Virus record (IMG/VR): IMGVR_UViG_3300045988_085446
Location: 1 to 37,550 of that record
DNA: 37,550 nucleotides
Source: a virus
Direction: 5' to 3' (one strand)
Part shown: positions 1-37,550 of the stretch, one piece after another
Position numbering within the stretch: position 1 is the stretch's first letter
Layout of the letters: every line of letters starts with the position of its first letter
Notes under the pieces: model-generated
Told to the model about the DNA's origin: nothing
Databases searched by the model: none
What the model saw: only the letters and a program-made list of their open reading frames with translations
Position numbers and translations under genes: made by a program

Positions 1-202
1 GAATAAGGTCATGGGAAAATTAAAACTCTCCCACCGTCCTCACGATACAAGACATACATTTATTACATTGGCAAAAGATGCTGGCCTGGATGAATACATC
101 ATAAAGCTGATAGTTGGTCATTCTATCGAGGATGTGACAGAAAAAGTTTATACACACAGAACTTTAAATCAATTAAAAGAGGAAATAGAACTGATACAAT
201 AA
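1..202 (+). CDS. int: Tyrosine recombinase (phage integrase), C-terminal part; continues from 36662..37550 across the circular junction
   Basis: Contains HDTRHTF (HxxR box) and GHSIEDVTEKVYTH (catalytic Tyr box). Position 11 equals position 37529, which is in frame with the ATG at 36662. Confidence 0.9.
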   Translation, partial: NKVMGKLKLSHRPHDTRHTFITLAKDAGLDEYIIKLIVGHSIEDVTEKVYTHRTLNQLKEEIELIQ

Positions 203-206
203 TAGC

Positions 207-245
207 AAAAACCCCGGGAACATATAATCTCCCGGGGCAATTATT
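207..245. terminator. Bidirectional intrinsic terminator shared by int (+) and the late/lysis operon (-)
   Basis: 8-bp GC-rich stem ccccggga (212..219) / tcccgggg (230..237) with a 10-nt loop. It is flanked by an A-run on the left (a U-run on the minus transcript) and a T-rich tract on the right. Confidence 0.75.
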
Positions 246-290
246 TGTGTTCTACGACTGTGTTCTACCTGTGTCTTATTTGTGTCTTAC
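246..290 (+). repeat. Four tandem direct copies of TGTGTYYTAY (246..255, 259..268, 270..279, 281..290); candidate integrase arm-type binding sites (attP P arm)
   Basis: Read directly: tgtgttctac, tgtgttctac, tgtgtcttat, tgtgtcttac. They lie immediately 3' of int in a 300-bp non-coding region. Confidence 0.6.
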
Positions 291-420
291 GCACTAATTT
301 TGGCACATTCCAGCAGAAACAGAAACCGCATAAATACTTGCTTTTTTAGAACTTACCAGCCTTTGCAGCTTCCTCTACAGAAACAGGAAATGGCTTAAAA
401 CCTTACTATTTTAATGGTTT

Positions 421-441
421 TGTGTCTTGTATGTGTCTTAC
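421..441 (+). repeat. Two more copies of the same motif (tgtgtcttgt 421..430, tgtgtcttac 432..441); candidate attP P' arm sites
   Basis: Same motif and same orientation as the 246..290 copies, about 130 bp away. Confidence 0.55.
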
Positions 442-505
442 CTCGTTTCTCTAAGGTATCCTGTTCTTTCCTTATTTATATAAGCACTTATATATTATCA
501 CAATA

Positions 506-1354
506 CTAAGCTGCCGGCAATGTCAGAGACTGTCCAACATGAATCGTGGTGCTGGTGATCTTCGACAGGCTCATGATCTCAACATACCGGCTACCATTCT
601 TCAGATACTTTGTAGCAATATCCCATAAGGTATCACCTTTTTTGACGGTGTATGTCTTTGTCTTCTTTGCTGCCTCATTCGCTGATGCGTTCGTGCCTGG
701 AATGCTAAGAACTAAGCCCGGATGGATTGTTACGCTCGTTAATGAGTTAAGGCTCATGATTTCCCTATATCTCGATCCAGATCCGAGGTACTTCTCTGCA
801 ATTCCCCAGAGCGTGTCGCCTTTCTTGATCTCAACAGTCTGGTATCCGGTATCATTATCTTTTATATCTGCTTTAACATTGTCGGCATATGACGGCACAC
901 CATATCCGATGATGTACGGATCATTTAATAAGTATTTGCGTTCGTGAACGGCATCTGAAGTATTTCCCTCTACTGTATATACATATGTAGACGTTACTTT
1001 CGTCACAATTCCAACGTGCGACGGATCTGTCAGCTTATGTCCCTTTGAGAAGAAAATCAAAATGCCCGGAACTGGTGTGTATGTGCCACCATAAGCCTTT
1101 GCATTCTTCCATCTGCCCTGCTTGATGAACCACTTCATCCCAGCTGTGCAACTTGCGAATCTTAAGACAACCTCTTTTGCGATTCCGCATACGATCATAA
1201 CCCATGAAACAAAGATGGCGCACCAAAATACATTCATATTGAACTTTGATTCAGTTTCTTCGTTATATACTTTGATGTACTTATCATCACCTGTCGGCTC
1301 ACAGGTCCCTATCTGGCTCTTGGCCGTGTTTATAATTTTGTCAACAATACTCAT
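506..1354 (-). CDS. Endolysin: N-terminal CHAP-type amidase/peptidase plus two LysM cell-wall-binding repeats
   Basis: CHAP-like Cys (FWCAIFVSWV) and His (SHVGIV). Two LysM repeats (KKGDTLWGIAEKYLGSGSRYREIMSLN and KKGDTLWDIATKYLKNGSRYVEIMSLS). ATG with GAGGAA RBS; directly follows the holin. Confidence 0.9.
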   Translation of the reverse strand: MSIVDKIINTAKSQIGTCEPTGDDKYIKVYNEETESKFNMNVFWCAIFVSWVMIVCGIAKEVVLRFASCTAGMKWFIKQGRWKNAKAYGGTYTPVPGILIFFSKGHKLTDPSHVGIVTKVTSTYVYTVEGNTSDAVHERKYLLNDPYIIGYGVPSYADNVKADIKDNDTGYQTVEIKKGDTLWGIAEKYLGSGSRYREIMSLNSLTSVTIHPGLVLSIPGTNASANEAAKKTKTYTVKKGDTLWDIATKYLKNGSRYVEIMSLSKITSTTIHVGQSLTLPAA

Positions 1355-1357
1355 ATT

Positions 1358-1777
1358 CTATTCCTCACTTTCTGATTTTTTCTGTAGAATGTCGATAGCT
1401 TTCGTGATCACCGCTGGCAACGGAATCCCCATTAAACCTGCATTTTCAACCAATGAGATTAATTCATTTGCCATGAATGCTATGATCACCGCATCCCTGA
1501 TATAGTTTGTTTCTATCACTAGATCGAGCCTGTATGCTACCAGCACAAATACAAGCGTCATGCATTTTCGGCACAGACCTTTCCATCCCGCCTTGCTTTC
1601 AAGCGAGCCTGTATCTGTCTTATTGCTTTTGTGGAATACTCCTGCCACCACCAATCCTGATACATAATCAAGCCCCATGAAAATCAAAAGAGACACCAGT
1701 CCGGTGTCCCATCCTCCAAACAATGTTGCTATTCCGGAGCCAACCGCTCCGATCACTGTACATACAAACTGTTTCAT
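1358..1777 (-). CDS. Holin, TcdE/Hol44-type (toxin secretion/phage lysis holin family)
   Basis: Multiple hydrophobic segments and the family-typical pattern FMGLDYVSGL...SKAGWKG...ANELISLVENAGLMGIPLP. Located immediately upstream of the endolysin. Confidence 0.85.
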   Translation of the reverse strand: MKQFVCTVIGAVGSGIATLFGGWDTGLVSLLIFMGLDYVSGLVVAGVFHKSNKTDTGSLESKAGWKGLCRKCMTLVFVLVAYRLDLVIETNYIRDAVIIAFMANELISLVENAGLMGIPLPAVITKAIDILQKKSESEE

Positions 1778-1789
1778 ATAAAACCTCCT

Positions 1790-2764
1790 TTAGATACTGT
1801 CATACGAAGTTAAATCGATTTCACCATATGACTTTATAACTCCAAGTAATTTCATTAAAAATTGGTTATAGAATTTAATAGCACCGTCCAAATCCGTTGC
1901 ACTGAATTCTTCAAGTGATAAATCCAATTCTAACAATTTTTGTGCGTTTGAATCACTTCTGATTTTTTTAAAATTCTTTTTGTCAAGTGCTGCAAGTGAT
2001 GTAACTTTTCCAGCAATTCCATCCATGATTTTATCAATACTTTCTATATGCTTATCAACAACATCTGTATTATATTTTTTTATAGCAGAATCAGCATAAT
2101 TGACAGCTGCATTATTACAACGAGTCTCACATTCTGATATGACATTATTCGCATCATTCTTGTTATATGTCTCTGTCTTATTGTACACCTCGCCTTTTTT
2201 ATATGTCTCTTCCCTATTATATACCTCACCTTTGTTATATACTTCTTCCTTATTGTATACCTCCTCTCTCGTATAGATATTACTCAGATTTGGATACAAC
2301 TTGTTAAAAAGAGGTGTAACTGATTCTATATTTATGCCATTCAAACTGATTTCATAAAGTGGCATGTCACACACATCTGCCCCCCAGTAAAGATGTCCAC
2401 TAGTATAAGATGGTCTTTCTGCTTCGCCGGTTGATACAACTCCTTTTATAACCTCAAGCGTTACATTTTCAATTCCGGTATCTTTTCTATATCTTGCGAC
2501 TACCAAATCTTTACGATTATATCCCGGACTTCCTGAGTCGATCTGCAGATCATCATAGTTGCCCGGTTCAATTCTTGCATGGCAGCCATACATCACAAGC
2601 TCACCTGCAGCTATTCGGCAAGTATTTGCATCAATCATCGTTGCTTTTAAACATTCACCGATTGAAAGCACATATGTCTCAGTTCCAAATATTCCCATAT
2701 GTAATGCACGATCATCATCTGAATTAACATGGTTCGTTCCTGTTTTTCCTGTTATTATTTTCAT
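1790..2764 (-). CDS. Tail fibre / receptor-binding-type structural protein with hexapeptide repeat stalk
   Basis: The N-terminal block ITGKTGTNHVNSDDDRALHMGIFG...DLVVARYRKD resembles minor structural/fibre proteins of Firmicutes prophages. Seven YNKxEV-type hexapeptide repeats. It is the last structural gene before lysis. Confidence 0.65.
   Translation of the reverse strand: MKIITGKTGTNHVNSDDDRALHMGIFGTETYVLSIGECLKATMIDANTCRIAAGELVMYGCHARIEPGNYDDLQIDSGSPGYNRKDLVVARYRKDTGIENVTLEVIKGVVSTGEAERPSYTSGHLYWGADVCDMPLYEISLNGINIESVTPLFNKLYPNLSNIYTREEVYNKEEVYNKGEVYNREETYKKGEVYNKTETYNKNDANNVISECETRCNNAAVNYADSAIKKYNTDVVDKHIESIDKIMDGIAGKVTSLAALDKKNFKKIRSDSNAQKLLELDLSLEEFSATDLDGAIKFYNQFLMKLLGVIKSYGEIDLTSYDSI
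2150..2275 (-). repeat. Seven tandem 18-bp coding repeats (YTREEV YNKEEV YNKGEV YNREET YKKGEV YNKTET YNKNDA) inside the fibre gene
   Basis: Read from the translation, aa 164..205 of ORF 1790..2764. Confidence 0.85.
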
Positions 2765-2767
2765 TGC

Positions 2768-3733
2768 TTATCCTTTCCGTGTAGCATCTCCTACACTATA
2801 TGATATATCAACGGTATCATCATTTAACTTAACTATTATGTTTGTAATACTACTTATCACATAAGCATCTGTCACACTTTCATATCCGCCTATAACATCA
2901 CCTATATGTCGCTCAGTATCACTACTTGTAACTGCAAATGCATCAGATCCTATCAGTTCTTTCAATCTCTCTGTTCCACCAGAGACAAGGTCCTCAACAG
3001 ATTTCGCAGATGTGTTCTCATAAGTACTCACATATTCCTCCACTCCATATAGGCTTTGAGATGTACTTATATTTCCATTTGAATCAGCATATAAATGCAC
3101 TACAGTTCTGTCCTGAAGTTCTCCCTGTCCGAGACATATAAGGTGATTTACTCCCTTATATGTCTTGGTAAGTGTGAAATTCACATCGTTCTGGTTGTAT
3201 TCTATCCGGTCAGAATAATCGATCACAGGAACATATGATACATGCACCATACCGTCTTTTACTGACAAGTACAGATTCATTCCAATTGATGCACCAAGCT
3301 TCAATAAGCCTGTATAAAGATCTGTATATCTTGCAAACTGATATGAATTAATCGAAATTCCACTTTTATCTGCTACAAAAACGCTTTCAAGTCCATAAAT
3401 TCTGAAAAGGCTCTGAAGAACATCTCCTACATTCCCCGATACTATCCTGTATGCAGAACCATTTGGAGGCTCTATGATCTTACTCATAAGTACTCCCCTG
3501 AAACTTCTGCCTGAATATCTGATCTCATTATTCTCCGTTATCACTTTTACGGAATCTACAACTCCGCCATACTCTGTATCATTGACATACCACCAATAAC
3601 CTCCATGCATGACATTGTTCTTAATACCAACTGTAATCTCAAAATTCTTCTTATCGGCAACATCAAGATCAATTTCATATTTATGTAGACATCCCTCATC
3701 ATTCAAATTTCGGTCTGTATAGATCACATCCAA
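2768..3733 (-). CDS. Tail tip/baseplate-associated protein (siphovirus Gp37-like, tentative)
   Basis: Lies directly after the Dit-like gene, which it overlaps. The start MDVIYTDRNLN...YEIDLDV resembles Gp37-like tail proteins. No enzymatic motif seen. Confidence 0.5.
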   Translation of the reverse strand: MDVIYTDRNLNDEGCLHKYEIDLDVADKKNFEITVGIKNNVMHGGYWWYVNDTEYGGVVDSVKVITENNEIRYSGRSFRGVLMSKIIEPPNGSAYRIVSGNVGDVLQSLFRIYGLESVFVADKSGISINSYQFARYTDLYTGLLKLGASIGMNLYLSVKDGMVHVSYVPVIDYSDRIEYNQNDVNFTLTKTYKGVNHLICLGQGELQDRTVVHLYADSNGNISTSQSLYGVEEYVSTYENTSAKSVEDLVSGGTERLKELIGSDAFAVTSSDTERHIGDVIGGYESVTDAYVISSITNIIVKLNDDTVDISYSVGDATRKG

Positions 3734-4548
3734 ATCGGTTCACTCCTTTCAGCTTTCAAAAGCAAATCAAAGTTAAATGTAGAATTCCAATATACAACCT
3801 GTTTACCAGATTTTATTTTTTGAAAGATATCACTTCCCCTATTTCTATAGCGAAACAGGTTCACTGTTGCACCGTTTAATTTGAACAACTTAATTGTCTG
3901 TTTTTTTGAATCGATCTCAACTCTTTCTCCTGCTTGTATCGTATAGTTCAATATATAAGTATGTCCACCAATAGAAATAGCTGGATTCTGGGCATACCCA
4001 TATATGGTCAAGATAAATTCAGATTCACTAAAGCTATCATTTGCAACTTGTGCTGCGTATCCAGGAGATGCAGTATAGTCATATTCATATCCGTATGGAT
4101 AACCTCTGCCAGTTTCATCTACTGGTATATCTTTATACCGATATTCCTTTAAATCTTCTTGCACCCATGCATCTGCAACTGTTACAACCTTTAAAGATAA
4201 CTTTGTATATGGGCCTACCAAATACTCTGACTTATCACTTGCATAGATGAAACATTCAAGATAATAATCGCCAATATACAGTTTTCCGGGAACTTCATTG
4301 ATGATATCCTGCTCAAACAGTTCAAACATATCATTCTTTACATTCCTGCATATCCTCTGAGTCGGGCAACAAATAGCGATCGGAAGTGTCTTTTCTGTAA
4401 TTTTCTTCCGAAAATTCTCTACACTTTTCCGATCACTATCATAGATCCACTGATAGTCTCGAAGGTCATTTTCATTTGCAAAGATATATTTCTTTCCAAA
4501 CTCAAGAACATTCCCCTGACTATTTACATATTTTATATTCTCAAGCAT
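3724..4548 (-). CDS. Distal tail protein (Dit)-like phage tail protein
   Basis: Immediately downstream of, and overlapping, the tape measure gene. Pattern KYVNSQGNVLEF...GKLYIGDYYLECFIYAS is typical of siphovirus tail family proteins. Confidence 0.65.
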   Translation of the reverse strand: MLENIKYVNSQGNVLEFGKKYIFANENDLRDYQWIYDSDRKSVENFRKKITEKTLPIAICCPTQRICRNVKNDMFELFEQDIINEVPGKLYIGDYYLECFIYASDKSEYLVGPYTKLSLKVVTVADAWVQEDLKEYRYKDIPVDETGRGYPYGYEYDYTASPGYAAQVANDSFSESEFILTIYGYAQNPAISIGGHTYILNYTIQAGERVEIDSKKQTIKLFKLNGATVNLFRYRNRGSDIFQKIKSGKQVVYWNSTFNFDLLLKAERSEPIWM

Positions 4549-6892
4549 ATGTTCTTACCATCCTTCCAAATTCTCTACCATCAATCTTAAGCTTCGTACC
4601 TTCTGTAAGTGCTCTTACCATGTATTCATACATATTTTCATCAATATGTCTTACTACATCAAGAATCAAATACAGAACCTTTGATAACTCTGATTCATTG
4701 TCTACTGTTCTTCCTGTTGCCGCTGCCATCTGATCTGCTACCTTACTGATCCATTCTGTATTCTTCTCAAGCGGCACAACAGCCTCAGCTCCATTACCTT
4801 CAAGTATACCGACCTGGCCTTTCTTAAGTACACCACCTTCTGCAAGCTGTGGTGCATTCAATTTATCAAGCTTATTAATTGATACTCCCGGAATCGCATT
4901 AATAACGGATATACAAGCATTGATTGCCGATATAAAACCATTAATGATCTTTGTCGCTGTACCTAATATGCCATTGATAGCTGCTGTAACAGCTCCCTTG
5001 ATGCCATCTGCGATAGCTGTTCCGACCTTGGAAAAAATGTTCTTAATCTTCTGCCATGTATCTGAAAAGAACTTAACCATCGGTGAAAATGCATTCTTGA
5101 TACCAGCCCAAGCCTTGCCGAAAATGTCACTAAACCATGTACCTACTGATGCATATGCACCTTTTATTCCATTCCAGATTCCACTGAAAAATCCAGTAAC
5201 AGCCGACCAAACACTCTTAATTCCATTCCACGCTGTTGTAAAGATGCCTTTAAAAAACTTTCCTACTGCTGCAAATGCTGATTTTATACCATTCCATATG
5301 CCTTTAAAAAAGGCAGGTGCTGCATTCCAGACTTTCTTAATGCCTTTCCAAGCCATTGAAAACGATTCACGACAGTTGTTGATAACTGCCATAATTGCAA
5401 TAATCGCCGCTTCCAATGTGATCTCAAGCATCTCGCAAAACCATTCAAGTATCGGTTTCAGTACTCCGAGTATCTCTTCTGATATCAGACTTATCACATC
5501 AACAAGCGGAGGCAGGATCATATTGATAAGTTCCATCAATGGATCCAATATCATTAAGACCAGATTTATAATTGGATTGAGCAAATCAAGTATTGGCTGC
5601 AATAATTCCAGTACCGGCTGCAAAATCGAAATTAAAATAGGAAGAATCTGCGACACTATCTGCACAATAGGCGGCAAAAGCATATTAATCAAATTCGTAA
5701 GCGGCGGCAAAATAGTCTGAACTATCTGCAATAATGGTGGTAACAGTGTATTAACAAGAGATAATATAGTAGGCAAAATAGCTTGCAAAGTTCCGAATAT
5801 AGACTGTAATGCAGATGTAAGTGTCTGCCCCAGTTCTCCACCTATACCCGGCAACAAGGTTTCAAGTATGCCAGGAAGGTTATTCACCAATTCGGACAGC
5901 AACGATGTTGCGCCCTGTATAAGTGATGGCAGTATCTGTTCTATAAGTGGCGGTATATATGGTGCCAATTTCTGTGCAAGACTAGATATACCTGTAACTA
6001 TCCTTGGCAGTGTGTCTGCTATTCGTGGTACAAGGTTATCAGCTACAGCCATCACAGAATCAACAAGGTTATTGATCAGCACTCCAATGTCCTGTGATGG
6101 GTCGGCCATTCCTGTGAGCAGGTTCGTCCATGCAGACTTCATCATGCCGATAGATCCCTGTATTGTAGTGGCTGCTTCTTTTGCGGTTGTACCTGTTATC
6201 CCCATATCAGTCTGTACAACATGAATAGCCTCTATCATCTTATCAAACGATACACTATTGACGTTATCTGCTGTCACAGTCATGGAGTCACCGAGTACAC
6301 CCGAATCATTGATAAGCCTTGCCATCTCGGATGCAGTACCACCGTATCCTAATTTGAGGTTATCGAGCATTGTATAGTTCTGTTTTGCAAAACCTTGATA
6401 TGCATTCTGTATAGATGCCATATCAGTTCCCATCTTGTTGGCATTATCTGACATATCTGTTATGGCAAGATTTGCAGTTTCAGCCGCCTTTTCTGTGTCA
6501 CCACCCAAGCCTTGGAGCAATGACGCTGAAAAGCTCGTTACAGTGTCCATATACTCGTTTGCCGACAGCCCCGCCGTCTTATACGCATTATTTGCATACT
6601 CAACTACCTTATCTGAACTGTCCTTGAACAGTGTCTCAACACCACCAACAAGCTGCTCGTAGTCCGCATACTCGCTTACAGCTTTAGCAGTAATGCCAGC
6701 TATTCCAGTAGCCACAGCCGTTGTTGCAACCACGGCGACCTTTGCTGCCTTGAGCGCAAACTTGCCGATATTGCCAAACACAGAACTCATCTTTTTGCTT
6801 GTCTTCTCTGCCTTGTCGCCAGTCTCTTCAATTTTCTCATTCGCATCTTCATTTGATACTGCGATTCGTCCCAGTATCTTAAATACTTCCAA
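4541..6892 (-). CDS. Tail tape measure protein
   Basis: 783 aa; the largest gene, downstream of the chaperone pair. Has a TP901-type core-like stretch (VQTDMGITGTTAKEAATTIQGS), LPP(x8) repeats and WNGIK repeats. Probable TTG start after a GGGGG RBS. Confidence 0.9.
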   Translation of the reverse strand: MEVFKILGRIAVSNEDANEKIEETGDKAEKTSKKMSSVFGNIGKFALKAAKVAVVATTAVATGIAGITAKAVSEYADYEQLVGGVETLFKDSSDKVVEYANNAYKTAGLSANEYMDTVTSFSASLLQGLGGDTEKAAETANLAITDMSDNANKMGTDMASIQNAYQGFAKQNYTMLDNLKLGYGGTASEMARLINDSGVLGDSMTVTADNVNSVSFDKMIEAIHVVQTDMGITGTTAKEAATTIQGSIGMMKSAWTNLLTGMADPSQDIGVLINNLVDSVMAVADNLVPRIADTLPRIVTGISSLAQKLAPYIPPLIEQILPSLIQGATSLLSELVNNLPGILETLLPGIGGELGQTLTSALQSIFGTLQAILPTILSLVNTLLPPLLQIVQTILPPLTNLINMLLPPIVQIVSQILPILISILQPVLELLQPILDLLNPIINLVLMILDPLMELINMILPPLVDVISLISEEILGVLKPILEWFCEMLEITLEAAIIAIMAVINNCRESFSMAWKGIKKVWNAAPAFFKGIWNGIKSAFAAVGKFFKGIFTTAWNGIKSVWSAVTGFFSGIWNGIKGAYASVGTWFSDIFGKAWAGIKNAFSPMVKFFSDTWQKIKNIFSKVGTAIADGIKGAVTAAINGILGTATKIINGFISAINACISVINAIPGVSINKLDKLNAPQLAEGGVLKKGQVGILEGNGAEAVVPLEKNTEWISKVADQMAAATGRTVDNESELSKVLYLILDVVRHIDENMYEYMVRALTEGTKLKIDGREFGRMVRTYA

Positions 6893-6950
6893 AAGGGTCT
6901 ACCCCCTTTCCTCAATAATAAAAAAATAGAGACACACGTTCTGTGTGCCC

Positions 6951-7250
6951 CTATGGTTTAAAATTCTCTATGATTGACATAGAATCCCTTATGGTTGTTT
7001 CAAGTTCGCCTCTGCTCTCAAATGCTCCTGATCCGACAGGCTGCGAATTGCCACCTGATGTGCCGTACAGCCTTGCCTTGAAGTCATTGAATGATATGTT
7101 CTCCCAGCACTTATGGATATACATATCCCAGAGCTTATCATCATCGTCAAGACGCACAAACGTGCATACAAACTCATCAAAGCTCTGATTGTCTATCATC
7201 GTATCAAGCAGAGTGTACGGATCCGCATATCGTTTAAATATGAGATCCAT
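6951..7250 (-). CDS. Tail assembly chaperone, T-part (probably expressed as a -1 frameshift extension of 7265..7777)
   Basis: Lies between chaperone G and the tape measure. There is no Shine-Dalgarno before its ATG. Its frame is the -1 frame of the upstream gene and is open for 24 codons upstream of that gene's stop. Confidence 0.6.
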   Translation of the reverse strand: MDLIFKRYADPYTLLDTMIDNQSFDEFVCTFVRLDDDDKLWDMYIHKCWENISFNDFKARLYGTSGGNSQPVGSGAFESRGELETTIRDSMSIIENFKP

Positions 7251-7264
7251 GAACTTGAGATAGC

Positions 7265-7777
7265 CTACTGTTTCTTCTCGAACAATCTTGAAACAACCTT
7301 GATAAAATCCGTAAAGCCCGGAAGAGTGACTGCATCATATAACATCTGTGTGAATACAGAGAGATCAAGATCTGCTATCTCATCCACAGTCATTCCTGAC
7401 AGGTGTGATAAGCAGACAAATATCTCACGCTGACAGTCTGACAGCTTTGTCAGGATCGCATCTGCAAGCTCGAATGCAAGACCAATACCCACATTCTCGA
7501 GGAACTTCGATGTGTCCTCATCATCCTCGCCATCACCAGCAAGCTTCTCACGTTCTTTTGCAATAAGCTCTTTGAACCCATTGCCGCTGAATGAATCTTT
7601 GAAGTCTTTCACTCCAAGCTTGCTGAACAGCTTCAGGAATGCAGCTATATCTGTAGCCTTTGGATTTCTAAGTGTATATGGCTTGACCTCCTGCACATCC
7701 TCTACTGCCTCAGTATCTTCAACTACTTCGGCATTCTCTACTACATCTTTGTTCTCTTTTATCTCGGTTGTTCCCAT
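7265..7777 (-). CDS. Tail assembly chaperone (G-like)
   Basis: Acidic 170-aa protein between the major tail protein and the tape measure. This is the canonical position. Confidence 0.65.
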   Translation of the reverse strand: MGTTEIKENKDVVENAEVVEDTEAVEDVQEVKPYTLRNPKATDIAAFLKLFSKLGVKDFKDSFSGNGFKELIAKEREKLAGDGEDDEDTSKFLENVGIGLAFELADAILTKLSDCQREIFVCLSHLSGMTVDEIADLDLSVFTQMLYDAVTLPGFTDFIKVVSRLFEKKQ

Positions 7778-7802
7778 GATTATCTCTCCTTTTCTATGTC
7801 AA

Positions 7803-8456
7803 TTAGTCTGTTACTTCTGTACTGGAATCTATAGACTGCTGAACCTGCTCCGTTGTCGTGCCGGTAGGCAGATAGATGTGGTATGGCAGTGTATCAGCTG
7901 CTGGTGACAGATCCGCATAGCACTCCATTGTCAGCGCAAATGTGCCATTCTCCTTGTTCTTGCCCTCTATCTCAAGGCCTGATGTACAGAGAGCATTGTC
8001 AAAGATCACGATAACAGGACGACCATCTAAGAATCTTCCAATATATCCGAAGTTCTCAATGTAATCATCCTTTTCAATTCTTGCCTTGGATTCGATCACA
8101 TCGTATCCTTCCGCTGTTGATGTGCCATTCTGCCCGATAATAGCCATCTTGATCGTCTCAGGCGACAGCTCCACCATGTTTGTATCCATCTGTGCTGTCT
8201 CGCCAGTTTTAACCGTCAAATCCTTAACCTTAACCACTGCTCCATCTACTTCAATATCCTTAAGTTCCGGCTTAATAGACAGCTTCGTTCCGCCGGATGT
8301 AGCACCGATCAGAGATTCGGCAAAGTTCCATGTCTTTTTTGATGCGTCATACTTGAGCCCTTTGTGAATCGTTCCGGCACCAAACACAATGTTCTTCGGT
8401 GTCTTGTCTGTGATACCGGATGACTTGAACTCTTCAAAAGTTAATGTATCTGCCAT
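7803..8456 (-). CDS. Major tail protein
   Basis: Position after the tail terminator-like gene. Start moved to the internal ATG (MADTLTFEEF), which is preceded by GGAAGGTGA. The track ORF extends to 8474. Confidence 0.7.
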   Translation of the reverse strand: MADTLTFEEFKSSGITDKTPKNIVFGAGTIHKGLKYDASKKTWNFAESLIGATSGGTKLSIKPELKDIEVDGAVVKVKDLTVKTGETAQMDTNMVELSPETIKMAIIGQNGTSTAEGYDVIESKARIEKDDYIENFGYIGRFLDGRPVIVIFDNALCTSGLEIEGKNKENGTFALTMECYADLSPAADTLPYHIYLPTGTTTEQVQQSIDSSTEVTD

Positions 8457-8463
8457 GTTATAA

Positions 8464-8838
8464 TCACCTTCCATTCTTATATTCTTTAATCGTCAAATTG
8501 ATCTGTATCCGTTTGAGGTCTGCATCCCCTGTTGGCACTGGTGACGCATTCCCATAAAAAACGGCAACCCCCGCACCACTTGCAAGGATTGCCGTTCGTT
8601 CAATATTCTGTTCTATCTTCTGCTTGTACTTCTCCAGACTGAACCATGAGCCTCTTGTGAATCCATCTATGATGAATGTTATTTCCTGACATCCATCCTC
8701 TTCAGGAGTGTCACCCTCGGAGTATTCACCAACAAAGTATGCCTCCGGTGGGTCATCCTGCCACTCCATGAATGCATATGGTATCTCAAGTTCATCTGTG
8801 AGTACATTGTTGATATATGATAATGTTTCTGTCGTCAA
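8464..8838 (-). CDS. Tail terminator / tail completion-like protein
   Basis: 124 aa, between the HK97-gp10-like gene and the major tail gene. Assigned by position only. Confidence 0.45.
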   Translation of the reverse strand: MTTETLSYINNVLTDELEIPYAFMEWQDDPPEAYFVGEYSEGDTPEEDGCQEITFIIDGFTRGSWFSLEKYKQKIEQNIERTAILASGAGVAVFYGNASPVPTGDADLKRIQINLTIKEYKNGR

Positions 8839-8852
8839 TCGTCACCACCGCC

Positions 8853-9272
8853 TTACTCACTGAACGTCTGATTGAGGATAGAGCCAAGTCGCTTGATGAT
8901 CTTGCTCTTGGTCTTGTCAAAGGCTTTCTGTAAAGGCCTGAGAGGCTTTTTACCATGAGTTGTGTGCCAGTTGCCACGCTCATCCTTATAAGCCCATGGT
9001 TTTTTGCGTCCATTACCTTTCAGTGCGTATTCACCTGTTCCATACTCTTCCCAGATAGCATTCTCAAGAGGATTACCGATAACAGCCTCGCCCTTATCTT
9101 CATCAACATGATGAGTCCATGCTCCTTTGGTCTGTCCTGTGTCTACTCTCGCCTGTGCTCTCTTAGTCTGTGCCTCTACCTCTCCGGCTGCCTCGTACAA
9201 GAATGCAATAACAGCATCATCCAGAGCCGCCTCAACCTTTATTCTGTTGTCTGTGAACTCCACATTTCCCAT
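8853..9272 (-). CDS. HK97 gp10-family head-tail component
   Basis: The pattern FTDNRIKVEAALDDAVIAFLYEAAGEVEAQTKRAQARVDTGQTKGAW resembles the HK97-gp10-like family. Position supports this. Confidence 0.65.
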   Translation of the reverse strand: MGNVEFTDNRIKVEAALDDAVIAFLYEAAGEVEAQTKRAQARVDTGQTKGAWTHHVDEDKGEAVIGNPLENAIWEEYGTGEYALKGNGRKKPWAYKDERGNWHTTHGKKPLRPLQKAFDKTKSKIIKRLGSILNQTFSE

Positions 9273-9610
9273 TACTGCCCTCCTGTATACTTCAGGTAAA
9301 TCTCAAGCTGCTCATGCATGCCCATGGGGTCATCTATCAGCATGATGTCATATACCTGGCCATTAATCACCATACGGCTATTCTCTGACTTTATCATGCC
9401 ACTGAGCTGTTTATAATCAGCTATGAACATATGCGTGGATTCCTGCACCTTGGCATTGTATGTTGTGTACTTGCTGTCACCGCCTGAGAGGTCAAGCCAT
9501 CCGGTCAAGGTATCTTCAGATATCCATGTGACTTCCTGTTCGCCTATCTCATTTCTGGTTATGCTTTTAACCTGTATATCTGCAACTGCATTTCCGCCTA
9601 TTCCTTGCAT
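9272..9610 (-). CDS. Head closure / head-tail adaptor protein (SPP1 gp16-like)
   Basis: 112 aa. Has an ITRNEIGEQEVTW...GWLDLSGG pattern and the order gp6-like > this gene > gp10-like. Confidence 0.6.
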   Translation of the reverse strand: MQGIGGNAVADIQVKSITRNEIGEQEVTWISEDTLTGWLDLSGGDSKYTTYNAKVQESTHMFIADYKQLSGMIKSENSRMVINGQVYDIMLIDDPMGMHEQLEIYLKYTGGQ

Positions 9611-9611
9611 C

Positions 9612-10145
9612 TCAAAACCTCGCTTTCATGTACGGTTTTAAGAAACCAAGAAGTGACTTTGGATATCCCATGAGGGAATTGTCGCCATCCATGTTGAAAT
9701 AGGTCACAGAATGTCTACTGATGCTCTCAGACTGTACACCGACCTTATCCCGGTTGTTCAAATCCCATGAAAGCATGTTGGCTACTCCCAGCTTGATATC
9801 CGTCGGATATACTATCTTTGTCACCATGGCGACCGGTTCGCTTACAAGCTTCTCATTCACCTCTATATGTACATTGTTCATATCCACAGCTTTGATGGTG
9901 TACAAGCCATCGTTGTAGAGTGACTCTGACACCTGTATAGTGTCGCCAACCTTGAACAGCTCTGATGCATACTGGAAGCCTGTCACAGCGTCCACAGGAG
10001 CCACGAACCGCCTGTTCCGATCCTGGAAGTTGTTGTTTGTATACTTTCGGATCAGGAGCTCAAGTGCCTGAAGCTTAGCCTCAAGCACCGGAGTTTTCTC
10101 CTTGGTGTCTACGTACTTCTTAAGTTCATCGACAGTCATGATCAT
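9612..10145 (-). CDS. gp6-like head-tail connector (DNA packaging/QLRG-type) protein
   Basis: The N-terminus MTVDELKKYVDT...LEAKLQALELLIRKYTNNNF is typical of gp6-like connectors. It comes after the capsid gene cluster. Confidence 0.65.
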   Translation of the reverse strand: MIMTVDELKKYVDTKEKTPVLEAKLQALELLIRKYTNNNFQDRNRRFVAPVDAVTGFQYASELFKVGDTIQVSESLYNDGLYTIKAVDMNNVHIEVNEKLVSEPVAMVTKIVYPTDIKLGVANMLSWDLNNRDKVGVQSESISRHSVTYFNMDGDNSLMGYPKSLLGFLKPYMKARF

Positions 10146-10157
10146 ATGACCACCGCC

Positions 10158-10403
10158 TTACTTCTTAGGGATAACAGTATACCCATCATGCTCCGTGAAC
10201 CAATCTGCCATACGCTTTGATGTGATCTCTGCCTTTCCGTTTGCGAACTGGACACCACCGGCGCCAATTCCACAGTAAGCAGTGCTATTATTAACAGATA
10301 CTACCCAGCCTGTAGGCTCACTCTCTGTCTTTGACTCTACTACAGGCTCAACAACTTCATTTGCCTGATCTGCTGTCTTCGTTTCCTTTGTTGCCATATT
10401 CAA
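10158..10403 (-). CDS. Small hypothetical protein following the capsid gene (possible head decoration/auxiliary)
   Basis: 81-aa ORF tightly packed between the capsid and connector genes. No motif recognised. Confidence 0.5.
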   Translation of the reverse strand: MNMATKETKTADQANEVVEPVVESKTESEPTGWVVSVNNSTAYCGIGAGGVQFANGKAEITSKRMADWFTEHDGYTVIPKK

Positions 10404-10417
10404 TCACCCATCCTTCC

Positions 10418-11443
10418 TTATGCAATCTTGATATTTCTGAGTACACCTGCATGCTGTGTATTCTTGAGGACTGTAGCTGCAATCATCTCAACCTCAGCGT
10501 CCTTGACAGTGCCAGGCTCGTTGAAGTTTGGAAGATACTGATCAATCACTGAACCGCCATTCAGGCTGATTCCGTGGAATCCATCGTTTACGTCAAACTT
10601 GACTGCATAGACGTCTGTAAGACCTGTTGTTGCCGAGCTCTCCTTTGCGATGGTTCTTGAAAGTCCCTTCTTGACAACATGGCCAGCAGTTGCAGCACCA
10701 CTGCTTACAGTGTAATAGTCCTGCATATCAACAAGCTTGACACCATCAATAGTAGTGACACGCTTTCCGAATGCTTCCTCACTCTCTGTCTTGTATCCAA
10801 GGATACGAGCCACTGTCTGAATCTTGGTGATCATCTCTGTGTTAGTGAGCACCGCATCAGCATCTGTGGTCTTGACAAGAAGGCTCAGTGCCTCATAGAA
10901 CTCATCAGCATTAGACTTGATCGCTGTGATAGATGACAGATCAATAGCCTTGTCTGTGCCGTATTCTGTCGTTGTTCCCGCAAGCATGGAATCAAGTCCC
11001 TGGAACTCAGGGTGATCAGTTGATGCTGTTGTAGTTGCATCACCATTGATCAGTGTATAGTGGAAGAGGTTTACCACTGCCTTGATATGCTCCTCTATCT
11101 GATATGCCATATTGTCAAAGTTACCTGCTACCCTGTTGAGCACTCTGTCCATCTGAACAGCTCCGCCCATGATTGCAAGATTAGCCTCGCACTCCTGCTT
11201 AGTAGCCGCTGATGCAGTGTAAGAGCCACCTATCTTTCTGAACTCTGCTGTTGCTGGAAGTACCTTTCTGAGATACTTGTACTTCATTGTTGAGCCACCA
11301 CCTGATGCTGATACACAGTCATCAAATGTGAGCATCTGAAGTATTGTTGACTGTCTGAGGAAGATATCCACGATCTGTGAGAATACCTTATCACTCATAC
11401 CCTTCTTGATTTCCTCTAATGTCATTGCCATAGTTTTCACCAT
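10418..11443 (-). CDS. Major capsid protein
   Basis: 341 aa, directly after the scaffold gene, with a composition typical of HK97-fold capsid proteins. The true start may be the 2nd or 3rd ATG (MAMTLEEIKK). Confidence 0.8.
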   Translation of the reverse strand: MVKTMAMTLEEIKKGMSDKVFSQIVDIFLRQSTILQMLTFDDCVSASGGGSTMKYKYLRKVLPATAEFRKIGGSYTASAATKQECEANLAIMGGAVQMDRVLNRVAGNFDNMAYQIEEHIKAVVNLFHYTLINGDATTTASTDHPEFQGLDSMLAGTTTEYGTDKAIDLSSITAIKSNADEFYEALSLLVKTTDADAVLTNTEMITKIQTVARILGYKTESEEAFGKRVTTIDGVKLVDMQDYYTVSSGAATAGHVVKKGLSRTIAKESSATTGLTDVYAVKFDVNDGFHGISLNGGSVIDQYLPNFNEPGTVKDAEVEMIAATVLKNTQHAGVLRNIKIA

Positions 11444-11456
11444 TCCTTTCTACTTA

Positions 11457-12110
11457 TTACTGGGTATTGTCCCCTTCATATTTCTGTCTCAATGCCTCTG
11501 CCAAGTCCTTAGGTTCTGCATTCGTATTGTCCTGATTCCCACTTGGCAGTCTATTCTCAATGATGTGCCTCTTGCCATCATCTGAGCTGGATGAAGCTAT
11601 GAATTGAGCTGGGAACTGTGTCTTTAAGTCTGTGAGCATGCTGTCCCAGCCTTTGATATGACCTTCATCATCAAGCTTAAGCTCCTCATTCTTCTCCTTG
11701 AGGGCTGTCTTGATCTTATAGGTCATGTAATCAGTATCAACCGCATGAGCCTCAAGCAGAGCCACCTTGATAGCTGAATTGACCTTAGTCTCCTCAAGCT
11801 CCTTCTGAAGCCGTGCATTCTCAGTCTCGTAAGTTGATATCTTCTGCTGCATGCCCTCATCACCCTTAGAAGCTTTCTTGAGCTCCTCAATGAGCTTATT
11901 TGCATTGCCAATCTCCGTGTCTTTGCCGGTGATCAGTGTGTTGAGCTTGTCAAGTTCTGAATCATACTTATCTTTGCTGACGTACTTGCCCTCAGACAGA
12001 TCTGTGTATCTTACATGCTTGAGCTTATCTGTCTCTGTGCTGTTCTTCTCGTCAATCTTCGCCTGTACCTGCTTATACAGGTCATCTCCTAACAGTTCCT
12101 TTAATTCCAT
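11457..12110 (-). CDS. Scaffolding protein (GP20-type)
   Basis: Coiled-coil, charged protein. Start moved to the ATG giving MELKELLGDDLYKQVQAKIDE, preceded by AAAGGATGG. The track ORF begins at a GTG at 12143. Confidence 0.75.
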   Translation of the reverse strand: MELKELLGDDLYKQVQAKIDEKNSTETDKLKHVRYTDLSEGKYVSKDKYDSELDKLNTLITGKDTEIGNANKLIEELKKASKGDEGMQQKISTYETENARLQKELEETKVNSAIKVALLEAHAVDTDYMTYKIKTALKEKNEELKLDDEGHIKGWDSMLTDLKTQFPAQFIASSSSDDGKRHIIENRLPSGNQDNTNAEPKDLAEALRQKYEGDNTQ

Positions 12111-12219
12111 TGTTCCATCCTTTCTGGCTTTAAACGTAGCCACACATGGCAGTTATCACTCTTGCCGGAGTTATTCTTTATCGGTCACAGTTTTATTGCC
12201 TTGAGCCGATTTTGGGCAT

Positions 12220-12248
12220 AAAAAAAGACCATGTTTTTACCATGATCT
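12220..12248 (-). terminator. Intrinsic terminator downstream of the DUF2829/Tad2-like gene
   Basis: The minus RNA reads AGAUCAUG-GUAAAAA-CAUGGUCU, an 8-bp stem with one G-U pair, followed by UUUUUUUA. Confidence 0.7.
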
Positions 12249-12265
12249 AAATTAACTATTATTTT

Positions 12266-12733
12266 TTACTCAACTATTACCCAGTCTTCAGCAAGGCAAT
12301 CATTTATACTCGGCACCCACATAGAATGTGAACCATCAACACATCTGATCTGCAGATATGGGTTACACTTGAATAAGTCACCCTCGCTGATTCCCCAGGC
12401 TTCTGCGGTCTGCTTGTTACATGGTATGCCATCAGGATATCCCTTCTGGAATACAACAAACATTCCTTTGCCATTCCAACCCTTTCTTGCAACTCTGAAG
12501 CCCTTCTTGAGCATTTCAAGAGCAATCCCAAACGTCATGTTGTCACATGGTCTGTATGCTTCGTTAAACTGCTTCTCCGGCGACCAGCTCTCATATCCAT
12601 CTGAATATCTTACGAGATAGCCTTCATCTGCTGGATTTTCTTCCGTTGGAATCTGCCATCCTCTGTAATTGTTATAGTCGCCTCTTGTCATCGTTTTTGC
12701 CTCAATCTGTTTTGTTCCTACATACTTCTTCAT
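12266..12733 (-). CDS. Two-domain protein with C-terminal DUF2829 (Tad2-like) domain
   Basis: The C-terminal half MTFGIALEMLKKGFRVARKGWNGKGMFVVFQ...PYLQIRCVDGSHSMWVPSINDCLAEDWVIVE follows the DUF2829 consensus as I remember it. The N-terminal half is VGTKQIEAKTMTRGDYNNYRGW...GYESWSPEKQFNEAY. Strong RBS AGGAGGA. Confidence 0.75.
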   Translation of the reverse strand: MKKYVGTKQIEAKTMTRGDYNNYRGWQIPTEENPADEGYLVRYSDGYESWSPEKQFNEAYRPCDNMTFGIALEMLKKGFRVARKGWNGKGMFVVFQKGYPDGIPCNKQTAEAWGISEGDLFKCNPYLQIRCVDGSHSMWVPSINDCLAEDWVIVE

Positions 12734-12774
12734 TCTCTTATCCTCCTATTTTTGTGCATTAAAAAAGCACCCTG

Positions 12775-12966
12775 CTACTGCGGAGTGCTATCGTAAATAC
12801 TTTCAAATTTATATCCGTTGTCGCCATCAATATTTTTTTCGTGATTTATTTTATTCCAAAAAACATCTTCTGGGATTCCATCCGGATATGCTTTGCAATG
12901 GAATGTATTATTATCTTTTTTTCCTATAAAATTTTTGCAATCCAAACACTGAGAAAAAATAACCAT
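12775..12966 (-). CDS. Small Cys-rich hypothetical protein, translationally coupled to MuF
   Basis: 63 aa with CLDC...HCKAYPDGIPEDV. Its ATG overlaps the MuF stop codon (TAATG). Confidence 0.6.
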   Translation of the reverse strand: MVIFSQCLDCKNFIGKKDNNTFHCKAYPDGIPEDVFWNKINHEKNIDGDNGYKFESIYDSTPQ

Positions 12967-14495
12967 TACTTTACCTTCTTTAATACATATTTTTCTAGTA
13001 ATTTCATAATATTTGTTGGCAATTCTTCACCATGTCTATATTTTACAAACGCTTCTGCTATTGTTTCAGCTCCATCATACGTACTATCCGCATATAATGA
13101 AACACCTCTAATAAACTGTTCCCTAACTTTCTCTTCCATTTGTAAAAATAAACCATATGTATCGCAATTTTGAAATGTTAGTACATGCGCCATCTCATGT
13201 GCGATTAAGTCTTCAACATTTTGAGCGGCCAACACATTATTATTATGGTTTCTCATAATTCTAGCAGAAAATGCTTCTAGACTCCCATTAAAATCATAAT
13301 CTTTATTCAACACAAGTTTGTATTTCAAAAAACCGCCAACATTCTCTGGAACATACTGAAATGGCACTTTTTCATTGCCACTACCTAAACTTTCTAAATC
13401 AATATTGTTTATACGTACATTGTATTCTTCTTTTATCTTATCAAATGCATCACAAATGGCTTGCTTTGTTTCATTTGACATTCCCTTTATATTGTCGGTT
13501 TCTGACGGTAATTCAATTTTCTTTATTTTAACACTATTTTTTATATTATCAATATCTTCCTGGGTTATTCCCAAATACTTTCTCTGGTACTCCTCAAACT
13601 CTTTTGTCTTGTCAAGATCAAAGTATGTTGCCCTGTCCTTTAGAGCCTGAAGCTCTTCATCATCCAGCGCCCACCTTGCTCTCTGCAATAAGCAACAACG
13701 ACAGTTGCAGTCCTCTGCCGGATCTCCAAACATTCCAGGAGCCTCAACCTTGAGGTTTGCAACCTCAAAAGGCTCATCCACTTCCCTGATCTGTCCATCA
13801 AGCATCTGATGATGTTCTCTCGTGGCTCCGTCAAGGGTGGCATCCCACTGCTTCACTATGTCCGCTCCTTTGCTCTTTGCTACGTGCTGAGCGTCCAGCG
13901 CTGACTGTACCTGTATACGATGCCCTTCAGTCCTCGCAATGCGGATAGAATTGTTATAAGCCCTCTGGAACGGTGTATTTGCCATATGTCTTGAGAGCTT
14001 ACCAGCTACTTCATTCCACGTTGAGCCATTTGCAATGCCTCTTGATACCTCTGCTCTGACCGCTTTTTCGAGGTATGTCACATCCTCGCCCATCTTGTCG
14101 TAGAGCGACTTACTGAGCTTGCTGTCCGTCTGAATAGCTCTCACAACTGCCGCCTGATCTATCGGCATGATGATCGGAATACCTGTCTGCTGCAAGTCAT
14201 ACATGACACCTGTATATCCATTCCTGTAGCACTTCGTAAGATAATCAGACACCGTTGCATAGGAATTTGACTGCAAGTTGCTTAGAGCACCTTCAAGTTG
14301 TGCTTTCAAAGCCTCCTGATATTGTTTCTGGTATATGATGCTCTGCAAATTCTCCATGTCAGTTCTTGCAGACAACTCTCTGATCTTCTGCTCACAGTCT
14401 TTCAATGCCTGCTTATATGTATTCTTCAGGCTGGCAATAGTTTTTTCCTCGTTATGCAGTTGTTCCTCAATTACTTCTTTCTGTCTCTTATTCAT
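12966..14495 (-). CDS. Head morphogenesis protein, SPP1 gp7/Mu F family, with extra C-terminal HExxH (Zn-metallopeptidase-like) module
   Basis: MuF-type core NSIRIARTEGHRIQVQS...WDATLDGATREHHQMLDGQ...CNCRCC. HEMAH is encoded at 13185..13199. Probable ATG at 14495, 1 nt after the upstream stop; the track ORF starts at TTG 14507. Confidence 0.8.
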   Translation of the reverse strand: MNKRQKEVIEEQLHNEEKTIASLKNTYKQALKDCEQKIRELSARTDMENLQSIIYQKQYQEALKAQLEGALSNLQSNSYATVSDYLTKCYRNGYTGVMYDLQQTGIPIIMPIDQAAVVRAIQTDSKLSKSLYDKMGEDVTYLEKAVRAEVSRGIANGSTWNEVAGKLSRHMANTPFQRAYNNSIRIARTEGHRIQVQSALDAQHVAKSKGADIVKQWDATLDGATREHHQMLDGQIREVDEPFEVANLKVEAPGMFGDPAEDCNCRCCLLQRARWALDDEELQALKDRATYFDLDKTKEFEEYQRKYLGITQEDIDNIKNSVKIKKIELPSETDNIKGMSNETKQAICDAFDKIKEEYNVRINNIDLESLGSGNEKVPFQYVPENVGGFLKYKLVLNKDYDFNGSLEAFSARIMRNHNNNVLAAQNVEDLIAHEMAHVLTFQNCDTYGLFLQMEEKVREQFIRGVSLYADSTYDGAETIAEAFVKYRHGEELPTNIMKLLEKYVLKKVK

Positions 14496-14496
14496 A

Positions 14497-15039
14497 TCAC
14501 ATTTCAATAGACATCGTAAAAGCTCTTATTTCCCCTGGTTTGATTGTTACCGGTTCGAATACTTCTCTTGCAAGCATCATTCTGTAATATTCCCCGGTTT
14601 GGTCTATGCTATTATCAACCGAAGCTGCTATGAACCATCCCATTTCTGACACAGTTATATCTTCGATGCTATTGTTTCTCACAGTTATCGTAACTACTCG
14701 ATTTGTTTTGTACTCCTCTTTGTAAGCTTGTGCGATGTTTACGACGTGCAATCCAGAATCGCTATAAACGCATGGAGATTCTAATTTGTAATCATCACTC
14801 GTCGGGGCTGTTGTTCCACTTCCGACAAAAATCATGCTTCCGTAATAAAAATTATCGAGTGTGAAATCACCAGTTGGTGCTAATCTCCACAAGCACTGTG
14901 CAAAAACCTCCATTGCATTATTATAACCTAATGCACGTGTGACCTTTTGTATATCACCTGTTATGCCTTTGTATATCATCTTCATCTGCATTTGCGATGT
15001 ATATGCATTGAACACTTGCATAAAATTTGGCATTATCAT
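14497..15039 (-). CDS. Hypothetical protein (partner of the fibre-like gene)
   Basis: 180-aa ORF tightly packed between the fibre-like gene and MuF. No motif recognised. Confidence 0.55.
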   Translation of the reverse strand: MIMPNFMQVFNAYTSQMQMKMIYKGITGDIQKVTRALGYNNAMEVFAQCLWRLAPTGDFTLDNFYYGSMIFVGSGTTAPTSDDYKLESPCVYSDSGLHVVNIAQAYKEEYKTNRVVTITVRNNSIEDITVSEMGWFIAASVDNSIDQTGEYYRMMLAREVFEPVTIKPGEIRAFTMSIEM

Positions 15040-15053
15040 TTTTCGTTTACCTC

Positions 15054-16412
15054 CTACATTAACTCTTTTACTGCTGTAAATTCTTCTGTTCCTTTGTTTT
15101 CAAAATAAGTATTAGAAACATTGTCATAAAGCTTCGGTTTGTTATCTGCATCATATTTTGGTACAAAATCACGAACAAGGGTATCTCCATCATAAATTTT
15201 GCAATAGTAAATGTCTCCTATTTCACCAGATGTTAATACCTTTATATGAGAATCTCCAAACCCATACTCAAATGTTCCAACCTCATTTCCCTTTGCTATA
15301 TAACTACCAGATTCAATATCTTTAATGTAATTATTTCCAAGCTCAAATTCATACGTTTTTGTTGTATCAATCAAACCGCCTATAATTCTATGCCCATCAC
15401 CGCCGTAGTCCATATACCAATTATTACCATATCCAAAAAATCTAAGTGCCTGATCTCCACTTAACATCATTCCGACAAATATCGCTCCTGTTGCTTTCTG
15501 CATCTTAAATTTAAGCTGTATTTTTATAGTTGATTTTCCGTTTATTCCCGTGTCAACCCAGCTGTTTCCATCAGAATGCACGGCGGCAAATTTTTCTTCA
15601 AGCTTGCGACTTGTAACCTTTGTCTTTATTGCTTCACCCACATGTGTGATTGCCCCGATCTGGTTTGATGTATGTGTTTTTATGCTATTGCCGACTTTTG
15701 TTATCACAGAACCACTACCGCCAGTGCTTCCGCCGCTAGTCTTAATATCTAAAATGTTGTCATGCATCGTCTGGAATGTCGCATCTGTCGCCGTCTCAAC
15801 ACCTTTTTCAGTGATGGCAGATGCAACGAGACTTTTTCCATCACTGACAGATTTTTTTAGATTTTCTTCCGTTTCTTCTATTTTTTTTAACCGATCACCA
15901 ACAATCTTTGCATCTGCCGCTTCACCGGATATGGACAAAGTAGGGTCGACCTTAATCAAATATTTCATAAACTGTGCAATGATGTCTTTCTCCTGTTCAC
16001 TGTCTATTGCCTTTCCAAGTTCGCAACCATCAAGAACCTTTCCAACTGCAAGTTCTGTATTGTATTCCTGTGTTATATTTGATTCTTCATCTACCTTGGT
16101 AAAGCAGATCACGAAACCAACCGTACCAGGGACTCTGCAAGCCGTAGCACCTACAAGCCATGAGAATGTGATATAATCTTCATCGGTCACAGCTAAGTCA
16201 TCGACAGCATAACAATCCGTCTCATTATCCTCATTCACATAATTGACCTTTATGCTAAACTCAGACATATCATTCTTTTTATAATATCTCGGCATTTTAA
16301 AATGCTTTCTTGTCACATTTTTATCATGATATACTCCGAGTATCTTCTCATTTCCCGGAAGTGTAATCTTTCTCAAATTGCTATCTATTTTGCAATATGT
16401 TACATTCTCCAT
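15054..16412 (-). CDS. Fibre / receptor-binding-like protein (BppU-N-like N-terminus, GEAADAKIVGDRL motif, jelly-roll-like C-terminus)
   Basis: The motif DPTLSISGEAADAKIVGDRL is common in phage fibre proteins. The C-terminal pattern GDIYYCKIYDGDTLVRDFVP...LYDNVSNTYFENKGTEEF is typical of fibre tip domains. Confidence 0.6.
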   Translation of the reverse strand: MENVTYCKIDSNLRKITLPGNEKILGVYHDKNVTRKHFKMPRYYKKNDMSEFSIKVNYVNEDNETDCYAVDDLAVTDEDYITFSWLVGATACRVPGTVGFVICFTKVDEESNITQEYNTELAVGKVLDGCELGKAIDSEQEKDIIAQFMKYLIKVDPTLSISGEAADAKIVGDRLKKIEETEENLKKSVSDGKSLVASAITEKGVETATDATFQTMHDNILDIKTSGGSTGGSGSVITKVGNSIKTHTSNQIGAITHVGEAIKTKVTSRKLEEKFAAVHSDGNSWVDTGINGKSTIKIQLKFKMQKATGAIFVGMMLSGDQALRFFGYGNNWYMDYGGDGHRIIGGLIDTTKTYEFELGNNYIKDIESGSYIAKGNEVGTFEYGFGDSHIKVLTSGEIGDIYYCKIYDGDTLVRDFVPKYDADNKPKLYDNVSNTYFENKGTEEFTAVKELM

Positions 16413-16414
16413 CT

Positions 16415-17875
16415 TTATTCTTCACCACCAGTCTCTACATTTACCTTTTTCAACAGATCCTGCGCTTTTTTCGTATCGTCTTCTTCCTTTGCCGGCAGCT
16501 TGTCCTTGATCTCGTCATAATCAATATCAAGCCAGTCACAGATAGCTTTGATAATCGTCTCATCATCAAACATGCTTGCAACATCGAGTATTGTATTGAT
16601 CTCTGTCTGCCTTACCTGAGCCTCTGTAAGCTCTATCTGTGCATTTTCCTGAGCGTTGCTCATTATCTCGTGAGCGAACTCAAAATGAACATCCTCAGCC
16701 TTGTATGCCTTATTCTCAGCCTTATTTATCTCGTCAACAACTATCTCTACTATCTTCCTCAAGAACTTTCTAAGAGCTTTCTCTATCTTTTTTGCCTTAA
16801 GGTCAAGGAGCGAATAAGCCGCCTTGATAGCTATATTCGTAGTGGCTGATGTATCCTTGAGACCGGCGGTGTTCAACCCCATGCCGAACCTGTATATATT
16901 CTTTTCATCAAGCTCCAGTTTTGCCTGTCTTGCCTGGTATGGGACGTCAACAGTCTTGACATCTACGTCACCATCCTCACCTACACCTATGATCTTCTTT
17001 GTTTTGAGGTTTGTCTGAAGCTCATTCAGGTTGTCTCCCTGAAAGCCTTTGATAGCATATAGTGGGGAGTCAAAGTCTATGAGGTTGTTTGACAGGCTTG
17101 AGGCCATCAGGTCGTAGTCATCTATAAGTGGTTTGACAGGCTTAAGACTTGAGAACTGCTTCTTGTTGTTATCCAGCCGGAAGAATGGAATATAGCCAAA
17201 TCCATCAAAGTAGGTGGCCTTATCTCCATTATTCTTTGTGTAAAGTACATGAGGCTTTGGGTTGATTGGTTCAGTATCATCTAACACCACCGCCCCATTA
17301 TTAACCTGGACATAATAATATGTCTGCTTATCATCCCAGACCTGTATTCTCTCGATGGTCTTGTGTACTTTGTCTATCCTGTCTGTATAGTGGTATATCG
17401 TGTATGCACAGCCATCGTCCGTGTCCTTGGCTCTGACCTCAATAACTCCGATACTGTCAGCATTGGCAAATGACATCATATCCTTGGCATTCTTGTATGC
17501 GTACATATACGCAAAGCCTTTGACCTGCATATCTGTGATGGTGTCGGAGAACTCAGACATGAACTCATCATTGTTGTTAAAATACTTGTCCATGTGCTTC
17601 TGCAGTTCAGTGTCGTTGGACTTTACAATGCCATCCCCTGATAGGATATACTGGGTGCACTGGTCAACCAGCTCTGTGAAGAATGGATGTGGTATCTTCA
17701 CGTTGCTTCTAGTCTTGTCCTCTACCAGTTCGCCGTCCGCATTGTAGTAAAACAGTCTATACTTCTTTATGTCGTGATTGCCATCATAATATCGTTCACC
17801 AACTCTGGCGAATTGTTTTTTATCAGATGTTCTGTCACTGTCTATCAGCTCTTTTATTTCATCAATAGTTAGCAT
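16415..17875 (-). CDS. Portal protein (SPP1 Gp6-like)
   Basis: 486 aa directly after TerL. N-terminal pattern IDEIKELIDSD...RVGERYYDGNHDI. ATG start. Confidence 0.85.
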   Translation of the reverse strand: MLTIDEIKELIDSDRTSDKKQFARVGERYYDGNHDIKKYRLFYYNADGELVEDKTRSNVKIPHPFFTELVDQCTQYILSGDGIVKSNDTELQKHMDKYFNNNDEFMSEFSDTITDMQVKGFAYMYAYKNAKDMMSFANADSIGVIEVRAKDTDDGCAYTIYHYTDRIDKVHKTIERIQVWDDKQTYYYVQVNNGAVVLDDTEPINPKPHVLYTKNNGDKATYFDGFGYIPFFRLDNNKKQFSSLKPVKPLIDDYDLMASSLSNNLIDFDSPLYAIKGFQGDNLNELQTNLKTKKIIGVGEDGDVDVKTVDVPYQARQAKLELDEKNIYRFGMGLNTAGLKDTSATTNIAIKAAYSLLDLKAKKIEKALRKFLRKIVEIVVDEINKAENKAYKAEDVHFEFAHEIMSNAQENAQIELTEAQVRQTEINTILDVASMFDDETIIKAICDWLDIDYDEIKDKLPAKEEDDTKKAQDLLKKVNVETGGEE

Positions 17876-17887
17876 CTTTTTACCTCG

Positions 17888-19291
17888 CTATACCAGCCAT
17901 GTTCCCTTCGGCTTATCATTCTCATATACACCAGTCAGAGCATCGGGCGCATCATCATGAGCATTCTTACCCTCTTTCTGATACTTCCTTATTGCTTCCG
18001 CAAAATCTGGCCATCTGTCTTCCCAATTCACAGGGAAGAGAACGTTCTGCATTACTCCTGTGCTGTTTGACAGGATCCTTGATATCTTATTCTTCGACTG
18101 GAAGAACCACTGTATCTTAGTATGGGTATTCCCCAGAGCTTTTAATTCTCTTATAACATTCCTGCTGAATCCACGACCGCCATTGTTACTTTCTATCAAA
18201 GCATTACCGACATTATTCTTAGTCAGCATCTGAGCTGTCGCTGGTTCAGTCACTTCCATAGGTGCCTTTGTATATAAAACATCAAGTATGTAGTATGTAC
18301 TCTCATACATGCCATAACAAATAGAACACAGATAATCACTACCTGTGTCCGCTGTATCTGTATAATTCAATATATATTTGAACAGGCTATTGCCCTTACT
18401 ATCCCTTGGAATATCCGTATATGTCTTAATATGGCTGTATAATCTGCCTTTGACATCTATTGGCTCTTGCTGATAATTCGCAAGGACTATATCCTTATTC
18501 ATGTTCTTTGTTTTTATCTTGTAGTCCTTATATGACAGGATAGCTTCACAGAGCATTGTTCCATCGTCTTGTACTGCCTTGTAATTGATATGTACTACAT
18601 CGTCATAATTTGCAAGTACATAACCGGCTAAATCCTTTGTTGACCATCTTGTCATAATTATGATGATTTTGAAATCATTCTCAGTTCTGGACAGCATTGT
18701 ATTGTTAAACCAGTCAATCTGCTTCTGCAATACTGATTCATTGTAGGCTTCCTCACTGTTCTTGATAAGATCATCTATTATCATAATATTACAACCAAAT
18801 CCGGTTGCGGTACCTGTCGGAGAGGTGGCAAGGTAATTAGCCTGTTGACTGCCCTCAAGGCTCCACTTCTGTGCTGCAGCCTCTCCATACTTAATCTTTG
18901 TGCCAGGGAATATATCTTCATATGTCAGAATGCCCTCTGTAGGCTTTTCCGCAATCACATCCCTGACAGCCTTTGCAAAGGTTCCTGACAGGGTCTCATT
19001 ATATGAGCCTGTCATAACCTTTTTATCTATACCATATTTACCGAATAGCCACTGGACAAATTTGGTAGCCGTTCGTGACTTTCCATGTCGTGGTGGCATA
19101 TTTACAACCATTATCTGTTGTTCTGCATCTTCCACGAACCACTGTAGCTTATCTGCAAGATCATGCAGAAAGCCTCTGTCGTTACTATAGAAATCAGGAG
19201 AAGTCAGCTTGCAATACTGCCAGAACTCTCTCCTTGATAGCTCTATCTTTAGCTGTTGCTGTAATAAAGGGTCATGTCTATCAAACGTCAT
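17888..19291 (-). CDS. terL: Terminase large subunit
   Basis: Walker A-like NMPPRHGKSRT and a Walker B-like hydrophobic stretch plus DD (NIMIIDDLIK). The C-terminal nuclease half ends HDDAPDAL. The ATG at 19291 overlaps the TerS end. Confidence 0.9.
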   Translation of the reverse strand: MTFDRHDPLLQQQLKIELSRREFWQYCKLTSPDFYSNDRGFLHDLADKLQWFVEDAEQQIMVVNMPPRHGKSRTATKFVQWLFGKYGIDKKVMTGSYNETLSGTFAKAVRDVIAEKPTEGILTYEDIFPGTKIKYGEAAAQKWSLEGSQQANYLATSPTGTATGFGCNIMIIDDLIKNSEEAYNESVLQKQIDWFNNTMLSRTENDFKIIIIMTRWSTKDLAGYVLANYDDVVHINYKAVQDDGTMLCEAILSYKDYKIKTKNMNKDIVLANYQQEPIDVKGRLYSHIKTYTDIPRDSKGNSLFKYILNYTDTADTGSDYLCSICYGMYESTYYILDVLYTKAPMEVTEPATAQMLTKNNVGNALIESNNGGRGFSRNVIRELKALGNTHTKIQWFFQSKNKISRILSNSTGVMQNVLFPVNWEDRWPDFAEAIRKYQKEGKNAHDDAPDALTGVYENDKPKGTWLV

Positions 19292-19871
19292 CAATAAGTT
19301 TCTTCAATTCTTCGGTTGTAAGCCCCTCAAATGCATTTGGTGTGGTATTCTTCACTTCCACCTTTTCTGTGAACATACCCAAATGCTTACCCAGGAGCTC
19401 CAATGCCTGTATCTTGCTGTAAGGCTTTATTTCAAAGCCATCTCGACCCTTTTTTATCACTGCAATAGCTTTCTTCTGATCCTCTGTCAGATCATCTGTC
19501 AGAATAGGCTCTACTGTCCTGTATTTCACCTGATTGCCGTCCTCGTCAAGTACCGGGACCATGTTTCCATCAACCTCTACCATAGCGTCCTTTTCAACCA
19601 CTCTTGCATAGTCAGATGCTTTTGCAAATGCAATCAGTGCCAGTTCTCGTAGTACACTGTCCTGAGTAATCTCTGTGCGTTTTTCACGCTCTTTCTGACG
19701 TTCTTGAATATATGCTTTGACGTTAACATTGGTTAACAATCTGCTTGCAGCGGCCTTTGCCGTCTCGTCTTTTTTCACAGATGGATAAGCAGCCTTATAA
19801 GCTCGTGTGCCATTAAGGTCAACCAGCCATTCATCTGCAAATCTTTTTTGCTTTTCTGTTATCGCTCCCAA
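19281..19871 (-). CDS. terS: Terminase small subunit (Terminase_2-type)
   Basis: KQKRFADEWLVDLNGTRAYKAAYPSVKKDETAKAAASRLLTNVNVKAYI is the typical TerS HTH region. TTG start after GAAGGTG. Confidence 0.85.
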   Translation of the reverse strand: MGAITEKQKRFADEWLVDLNGTRAYKAAYPSVKKDETAKAAASRLLTNVNVKAYIQERQKEREKRTEITQDSVLRELALIAFAKASDYARVVEKDAMVEVDGNMVPVLDEDGNQVKYRTVEPILTDDLTEDQKKAIAVIKKGRDGFEIKPYSKIQALELLGKHLGMFTEKVEVKNTTPNAFEGLTTEELKKLIDDV

Positions 19872-19890
19872 ATGTCACACCTTCTTTCTG

Positions 19891-20112
19891 TTACTTTTTC
19901 GCCCTCTTCGGGATCACAATCTTGTACAGCGGTTTACATACACTCTTTACTTCCCCACCCAACTTTATAGTCAGCTGAAGTTTGTATATCTTAGTGCACT
20001 TAGCCATCACCTTTATCATGGCTATCGGTAATGCCAATCTACCAAGTACAGGATGTATGTATTCAAAACTATATTCAGGTCTCACGACCTCAAACCTTTT
20101 AATCTCACTCAT
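19891..20112 (-). CDS. Hypothetical protein, first gene of the late operon
   Basis: ORF with an ATG (MSEIKRFEVV) 4 nt after GAGGTG. The track ORF starts at an upstream TTG (20124). Confidence 0.5.
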   Translation of the reverse strand: MSEIKRFEVVRPEYSFEYIHPVLGRLALPIAMIKVMAKCTKIYKLQLTIKLGGEVKSVCKPLYKIVIPKRAKK

Positions 20113-20198
20113 ATCACACCTCAAACAAAATAGCCCAGTGGCAAGAGATTATCATTCACATTAAAGGGGTGGGAGAGGGTTTGTATAACCACTGGGCA

Positions 20199-20241
20199 TG
20201 AGAAAAGGGACACAACCGATTATGGCGAACGGTCATGTCCC
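20199..20241 (-). terminator. Intrinsic terminator in the late-operon leader
   Basis: The minus RNA forms GGGACA-ug-ACCG...CGGU-ug-UGUCCC (a 6+4-bp interrupted stem, 20207..20241), followed by UUUUCU. Confidence 0.6.
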
Positions 20242-20290
20242 TTATGAATCAATACTATAATTTTACCATTACAGTATATCACAGTTGTTA

Positions 20291-20324
20291 GGTGCTATTC
20301 GGTGCTAAATGGTGCTATTTGGTG
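20291..20324 (-). promoter_or_regulatory. Three exact GGTGCTA (plus a fourth GGTG) at a strict 10-bp period; candidate binding sites for the late regulator over the -35 region of a late promoter (-10-like TATACT at 20273..20278)
   Basis: Read directly: ggtgctattc ggtgctaaat ggtgctattt ggtg. Located between the regulator stop codon and the late genes. Confidence 0.5.
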
Positions 20325-20744
20325 TCAACTTTTCAAAATCTTTATCCGAAATGCCTCAAGAGCAACTCCATGAATATGTTTTGTCCTGTCATATGAATAC
20401 TTTATTTCAGATGCTATATCCTTTAATGACTTGTACTCTATATACTTCTTAAACAGAATCTTCATGTAGATAGGGTTGTTCAAACTGTGGATCTGATTGA
20501 TCACTCTATGCTTGAGTTCCGCAAATCTGGTAGTATCCTCCTGCAGCTCTCTCTCAAAATCAACATACTTCGCTACTTTCACGCTCATTGATTCAGATGC
20601 ACTTGTCTGTACCTTTTCCTTTGAATAGTCAAATGCTCCCAATCCTATGGCATTGTCTTTAAGGCTATCTAATTCTATATTCTTCTGCTGTATTTTCGTA
20701 TCAAGCGTTTCTACCTGTTTCAGGTACTCTTTCGCTATATTCAC
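20325..20744 (-). CDS. Late-gene transcriptional regulator, sigma-70 region-4-like (DUF1492/ArpU/RinA-like)
   Basis: 139 aa. N-terminal coiled coil and C-terminal HTH-like LKDIASEIKYSYDRTKHIHGVALEAF. It sits immediately upstream of the terminase genes. GTG start after GAGGTGA. Confidence 0.6.
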   Translation of the reverse strand: MNIAKEYLKQVETLDTKIQQKNIELDSLKDNAIGLGAFDYSKEKVQTSASESMSVKVAKYVDFERELQEDTTRFAELKHRVINQIHSLNNPIYMKILFKKYIEYKSLKDIASEIKYSYDRTKHIHGVALEAFRIKILKS

Positions 20745-20760
20745 TACCTTATCACCTCAC

Positions 20761-21147
20761 TTACTTGTTTTCCCTGATGGAAAACTCTATTCCGGTTTCT
20801 TCCCTCAGTGCATCTATGAAATCATCCCAGATCACATCTCCATCACATATACACTCTGTCTTCAAATTGAATCGGTCAAAGAACTGTTTGATCCTTTTCT
20901 GCCCAAATCCAAACTCATCTCTCAACACCATGCAAGACATAATCAGCACAGTATCGATCGTATTCATCTTGATCTTCTCAACTGATTCTTCCAGTTGTGC
21001 TTGATTGATCTCTAACGGAATGAACATAGCTCTCCTTGCTGCAAGCTCTTTCTTCGCTTCTTCCATGCCCTTATCCTCGATCAGCTTCATGATCCATATT
21101 GCACCAGCCATTCTTGCCTCATGTAACTTTCTATCCGACTTAGCCAT
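20761..21147 (-). CDS. Hypothetical protein
   Basis: 128-aa ORF in the minus-strand operon. No motif recognised. Confidence 0.5.
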   Translation of the reverse strand: MAKSDRKLHEARMAGAIWIMKLIEDKGMEEAKKELAARRAMFIPLEINQAQLEESVEKIKMNTIDTVLIMSCMVLRDEFGFGQKRIKQFFDRFNLKTECICDGDVIWDDFIDALREETGIEFSIRENK

Positions 21148-21166
21148 GATAATTCACCTCACTTAT

Positions 21167-21442
21167 TTAGATGCTAAACTCCATATGCAAATATTTTCCC
21201 GAATACTCGGTTTCCCAGAAGTAATCTCCCATATACCAATCTTCACCCATACAGGTCTGATCACACCATTCCTTGCGCTCTTCTGTTCCCTGCTTGTTTC
21301 CAGTGTGATAGTCAACTATATCAGCACCATCAACGTCCATGCCGTCAAGATCAAGATGTTCTTTCATCCATTCTTTTATCTCTTCATTAAGTCTATTTCT
21401 GAGTTCAATTTTATCCACTATATCTTTTTGAATTTTCTTCAT
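21167..21442 (-). CDS. Hypothetical protein
   Basis: 91-aa ORF whose ATG is adjacent to the upstream stop. Confidence 0.5.
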   Translation of the reverse strand: MKKIQKDIVDKIELRNRLNEEIKEWMKEHLDLDGMDVDGADIVDYHTGNKQGTEERKEWCDQTCMGEDWYMGDYFWETEYSGKYLHMEFSI

Positions 21443-21604
21443 TTACCTCACCTCACTTCTGATCTGATCCGTGATACGCTCCCACTCACGGATGAATCTG
21501 AATGCCCATAATGCCGGATATTTCGACCTGCCAAGTTTATCTGATATTTGGCTTGCACGGCTCCAATCCGGATCACTTGCTATTTCTGTTGCAACTCTTG
21601 GCAT
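21443..21604 (-). CDS. Small hypothetical protein (53 aa; below the ORF-track cutoff)
   Basis: My own translation: MPRVATEIASDPDWSRASQISDKLGRSKYPALWAFRFIREWERITDQIRSEVR. The ATG is 3 nt after the YopX stop and is preceded by GGGGGTG. It fills an otherwise empty 165-bp gap. Confidence 0.5.
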   Translation of the reverse strand: MPRVATEIASDPDWSRASQISDKLGRSKYPALWAFRFIREWERITDQIRSEVR

Positions 21605-21607
21605 ATC

Positions 21608-22006
21608 TTACACCCCCATTTCTAATAAATCTGGATTGTCAAAAATGTTGCCACACACCTCAAAATGCTCTCTGTCAAATTTGCCAATTGGTATTATATC
21701 CTCGCTTCCATTTTCTTTTGAGCAAAATCCACTTCCGTGCCACATAATTCTTATATAAGTCTCATCTTCCGGGTAATCATCGTCTAGGTGTGCAACCATA
21801 ATATCATTCTCCCAAATCAACTTGCCGTTCTTGTCTTTCAAGCCTGTGCACTGACAGATAGTATCTGGTCGCACTTCAAATGCAAATGGCGAACCTGCTT
21901 TATTGCTTATATACCATTTATTTTCCTTACAATGTAAAAATCCGCTTACCCATTCCCCATTGCAGGTTTTTGCCTTGAATAAATACCTATCTTTCATCTG
22001 CTTCAT
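21608..22006 (-). CDS. YopX-family protein
   Basis: YLFKAKTCNGEWVSGF...QCTGLKDKNGKLIWENDIM...GNIFDNPDLLE is the YopX pattern. Start set at the internal ATG (MKQMKDRY) after AGGAGTGAGGTG; the track ORF extends to 22066. Confidence 0.75.
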   Translation of the reverse strand: MKQMKDRYLFKAKTCNGEWVSGFLHCKENKWYISNKAGSPFAFEVRPDTICQCTGLKDKNGKLIWENDIMVAHLDDDYPEDETYIRIMWHGSGFCSKENGSEDIIPIGKFDREHFEVCGNIFDNPDLLEMGV

Positions 22007-22286
22007 CCACCTCACTCCTTTCCTGCTCCAGCCAGTTAAATGTGCATTCCTGGCAAAACTTATCATCCTTGTGGCATTCTACTTCATCAAACCCTATCTC
22101 ATTCGGGCACATTACAATCTGCGCAAGATCTGCATCACTGAGCGACCGGATATAATCTCCGTTGGTCATTATTTTATATTCGTCCGTCGCATTCTTGGTA
22201 CAGTGTACACATGGCTCATCTGTTTTACATCTACTCTGATATTTGCATGTCTCACAGCTCTTATCCTGTACTGGTACTATTTCCAT
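21987..22286 (-). CDS. Cys-rich hypothetical protein
   Basis: 99 aa with CETCKYQSRCKTDEPCVHC and CHKDDKFCQEC. Strong RBS GGAGAGGAG. Confidence 0.55.
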   Translation of the reverse strand: MEIVPVQDKSCETCKYQSRCKTDEPCVHCTKNATDEYKIMTNGDYIRSLSDADLAQIVMCPNEIGFDEVECHKDDKFCQECTFNWLEQERSEVDEADER

Positions 22287-22516
22287 CGAATCTCTCCTCT
22301 CCTGATCATCTCAACAATATCTATTCTGGTGAAGCTCTCCCGGTAGCCGTATTCACTCTTCATCACTATGTGATGATCGTAAACCTCCACAATGGTCCAT
22401 TTCTTCCATGTCATGATAAAATTCCGCCCACTGGTGGTTTCTTTTGTATGGATCCGCACGACCTGCCCCGGTCGGCAGATCATGTTGTATGTAATTTCTA
22501 TCTCAAAATTCGTCAT
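22277..22516 (-). CDS. Hypothetical protein
   Basis: 79-aa ORF with an ATG after AAGGAG. Confidence 0.5.
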   Translation of the reverse strand: MTNFEIEITYNMICRPGQVVRIHTKETTSGRNFIMTWKKWTIVEVYDHHIVMKSEYGYRESFTRIDIVEMIRRGEIRWK

Positions 22517-22542
22517 GTTGTTTCTCCTTTTCTATTTTTGCG

Positions 22543-22580
22543 CAAAAAAATACCAACCATCGAATAGTGATGGTTGGTAT
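22543..22580 (-). terminator. Strong intrinsic terminator after the 89-aa gene
   Basis: Perfect 12-bp stem ataccaaccatc (22550..22561) / gatggttggtat (22569..22580) with a 7-nt loop. A U7 run follows on the minus transcript. Confidence 0.8.
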
Positions 22581-22593
22581 CAATATTATAATC

Positions 22594-22863
22594 TTAATAT
22601 TCATGAAGCACATACTTAATTAAAAAATCGTCTGCTTCATCTGGATCAAATTGATCAGGATCATAAATTGCCCTAGAATAATCTACAAATTGAGGTAAAT
22701 GAGCTTCTGTCATCTTAGCACTTCTGTAACCTCTTCGATGTAACTCAACCAATACCTCATCAGATAACGGTCTTGAATCTAAATTACCAAAGTCATCCCT
22801 CGTTACAATGCCCCTTGATTCGTATACCTCTATAACATTTAGAATATCTTGTTCTGTAAACAT
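22594..22863 (-). CDS. Hypothetical acidic 89-aa protein in an autonomous promoter-gene-terminator cassette
   Basis: ATG after AGGAG. Flanked by a near-consensus promoter and a strong terminator. No motif recognised. Confidence 0.6.
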   Translation of the reverse strand: MFTEQDILNVIEVYESRGIVTRDDFGNLDSRPLSDEVLVELHRRGYRSAKMTEAHLPQFVDYSRAIYDPDQFDPDEADDFLIKYVLHEY

Positions 22864-22892
22864 CTATATTTCTCCTATAGTTTGATATAAAA

Positions 22893-22921
22893 ATTATACC
22901 ACTCCAACCATCACTATTCAA
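22893..22921 (-). promoter_or_regulatory. Near-consensus sigma-A/sigma-70 promoter for the 89-aa gene
   Basis: The minus strand reads TTGAAT (22916..22921), a 17-nt spacer, then TGgTATAAT (-10 at 22893..22898, with an extended TG). Confidence 0.65.
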
Positions 22922-22944
22922 TTTTCAAAGTTCAAATTTCGACG

Positions 22945-24555
22945 CTACGCAAACATCATCAACTGTCCATTTGCTTCCTCTGCAACTCTCATATTTGCTG
23001 TTCTTCTTGCAACACACATTTCCGGAAGATTTGCTCTCACAAGTGCAGCCGGTATCGGCGGGCATACTGCATTACCGCATCTTCTTACCTGCTCCGTTCT
23101 CGGATATGTCTTGCCAGTATAATCATGATCAATAATGTAATCTTCTGGAAATCCCTGACATCCATATAACTCTCGTGGTTCCAACATTCGAAGTCCGATA
23201 TCCGCAATCTGGTAATCAACACCCTCAATCGTTACAAGACCAAATCTATCCTTTGTGGTAACCGTGTCTAATGGTTGTTCAATGTCCTGTCCGGTAGCAT
23301 CACCATAGTATTTGATCAGAAATGCCCGGACTTCTCCAAAATGCCCGGCTGATGTTGTCACTGTATGCAGTGGCTCTCTCTCATCCTGCCCTATCCCTGT
23401 CTTGTAAAACTTGCTGAGGAACGAAGTCACAAGGCCATATCTGTTTGAGCTGTCTACTGTCATGATCGGATTCTCTATACCCTGGCCTCGCACCTCATCT
23501 GAATTGGTCTCCGAATGGTATTGAATAAGAGTAGCTGCGACCAGCCGGTTATGATCCACTGTCGTTATCGTATCAATTGGGTCTTCGGCTTTACTCCCAC
23601 CACCTTTATAATTTCCGCCATACGTTTTATCTATAATTGGGGCAAGTCTCGGTTCTACAACTCCATATCCATGCTTGCCTGTGATTGTCGGCATCGGATC
23701 TCTTATATCCTGCGGCTTTCTTTCGCCGCCATGATTGCATTGAATGATGAATGGCTCTGGATTGTCCAGAACGAACTTCTTCAGCCCTCTTGCAATCCTC
23801 TGCATAGTCTTTGGCGCAAGTGGTCTCACCGACCGGATACCATACTTCTCCTTGATCTCCTCTGATGTATCAAAGATACTTGGACATGGTAGGCTAAAAT
23901 CAAGCTGTGTATATGCTCCAACATAAGGTTTGAGCAGTCCCATCTTGACCTCTTCACTGTCTGCCGGTGCATGTGTAGGCTTTGGCCACATGATAGGTGC
24001 ACCATCACACCTTGCGATCATAAAGAACCTTTTTCTTTTAGTCGGTGCTCCGTAGTCTGCCGCCACAAGCTCTCTGAACTGTACCTCATATCCCAGCTCA
24101 TTGAGCTGCTTTACAAACTGTCTGAATGTATCACCTTGCTTTGCCCTTATTGGATGATGTCCTCTGTTGAGTGGTCCCCATGTCTTGAACTCTTCGACAT
24201 TCTCAAGCATGATCACTCTCGGTCTCACAAGTGCCGCCCATCTGCATGCTACCCATGCCAGCCCTCTGATGTTCTTATCCTTTGGCTTGCCACCTTTGGC
24301 CTTGCTGAAATGCTTACAGTCTGGGGAGAACCAGGCAAGAGCTACCGGATGACCCTCACATGCTTTCACTGGATCAACCGCCCACACGTTCTCACAATAG
24401 TGCTTTGTGTTTGGATGATTGACCTTATGCATCCTTATGGCTTCCGGATCATGATTGATTGCTATATCAACACTGTACCCTGTAGCCATCTCAATTCCTG
24501 TTGATGCTCCACCACCACCGGCGAAGTTATCAACGATAAGTTCTCCGTTTATCAT
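22945..24555 (-). CDS. DNA (cytosine-5)-methyltransferase with long repeated variable region
   Basis: Motif I FAGGGGAS, motif IV SPDCKHFS, motif VI MLENV, motif VIII APTKRKRFFMIA, motif X GNAVCPP. Confidence 0.9.
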   Translation of the reverse strand: MINGELIVDNFAGGGGASTGIEMATGYSVDIAINHDPEAIRMHKVNHPNTKHYCENVWAVDPVKACEGHPVALAWFSPDCKHFSKAKGGKPKDKNIRGLAWVACRWAALVRPRVIMLENVEEFKTWGPLNRGHHPIRAKQGDTFRQFVKQLNELGYEVQFRELVAADYGAPTKRKRFFMIARCDGAPIMWPKPTHAPADSEEVKMGLLKPYVGAYTQLDFSLPCPSIFDTSEEIKEKYGIRSVRPLAPKTMQRIARGLKKFVLDNPEPFIIQCNHGGERKPQDIRDPMPTITGKHGYGVVEPRLAPIIDKTYGGNYKGGGSKAEDPIDTITTVDHNRLVAATLIQYHSETNSDEVRGQGIENPIMTVDSSNRYGLVTSFLSKFYKTGIGQDEREPLHTVTTSAGHFGEVRAFLIKYYGDATGQDIEQPLDTVTTKDRFGLVTIEGVDYQIADIGLRMLEPRELYGCQGFPEDYIIDHDYTGKTYPRTEQVRRCGNAVCPPIPAALVRANLPEMCVARRTANMRVAEEANGQLMMFA

Positions 24556-27071
24556 GGCTGCACCTCCAAGAAATCAAACAATGTCGGTGAATCAACTTCA
24601 TTCTCCTCTGCCTGTAAATACCCAACACCATCTCTGAAATAATCAGGATTCAGTTCACAGCCCTTACCGAACCGGTGCATTTTAACAGCCATCATCGGTA
24701 CCGTCATAAGGCCACCGAACGGATCATATACAACATCTCCCGGATTGCTATACCGGTTGATGATTCTTTCAACGATATCAAGCTGTAAAGGACATACATG
24801 CATGGTTGCCCTTCTCTGGCTCTGTGTCGTATTAAGAGTTCTCATTCTGTTAATATCATCCCATACCTCAAGCTGGTTCCATGATCCCGGAGCTACTACC
24901 ATGAATGTAGCTGGTAATCTTCCATCCATATCAAGCTCCTTTGCAAGTGCCACATGATCCTCATAGTTATATACATGCTCTCTGCTGTACTGTCTGTATA
25001 CTCTCTGTAAGTTGTCCACAGATACGCCCTCAAGTTCTTCTTTACTCACAAGCCTGTCTCCTGAGCTTCTCCAGTATCCGTGAGCATCTATCTGCCACTG
25101 TGCCCTTGTGTATTCATCCTTGGACTTAGTAACCGGCTCATCAGCGTATGCCTTGCTGTGATTCGTTGGCAGTTTGCGGAACAGTAAAATATATTCAGGG
25201 CATCCAACTCCCATCTTGGTACCATCCTTACACTGTTCCGTCCATCCAAGGCGGTAGGTCTGGTTGTTCTCTCTGACAACATCCGTCACAACTGTGATCA
25301 TGCCAAAATACTGAAATCCATGGCTCATATAATGTTCTATACAGTCAGCATGAAATGGTTCAATAGTTGGCATTCCTGTTCCGGTAGCATTTCCGAACAG
25401 CACTCTGTCTTTAACATGAATAGCTGCAACTCTTCCCGGCTTCAACACCCTTAAAAGCTCCGGTGTCAAGAAATCCATCTGTTCAAAGAACCTCTCTGTA
25501 TTCTGATTGTGTCCAAAATCGTTATAATTTGCTGAATATTCATAATGATTACCGAATGGTATTGACGTATGGATCAAATCAATGCTGTTGCTTTCCATCG
25601 CTCTTGTTTCTTCCACACAGTCACCATATACGGCTTCGTAATGATTTCCTCTTACTGTTCTTTCTTCTCTTGTACCTTCCACACCCATCTTCCTTTCTAA
25701 CCGCTCTGTTTTATTCGCTGAATCAAGTCCATACTTTTTCACGATCTCGATCATCTTCTGCACCATATGATCATGATTCTTCCATTTCTCAATTAAAGCA
25801 TTTTTAATCTCTCGCTCATTCTCCATATAGATTATGTCTATAACCACAGTTTCTTTTTGCAAGAATCTATAGCATCTGTGAATAGCCTGTATGAAGTCAT
25901 TGAACTCATAATCAATACCAACAAATATCTCCCTGTGACAGAATCGCTGAAAGTTACATCCTGAACCACTGATTGACTTCTTTGTTGCAAATAGTCTCGT
26001 TTTACCTTCTGAGAAATCTATAACTCTCTGTTCTCTAAGGTCATAGTCCATAGATCCGTATATATCCACTGTCTCCGGCAGAGCTTTCTTGATCGCATGT
26101 CGCTCTGCTTCCTGATCATGCCATAGTATAAAATGATCATCCGGCGAACTGTCTACAATCTCACGCATCTTTTCTACTCGCTCATTGATACTCTCCCGCT
26201 TCACCTTTGCAGCTTCTTTCAAACCTGCAGATGCCTGTGTAAACAACTCCATTTGCCCATCTTTATCAACTGTATCTCCATAGTGAACCGGTATCTCATG
26301 CCATCTAACATCCAGAGGTGGTAAGTCATAACCATTATCAGAATAATCTGGATTGAGATCCGATGGCTTTGTAATGAAAAGTGCCCAACTACTCACCCAC
26401 AGCCAGAACTCATCTTCCATGTTTGGGTACAGTGTCAGGTTATTTGCCTTTGTTGAATCCCTCTGAAAGAATCTTGTAAGTGCCTGTCCTGTATCCATGA
26501 CTTCAAGATATCCAGCATAGTGTATAAGCTCCTTGTACTTGTTCGGTGATGGTGTAGCAGTCGCTACGAGCTTGTAAGGTACATTTTTGAACTTATCAAG
26601 GAACGTCTGATATGTCTTAGATCCAAATGATCTAAGCACGGATGCTTCATCAAGTGAGGTTGCCGCAAAATACGATGGATCTATATCTCCGTCTCTCACT
26701 CTCTCATAATTCGTCAGAACGATCTGACTTGTGCTTGCCTCAACCTCTTCCATGGTTCGGCAATACTCTGGTTTCTCATAGCCCAGGAGTTCCACGGCAT
26801 CCCTTGTAAACTCCTGCTTAACTCCAAGTGGTAATACGATCAATGCTCTACCACCTGTATGTTCTGCTGCAATATGACAAAATTCTATTTCCTGTGCAGT
26901 CTTACCAAGTCCGAAAGACTCAAACAAGGCTCTACGTCCACCTTTCAGTGCCCATGCCACTGCATCTCTCTGGTGTGGCTTTAATGCTTTGTTAATACGG
27001 TTCTTGTCAACCGAAAAACCACTATCAACTGCAAGTTCTATCTTGCTTTCTAAAAACTCTTTGTAATTCAT
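24552..27071 (-). CDS. Fusion protein: N-terminal SNF2/DEAD-like helicase plus C-terminal N6/N4 (beta-class) DNA methyltransferase
   Basis: Helicase motif I FGLGKT and motif II LDEAS. Methyltransferase catalytic-position motif HTSIPFGN (encoded at 25554..25565). HVCPLQLDIVERII...GDVVYDPFGGLMT is the AdoMet motif I near the C-terminus. Confidence 0.8.
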   Translation of the reverse strand: MNYKEFLESKIELAVDSGFSVDKNRINKALKPHQRDAVAWALKGGRRALFESFGLGKTAQEIEFCHIAAEHTGGRALIVLPLGVKQEFTRDAVELLGYEKPEYCRTMEEVEASTSQIVLTNYERVRDGDIDPSYFAATSLDEASVLRSFGSKTYQTFLDKFKNVPYKLVATATPSPNKYKELIHYAGYLEVMDTGQALTRFFQRDSTKANNLTLYPNMEDEFWLWVSSWALFITKPSDLNPDYSDNGYDLPPLDVRWHEIPVHYGDTVDKDGQMELFTQASAGLKEAAKVKRESINERVEKMREIVDSSPDDHFILWHDQEAERHAIKKALPETVDIYGSMDYDLREQRVIDFSEGKTRLFATKKSISGSGCNFQRFCHREIFVGIDYEFNDFIQAIHRCYRFLQKETVVIDIIYMENEREIKNALIEKWKNHDHMVQKMIEIVKKYGLDSANKTERLERKMGVEGTREERTVRGNHYEAVYGDCVEETRAMESNSIDLIHTSIPFGNHYEYSANYNDFGHNQNTERFFEQMDFLTPELLRVLKPGRVAAIHVKDRVLFGNATGTGMPTIEPFHADCIEHYMSHGFQYFGMITVVTDVVRENNQTYRLGWTEQCKDGTKMGVGCPEYILLFRKLPTNHSKAYADEPVTKSKDEYTRAQWQIDAHGYWRSSGDRLVSKEELEGVSVDNLQRVYRQYSREHVYNYEDHVALAKELDMDGRLPATFMVVAPGSWNQLEVWDDINRMRTLNTTQSQRRATMHVCPLQLDIVERIINRYSNPGDVVYDPFGGLMTVPMMAVKMHRFGKGCELNPDYFRDGVGYLQAEENEVDSPTLFDFLEVQP

Positions 27072-27130
27072 GTTTAAAAGGAACCCGATATATCGTTACC
27101 CCGGCCGGAGGTTCGGCTCCTTTCTTTGAT

Positions 27131-27289
27131 TTATTTTCTCCGGAGTTCTTTCAACTCCTCAAGCATATCTGCGATCTCTGTATGATACTGTCTGTTCAGT
27201 TCAATAGCTGTATCATCTGCATCTTTCTCCAATCCGGCATGTCTTGCTTCCCATCTCTCATGCTTTATAGCTTCGTCAATCTCCATCAT
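27131..27289 (-). CDS. Small hypothetical protein (52 aa; below track cutoff)
   Basis: My own translation: MMEIDEAIKHERWEARHAGLEKDADDTAIELNRQYHTEIADMLEELKELRRK. ATG after GAGGAGG. Confidence 0.55.
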   Translation of the reverse strand: MMEIDEAIKHERWEARHAGLEKDADDTAIELNRQYHTEIADMLEELKELRRK

Positions 27290-27434
27290 CCACTACCTCC
27301 TCAAAATCACAGGATCCGCATAAGGGACATATAGACCGGTACTCATATGCCGGCTGTCCATGATATTCACCCATGCACTCTCTTTCCATGTCCGGCTCTT
27401 CGAACTCTACCTGACAGTCAATGCATTTATACAT
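27276..27434 (-). CDS. Small zinc-ribbon-like protein (52 aa; below track cutoff)
   Basis: My own translation: MYKCIDCQVEFEEPDMERECMGEYHGQPAYEYRSICPLCGSCDFEEVVDDGD. It has CxxC...CxxCxxC. Overlaps both neighbours, so it is translationally coupled. Confidence 0.55.
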   Translation of the reverse strand: MYKCIDCQVEFEEPDMERECMGEYHGQPAYEYRSICPLCGSCDFEEVVDDGD

Positions 27435-27756
27435 TTACACCGCTCCAATCTAATTTCTGACCGCATCTATCGCAACGATCAGATAATTCTCCACAATACA
27501 AGACATTATCGATTTTGGATATAATTTTTCGGCGGCACACAGGACAGCCATAATTGATATAATTTATCTTAAGGTACTTAAATATAGTTATTTTCTTCGG
27601 AATCTCTTTGTCCAAATTCTGTAACACTATGTCATAAGCACTATTCAAATCATCAATATTCTGCACGATGTCACACTTTCCACAATCTCGGTCACAATGT
27701 CTATTGATGCACTCTTTTTCAACCATCATCAGCTTCTTTGCTTCTTCAATCGTCAT
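27427..27756 (-). CDS. Cys-rich (zinc-finger-like) hypothetical protein
   Basis: 109 aa with CINRHCDRDCGKCD and CPVCRR...CGELSDRCDRCGQ. Confidence 0.55.
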   Translation of the reverse strand: MTIEEAKKLMMVEKECINRHCDRDCGKCDIVQNIDDLNSAYDIVLQNLDKEIPKKITIFKYLKINYINYGCPVCRRKIISKIDNVLYCGELSDRCDRCGQKLDWSGVNV

Positions 27757-27769
27757 TTTTCATCTCTCC

Positions 27770-27949
27770 TTATTTATCTCCATATATGCCGAATACATTT
27801 TTTATTGATTTCTCCAATCCCTTTGTTACATTTTGCAGATTATCATAATGCGGTTTCAATATGCATTTCACGCTATATCCGTTGCATTTAGTACCGAAAC
27901 CAATAACATTTCTGCAAATACCATCTTGACTTGCTAAACATTTATTCAT
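27770..27949 (-). CDS. Small Cys-rich hypothetical protein (59 aa; below track cutoff)
   Basis: My own translation: MNKCLASQDGICRNVIGFGTKCNGYSVKCILKPHYDNLQNVTKGLEKSIKNVFGIYGDK. The ATG overlaps the upstream TGA (ATGA). Confidence 0.5.
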   Translation of the reverse strand: MNKCLASQDGICRNVIGFGTKCNGYSVKCILKPHYDNLQNVTKGLEKSIKNVFGIYGDK

Positions 27950-28611
27950 TCTGTGCCTCTTTTCCGACTCTTATATTTTTTCCTAAATCTATCCGGCATC
28001 GGAATGCACTCTGTTTTCGCTTCCAGTGCCTTAATTTCGCTTTCTTTTCTTTCTGACAAGGCTTTTATTGTCTGCGTTCTTAAATCGGCTATTTGATTAG
28101 AATGTCCTTGTGCTGCATTAACGAGCTGTCTTACTTCAGTTGGCATTTTGGAAAATTCCTGTTCTCTCGCCACCTCATTTCGATAGCACTTAATGAAGTT
28201 CGATGAAACGACTTGTTCATTGTAATTTTCATCTAATGCCCATATTCTAAGCTGGCTCGGAAGTCCGATTGCTTTCTGAACCACTTGTGGTAACTTTGCA
28301 TATTCTCCCACCGAATTGTAAGCACTGTTCCGGATTGCTCTGCTGACTAACGCCCAAGCCTCCATTTCGTTCAGCTCCTGCGGTTGGGTGATTGAACGAA
28401 TTTTATCAATTAATTGTCCGGGAGCCGGTGCAAATCCACTTGTATTTGTTTGCATATAAACCTTAAATGCCATAGCGATTTCATCTTTGCTGTATTCCTC
28501 TAATGCCATTGTCCACGCATTAACTGCTGCAGTTCTGCTTGGTGGATTGTAATTCGGATATGTAGCTTGCATCATAGCCAGAAAATCTTGCACATCCTCT
28601 CTTGTCATCAA
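27946..28611 (-). CDS. G39P-like replicative-helicase loader
   Basis: The N-terminal pattern EDVQDFLAMMQATYPNYNP...AAVNAWTMALEEYSKDEIAMAFKVYMQTNTSGFAPAPGQLIDKI matches the SPP1 G39P loader/inhibitor family as remembered. Confidence 0.65.
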   Translation of the reverse strand: MMTREDVQDFLAMMQATYPNYNPPSRTAAVNAWTMALEEYSKDEIAMAFKVYMQTNTSGFAPAPGQLIDKIRSITQPQELNEMEAWALVSRAIRNSAYNSVGEYAKLPQVVQKAIGLPSQLRIWALDENYNEQVVSSNFIKCYRNEVAREQEFSKMPTEVRQLVNAAQGHSNQIADLRTQTIKALSERKESEIKALEAKTECIPMPDRFRKKYKSRKRGTE

Positions 28612-29528
28612 CTATTCCTCCATTCATTCAAAATATCTCTCTCGCCATTCCTTGAAAATTGCTGCTGATTGTTATTTTGGCTAATTTTCTCCCACAAAAT
28701 GCCCTTGTAATTGCTTGCCATTGACAGGTCGATTACATCTACAACCGCCATATCTCCATTTTTTTGTGCCTCTCTGGATATTTTGGTTAGTAACGACTTC
28801 ATACCTTGTTCAACATAAGACTCTTTTCTAGCAACCTTGTACTCAATCCACTCTCTGACTTTCTCAAGAAGAAAATCTGATATGAAATAATTCGGTATGA
28901 GCCTGTCCAAAATATGAATATTGTCCTCTTTTGATTTTCGCATTCTTTTCGTTTTAGGCTCGTCCTCTGCCCCCTGTGAGGGGGATATAGGGGATGTATT
29001 ATCTACTTTTATTTTCTCTGATTTTCTTTCCTCTCCTCTACTTTCCTTTACTTTACTCTGTGAATTTCTTCTGCCATTTATTGGATTTCTTCCGTCGGAA
29101 ATTGAATTTATTACCACATTTTTATTATTTTCTGGCACAGAAATTAAAAGGTACTCTTTTTTCAGTTCAATCTTTTCTCGCTTGGACGTAGCATTCAAAT
29201 ATCTTTTTTGCACCCCTTCGGACGTTAGGATATTGAATTCATTAAAAAGTTGTTCTGAAAAAATGTTCCTTCTGATACAAGCTGACACTATATCTGCTAT
29301 TAAATTTTTATTGTCACTCGGTAAACCGTTCTCCGACATAAAGAGCAACAATGAATCTGTAGTCCATTCACAGTAGTAACCAAATCCTCCATAGATTTTC
29401 TGGTAGAGTTTGACAAGTACTGCAAAACCTTTCAGTCCAAATTCAGCTTGTATCAATCTGACCTTTTCTTCCATGTGGCAATCCAATTCAAAGTAATCAA
29501 GCCCTGCTTTGGTTGGTCTGCCTGCCAT
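28608..29528 (-). CDS. Replication initiator/organiser (DUF4373 Lin1244-like N-terminus, DnaD-like)
   Basis: MAGRPTKAGLDYFELDCHMEEKVRLIQAEFGLKGFAVLVKLYQKIY is the DUF4373 pattern. Lies upstream of the loader gene. Confidence 0.7.
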   Translation of the reverse strand: MAGRPTKAGLDYFELDCHMEEKVRLIQAEFGLKGFAVLVKLYQKIYGGFGYYCEWTTDSLLLFMSENGLPSDNKNLIADIVSACIRRNIFSEQLFNEFNILTSEGVQKRYLNATSKREKIELKKEYLLISVPENNKNVVINSISDGRNPINGRRNSQSKVKESRGEERKSEKIKVDNTSPISPSQGAEDEPKTKRMRKSKEDNIHILDRLIPNYFISDFLLEKVREWIEYKVARKESYVEQGMKSLLTKISREAQKNGDMAVVDVIDLSMASNYKGILWEKISQNNNQQQFSRNGERDILNEWRNS

Positions 29529-29535
29529 TTATCAT

Positions 29536-29949
29536 CTATACCTCCTTAATTCGTATTCCATACTTATGGAGCATCAATTTTCGCTTAATCACATAGTCTT
29601 TCGTTTTCATGCCCTTGGTGTCCTCTACGACTATATTCTCACCCTCTTTGTAGACAAAATCGGCAACATAGTAGCAGCTCTGTTCTATGACCTTACCGGG
29701 CTTATATTCGCCCTTATGAGGTCCAGCCTTGTACATCTCAGTCGATTGTTCTCTCTGCCTCGGTATAAGCTCGTATCTGACCTGTCTCTTGAGGTCTGTG
29801 ATCTCTCCTGCCTTTTCTAACAGCTTAAGCTCCATGTACCGGTTTGCTTCTTTCTTACTGTCAAACAGTATCCCATCGACCTCAACCTTTTTATTCCTGT
29901 ACTTTCTGCTATTCAACGATGCAATCTTTATCCACTGTGGATTCATCAA
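29536..29949 (-). CDS. DUF1064-family protein (nuclease-fold, resolvase-like)
   Basis: NKYRNKKVEVDGILFDSKKEANRYMELKLLEKAGEITDLKRQVRYEL is the DUF1064 pattern. Confidence 0.7.
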   Translation of the reverse strand: MMNPQWIKIASLNSRKYRNKKVEVDGILFDSKKEANRYMELKLLEKAGEITDLKRQVRYELIPRQREQSTEMYKAGPHKGEYKPGKVIEQSCYYVADFVYKEGENIVVEDTKGMKTKDYVIKRKLMLHKYGIRIKEV

Positions 29950-30046
29950 TCAATGCTCCTTTCTCCCTGCCACCGGATCAGCGGCAGGGCTATATACAAT
30001 GGCTTATACTGTGTGTGATGTGTGTATCTGCCATGAACAAGTATCT

Positions 30047-31039
30047 TTATGAAAACAGTGCAGCGGCGGCAGGATTCTGCTGTGTAGTCTGCGGCTGTTC
30101 AATAACAGGTGCTTCTTCCTTGCCCTGTTCCGGTTCCGGCTTTGCTTCCGGTTCTGATGCAGTGGAATCAACATATTCCTCTGTATCGTTTTCCACATAG
30201 GTCACATTTCCATCTCCATCCATAGTGGTCATATCACGCTCAAATGCGCTCTGAAGATCAATACTCATAACACCCCACTTGGAAATTAACTGACGGAGCA
30301 TTGTTTTATATGCCATTCCATCAAAATTCTTGTACCAGAATGATGAATACATCCATGAATCTCTCGGATCATAATTACCGGCTTCATAGTCAGCAAATGA
30401 CACCTTTTCTTTCTCGCCATACTTTGTGTTAATCTTTACAGCATCCTTGCTGAATGCCTGTGAATACTTGTCCGCATGAGCAAGCATCTGAGCCTTGCTC
30501 CAATACAATGTTTTTCTGAACCCATTTACCAGCTCAAACATGGCATAGTAGCCGATTGTCTCAGCTTTTTCACGCTTGTCCCAGTCATCAACCATAAAAT
30601 TGACTTTGATGTCCTCATTGAGCGGGTCAAAGTATTCCAGCTCACCTTCTTTGATCGCAACAACGTTCAGTCTCTTATACTGACCGGAACGGATTGCAAG
30701 CTGGATATATCCCTTGTATCCCATCTGGAACTGAGCTTCCTTGACACCAGCTTTTGTATTGTTGAATGGGACCATGTAATAATGTCCGAGCTGTGGAGAT
30801 GGCGAAAGCTGTAAACTCTCACCAAGAAGTGCTGCTGAAAGAATCGACTGATTTGTGCACTCCTGAAGTGTAGGGTTGGTGTTATATGCTGACACGATAG
30901 CAGAAATAAAACGCTGTCCATTCTTACCACCAACTACCTGATTAATCTGATTTTTTATAGCATCCTTTGTAAGGTATGCTGTAATTCCCAAATTCTGCTG
31001 TGCCTTGCTTTTTTTCACTAAACTATTATTAACTGCCAT
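30047..31039 (-). CDS. recT: RecT-family single-strand annealing recombinase
   Basis: FISAIVSAYNTNPTLQECTNQSILSAALLGESLQLSPSPQLGHYYMVPF is the RecT pattern. It forms an operon with a YqaJ-type exonuclease. Confidence 0.85.
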   Translation of the reverse strand: MAVNNSLVKKSKAQQNLGITAYLTKDAIKNQINQVVGGKNGQRFISAIVSAYNTNPTLQECTNQSILSAALLGESLQLSPSPQLGHYYMVPFNNTKAGVKEAQFQMGYKGYIQLAIRSGQYKRLNVVAIKEGELEYFDPLNEDIKVNFMVDDWDKREKAETIGYYAMFELVNGFRKTLYWSKAQMLAHADKYSQAFSKDAVKINTKYGEKEKVSFADYEAGNYDPRDSWMYSSFWYKNFDGMAYKTMLRQLISKWGVMSIDLQSAFERDMTTMDGDGNVTYVENDTEEYVDSTASEPEAKPEPEQGKEEAPVIEQPQTTQQNPAAAALFS

Positions 31040-31299
31040 TATTTGTCCTCCTCATTAAAGCTAAAAAGTTCATGTAACAACTGATTAAGTTTTTCCTTTG
31101 TTTTCTTAATCTCCTCGTCAAGTTCCTCATCTGTAAAAGAACCAAGCTTTATAACATTGTCTAATTTCTCTTTTGCAACACACGGTGGATAGTTTTTATG
31201 TAAGAATCGTGTGTATCCTGCCAAAACAGCAGCTACCTGTGATTCTACTTCATCCTCAGAACCTTCCATTCTCAATTGATTTCCTTTTACCTCTATCAT
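31039..31299 (-). CDS. Hypothetical protein
   Basis: 86-aa ORF with a start/stop overlap with recT. Confidence 0.5.
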   Translation of the reverse strand: MIEVKGNQLRMEGSEDEVESQVAAVLAGYTRFLHKNYPPCVAKEKLDNVIKLGSFTDEELDEEIKKTKEKLNQLLHELFSFNEEDK

Positions 31300-31310
31300 G
31301 CTTTTTCCTC

Positions 31311-32183
31311 CTAAATAGCTTTAAATTCTATGCTTCTACTCTTAAAGAACTCTTTCAATGCATAAGCATCTTCCGTTGTGAGCAATACCTCAAATCTGAC
31401 TACCATTCTCTCCTGTGTGCTGTCAGCACTCTGCACCGGTTCTGGCGGTGTCACAGCCTGCTCATGCGGTTCTGTCGGTACAATTACCGTCTGTTCTTCT
31501 TTGATCTCCTTTGCCTTGCGTTCTTCCTCTGCCTTTCGTGATTCTTCTGCAGCTTTCTTTTTAGCCTCGGCTTCAGCCTTTGCCTTTGCGATCTCTGCCA
31601 TTCTCTGTGCCTCTTTGATGGCTTTATTTATATCAAGTGTCTGCTTGTATACCTCTGTCGCCTCAAAGCCAAACTCTGGAAGCTGGCTGAGTGTGAACAC
31701 ATCATCGCCGATCTGATACATTCTTGCTCTCATCTGCTCCTCGATGCTCTTCATCGACACCGATGCATTTAACCACTTAGGATCCTGTATCTTATCAAGT
31801 GTAACGAAACTCTGAAAGCCAATGCTAGCAAATAACTCCTCTATGTCCTTCTGCTTATTCGCTTTCTTCTGATCTTCAAATTCTTTCACCCGCTTGTCGA
31901 TCACAGCTATAGGTTTGTCTATAATTCCAATGATCTCATTAACATGTGCTTTAAATTCATTGAATGGCTGCATATACTCTTTTTCTCTCCGTATACGTTC
32001 ATCATTCAATGTCTTTTTCAGCTTGTTAAGTGTTGCTCTGTCTGCCTTGGCATCCTTAACCTGATCATCCGTATATACAAGAGTCTCATAAAATGCCACT
32101 TTCTCAGTCAACTCTGCTTTCAGTTCCTCATAATTGAAGCTGATCTTTTCCGGTATCGCTACATCATTAACTCTTAATTCCAT
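31311..32183 (-). CDS. DUF1351-family protein
   Basis: MELRVNDVAIPEKISFNYEELKAELTEKVAFYETLVYTDDQVKDAKADRATLNKLKK is the DUF1351 pattern. Start at the ATG 6 nt after GGGAGG; the track ORF starts 2 codons earlier. Confidence 0.7.
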   Translation of the reverse strand: MELRVNDVAIPEKISFNYEELKAELTEKVAFYETLVYTDDQVKDAKADRATLNKLKKTLNDERIRREKEYMQPFNEFKAHVNEIIGIIDKPIAVIDKRVKEFEDQKKANKQKDIEELFASIGFQSFVTLDKIQDPKWLNASVSMKSIEEQMRARMYQIGDDVFTLSQLPEFGFEATEVYKQTLDINKAIKEAQRMAEIAKAKAEAEAKKKAAEESRKAEEERKAKEIKEEQTVIVPTEPHEQAVTPPEPVQSADSTQERMVVRFEVLLTTEDAYALKEFFKSRSIEFKAI

Positions 32184-32341
32184 GTACATCCTCCCACCAT
32201 AGCCAGTTCATACTGACCATCTTTGTTTATTTTCATCATGCTCATGATCCGGTCTGTCTGTTTCTGTCTCTCCTCTTCACAGTCGCATCGCTCTCCCGGA
32301 TCAAGATTTGCTCCGCAGTTACTGCAAATTCTGTAATACAT
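32174..32341 (-). CDS. Small zinc-ribbon-like protein (55 aa; below track cutoff)
   Basis: My own translation: MYYRICSNCGANLDPGERCDCEEERQKQTDRIMSMMKINKDGQYELAMVGGCTWN. ATG after AAGGGGTGAG. Confidence 0.5.
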   Translation of the reverse strand: MYYRICSNCGANLDPGERCDCEEERQKQTDRIMSMMKINKDGQYELAMVGGCTWN

Positions 32342-32359
32342 TTTTCTCTCACCCCTTTA

Positions 32360-33007
32360 CTATATTTCCTGTAATTTCAGTGCCGGTGCTTTTTTCATCT
32401 GTACATGCTCCCAGAACTTTGATTCTTCCTCGATCAGATGCTTGATATCTTCTTCAACCTCCGACCGCTCTATAGAATAATGTCTTGTCTGTAAGTACAC
32501 ATCCTCTCCATATACAGATTTAAGCTGTGCCTTAAGTACAACGTAGTCAAACTCTGTAACCATTAAGTAATGCAGCACCTGTATGTAATAGTTATCCGGT
32601 ATCCTGTGATCCCACTTCTCTTTCTGCATGGACTGTAAGATATTCGTCGTCTTACATTCCCATATGCCTTTACGACCATCCTGATCTATGAGCCATCCAT
32701 CAAGAGATGCATGCGCCCACGGATACTTGTCATTGAACCAGATGTTATTTTCTTCATAACACACCTGGTATTCCGGATAGTCCAATTTGAACAATTCCCG
32801 GAGAGGTCCTTCTGCCAATGTTCCATACTTGACATAAGGCTTGTCCGATATATCCTCCGGCTCTATGCCATAGGCTTTCTCTTTGAATAGATCCACGTTG
32901 GTCTTGTAGGGGTTCATTCCCACAATAGCCGAAGCATCCGAACCGCCGATCTTGGTTCTTGCCTTGAGCCATTCTTCATGGCTTGATAACACTTTCATCT
33001 CAACCAT
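32360..33007 (-). CDS. YqaJ-type viral recombinase exonuclease
   Basis: WLKARTKIGGSDASAIVGMNPYKTNVDLFKEK is the YqaJ pattern. Start set at the internal ATG (MVEMKVL) after GGCAGGAG. The upstream 59 codons of the track ORF look non-coding (Trp/Cys-rich). Confidence 0.8.
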   Translation of the reverse strand: MVEMKVLSSHEEWLKARTKIGGSDASAIVGMNPYKTNVDLFKEKAYGIEPEDISDKPYVKYGTLAEGPLRELFKLDYPEYQVCYEENNIWFNDKYPWAHASLDGWLIDQDGRKGIWECKTTNILQSMQKEKWDHRIPDNYYIQVLHYLMVTEFDYVVLKAQLKSVYGEDVYLQTRHYSIERSEVEEDIKHLIEEESKFWEHVQMKKAPALKLQEI

Positions 33008-33204
33008 GCTTTTCTCCTGCCTACCAGATAAGGGAGTGTCAGCAGCACTCCGGCAAATGCCTGTCCAAGGTGCGCATACCACGGTTCCACGATCCTCATA
33101 TCTTCCGCAAATGCCACAGAGCTTGCCGCTCCATATATAAGCATGAAGCCAATAAAGAACATGATTCCAACAGCACATTTGCATATCTTCTTTTTCACTA
33201 CCAA
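32995..33204 (-). CDS. Small membrane/secreted hypothetical protein
   Basis: 69 aa with a signal-peptide-like KKKICKCAVGIMFFIGFMLIYGAASSVAFA and a second hydrophobic segment. TTG/GTG start after GGGGTGAG. It competes with the N-terminal extension of the YqaJ ORF. Confidence 0.45.
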   Translation of the reverse strand: MVVKKKICKCAVGIMFFIGFMLIYGAASSVAFAEDMRIVEPWYAHLGQAFAGVLLTLPYLVGRRKAWLR

Positions 33205-33219
33205 CTCACCCCTTTCCTT

Positions 33220-33432
33220 TCATCCCATAGCCTTTATGAGATCATTTAACTGCTCTATTGTGATGCCCTGTCTCGCCGCAAGCTTCCCGGGAGAAATGTT
33301 ATAAGTCCAGATGCTTGACATCTTGATCGCATCACCTATATCCAATAAGTTTCTCTGCATTCCGATTCTCACAAACTGAGGGGAGCATCCCATCACTTCA
33401 GCCGCCTGATTCGGTGTTATCTTCTTTACCAT
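33220..33432 (-). CDS. Small HTH DNA-binding protein (excisionase/early-regulator-like)
   Basis: 70 aa. ITPNQAAEVMGCSPQFVRIGMQ is HTH-like. It is the second gene of the early leftward operon. Confidence 0.5.
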   Translation of the reverse strand: MVKKITPNQAAEVMGCSPQFVRIGMQRNLLDIGDAIKMSSIWTYNISPGKLAARQGITIEQLNDLIKAMG

Positions 33433-33460
33433 GTCGATTTCTCCTTTCTTCTCGTTTTTG

Positions 33461-33469
33461 TGTTACAAT
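33461..33469 (+). promoter_or_regulatory. Extended -10 element (TGtTACAAT) for the plus-strand membrane-protein gene
   Basis: tgttacaat is read directly about 25 nt upstream of the ATG at 33493. The -35 is weak. Confidence 0.4.
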
Positions 33470-33492
33470 GGTAAAAAATTATGGAGGCAACT

Positions 33493-33810
33493 ATGTCAAG
33501 CACACTATTTACAATAATTACTGGTATCATCTCTGCTGCTATTTATGACTATTTGAAAAAGCACCTTGCACTAAAGCAAGAAAATGAATCCACTATGAAA
33601 TATTCCAAGGAATATGTTCACAAAGTAAAAATTGAATTTTATGTGAGTTTCTTTATTGGAATTGCCCTAACCTTCTTTCACCCAACAGGCAAATTTTTAC
33701 CATTTGTAATCTCCACACTTTCATACATGTCTTTCTTCATCTCTCTTATGGGTTTTATGTGCCTTGTAGATGTGGTAAATCACTTTCTCAATGGAGACTC
33801 CAATAAGTAG
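33493..33810 (+). CDS. Three-TM membrane protein, antisense to the early lytic operon (superinfection-exclusion-type candidate)
   Basis: Hydrophobic segments LFTIITGIISAAIYDYL, FYVSFFIGIALTFF and FLPFVISTLSYMSFFISLMGFMCLV. Start set at the second ATG, 5 nt after GGAGG; the track ORF starts at 33481. Confidence 0.6.
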   Translation: MSSTLFTIITGIISAAIYDYLKKHLALKQENESTMKYSKEYVHKVKIEFYVSFFIGIALTFFHPTGKFLPFVISTLSYMSFFISLMGFMCLVDVVNHFLNGDSNK

Positions 33811-33848
33811 ACAGATGATTGTCTTTATCAACTATGACTCTCCTTTCT

Positions 33849-33864
33849 ATCACTTTAAGTGGAT
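33849..33864. promoter_or_regulatory. Operator-like site O1 (atcactttaagtggat), an exact 16-bp copy of the site in the lytic promoter
   Basis: Identical 16-mer at 34098..34113. It contains the inverted half-sites CACTT/AAGTG and overlaps the stop codon of the Cro-like gene. Confidence 0.55.
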
Positions 33865-34064
33865 TTCTTAGGCAAAAAAATATAGTCTAATGGCATCTTA
33901 TATAATCTAGATAGTGTATCCAGTATAGCAAAAGATGGCGTAACTATACCTTTTTCCCAGTTAATCACAGTTTTTTTACTCACTTTAAGCTTTTTCGCAA
34001 CATCTTCCTGTGTCATTCCAGCATTTACCCTTGCTGCAGCTAATGTAATCTTAACACTACGCAA
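33855..34064 (-). CDS. Cro-like XRE-family HTH regulator
   Basis: RVNAGMTQEDVAKKLKVSKKTVINWEKG is an XRE HTH. It is divergent from the CI-like gene. TTG start. Confidence 0.75.
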   Translation of the reverse strand: MRSVKITLAAARVNAGMTQEDVAKKLKVSKKTVINWEKGIVTPSFAILDTLSRLYKMPLDYIFLPKKST

Positions 34065-34089
34065 CTGTTATCATCTCCTTTCACATATC

Positions 34090-34118
34090 AGAATACCATC
34101 ACTTTAAGTGGATGTCAA
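34090..34118 (-). promoter_or_regulatory. Early lytic promoter: -35 TTGACA (34113..34118), 17-nt spacer, -10 TATTCT (34090..34095)
   Basis: Read on the minus strand. Operator O2 (34100..34110) lies in the spacer and O3 (34119..34129) abuts the -35. Confidence 0.65.
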
Positions 34119-34129
34119 CACTAAAAGTG
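34100..34129. promoter_or_regulatory. Operator-like sites O2 (cactttaagtg) and O3 (cactaaaagtg)
   Basis: CACTnnnAAGTG-type inverted half-sites read directly inside the divergent promoter region. Confidence 0.55.
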
Positions 34130-34147
34130 AATTTTTTTCATTTTCAG

Positions 34148-34176
34148 TTGATTCAAATTCCCTTTAGGTGTATAAT
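34148..34176 (+). promoter_or_regulatory. Repressor (lysogeny operon) promoter: -35 TTGATT (34148..34153), 17-nt spacer, -10 TATAAT (34171..34176)
   Basis: Read directly, about 24 nt upstream of the ATG at 34200, which has an AGGAGG RBS. Confidence 0.65.
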
Positions 34177-34199
34177 AAGCATTGCAAGGAGGTGTTGAT

Positions 34200-34592
34200 A
34201 TGCCATACGAGGAATTTAATAAATTATTTGCTAAAAATCTACGATATTACTTAAATAAAAATAATATGACACAGGCTGAACTTGCAAAACGCTTAAATGT
34301 TGGAACTACATCTGTATACAACTGGTGCAACGGTATTAAATCACCAAGAATGGATAAAGTAGATGCCATGTGTGATATATTCAACTGTAAGAGATCTAAC
34401 CTAATTGAAGATAAAGAACATGTTGAAGAAAATGAATATTATCTTGATCCGGAAACAGCTAAAAAGGCACAGGAGATCTTTGAGAACAAGCAGCTCTCTC
34501 TTCTCTTCGATGCCGCAAGGGACGCAGAGCCAGAGGACTTGGAGACAGTTCACACAATGCTCATGGCTCTCAAGAATAAAGAGAAACGATAA
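34200..34592 (+). CDS. CI-like XRE-family repressor
   Basis: NMTQAELAKRLNVGTTSVYNWCNG is an XRE HTH, followed by a C-terminal non-HTH extension. ATG after AGGAGG; the track ORF begins at 34182. Confidence 0.8.
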   Translation: MPYEEFNKLFAKNLRYYLNKNNMTQAELAKRLNVGTTSVYNWCNGIKSPRMDKVDAMCDIFNCKRSNLIEDKEHVEENEYYLDPETAKKAQEIFENKQLSLLFDAARDAEPEDLETVHTMLMALKNKEKR

Positions 34593-34662
34593 TAATGTAC
34601 AAAAAACATCCCACGGTATTTGTTATTGTATCTACGACTATGTTACAAGGGGGATGAGTTAA

Positions 34663-34893
34663 TTGTATGATATAAATGTACAGATGATGGATCTGAAGAC
34701 TACAAAAGTTAAAGAAACTGTTACCTGCAATGAAGATGGTTCATATACTATCTTTCTTAATACACGATTCACACAGGAGCAGCTTAACGATGCTTATATC
34801 CATGCACTCAACCATATCATCAGAGCAGACTTCGATAAACACACTAGCTCTGTAGATACCATTGAGGCTTATGCACATGGGTTACAAAAATAA
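34663..34893 (+). CDS. Mini ImmA/IrrE-like protein with degenerate metalloprotease motif (HALNH)
   Basis: YTIFLNTRFTQEQLNDAYIHALNHII parallels the ImmA pattern (iyiN..l....q.ftlaHELGHi), but the protein is only 76 aa and has Ala at the catalytic Glu position. TTG start after GGGGGA. Confidence 0.5.
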   Translation: MYDINVQMMDLKTTKVKETVTCNEDGSYTIFLNTRFTQEQLNDAYIHALNHIIRADFDKHTSSVDTIEAYAHGLQK

Positions 34894-34917
34894 TTAACAA
34901 ATGAAGGGAGAGATTCA

Positions 34918-36486
34918 ATGAATCAAAAACAAGAAAACAAATGGTATTTAAGTACATGGTTTATTGCTATTCTATGCGCATGCTGGTTTCTTATACTTCC
35001 AGCAATCGGCGGCATAGTATTGATGATAATGAAGACCTTGGATGAAAAGAAACAAAAAGAAACCAATCAACAAATTAGTCAACAGAATGCCCAACTTGCG
35101 GCCCAGAATGCTCAGATGAATCAAGCAATGCAAGACATGAATAAGACTATGCAGGATTTAGGGGTGCATGACCATCAGCAGTCGATGGCTAAGCTTAACC
35201 AGGTGAATGCCGAAATATCCGAAAACCTTGCCACTATAGATAAATTGCGTTCAGACATTGCTACACTTCAGGCAAAAGATGATAAACTGCAAAAATCAGT
35301 AGCGACCCAGGAGCGAAAGATCTCTCGTGCTAAGGAGATCTACAGCAGTATTGAATATGCATTAAATAACTTCATTACTGCTGACATTCCATATAACGAA
35401 TGCCGAATTAGCCAATCAGATATTGAGGATGCTAATCTCATTGCCCCATCTGTTATCCTTAAATTACATTGTATGGATATAAAAAGCTTGCGAAAAGCAT
35501 ACAGAGAAAATGAGAAATCCATTGACACTCTCAGACAGCAATATGCTATCAGATACACTACTAAAGCCAACAAAACTATTTACGACCTCATTGTCAAGGG
35601 GCTGGAATCTGAGATGCAGAACGTCTTGTACAATTTAAAATATGACAAGCTTGATAACGGTATTGAACAAATAAAAGATATCTGTGCTAAGTATCTAAAG
35701 ATTGCAGCTGAAGGTAATCAAACAATTGCTGGAACTCTTACTAAGTTCATAGGTGAAATGGAATATCTTTTCATTAATGCTGCAAAGATAGAGTATAACT
35801 ACTACGTCAAGAAAGAACAGGCAAAGCAAGAACAGCTTGCAATCAAAGAGCAGATGCGCCAGGAGGCAGAGGAGCGCAAGGCCCTTGAGGCCGAACGTAA
35901 AAAAGTGGAGCTTGAAGAGTCAAAATATGAGAATCAGATATCTTCCCTCAAAGAACAGGCGGAAGCTTCAGAGGGTGAAGCCCTTGCTGCTCTGCAAGCT
36001 CGTATCCTTGAACTGCAGGCTCAGCTTGCAGATGTAACAATCAAAAAGGATGAAATAGCAAAGTTGCAAAATGGTAAAGCTGGTAATGTTTATATTATCA
36101 GCAACTTGGGTTCATTTGGTGAGAATGTATTCAAAGTGGGAATGACAAGAAGAATAAATCCACAGGATAGAGTTAATGAACTTGGAGATGCTTCTGTTCC
36201 GTTCAAATTTGATGTACACAGCTTTATTTTCTCTGATGACGCTTCCGGTCTTGAAACCGAACTTCACAAGAGACTTAATGATCGCAGAGTAAACAAGGTA
36301 AATCTTAGAAAAGAGTTCTTTAATGTATCAATAGATGAACTTGAAGAACTTGTAAATGAGATCTGCCCTACTGCAGAGTTCAACAGAACAATGCTTGCTG
36401 AAGAATACAGACAGTCACTGTCAAGTTCTGAAGCATATACCTCTGAATATTCAACAGAGAATGAGACAGATGATGAGGATGAATAA
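34918..36486 (+). CDS. Membrane-anchored DUF4041 + T5orf172 (GIY-YIG-like) nuclease-domain protein (SNIPE-type)
   Basis: TM segment aa 9..38 and long coiled-coil-like regions. C-terminal block GNVYIISNLGSFGENVFKVGMTRRINPQDRVNELGDASVPFKFDVHSFIFSDDASGLETELHKRLNDRRVNKVNLRKEFF (nt 36082..36357). RBS GAAGGGAG. Confidence 0.8.
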   Translation: MNQKQENKWYLSTWFIAILCACWFLILPAIGGIVLMIMKTLDEKKQKETNQQISQQNAQLAAQNAQMNQAMQDMNKTMQDLGVHDHQQSMAKLNQVNAEISENLATIDKLRSDIATLQAKDDKLQKSVATQERKISRAKEIYSSIEYALNNFITADIPYNECRISQSDIEDANLIAPSVILKLHCMDIKSLRKAYRENEKSIDTLRQQYAIRYTTKANKTIYDLIVKGLESEMQNVLYNLKYDKLDNGIEQIKDICAKYLKIAAEGNQTIAGTLTKFIGEMEYLFINAAKIEYNYYVKKEQAKQEQLAIKEQMRQEAEERKALEAERKKVELEESKYENQISSLKEQAEASEGEALAALQARILELQAQLADVTIKKDEIAKLQNGKAGNVYIISNLGSFGENVFKVGMTRRINPQDRVNELGDASVPFKFDVHSFIFSDDASGLETELHKRLNDRRVNKVNLRKEFFNVSIDELEELVNEICPTAEFNRTMLAEEYRQSLSSSEAYTSEYSTENETDDEDE

Positions 36487-36596
36487 TATCATCTTCATAT
36501 TATAAAAAATCCCCCAGATGCTACCAACACCTGAGGGAAGTTACCCATAAACCGAAGGCTTATGAATAACGCTCTGAACAAGCTACATTATATCAC

Positions 36597-36628
36597 AAGC
36601 CTTCTCATTTTGATAGGCTTATTTTTTA
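36597..36628 (+). terminator. Weak intrinsic terminator between the nuclease gene and int
   Basis: Stem aagcct (36597..36602) / aggctt (36615..36620), followed by attttttat. Confidence 0.45.
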
Positions 36629-36638
36629 TGCCTATTTT
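36610..36638 (+). promoter_or_regulatory. Possible int promoter: TTGATA, 17 nt, TATTTT
   Basis: Read directly. It overlaps the weak terminator, about 25 nt upstream of the int ATG. Confidence 0.3.
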
Positions 36639-36661
36639 TAAGATAAGAAAGGATGATTGAT

Positions 36662-37550
36662 ATGAGAAATGCAAACGGATTCGGATCTGTGTATAAGCTG
36701 TCTGGCAAGCGCAGGAAACCATGGATTGCTCGTAAAACGAAAGGATGGGCTATTGACGAAGAATCAGGAAAGGCTAAGCAGTTATATGCTACCATCGGCT
36801 ATTACAGTACCCGGGCAGAAGCTCTTACTGCTCTGACCAATTATAATCAGAATCCCTATGATATTGATACCGTAAATATTACATTCTCTGAACTCTATGA
36901 TAAATGGTCAGATATACATTTTCAGGAAATAGTACCATCTGCCGCAAGAACATGGGTATCTGCTTACAATCACTCAAAGCCACTCTGGGACATGCGAATG
37001 AGAGATATTCGTCCTAATCACATGGAGGGAACGATCCGGAATGCAGATGTTGGTCAGAGTACGAAGCAAAGAATGAAATCTCTCTACAACATGCTCTATA
37101 AATATGCTATGAAGCTGGAGATTGTTGATAAGAACTATGCCCAGATGTGTGATTCCATCAAGCGTGGAAAGTCTCAGATCATTCGTGTTCCATTTACACC
37201 GGAGGAAATAGATCTACTCTGGAAGAACATAAACTATAGTGTTGTTGATATGATTCTAATTGGTATATACAGCGGATGGCGACCACAAGAACTGTCTATC
37301 TTGAAAATAACTGATATTGATCTGGAAAATAATACCATGTTCGGCGGTCTTAAGACTGATGTAGGGCGCAACAGGTGCGTTCCTATTCATCCAAAAATAA
37401 GAGATTTGATCATAAAACGAGTAGATCAGGCTAAAGAATTGGAATCCGATTATTTATTCAATGATCCGGATAGTCAGTCTGGTATGCGCATGACATACGA
37501 CAAATACAGAAGCCGTTGGAATAAGGTCATGGGAAAATTAAAACTCTCCC
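36662..37550 (+). CDS. int: Tyrosine recombinase (phage integrase), N-terminal and central part; open to the window end and continues at 33..202
   Basis: My own translation: MRNANGFGSVYKLSGKRRKPWIARKT... (AP2-like arm-binding N-terminal domain). GWRPQEL is the first catalytic Arg box. No stop before 37550; in frame with 11..202 through the 32-bp overlap. Confidence 0.9.
   Translation, partial: MRNANGFGSVYKLSGKRRKPWIARKTKGWAIDEESGKAKQLYATIGYYSTRAEALTALTNYNQNPYDIDTVNITFSELYDKWSDIHFQEIVPSAARTWVSAYNHSKPLWDMRMRDIRPNHMEGTIRNADVGQSTKQRMKSLYNMLYKYAMKLEIVDKNYAQMCDSIKRGKSQIIRVPFTPEEIDLLWKNINYSVVDMILIGIYSGWRPQELSILKITDIDLENNTMFGGLKTDVGRNRCVPIHPKIRDLIIKRVDQAKELESDYLFNDPDSQSGMRMTYDKYRSRWNKVMGKLKLS
37519..37550 (+). 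repeat. 32-bp terminal overlap identical to 1..32 (circularisation signature)
   Basis: gaataaggtcatgggaaaattaaaactctccc occurs at both ends. Confidence 0.95.

Follow-up and report, generated by a model that had tools for sequence, protein, structure and literature searches.

Proteins that join a MuF head domain to variable toxin ends, with small ORFs directly downstream, form a published class (Jamet et al. 2017, PMC5576092), as a preliminary sequence-only reading of the locus studied here had noted. Metallopeptidase ends belong to this class: 20% of MuF toxins carry such a domain, and only moderate toxicity was expected of peptidase or ADP-ribosyltransferase ends (PMC5576092). The characterised MuF toxins are the Apk2 (p)ppApp synthetases and the ADP-ribosyltransferase Bxa (PMC11699363, PMC12226406). 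MuF-Apk2 and MuF-Bxa were toxic in experiments and were neutralised by adjacent small proteins (PMC11699363). Zincin metallopeptidases (MPTases) are also described, by Iyer et al. 2017 (PMC5512222), as hubs of virion-delivered polyvalent proteins, and were proposed there to act after injection or in processing.

The present locus follows the layout of the MuF toxins (Jamet et al. 2017). A MuF domain, encoded behind the portal gene within the head-morphogenesis block, precedes a variable enzymatic C-terminus; a small ORF (<150 aa in the class, 63 aa here) is located directly downstream, the carrier is a temperate Firmicutes phage, and the module pool is common to other toxin systems. Unlike the MuF toxins characterised so far, Apk2 and Bxa (PMC11699363), the C-terminus is of the metallopeptidase type. 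Assignment of the locus as a further member of the known class of MuF polymorphic toxins is well supported by sequence comparison. Since neither the zincin nor its partner, which carries a CCC(C/H) pattern, has a Pfam model, the family would count among the "extensions without known domains".

The MuF locus and the borders of its cassette

The window, i.e., the whole stretch of DNA analysed, comprises 37,550 nt of IMG/VR record IMGVR_UViG_3300045988_085446. Its minus strand carries genes for the terminase small subunit (19281..19871), terminase large subunit (17888..19294), portal (16415..17875), MuF protein, scaffold (11457..12143) and capsid (10418..11443), in this order, which places the MuF gene in the packaging/head module of a tailed phage. 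The phage is a temperate phage of gut Clostridia; its temperate nature follows from a tyrosine integrase gene cut by the window end (36662..37549; PF00589, E = 5e-6), an HTH_3 regulator among the window ORFs, and the presence of homologous loci within bacterial contigs of 0.3–1 Mb. Megablast against GenBank phages gave no match to the region.

The ORF encoding the MuF–zincin fusion occupies 12966..14507 on the minus strand and encodes 513 aa from a TTG start. The ATG at 14495, which gives 509 aa, is the likelier start because homology to relatives begins at MNKRQKEV. The N-terminal part (13574..14507, aa 1 to ~311) is a conserved SPP1 gp7-like minor head protein, 67–100% identical across 369 IMG/VR phages. 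The MuF domain proposed earlier for this part was borne out by Pfam Phage_Mu_F (PF04233), which matched aa 149–273 above the gathering score (E = 2e-17), and PHROG 595/115 head proteins also matched the ORF. Downstream, on the same strand, the 63-aa gene (12775..12966) is followed by a Tad2-like gene of the Thoeris anti-defence 2 family (12266..12733; Pfam PF11195, E = 4e-24). A terminator-like hairpin with a T-run (12226..12248, minus strand), a pattern match from a consensus scan only, closes the MuF/63-aa/Tad2-like block and precedes the scaffold gene.

Base composition changes within this block. The GC content is 0.28–0.33 from the linker behind the MuF core to the end of the 63-aa gene, versus 0.45–0.53 in the flanks, and GC3 is 0.23/0.28 versus 0.50. 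The shift coincides with the breakpoints of DNA homology. Siblings of all classes share DNA homology with the window from 14500/14418 down to 13552–13573; in those with other modules, whose MuF N-termini are 67–95% identical, it ends there and resumes at 12771–12789 or at ~12266. In the protein, the breakpoint corresponds to aa ~311–318. By composition and homology, the linker, zincin module and 63-aa gene are one imported, exchangeable cassette (~12775..13573, minus strand). The limits first given for the two parts of the protein, a MuF domain up to residue 290 and a module from 330, were about right and can be refined: the extra region begins at the recombination junction, aa ~311–318, and the fold at ~335. 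A promoter-like site with an extended −10 element at the cassette junction (13552..13525) was judged not meaningful, as the region holds fewer promoter-like sites than its shuffles (8 vs. 11.5).

Among 80 sibling phages whose N-terminus is 67–100% identical, at least nine C-terminal classes were distinguished, each with its own small downstream ORF. One class corresponds to the glutamine-deamidase toxin Gln_amidase/Tox-PL1 of Pfam (E = 8e-13). The HExxH motif is present in five of the nine classes; class 5 combines a distantly related zincin with a different small CxxC…CxxC protein. Class 2 is called JAB-like and class 4 ART-like from motif reading only, neither label being confirmed by Pfam. 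Weak matches of a broader module HMM across all sibling classes were disregarded because the HMM envelope takes in the MuF tail. A survey of homologous MuF genes had been suggested to establish whether the module is swapped, and siblings do carry at least eight other modules in its place. The C-terminal region consequently lies outside the MuF fold and is not a conserved part of it.

This exchange also bears on whether the module serves particle assembly. The zincin might be a morphogenetic or processing protease that trims MuF, the scaffold or other head proteins, or frees the MuF domain in the head, the mini-protein being its regulator and neither having an effector role in the infected cell. 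Autoprocessing has been proposed for polyvalent-protein MPTases (Iyer et al., PMC5512222), the scanned window ORFs yielded no other prohead protease, and the PHROG that the whole protein matches best, PHROG 595, carries the label "head maturation protease". However, that match covers only aa 5–351 and reflects the MuF part, not the zincin. Near-identical backbones instead carry unrelated domains, such as the glutamine deamidase toxin and the JAB-like or ART-like motifs. Moreover, some prophages have lost the catalytic core, and the pair also occurs as chromosomal orphans and, within a toxin island, attached to a non-phage protein (see below). We consider a purely morphogenetic role quite unlikely.

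The C-terminal zincin module

The folded zincin-like module spans 12966..13505 on the minus strand (aa ~335–513 plus the stop codon). HEMAH was confirmed in the sequence at 13185..13199 (minus strand, aa 437–441). It exceeds chance, since only 0.017 occurrences of HExxH are expected in a protein of the same composition and H437, E438 and H441 are invariant in homologues. In 63 full-length homologues, down to ~20% identity, these three residues, E481 and E485 are invariant, as is S470, while conservation reaches 90% or more at Y472, G479 and A484. The HEMAH residues are also invariant in 13 close homologues, so that loss of the motif among relatives, an outcome that would have spoken against the peptidase reading, was not seen. 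A second conserved stretch, the Glu-helix region Y472…D-G-A-E481-T-I-A-E485, lies at 13053..13094 (minus strand). By analogy with known gluzincins, we take H437 and H441 to be the zinc-ligand histidines and E438 the catalytic base. E481 is presumably the third zinc ligand, in an ExxxE arrangement resembling the gluzincin ExxxD, and Y472 a candidate transition-state residue.

The module family comprises 302 clusters, nearly all at the C-terminus of MuF, Phage_min_cap2 or VG15 proteins; the 63 full-length proteins have Phage_Mu_F (42), Phage_min_cap2 (16) or VG15 (5) N-termini. Searches of the module and mini-protein sequences against Pfam, NCBIfam, PADLOC and PDB returned nothing usable, and no model for either was found there. 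Even with E-values up to 10 allowed, Pfam MPTase-PolyVal did not match the window protein. Among MPTase-PolyVal, SprT-like and DUF4157, SprT-like was the sole match, below the cut-off (E = 0.061; 13.6 bits vs. 25.6). The HExxHxxQ signature of DUF4157 (PVC-metallopeptidase) is absent, the sequence reading HEMAHVLTFQ.

AF2 predicted the module with pLDDT 89.8 and pTM 0.81, a helix and three strands coming first, then the HExxH helix and the Glu helix. The core elements H46–63, E70–73, E84–91 and E94–102 (model numbering) have pLDDT above 88; HEMAH falls within model helix 132–146 and E481/E485 within model helix 180–192. In BFVD, Foldseek matched phage proteins labelled lethal factor, M34, metalloprotease, SprT-like and ART-PolyVal, as well as an N4-type virion RNA polymerase; the proteins labelled lethal factor matched at E = 4e-4 to 2e-2. 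The top PDB matches, 1pwq (anthrax lethal factor, LF) and 9g0j (PPEP-3), were non-significant (E = 0.23–0.34, TM 0.2–0.3). The conserved catalytic signature, the predicted zincin topology and the BFVD labels all sustain the C-terminal Zn-metallopeptidase suggested by the sequence-only reading. Together, sequence and model support a predicted gluzincin-type zincin metallopeptidase with an active-looking site.

The module resembles MEROPS M34 (anthrax LF/PPEP) and Tox-ALF in having HExxH and a downstream Glu, with a conserved Tyr shortly before the Glu helix. LF and PPEP are its best, though weak, structural matches (1pwq, 9g0j and the "lethal factor"/"M34" labels in BFVD); by sequence no similarity to them can be detected, and no PDB Foldseek match has an E-value below 0.23. 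Tyr and Glu are spaced 9 residues apart in the window module, compared with 7 in LF and PPEP. For Tox-ALF (Zhang et al. 2012, PMC3482391), Imm-SuFu is given as the immunity protein, in contrast to the probable zinc mini-protein here. With the polyvalent-protein MPTases, a set of 12 clades (PMC5512222) to which ArdC-C and the MPTase of the N4 virion RNA polymerase belong, the module shares the same helix/three-strand/HExxH/Glu-helix core and fusion to virion proteins including MuF, and HHpred and Foldseek alike lead to anthrax lethal factor. Unlike those giant multidomain proteins, the window protein is a simple two-domain protein lacking a Pfam MPTase-PolyVal match, and it has a dedicated small partner gene, a feature absent from the description in the available text of PMC5512222.

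The 63-aa partner gene and its linkage to the module

The partner gene, a putative immunity or inhibitor gene, begins within the MuF stop codon as proposed: its start is the ATG of TAATG, with a 1-nt overlap, and an AAGG Shine-Dalgarno-like motif lies 7 nt upstream. The product had been called Cys-rich but contains no more than three cysteines; the conserved pattern is C7, C10, C24 and H42, invariant among close relatives. The family consensus is C..C…C.AFP.GIP…(C|H)..NG..FE, and the mini-proteins, the CCCH one here included, probably bind zinc. PHROG 33375, of unknown function, matched the mini-protein (E = 1e-7), and the AF2 model of the protein alone was poor (pLDDT 58). The family includes more than 4,800 clusters and is without a family model. 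Its conservation is unusually strong for an immunity protein and would also suit an obligatory cofactor.

Mini-proteins were tied to the zincin in every case examined. In 64 of 68 loci, which supply about 47 distinct pairs, the partner is the gene directly behind the module, with junctions of −16 to +5 nt in 60 of the 64, and it accompanies other modules in 0 of 75 loci; among the 80 sibling phages it is confined to the zincin module, with which it is exchanged. The earlier view of the mini-ORF as a cognate partner is upheld by these counts. All five sampled distant partner genes had a module or a module remnant upstream. Divergence of module and partner is correlated (r = 0.78; Mantel 0/2000), as could come from co-inheritance alone, and partner identity stays at ~32–34% where the modules are 24–44% identical.

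Several loci depart from the simple pair. Tandem arrays of three divergent paralogues stand behind one module (L058/L015), and orphan C-terminal fragments occur with a partner in L003 and L064. Of these loci, L058 belongs to Pseudoruminococcus massiliensis Marseille-P3876 and L064 to Hornefia butyriciproducens WCA-MUC-591-APC-3H; a further homologous locus, L061, belongs to Eubacterium sp. OM08-24. L155/156 has lost the catalytic core but has an intact partner; the partner is likewise intact where the module is cut to 39 aa (L153/154). A further pair is attached to a non-MuF protein of 617 aa in a toxin island with WHH nuclease, SUKH and MafB19-deaminase genes (L150/151). This carrier and the Gln_amidase sibling indicate that the C-terminal domains are shared with other polymorphic toxins. 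Paralogue arrays, orphan pairs, loss of the core with retention of the mini-gene, and the toxin-island pair argue for a toxin with its immunity protein. Orphan arrays, poly-partner arrays and core-deleted variants are absent from the available text of Jamet 2017, in which the word "orphan" occurs 0 times.

Comparable features are known from CDI, Rhs and LXG loci, in which the main gene is followed by displaced C-terminal fragments beside their partner genes, immunity genes form multiple arrays and exchange proceeds by recombination at a conserved junction. In contrast to those systems, the carrier here is a phage head protein, which would be ejected from the virion into the host of the phage itself, whereas those toxins reach a competitor through a secretion system.

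A delivered protease might instead depend on the 63-aa protein as an obligatory accessory, e.g., an activator, a chaperone for folding or packaging, or a zinc-ribbon adaptor that brings in the substrate or a nucleic acid, and not as an inhibitor. The strict linkage and correlated divergence would fit such a subunit, as would the stoichiometry fixed by translational coupling, the conservation of C.AFP.GIP beyond what immunity proteins usually show, and the pairing of a distant zincin with another small CxxC…CxxC protein in class 5. However, a cofactor without its enzyme should decay, whereas intact partners are kept where the module is deleted or a stub; this retention and the three divergent paralogues in tandem behind one module are signatures of immunity genes, and the pair is also located among classical toxin/immunity pairs. 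We hold the accessory subunit to be unlikely.

The cassette could also be a selfish, toxin-antitoxin-like addiction module in a permissive spot of the late operon, its fusion to MuF having no delivery function. Stand-alone pairs in housekeeping neighbourhoods (L001, L002) and the L003 pair within a repeat-flanked cassette array speak for this reading, and the neighbouring Tad2-like gene is a sign that accessory genes are tolerated at the site. Neither the window nor the other loci searched contain the 43-nt palindromic repeat of L003. Against an addiction module, the zincin is nearly always fused in frame to the C-terminus of a head protein, as in the carrier counts above, and the stand-alone copies begin inside the linker or MuF tail and resemble displaced fragments. 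This origin appears very improbable.

Proposed action of the cassette

The reading that we favour, and regard as reasonably probable, is that of a MuF polymorphic effector whose zincin and 63-aa immunity partner travel as a mobile two-gene cassette. SPP1 gp7 is a head protein ejected with the DNA. By analogy, the MuF N-terminal domain would be the capsid-targeting part, through which the protein may bind the portal, be present in few copies per head and exit with the DNA. The C-terminal ~180 aa would act as a gluzincin peptidase of the lethal-factor-like or polyvalent-protein MPTase kind, with zinc held by H437, H441 and E481 and with E438 as the catalytic base. Through translational coupling, the 63-aa CCCH zinc protein would be made in step with the protease, and would most likely bind and silence it in the producing cell, i.e., act as an immunity protein. 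Recombination just past the MuF core (aa ~311–318) would pass the cassette from phage to phage and even into toxin loci outside phages. The proteolytic activity, its inhibition by the partner, and the packaging and ejection of the protein are putative, as is the target; candidates are a defence of the host, a protein of a resident prophage and a physiological protein. Toxicity or anti-defence action of the module and packaging of the full-length protein, as proposed initially, are likewise something that we can only infer.

Retention of the mini-gene after loss of the protease and the stacked paralogues suggest that resident copies may neutralise the effector of incoming related phages. The mini-proteins might then form a new class of metallopeptidase inhibitors that confer immunity against a virion-injected protease and double as superinfection or anti-phage defence; we regard this extension as possible but doubtful. 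If true, it would imply that the phage needs the injected protease to establish infection, with a defence protein or a resident repressor as possible substrates.

MuF toxins are widespread among gut prophages, and Apk2 and Bxa are the only enzymatic types studied in the papers cited here. Peptidase ends are common, both in the founding survey and among the sibling classes described above. The locus offers a compact and well-delimited test case, in which a zincin of 180 aa, its catalytic residues clear, is paired with a 63-aa partner, and its study is aided by natural core-deleted and orphan variants and by siblings in which essentially the cassette alone is different. Work on it could reveal the benefit to a phage of injecting a protease, and could establish a new family of zincin inhibitors.

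The Tad2-like gene is a neighbour of the cassette and lies outside it, its presence or absence being independent of module class. The adjacency of this anti-Thoeris gene points to the MuF–scaffold interval as an accessory, counter-defence hotspot.

The C-terminal module of the MuF protein

The MuF ORF (12966..14507, minus strand) comprises 513 aa counted from a TTG start. The ATG at 14495 is the probable real start, since homology to relatives, in protein and DNA alike, sets in at that point; residue numbers throughout follow the TTG start (513 aa), as in the sequence-only reading. The features on which that reading was built were confirmed. The N-terminal MuF domain matched Pfam Phage_Mu_F at aa 149-273 (E = 2e-17), the HEMAH motif of the C-terminal module occupies aa 437-441 (13185..13199, minus strand), and the mini-gene starts within the MuF stop codon, its ATG being part of TAATG with a one-base overlap. 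By composition, HExxH was expected 0.017 times in the window protein.

Searches of aa 330-513 against Pfam, NCBIfam, PADLOC and PDB sequences returned no match, the only signal being SprT-like, below threshold, at the HExxH motif. A word-indexed search with the module retrieved 19 relatives, and an exhaustive profile search 302 clusters at E < 1e-3, in which the module is nearly always the C-terminus of proteins of 450-630 aa. Among 63 full-length members, with identity to the window protein as low as ~20%, the N-terminal domain was Phage_Mu_F in 42, Phage_min_cap2 in 16 and VG15 in 5; thus, one module is carried by at least three N-terminal families of head proteins. Residues N401, H437, E438, H441, S470, E481 and E485 were invariant in all 63 members, and G468, Y472, G479 and A484 were at least 90% conserved.

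AlphaFold2 modelled aa 300-513 with a pLDDT of 89.8 and a pTM of 0.81, leaving the linker (aa 300-334) poorly defined. After the linker come a long helix and three beta-strands, another helix, the HExxH helix and, later, a helix with E481-x3-E485, which we take to correspond to the ExxxD of gluzincins. The modelled core is the zincin core described by Iyer et al. (PMC5512222). A Foldseek search of the module against the PDB gave no significant match, the best being anthrax lethal factor (1pwq, E = 0.23), followed by Pro-Pro endopeptidase (9g0j). Against BFVD, the best matches were members of the module family labelled 'minor capsid protein' (E = 1e-14); lower matches were phage proteins labelled lethal factor, matrixin, metalloprotease, SprT-like and endopeptidase M34, along with an N4-type virion RNA polymerase and an ART-PolyVal protein. 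From sequence and model, we conclude that the module is a zincin (gluzincin-type) domain, a predicted peptidase like those known from phage polyvalent proteins, and that its predicted catalytic inventory is intact and under selection.

Exchange of the cassette among sibling phages

The N-terminal 285 aa of MuF retrieved 369 IMG/VR relatives; identity was 67-100% for the best 80. These 80 siblings share the junction ...EFEEYQ.KY..., beyond which lie at least nine unrelated C-terminal classes; eight of the nine have a small class-specific ORF (56-99 aa) that overlaps the module stop codon or lies just behind it. Zincins end class 1 (n = 20, HEFGH, downstream ORF of 68 aa), class 8 (n = 3, HEYGH, 61 aa) and class 3 (n = 11, HEFAH, weak Pfam Peptidase_M90), the last with no small ORF seen near the module stop. 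The window's own module, followed by the 63-aa mini-gene, defines class 6 (n = 5). By motif reading only, class 2 (n = 17, HNHP…S..D, 57 aa) looks JAB-like and class 4 (n = 7, R…S.S, 73 aa) ART-like. Class 7 (n = 5, 90 aa) matched Pfam Gln_amidase/papain-fold toxin 1 (E = 8e-13), and class 9 (n = 2, 99 aa) has an unknown module.

Class 5 (n = 6, weak Pfam DUF6782) is a double zincin. In its siblings L105, L106, L113, L120 and L136 (about 5606-5790), a 434-aa end holds two HExxH domains, the first a distant relative of the window's module; the 56-aa ORF behind it encodes a zinc-ribbon-like CxxC…CxxC protein different from the window's mini-protein. Pairing with a small zinc-binding protein may have arisen repeatedly among zincin modules.

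The GC content drops from 0.45-0.53 to 0.28-0.33 between ~13600 and ~12800, with GC3 values of 0.50 for the MuF part, 0.23 for the module and 0.28 for the mini-gene. DNA homology to phages of other classes stops at 13552-13573 (aa 311-318). It restarts at 12771-12789, a few bases beyond the mini-gene stop (12775), in class 1 and 8 phages with a Tad2-like gene, and at about 12266 in class 2, 3 and 7 phages without one. These breakpoints indicate that module and mini-gene are exchanged as one unit, which answers in the negative the earlier question of whether the C-terminal region belongs to the MuF fold. Of the promoter-like sites in the region, the best one (13525..13552, minus strand; TTGATA-16-TAAAAT with a TG extension, 10/12) coincides exactly with the 5' junction of the imported cassette, within the MuF gene; such sites in the region are not above chance, and it was given no weight.

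The mini-protein family and its linkage to the module

The mini-gene (12775..12966, minus strand; 63 aa) begins at the ATG in ...AAG GTA AAG TAATG G..., with an AAGG motif 7 nt 5' of the start. Close homologues keep M1, V2, F4, C7, C10, C24, I31, W37, H42, I46 and G51, and 39 distinct mini-proteins from paired loci gave the consensus C..C…C.AFP.GIP…E-C-NNG..FE. At the fourth putative ligand position most members have Cys, and those of the window's clade His (H42); the mini-protein is likely a small zinc-binding fold. AlphaFold2 gave no usable model of it alone (pLDDT 58).

Linkage was counted in 68 loci retrieved via the module, whose six-frame ORFs were scanned with HMMs; 49 of the loci were viral, 16 genomic (Lachnospiraceae, Ruminococcus, Oscillospiraceae, Hornefia and others) and 3 metagenomic. 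A family member lay directly downstream of the module in 64 of the 68, at -16 to +5 nt from module stop to mini-gene start in 60 of these 64. The four exceptions were a locus ending at the stop codon (L019), a truncated fragment (L068) and the two most distant relatives (L040 and L041). Across all frames of the 80 sibling phages, the family occurred in 5/5 loci of class 6 and in 0/75 of the remainder. Pairwise divergences of module and partner were correlated (r = 0.78, reached in 0 of 2000 Mantel permutations), a correlation that co-inheritance alone could yield. The family profile retrieved 4,816 clusters, and all five members picked for long contigs had a module or module remnant immediately upstream. 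Some 60-64-aa members (P0197, P0234) are called 'glutamyl-tRNA amidotransferase' in NCBI records, almost certainly a propagated annotation error.

Toxin/immunity-like variants and genomic setting

Several independent observations suit the mini-genes better as immunity genes than as cofactors. Loci L058 (Pseudoruminococcus massiliensis) and L015 carry three divergent mini-gene paralogues behind the MuF-module gene, with an orphan fragment between them that has a JAB-like motif. In L003 and L064, a second, 5'-truncated module fragment is followed by another mini-gene, resembling the orphan CT/immunity pairs of CDI and Rhs loci. An internal deletion in L155 (3757-5186) and L156 removes the catalytic core including HExxH, whereas their mini-gene does not differ at all from the one in the intact sibling L157; in L153/L154 (3385-3686), the module is reduced to its final 39 aa beside an intact mini-gene, with housekeeping genes (NUDIX and PPIase) on either side. 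Both pairs are natural variants in which the putative toxin was lost and the partner kept. Stand-alone module and mini-gene pairs occur amid housekeeping genes in L001/L054 and L002. In L150 (1646-3692) and L151 (1634-3692), the module ends a 617/621-aa protein without a MuF domain, for whose N-terminal 400 aa no family was found, and a mini-gene follows. The neighbours, a WHH/Colicin-DNase toxin, two SUKH immunity genes and a MafB19-type deaminase, mark the locus as a classical polymorphic-toxin island.

A 43-nt palindromic repeat, CTTGAACGACCCGCCAAAAATGGTGCATCGTTCAAC, also occurs seven times in L003 (115-4960), at spacings of 330-2270 nt; its copies flank small cassettes, two of which are truncated module and mini-gene pairs. 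The array looks integron- or CALIN-like; the repeat was absent from the window and 147 other loci searched.

The window locus displays every defining feature of the MuF polymorphic toxin class that can be checked in silico. Adjacent small proteins block the toxic MuF-Apk2 and MuF-Bxa (PMC11699363). The concept is already known, since the 2017 description of the class included metallopeptidase ends (20%) and small downstream ORFs (89%) (PMC5576092); for most metallopeptidase toxins, Zhang et al. 2012 gave no immunity family (PMC3482391). New here are a zincin family and a large CCC(C/H) partner family strictly tied to it, both uncurated, together with clear orphan, poly-partner and core-deleted variants.

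Directly 3' of the mini-gene lies a Tad2-like (Thoeris anti-defence 2) gene (12266..12733, minus strand; PF11195, E = 4e-24), followed by a terminator-like hairpin (12248..12226, minus strand). Among siblings it is present in 5/5 class-6, 17/20 class-1, 1/3 class-8 and 1/7 class-4 phages and absent in other classes. It is a separate variable cassette, and because it is independent of the module cassette it serves only as context for the zincin's role; it does show that the MuF-scaffold interval gathers counter-defence genes. A Tad2-like gene also stands behind the MuF gene and mini-gene in an unrelated phage lineage (L155-L157), beside a retropepsin-like Asp_protease_2 gene.

Portal and MuF genes are neighbours as a rule; here they are separated by two inserted ORFs (14497..16412, minus strand), of 452 and 180 aa, neither assigned to a family. 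DNA homology to siblings is lost at about 15970/15790 and returns at 14500, and the interval is a second hypervariable spot of the head module. Genes for an SNF2-helicase and N6-adenine methylase fusion (839 aa) and then a C5 cytosine methylase (536 aa) (22945..27071, minus strand) resemble the SWI2/SNF2-methylase module of polyvalent and anti-restriction proteins (Iyer et al., PMC5512222). A tyrosine integrase gene (36662..37549, plus strand; PF00589, E = 5e-6), cut by the window end, is adjoined by genes for an HTH_3 regulator (34182..34592) and a 522-aa T5orf172/MUG113-domain protein (34918..36486), both on the plus strand. Because of the integrase, the phage, of about 38 kb, is classed as temperate, and this is its lysogeny end.

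What the first reader, a model, noticed from the sequence alone, without database searches (positions are those of the whole stretch)
34918..36486. Lysogeny-operon cargo: membrane-anchored DUF4041 + T5orf172 (GIY-YIG-like) nuclease, a SNIPE-type anti-phage candidate carried by the phage itself
This 522-aa ORF follows the CI-like repressor and the mini-ImmA gene on the same strand, upstream of int. That is the classic slot for lysogen-expressed superinfection immunity.

Seen directly:
- One long hydrophobic segment (aa 9..38, WYLSTWFIAILCACWFLILPAIGGIVLMIM).
- Gln/Asn-rich and then Glu/Lys-rich coiled-coil-like stretches.
- A C-terminal block GNVYIISNLGSFGENVFKVGMTRRINPQDRVNELGDASVPFKFDVHSFIFSDDASGLETELHKRLNDRRVNKVNLRKEFF.

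As far as I remember, that block tracks the consensus of T5orf172/MUG113 nuclease domains that follow DUF4041. From memory, TM + DUF4041 + nuclease is also the architecture of the recently reported E. coli SNIPE defence protein, which is proposed to cut incoming phage DNA at the membrane.

Here the protein sits in a phage of an apparently Gram-positive-type host. It has an extended coiled coil and an acidic tail (ENETDDEDE). Its sensor or partner, and how the resident phage avoids self-targeting, are therefore open questions.
Basis: partly seen in the sequence, partly recalled or inferred. Interest (0 to 1): 0.8.

Follow-up and report, generated by a model that had tools for sequence, protein, structure and literature searches.

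The report
Prophage-borne SNIPE-family membrane nuclease
This gene in a gut Clostridia prophage encodes a relative of SNIPE (PD-λ-1), a known membrane-anchored nuclease that cuts incoming phage DNA, so it is a predictable new member of a characterised defence family, with a diverged middle domain, rather than a new kind of system.

Summary
It has one N-terminal hydrophobic anchor, about 115 aa of coiled coil, a helical middle domain, a long linker helix, a T5orf172/MUG113 (GIY-YIG-type) nuclease domain and an acidic tail.

It matches the PADLOC PD-Lambda-1 model over its full length (E 1e-85). It is 37% identical over 295 aa to the characterised E. coli SNIPE (E 3e-49), and about 72% identical in the nuclease core.

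The DUF4041 claim is not confirmed at sequence level. Pfam PF13250 does not match, and only a weak collinear profile match (P 0.002) and a matching predicted helix order link the middle domain to DUF4041.

The gene sits between a CI-type repressor and the integrase of a temperate siphovirus-type phage, probably of Coprococcus. Relatives occupy the same slot in many gut Clostridia prophages, and the gene is exchanged as a discrete cassette.

Carriage by phages, activity in a Gram-positive host and the absence of self-targeting are already published for this family. Verdict: new member of a known kind, from a divergent sub-clade. Interest is low to moderate.

The parts
33855..34064 (-). Cro-like HTH regulator. 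It is transcribed divergently from the repressor and is the first gene of the lytic-direction operon.
   Evidence: Pfam HTH_3 6.1e-14. A promoter-like site lies at 34118..34090 on the - strand.
34090..34176 (.). Divergent promoter-like switch region between cro and the repressor.
   Evidence: TTGACA-17-TATTCT on the - strand and TTGATT-17-TATAAT on the + strand, each 10 of 12 matches. These are consensus matches only: the number of such sites in the region equals the chance expectation.
34182..34592 (+). CI-type HTH repressor. The true start is probably the ATG at 34200, which is preceded by AAGGAGG.
   Evidence: Pfam HTH_3 6.3e-12 and HTH_26 1.2e-10. PHROG transcriptional regulator/repressor families. 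Sequence read.
34663..34893 (+). orf76, a small conserved gene that follows HTH-only repressors. It is a possible degenerate ImmA-like partner of the repressor and is not shown to belong to the nuclease system.
   Evidence: phrog_20886 1.8e-21, function unknown. No Pfam, NCBIfam or PADLOC hit. The motif is HALNH here but HEMKH or HELFH in distant relatives. The gene is absent where the repressor carries an S24 peptidase domain.
34918..36486 (+). SNIPE/PD-λ-1-family protein, 522 aa (whole gene including the stop codon).
   Evidence: ORF. PADLOC PD-Lambda-1 1.1e-85. phrog_1847 7e-102. BLASTP to E. coli SNIPE 3e-49.
34942..35031 (+). N-terminal hydrophobic membrane anchor, aa 9-38.
   Evidence: Kyte-Doolittle maximum 2.53; the only segment above 1.6. 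Helical in the AF2 model. The sequence is conserved among close relatives.
35032..35379 (+). Coiled-coil-like helical stalk, aa 39-154, Q/N-rich then charged.
   Evidence: AF2 helices 12-81 and 83-154 with pLDDT 75-92. Composition.
35413..35817 (+). Helical middle domain, aa 166-300, in the position of DUF4041. It is Pfam-negative, lacks the β-hairpin of E. coli SNIPE and has about neutral net charge.
   Evidence: No PF13250 hit. hhalign with broad profiles gives P 0.002, collinear with SNIPE 130-267. Helices 166-184, 188-210, 216-239 and 245-264 against SNIPE H143-165, hairpin, H185-212 and H219-236. Net charge +1 against +8.
35818..36072 (+). Linker helices, aa 301-385, homologous to the α-helix downstream of DUF4041 in SNIPE.
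   Evidence: hhalign probability 100%, E 8.6e-60, over our aa 289-502 against SNIPE 256-471. AF2 helices 268-350 and 354-385.
36073..36387 (+). T5orf172/MUG113 (GIY-YIG-type) nuclease domain, aa 386-490. Key residues are Y392 (36091-36093), R411/R412 (36148-36153) and the catalytic-equivalent E446 (36253-36255).
   Evidence: Pfam hits. Alignment to SNIPE with E414 matching E446. Y392 is invariant, and R411, R412 and E446 are at least 90% conserved, across 73 diverse relatives.
36388..36483 (+). Disordered acidic C-terminal tail, aa 491-522. It is typical of this sub-clade.
   Evidence: 12 D+E against 2 K+R in aa 486-522. pLDDT below 50. Median net charge of the last 25 aa is -8 in this clade and 0 in the DUF4041 clade.
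36510..36538 (-). GC-rich hairpin between the nuclease gene and int. It scores as an intrinsic terminator only for the - strand. It lies inside the exchanged cassette.
   Evidence: 13-pair stem followed by TTTTTTATAA on the - strand. It falls within the shared block that ends at about 36648.
34437..36648 (+). Recombination module shared at 91-97.5% DNA identity with phages that have different HTH/operator/cro regions and unrelated integrases. A smaller cassette, about 34868/34891 to 36648, holds only the nuclease gene and the hairpin.
   Evidence: blastn of the window against related IMG/VR and genome loci. Protein identities of the neighbouring genes.
36662..37550 (+). Tyrosine integrase, truncated by the end of the window.
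   Evidence: Pfam Phage_integrase 5.1e-6 and Phage_int_SAM_3 0.044. Sequence.

Best explanation
The gene encodes a SNIPE/PD-λ-1-family defence nuclease carried as lysogenic-conversion cargo by a temperate siphovirus-type phage of a gut Clostridia host, probably Coprococcus.

**Shown here**
- Full-length homology to the family.
- A single N-terminal hydrophobic anchor.
- A conserved linker helix and a GIY-YIG-type nuclease domain with the catalytic Glu (E446).
- A position 24 nt downstream of orf76, in the same orientation as the repressor and upstream of int.
- The same slot in many unrelated prophages.
- Exchange between phages as a discrete cassette.

**Inferred from the published mechanism of E. 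coli SNIPE (PMC13190303)**
- In a lysogen the protein is made with the repressor transcript and sits in the cytoplasmic membrane, with a short N-terminus outside and the rest in the cytoplasm.
- It is kept inactive towards the chromosome by membrane tethering and auto-inhibition.
- When another siphovirus injects its genome, the middle domain engages the tape-measure or injection complex and the DNA, and the nuclease cuts the entering DNA.
- The resident prophage is unaffected because its DNA is never injected into its own lysogen. Homoimmune copies are in any case repressed.

**Specific to this clade and of unknown consequence**
- The middle domain has diverged from Pfam DUF4041: no β-hairpin and about neutral charge.
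- A strongly acidic tail is present.
For: - **Family match.** PADLOC PD-Lambda-1 at 1.1e-85 and 3.2e-79 over aa 32-512 and 21-517. BLASTP to E. coli SNIPE: 37% identity over 295 aa, E 3e-49. hhalign of a close-relative profile against the SNIPE-family profile: probability 100%, E 8.6e-60, for linker plus nuclease.
- **Catalytic residues.** Y392 is invariant, and R411, R412 and E446 (equivalent to SNIPE E414) are at least 90% conserved, across 73 diverse relatives.
- **Membrane anchor.** A single TM-like segment. 73 of 99 long relatives also have one, against the 59% + 7% published for the family.
- **Shared architecture.** The predicted helix order of the middle region matches that of SNIPE. 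Both models have the same outlier top hit in BFVD over about 380-415 columns.
- **Phage identity.** Tape measure protein, major head protein, portal, large terminase, RecT and exonuclease are present.
- **Recurrent slot.** The order Cro | repressor > (small gene) > nuclease > (HicAB and others) > tyrosine or serine integrase > host genes recurs.
- **Distribution.** 78 IMG/VR viral loci and 49 genome loci, mostly Clostridia.
- **Literature.** Mechanism, and no effect on prophage induction. Defence by a Gram-positive homologue. Enrichment in phages. Native E. coli SNIPE lies inside a lambdoid prophage.
Against: - There is no functional, expression or localisation data for this protein or its clade.
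- Pfam DUF4041, the domain needed for DNA and tape-measure binding in E. coli SNIPE, is not detected.
- HMMs for the two middle-domain types are mutually exclusive: 201 against 172 proteins, none with both. An iterative search finds no bridging sequences.
- The middle domain lacks the net positive charge seen in SNIPE: +1 against +8, with clade medians of -1 against +3. The DNA-binding step may therefore differ.
- The Tyr of the second GIY-YIG motif is Phe here (F405). However, Phe also occurs in about a third of canonical DUF4041-type relatives.
- The AF2 model is only moderately confident: pLDDT 71, and 50-77 in the nuclease domain.
- The promoter scan is no better than chance, so co-transcription with the repressor is inferred from gene spacing only.
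- The positive-inside rule does not decide the membrane topology.
Confidence: 0.72

Rival explanations
1. It is a SNIPE-like chassis with a different sensor. The anchor, linker and nuclease are SNIPE-derived, but the middle domain is a non-homologous or functionally re-purposed module. Together with the acidic tail it gives a different trigger, or a different target, from tape-measure/DNA recognition. One possibility is that the tail acts as an auto-inhibitory DNA mimic that is released by a phage or membrane cue.
For: - PF13250 is absent in this protein and in all 120 closest relatives.
- The two middle-domain HMMs are mutually exclusive.
- jackhmmer does not bridge the two types.
- Narrow-profile hhalign gives E 0.28.
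- The acidic tail and the neutral middle domain co-vary with this clade.
- Published SNIPE is said to be auto-inhibited by an unknown means.
Against: - Broad-profile hhalign aligns the whole domain collinearly with DUF4041 at P 0.002, and the best-supported stretch is the Pfam core motif.
- E232 is at least 90% conserved in an alignment that mixes both types.
- The predicted helix order is the same, apart from the hairpin.
- The published analysis already reports DUF4041 as moderately diversified.
Confidence: 0.17
2. It is a selfish mobile (homing-type) T5orf172 nuclease gene. It spreads between phage genomes by cutting naive alleles and does not act as host defence.
For: - T5orf172 genes are documented as homing endonucleases that sit at boundaries of genetic exchange between phages.
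- Here a 98-99% identical gene is flanked by diverged sequence with sharp breakpoints at the gene borders.
Against: - The described homing T5orf172 proteins carry Zn-finger DNA-binding domains (CapR, DUF723, DUF4397) and lie next to essential genes of lytic phages.
- This protein has none of those domains.
- It has a membrane anchor and a roughly 115-aa stalk, is full-length homologous to a proven defence protein, and sits in the lysogeny module.
- Cassette exchange is typical of moron genes in general.
Confidence: 0.04
3. It is an abortive-infection or toxin-type effector. The tethered nuclease is released or activated on infection, degrades the host chromosome and kills the cell, rather than cutting the incoming DNA.
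For: E. coli SNIPE without its TM segment is highly toxic and cuts host DNA. Neighbouring cargo in the same slot includes toxin-antitoxin pairs such as HicAB.
Against: For the characterised homologue, defence acts by direct cleavage of the injected DNA and the infected cells survive. Nothing in the sequence suggests a release mechanism.
Confidence: 0.05

Closest known systems
E. coli SNIPE (PD-λ-1; WP_000195116.1; Vassallo et al. 2022 PMC9519451; Saxton et al. 2026 PMC13190303)
   Same: - Same order of parts: short N-terminus, single TM, about 110 aa of coiled coil, helical middle domain, long linker helix, T5orf172/GIY-YIG nuclease.
- 37% identity over 295 aa and about 72% in the nuclease core, with the catalytic Glu conserved.
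- Both are single-gene cargo of temperate phages.
   Different: - The middle domain does not match Pfam DUF4041, lacks the β-hairpin (SNIPE about 172-195) and is about neutral rather than +8.
- The C-terminal tail is acidic.
- Phe replaces Tyr before the KIG motif.
- The host is a Gram-positive-type Clostridia bacterium, so ManYZ/LamB-type partners do not apply.
- The gene is in the repressor-int slot rather than the ren/nin region.
S. thermophilus PD-Lambda-1 (EU01 allele; bioRxiv 10.1101/2024.10.22.618286)
   Same: A PD-Lambda-1-family protein of a Firmicute. It has been shown experimentally to give more than 3 log protection against siphoviruses.
   Different: It is chromosomal rather than prophage-borne in that study.
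Prophage superinfection-exclusion proteins of Gram-positive siphoviruses (lactococcal Sie2009-type; Ltp of S. thermophilus phage TP-J34). This comparison rests on my own knowledge and was not tested here.
   Same: They are membrane-associated, lysogen-expressed and encoded between the repressor and integrase genes. They block the DNA-injection step of superinfecting siphoviruses, and Ltp acts through the tape measure protein.
   Different: They are small non-enzymatic proteins or lipoproteins that block entry. They have no nuclease domain and no sequence relationship to this protein.
T5orf172 homing endonucleases of ICP1, T5-like and other lytic phages (PMC10448857)
   Same: They share the T5orf172 (GIY-YIG-type) catalytic domain and are associated with recombination boundaries.
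   Different: They have Zn-finger DNA-binding domains, no membrane anchor or stalk, and lie next to essential genes in lytic genomes.

Membership tests
SNIPE / PD-λ-1 | Significant full-length match to the family profile and to the characterised protein | tested here: met
   PADLOC PDLC03976 at 1.1e-85 (aa 32-512 against profile 13-481 of 491) and PDLC03977 at 3.2e-79. BLASTP to WP_000195116.1 at 3e-49. For reference, E. coli SNIPE itself scores 1.9e-198 on the same model.
SNIPE / PD-λ-1 | N-terminal membrane-targeting region (single-pass TM in E. coli SNIPE; 59% of homologues have one TM and 7% have two) | tested here: met
   One hydrophobic segment, aa 9-38, with a Kyte-Doolittle maximum of 2.53, helical in the AF2 model. 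This is a prediction from hydropathy only; no dedicated TM predictor was available. Localisation and topology are not testable here.
SNIPE / PD-λ-1 | DUF4041 middle domain (Pfam PF13250), required for defence and for DNA and tape-measure binding | tested here: inconclusive
   **Against**
- No PF13250 hit at E up to 10, although SNIPE scores 1.2e-19.
- None of the 120 closest relatives has it.
- The clade HMMs are mutually exclusive.
- jackhmmer does not bridge the two types.
- Narrow-profile hhalign gives E 0.28.

**For**
- 30 of 73 full-length relatives have it.
- Broad-profile hhalign gives P 0.002, collinear over 122 columns.
- The predicted helix order is the same, apart from the β-hairpin.
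- Both models share the same BFVD top hit.
SNIPE / PD-λ-1 | Linker α-helix followed by a C-terminal GIY-YIG (T5orf172/MUG113) nuclease with the catalytic Glu (E414 in SNIPE) | tested here: met
   MUG113 at 7.8e-19 and T5orf172 at 4.7e-17. hhalign E 8.6e-60 over linker plus nuclease. E446 corresponds to E414. G389, Y392, G408, T410 and N459 are invariant, and R411, R412 and E446 are at least 90% conserved.
SNIPE / PD-λ-1 | Anti-phage activity by cleavage of DNA during injection, and association with tape measure proteins | not testable with these tools
   This is known only for E. coli SNIPE. Defence alone is also known for S. thermophilus PD-Lambda-1.
T5orf172 homing endonucleases | Zn-finger DNA-binding domain(s) (CapR, DUF723, DUF4397) fused to T5orf172, and a location beside essential genes of lytic phages | tested here: not met
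   No such domain in the Pfam scan. The gene lies in the lysogeny module. The defining features are taken from PMC10448857.
   No Pfam, NCBIfam or PADLOC hit. The only match is phrog_20886, of unknown function. The motif is HALNH in this copy. Distant relatives of orf76 carry HEMKH or HELFH, so an ImmA-like origin is possible but unproven.

The most novel reading that the evidence does not exclude
Gut Clostridia prophages carry a distinct SNIPE sub-family. In it, the DNA- and tape-measure-binding DUF4041 domain has been replaced, or remodelled beyond recognition, into a neutral all-helical module, and a strongly acidic C-terminal tail has been added. This would imply a different way of sensing injection across a Gram-positive envelope. 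It would also suggest a tail-based auto-inhibition mechanism that could explain how tethered SNIPE nucleases are kept off the chromosome.
Probability: 0.15. Interest if true: 0.55.

Novelty: new member of a known kind. Interest (0 to 1): 0.3.

Why it matters
- **Reach of the family.** The finding extends a recently characterised defence mechanism, a membrane-tethered nuclease that cuts DNA as it is injected, to a very common class of uncultured human-gut Clostridia prophages. In these prophages the gene occupies the classic superinfection-exclusion slot and is traded as a cassette between phages with different immunity regions and integrases.
- **Annotation.** Proteins now labelled 'GIY-YIG nuclease family protein', 'chromosome segregation ATPase' or 'helicase' in these genomes can be recognised as PD-λ-1/SNIPE relatives. 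Pfam DUF4041 misses the whole sub-clade.
- **Biology.** The diverged middle domain and acidic tail are natural variants for probing how SNIPE recognises tape measure proteins and how it is auto-inhibited. They may also help explain phage-phage exclusion in gut Lachnospiraceae.
- **Limits.** It does not reveal a new kind of system.

Tried and rejected
- **Megablast of 33400-37550 against deposited phages.** No match. The phage is known only from metagenomes.
- **Sequence search of PDB.** Only chance-level hits.
- **Foldseek of the model against PDB.** Nothing below E 0.05; the matches are dominated by long helices, so the GIY-YIG fold could not be confirmed against solved structures.
- **Pfam on the isolated middle region at E up to 10.** Only coiled-coil noise.
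- **Narrow-profile hhalign, cross-HMM searches and jackhmmer.** None linked the middle domain to DUF4041. Only broad profiles gave a weak signal.
- **NCBIfam.** No informative hit.
- **Supplements of the SNIPE paper.** They hold no taxon list that would show whether Clostridia homologues were in the published set of 474.
- **Promoter scan.** No enrichment over chance, so no promoter claim is made beyond the consensus matches.
- **Homing-endonuclease and abortive-infection readings.** Considered and given low weight; see the rival explanations.
- **orf76 as a partner of the nuclease.** Rejected. It co-occurs with HTH-only repressors, is absent with an S24-type repressor, and a recombination breakpoint separates it from the nuclease gene in L053 and L056.
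Full report
**1. The observation**

The ORF at 34918-36486 (+) is real and encodes 522 aa. An AGGGAG ribosome-binding site lies about 8 nt upstream of its ATG, and the gap to the preceding 76-aa ORF is only 24 nt.

- A single strongly hydrophobic stretch at aa 9-38. It is the only segment with a 19-residue Kyte-Doolittle mean above 1.6, and the maximum is 2.53.
- A Q/N-rich then charged helical region.
- The quoted block at aa 389-468.
- The acidic C-terminus.

Pfam places MUG113 (7.8e-19) and T5orf172 (4.7e-17) on aa 390-483.

Two details need correction. Residue 447 is Thr, and the conserved Glu is E446. The coiled coil is not longer than in E. coli SNIPE.

**2. What the window is**

The rest of the window is a temperate tailed phage. 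It encodes:
- a tape measure protein (4541-6892, -)
- a major head protein
- a portal
- a large terminase
- a DNA methyltransferase
- a helicase
- RecT
- a RecE-like exonuclease.

Only small ORFs lie between the head genes and the tape measure gene. I infer a siphovirus-type tail from that; no sheath-sized gene is present.

At the right end lies a divergent switch:
- a Cro-like HTH on the - strand (33855-34064);
- a CI-like HTH repressor on the + strand, whose likely start is the ATG at 34200 behind AAGGAGG;
- orf76, then the nuclease gene, then a hairpin, then a tyrosine integrase starting at 36662 and cut by the window end.

A 99%-identical copy of the nuclease gene lies in an uncultured Coprococcus assembly. 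Other relatives are overwhelmingly in Lachnospiraceae, Ruminococcus, Roseburia, Clostridium and other Clostridia genomes, and in 78 IMG/VR viral contigs.

**3. Family assignment**

PADLOC's two PD-Lambda-1 models match at 1.1e-85 and 3.2e-79 over essentially the full length. PD-λ-1 was found in an E. coli functional screen (PMC9519451) and renamed SNIPE in a mechanistic study (PMC13190303). That study shows a single-pass inner-membrane protein with a periplasmic N-terminus and with a cytoplasmic DUF4041 domain and GIY-YIG nuclease. It cleaves λ DNA during injection. It depends on E414 and on DUF4041, and it associates with ManYZ and with tape measure proteins. It does not act on an induced resident prophage.

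I recovered the native E. coli gene by searching the E. coli genomes with a primer from that paper's supplement. It is WP_000195116.1, 500 aa, and is present in 131 of 5,426 complete genomes.

BLASTP of the window protein against it gives 37% identity over 295 aa, E 3e-49, aligning our aa 211-502 with SNIPE 196-471. The nuclease core is about 72% identical, and E414 aligns with E446. A profile of close relatives against a profile of the E. coli-type family gives hhalign probability 100% and E 8.6e-60 for linker helix plus nuclease. Across 73 diverse relatives, G389, Y392, G408, T410, P415 and N459 are invariant, and R411, R412, E446 and H450 are at least 90% conserved.

The family is very large:
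- 3,073 representatives at 50% identity with E ≤ 0.001.

**4. The DUF4041 question**

Evidence against a detectable DUF4041:
- Pfam PF13250 scores 1.2e-19 on SNIPE aa 198-252. It gives nothing on our protein, whether scanned whole or as an isolated middle region at E up to 10.
- None of the 120 closest relatives has a precomputed PF13250 hit. All 120 closest relatives of E. coli SNIPE have one.
- 30 of 73 more distant full-length relatives of our protein have the hit.
- HMMs built from the two middle-region types split the 391 collected proteins into 201 of our type and 172 of DUF4041 type, with none matching both.
- jackhmmer from our middle region does not reach the other type.
- hhalign of narrow profiles is not significant, E 0.28.

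Evidence for a diverged DUF4041:
- With broader profiles (Neff 4.5 and 5.3), hhalign aligns the whole domain collinearly, our aa 168-300 with SNIPE 130-267, at P 0.002. The best-supported stretch falls on the Pfam core motif.
- E232 is at least 90% conserved in an alignment that mixes both types.
- The AF2 models have the same order of elements. SNIPE has H143-165, a β-hairpin at about 173-183, H185-212, H219-236 and then the long linker helix. Ours has H188-210, a short turn, H216-239, H245-264 and then the long linker helix.
- Both models have the same outlier top hit in BFVD, A0A8S5M6J8, over 415 and 378 columns. Nuclease-only hits cover about 100 columns.

My reading is a strongly diverged DUF4041 that has lost the hairpin. 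A domain replacement is not excluded.

The clade differs in two further ways. Its last 25 residues are strongly acidic: median net charge -8 (or -5 using only the 50%-identity representatives) against 0 for the DUF4041 type. Its middle domain is about neutral: representative medians of -1 against +3, and +1 for our protein against +8 for E. coli SNIPE. Phe replaces Tyr before the KIG motif in nearly all members, but Phe also occurs in about a third of the canonical type.

**5. Genomic slot and mobility**

Gene calls around three different homologues (89%, 67% and 62% identical) show the same order: Cro (-), HTH repressor (+), sometimes a small gene, the nuclease gene, sometimes extra cargo (HicAB, a DUF4177 protein), an integrase, then host genes such as smpB or cotJ.

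The slot holds whatever the neighbouring genes are:
- the repressor may be HTH-only or HTH plus an S24 peptidase;
- the integrase may be a tyrosine or a large serine recombinase.

Eighteen IMG/VR loci and the Coprococcus contig carry 98-99% identical proteins. Yet their repressors are only about 50% identical, their Cro proteins 40-60%, and their integrases unrelated, apart from L052.

At DNA level the shared block has sharp ends. It begins at window 34433-34437, inside the repressor gene just after its HTH domain. It ends at 36640-36648, 14-22 nt before the int ATG. In L053 and L056 there is a second breakpoint in the orf76/nuclease gap, at 34868-34891. The nuclease gene with its downstream hairpin is therefore exchanged as a cassette.

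From my own knowledge, this repressor-integrase position is where lactococcal and streptococcal temperate siphoviruses carry their superinfection-exclusion genes (sie2009, ltp).

**6. Mechanism**

The best-supported explanation is that the protein works like E. coli SNIPE. It would be made in the lysogen from the repressor transcript. That is inferred from spacing and orientation only, because the promoter scan is at chance level. It would be tethered to the membrane by aa 9-38, with the stalk, middle domain and nuclease in the cytoplasm. It would cut the DNA of a superinfecting siphovirus as that DNA enters.

SNIPE does not affect λ prophage induction or yield, because it acts only during injection, and tethering plus auto-inhibition protect the chromosome.

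What may differ here is recognition. The host has a Gram-positive-type envelope, the middle domain is not positively charged, and the tail is acidic.

Rivals are given low weight:
- A homing-type T5orf172 nuclease. Those proteins carry Zn-finger DNA-binding domains and sit beside essential genes of lytic phages.
- An abortive-infection toxin.

**7. Novelty**

Most of what made the finding look exciting is already in the literature or in public data:
- The family and its mechanism are published.
- The founding member lies inside a lambdoid prophage, between ren and the nin region.
- PD-Lambda-1 is reported as significantly more frequent in phages than in bacteria.
- A Firmicute homologue gives more than 3 log protection against S. 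thermophilus siphoviruses.
- Deposited temperate phages of Streptococcus, Corynebacterium, Salmonella (ES18 gp19) and E. coli (phiP27) carry relatives, and one record is annotated 'PD-lambda-1'.

No deposited phage genome has a match covering 80% or more of this protein. The variant described here is so far a feature of uncultured gut phages.

I classify it as a new member of a known kind, from a divergent sub-clade, with interest 0.3. The most novel reading that the evidence does not exclude is a remodelled sensor domain plus tail-based auto-inhibition. I give that a probability of about 0.15.

Noticed in passing
window 34663-34893 (orf76), with relatives in L074, L080, L106 and others: The small gene after the repressor belongs to a conserved family (phrog_20886). 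Its more distant members carry a true HExxH motif (HEMKH, HELFH), but the window copy and its close relatives have HALNH, HAIGH or HACRH, so the catalytic Glu is lost. The gene accompanies HTH-only repressors and is absent where the repressor has an S24 peptidase domain (L137). It could be a miniaturised, possibly inactive, ImmA-like partner of the repressor.
   Followed up: partly
window 34433-34437 (inside the repressor gene, about codon 79 counted from the ATG at 34200): The left recombination breakpoint shared by many related phages falls between the HTH domain and the C-terminal part of the repressor. Phages therefore swap immunity specificity (HTH, operators, cro) while keeping the repressor C-terminal region together with orf76 and the nuclease gene.
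   Followed up: partly
window 36510-36538: A 13-bp GC-rich hairpin lies between the nuclease gene and int. It has a T-run only on the - strand, so it scores as a terminator for transcription that enters antisense from the int side. On the + strand it has no U-tract. It travels with the cassette.
   Followed up: no
window 33481-33810 (+): A 109-aa ORF with about three hydrophobic segments lies on the + strand, embedded among - strand early genes just beyond cro. It has only sub-threshold Pfam hits to membrane-protein families (EI24/CysZ, E 0.0023). It might be a second lysogen-expressed membrane moron, or it might be spurious.
   Followed up: no
L137 7902-8507; L129 7688-7897: In related prophages the gap between the SNIPE-like gene and the integrase holds further cargo: a HicA/HicB toxin-antitoxin pair, or a small DUF4177 protein. 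The repressor-int interval therefore behaves as a small defence/cargo hotspot.
   Followed up: no
window 22945-27071 (-): A 535-aa DNA methyltransferase lies directly next to an 838-aa protein that combines helicase and methyltransferase PHROG hits. These may act as phage anti-restriction or self-protection functions.
   Followed up: no
L001 (E. coli NZ_CP023142) 5557-7059: Native E. coli SNIPE lies on the opposite strand to the flanking ren and P22AR/nin genes of a lambdoid prophage, so it looks like a moron insertion there too. The exact primer sequence is found in 131 of 5,426 complete E. coli genomes, always on the chromosome.
   Followed up: partly
BFVD entry A0A8S5M6J8 (Siphoviridae sp. 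ct73V17), and deposited phage records H6, H7, H24 and H30: SNIPE-family proteins in public phage records are annotated as 'Helicase', 'Chromosome segregation ATPase', 'AAA-ATPase' or 'putative phage membrane protein'. This appears to be systematic mis-annotation driven by the coiled-coil regions.
   Followed up: no
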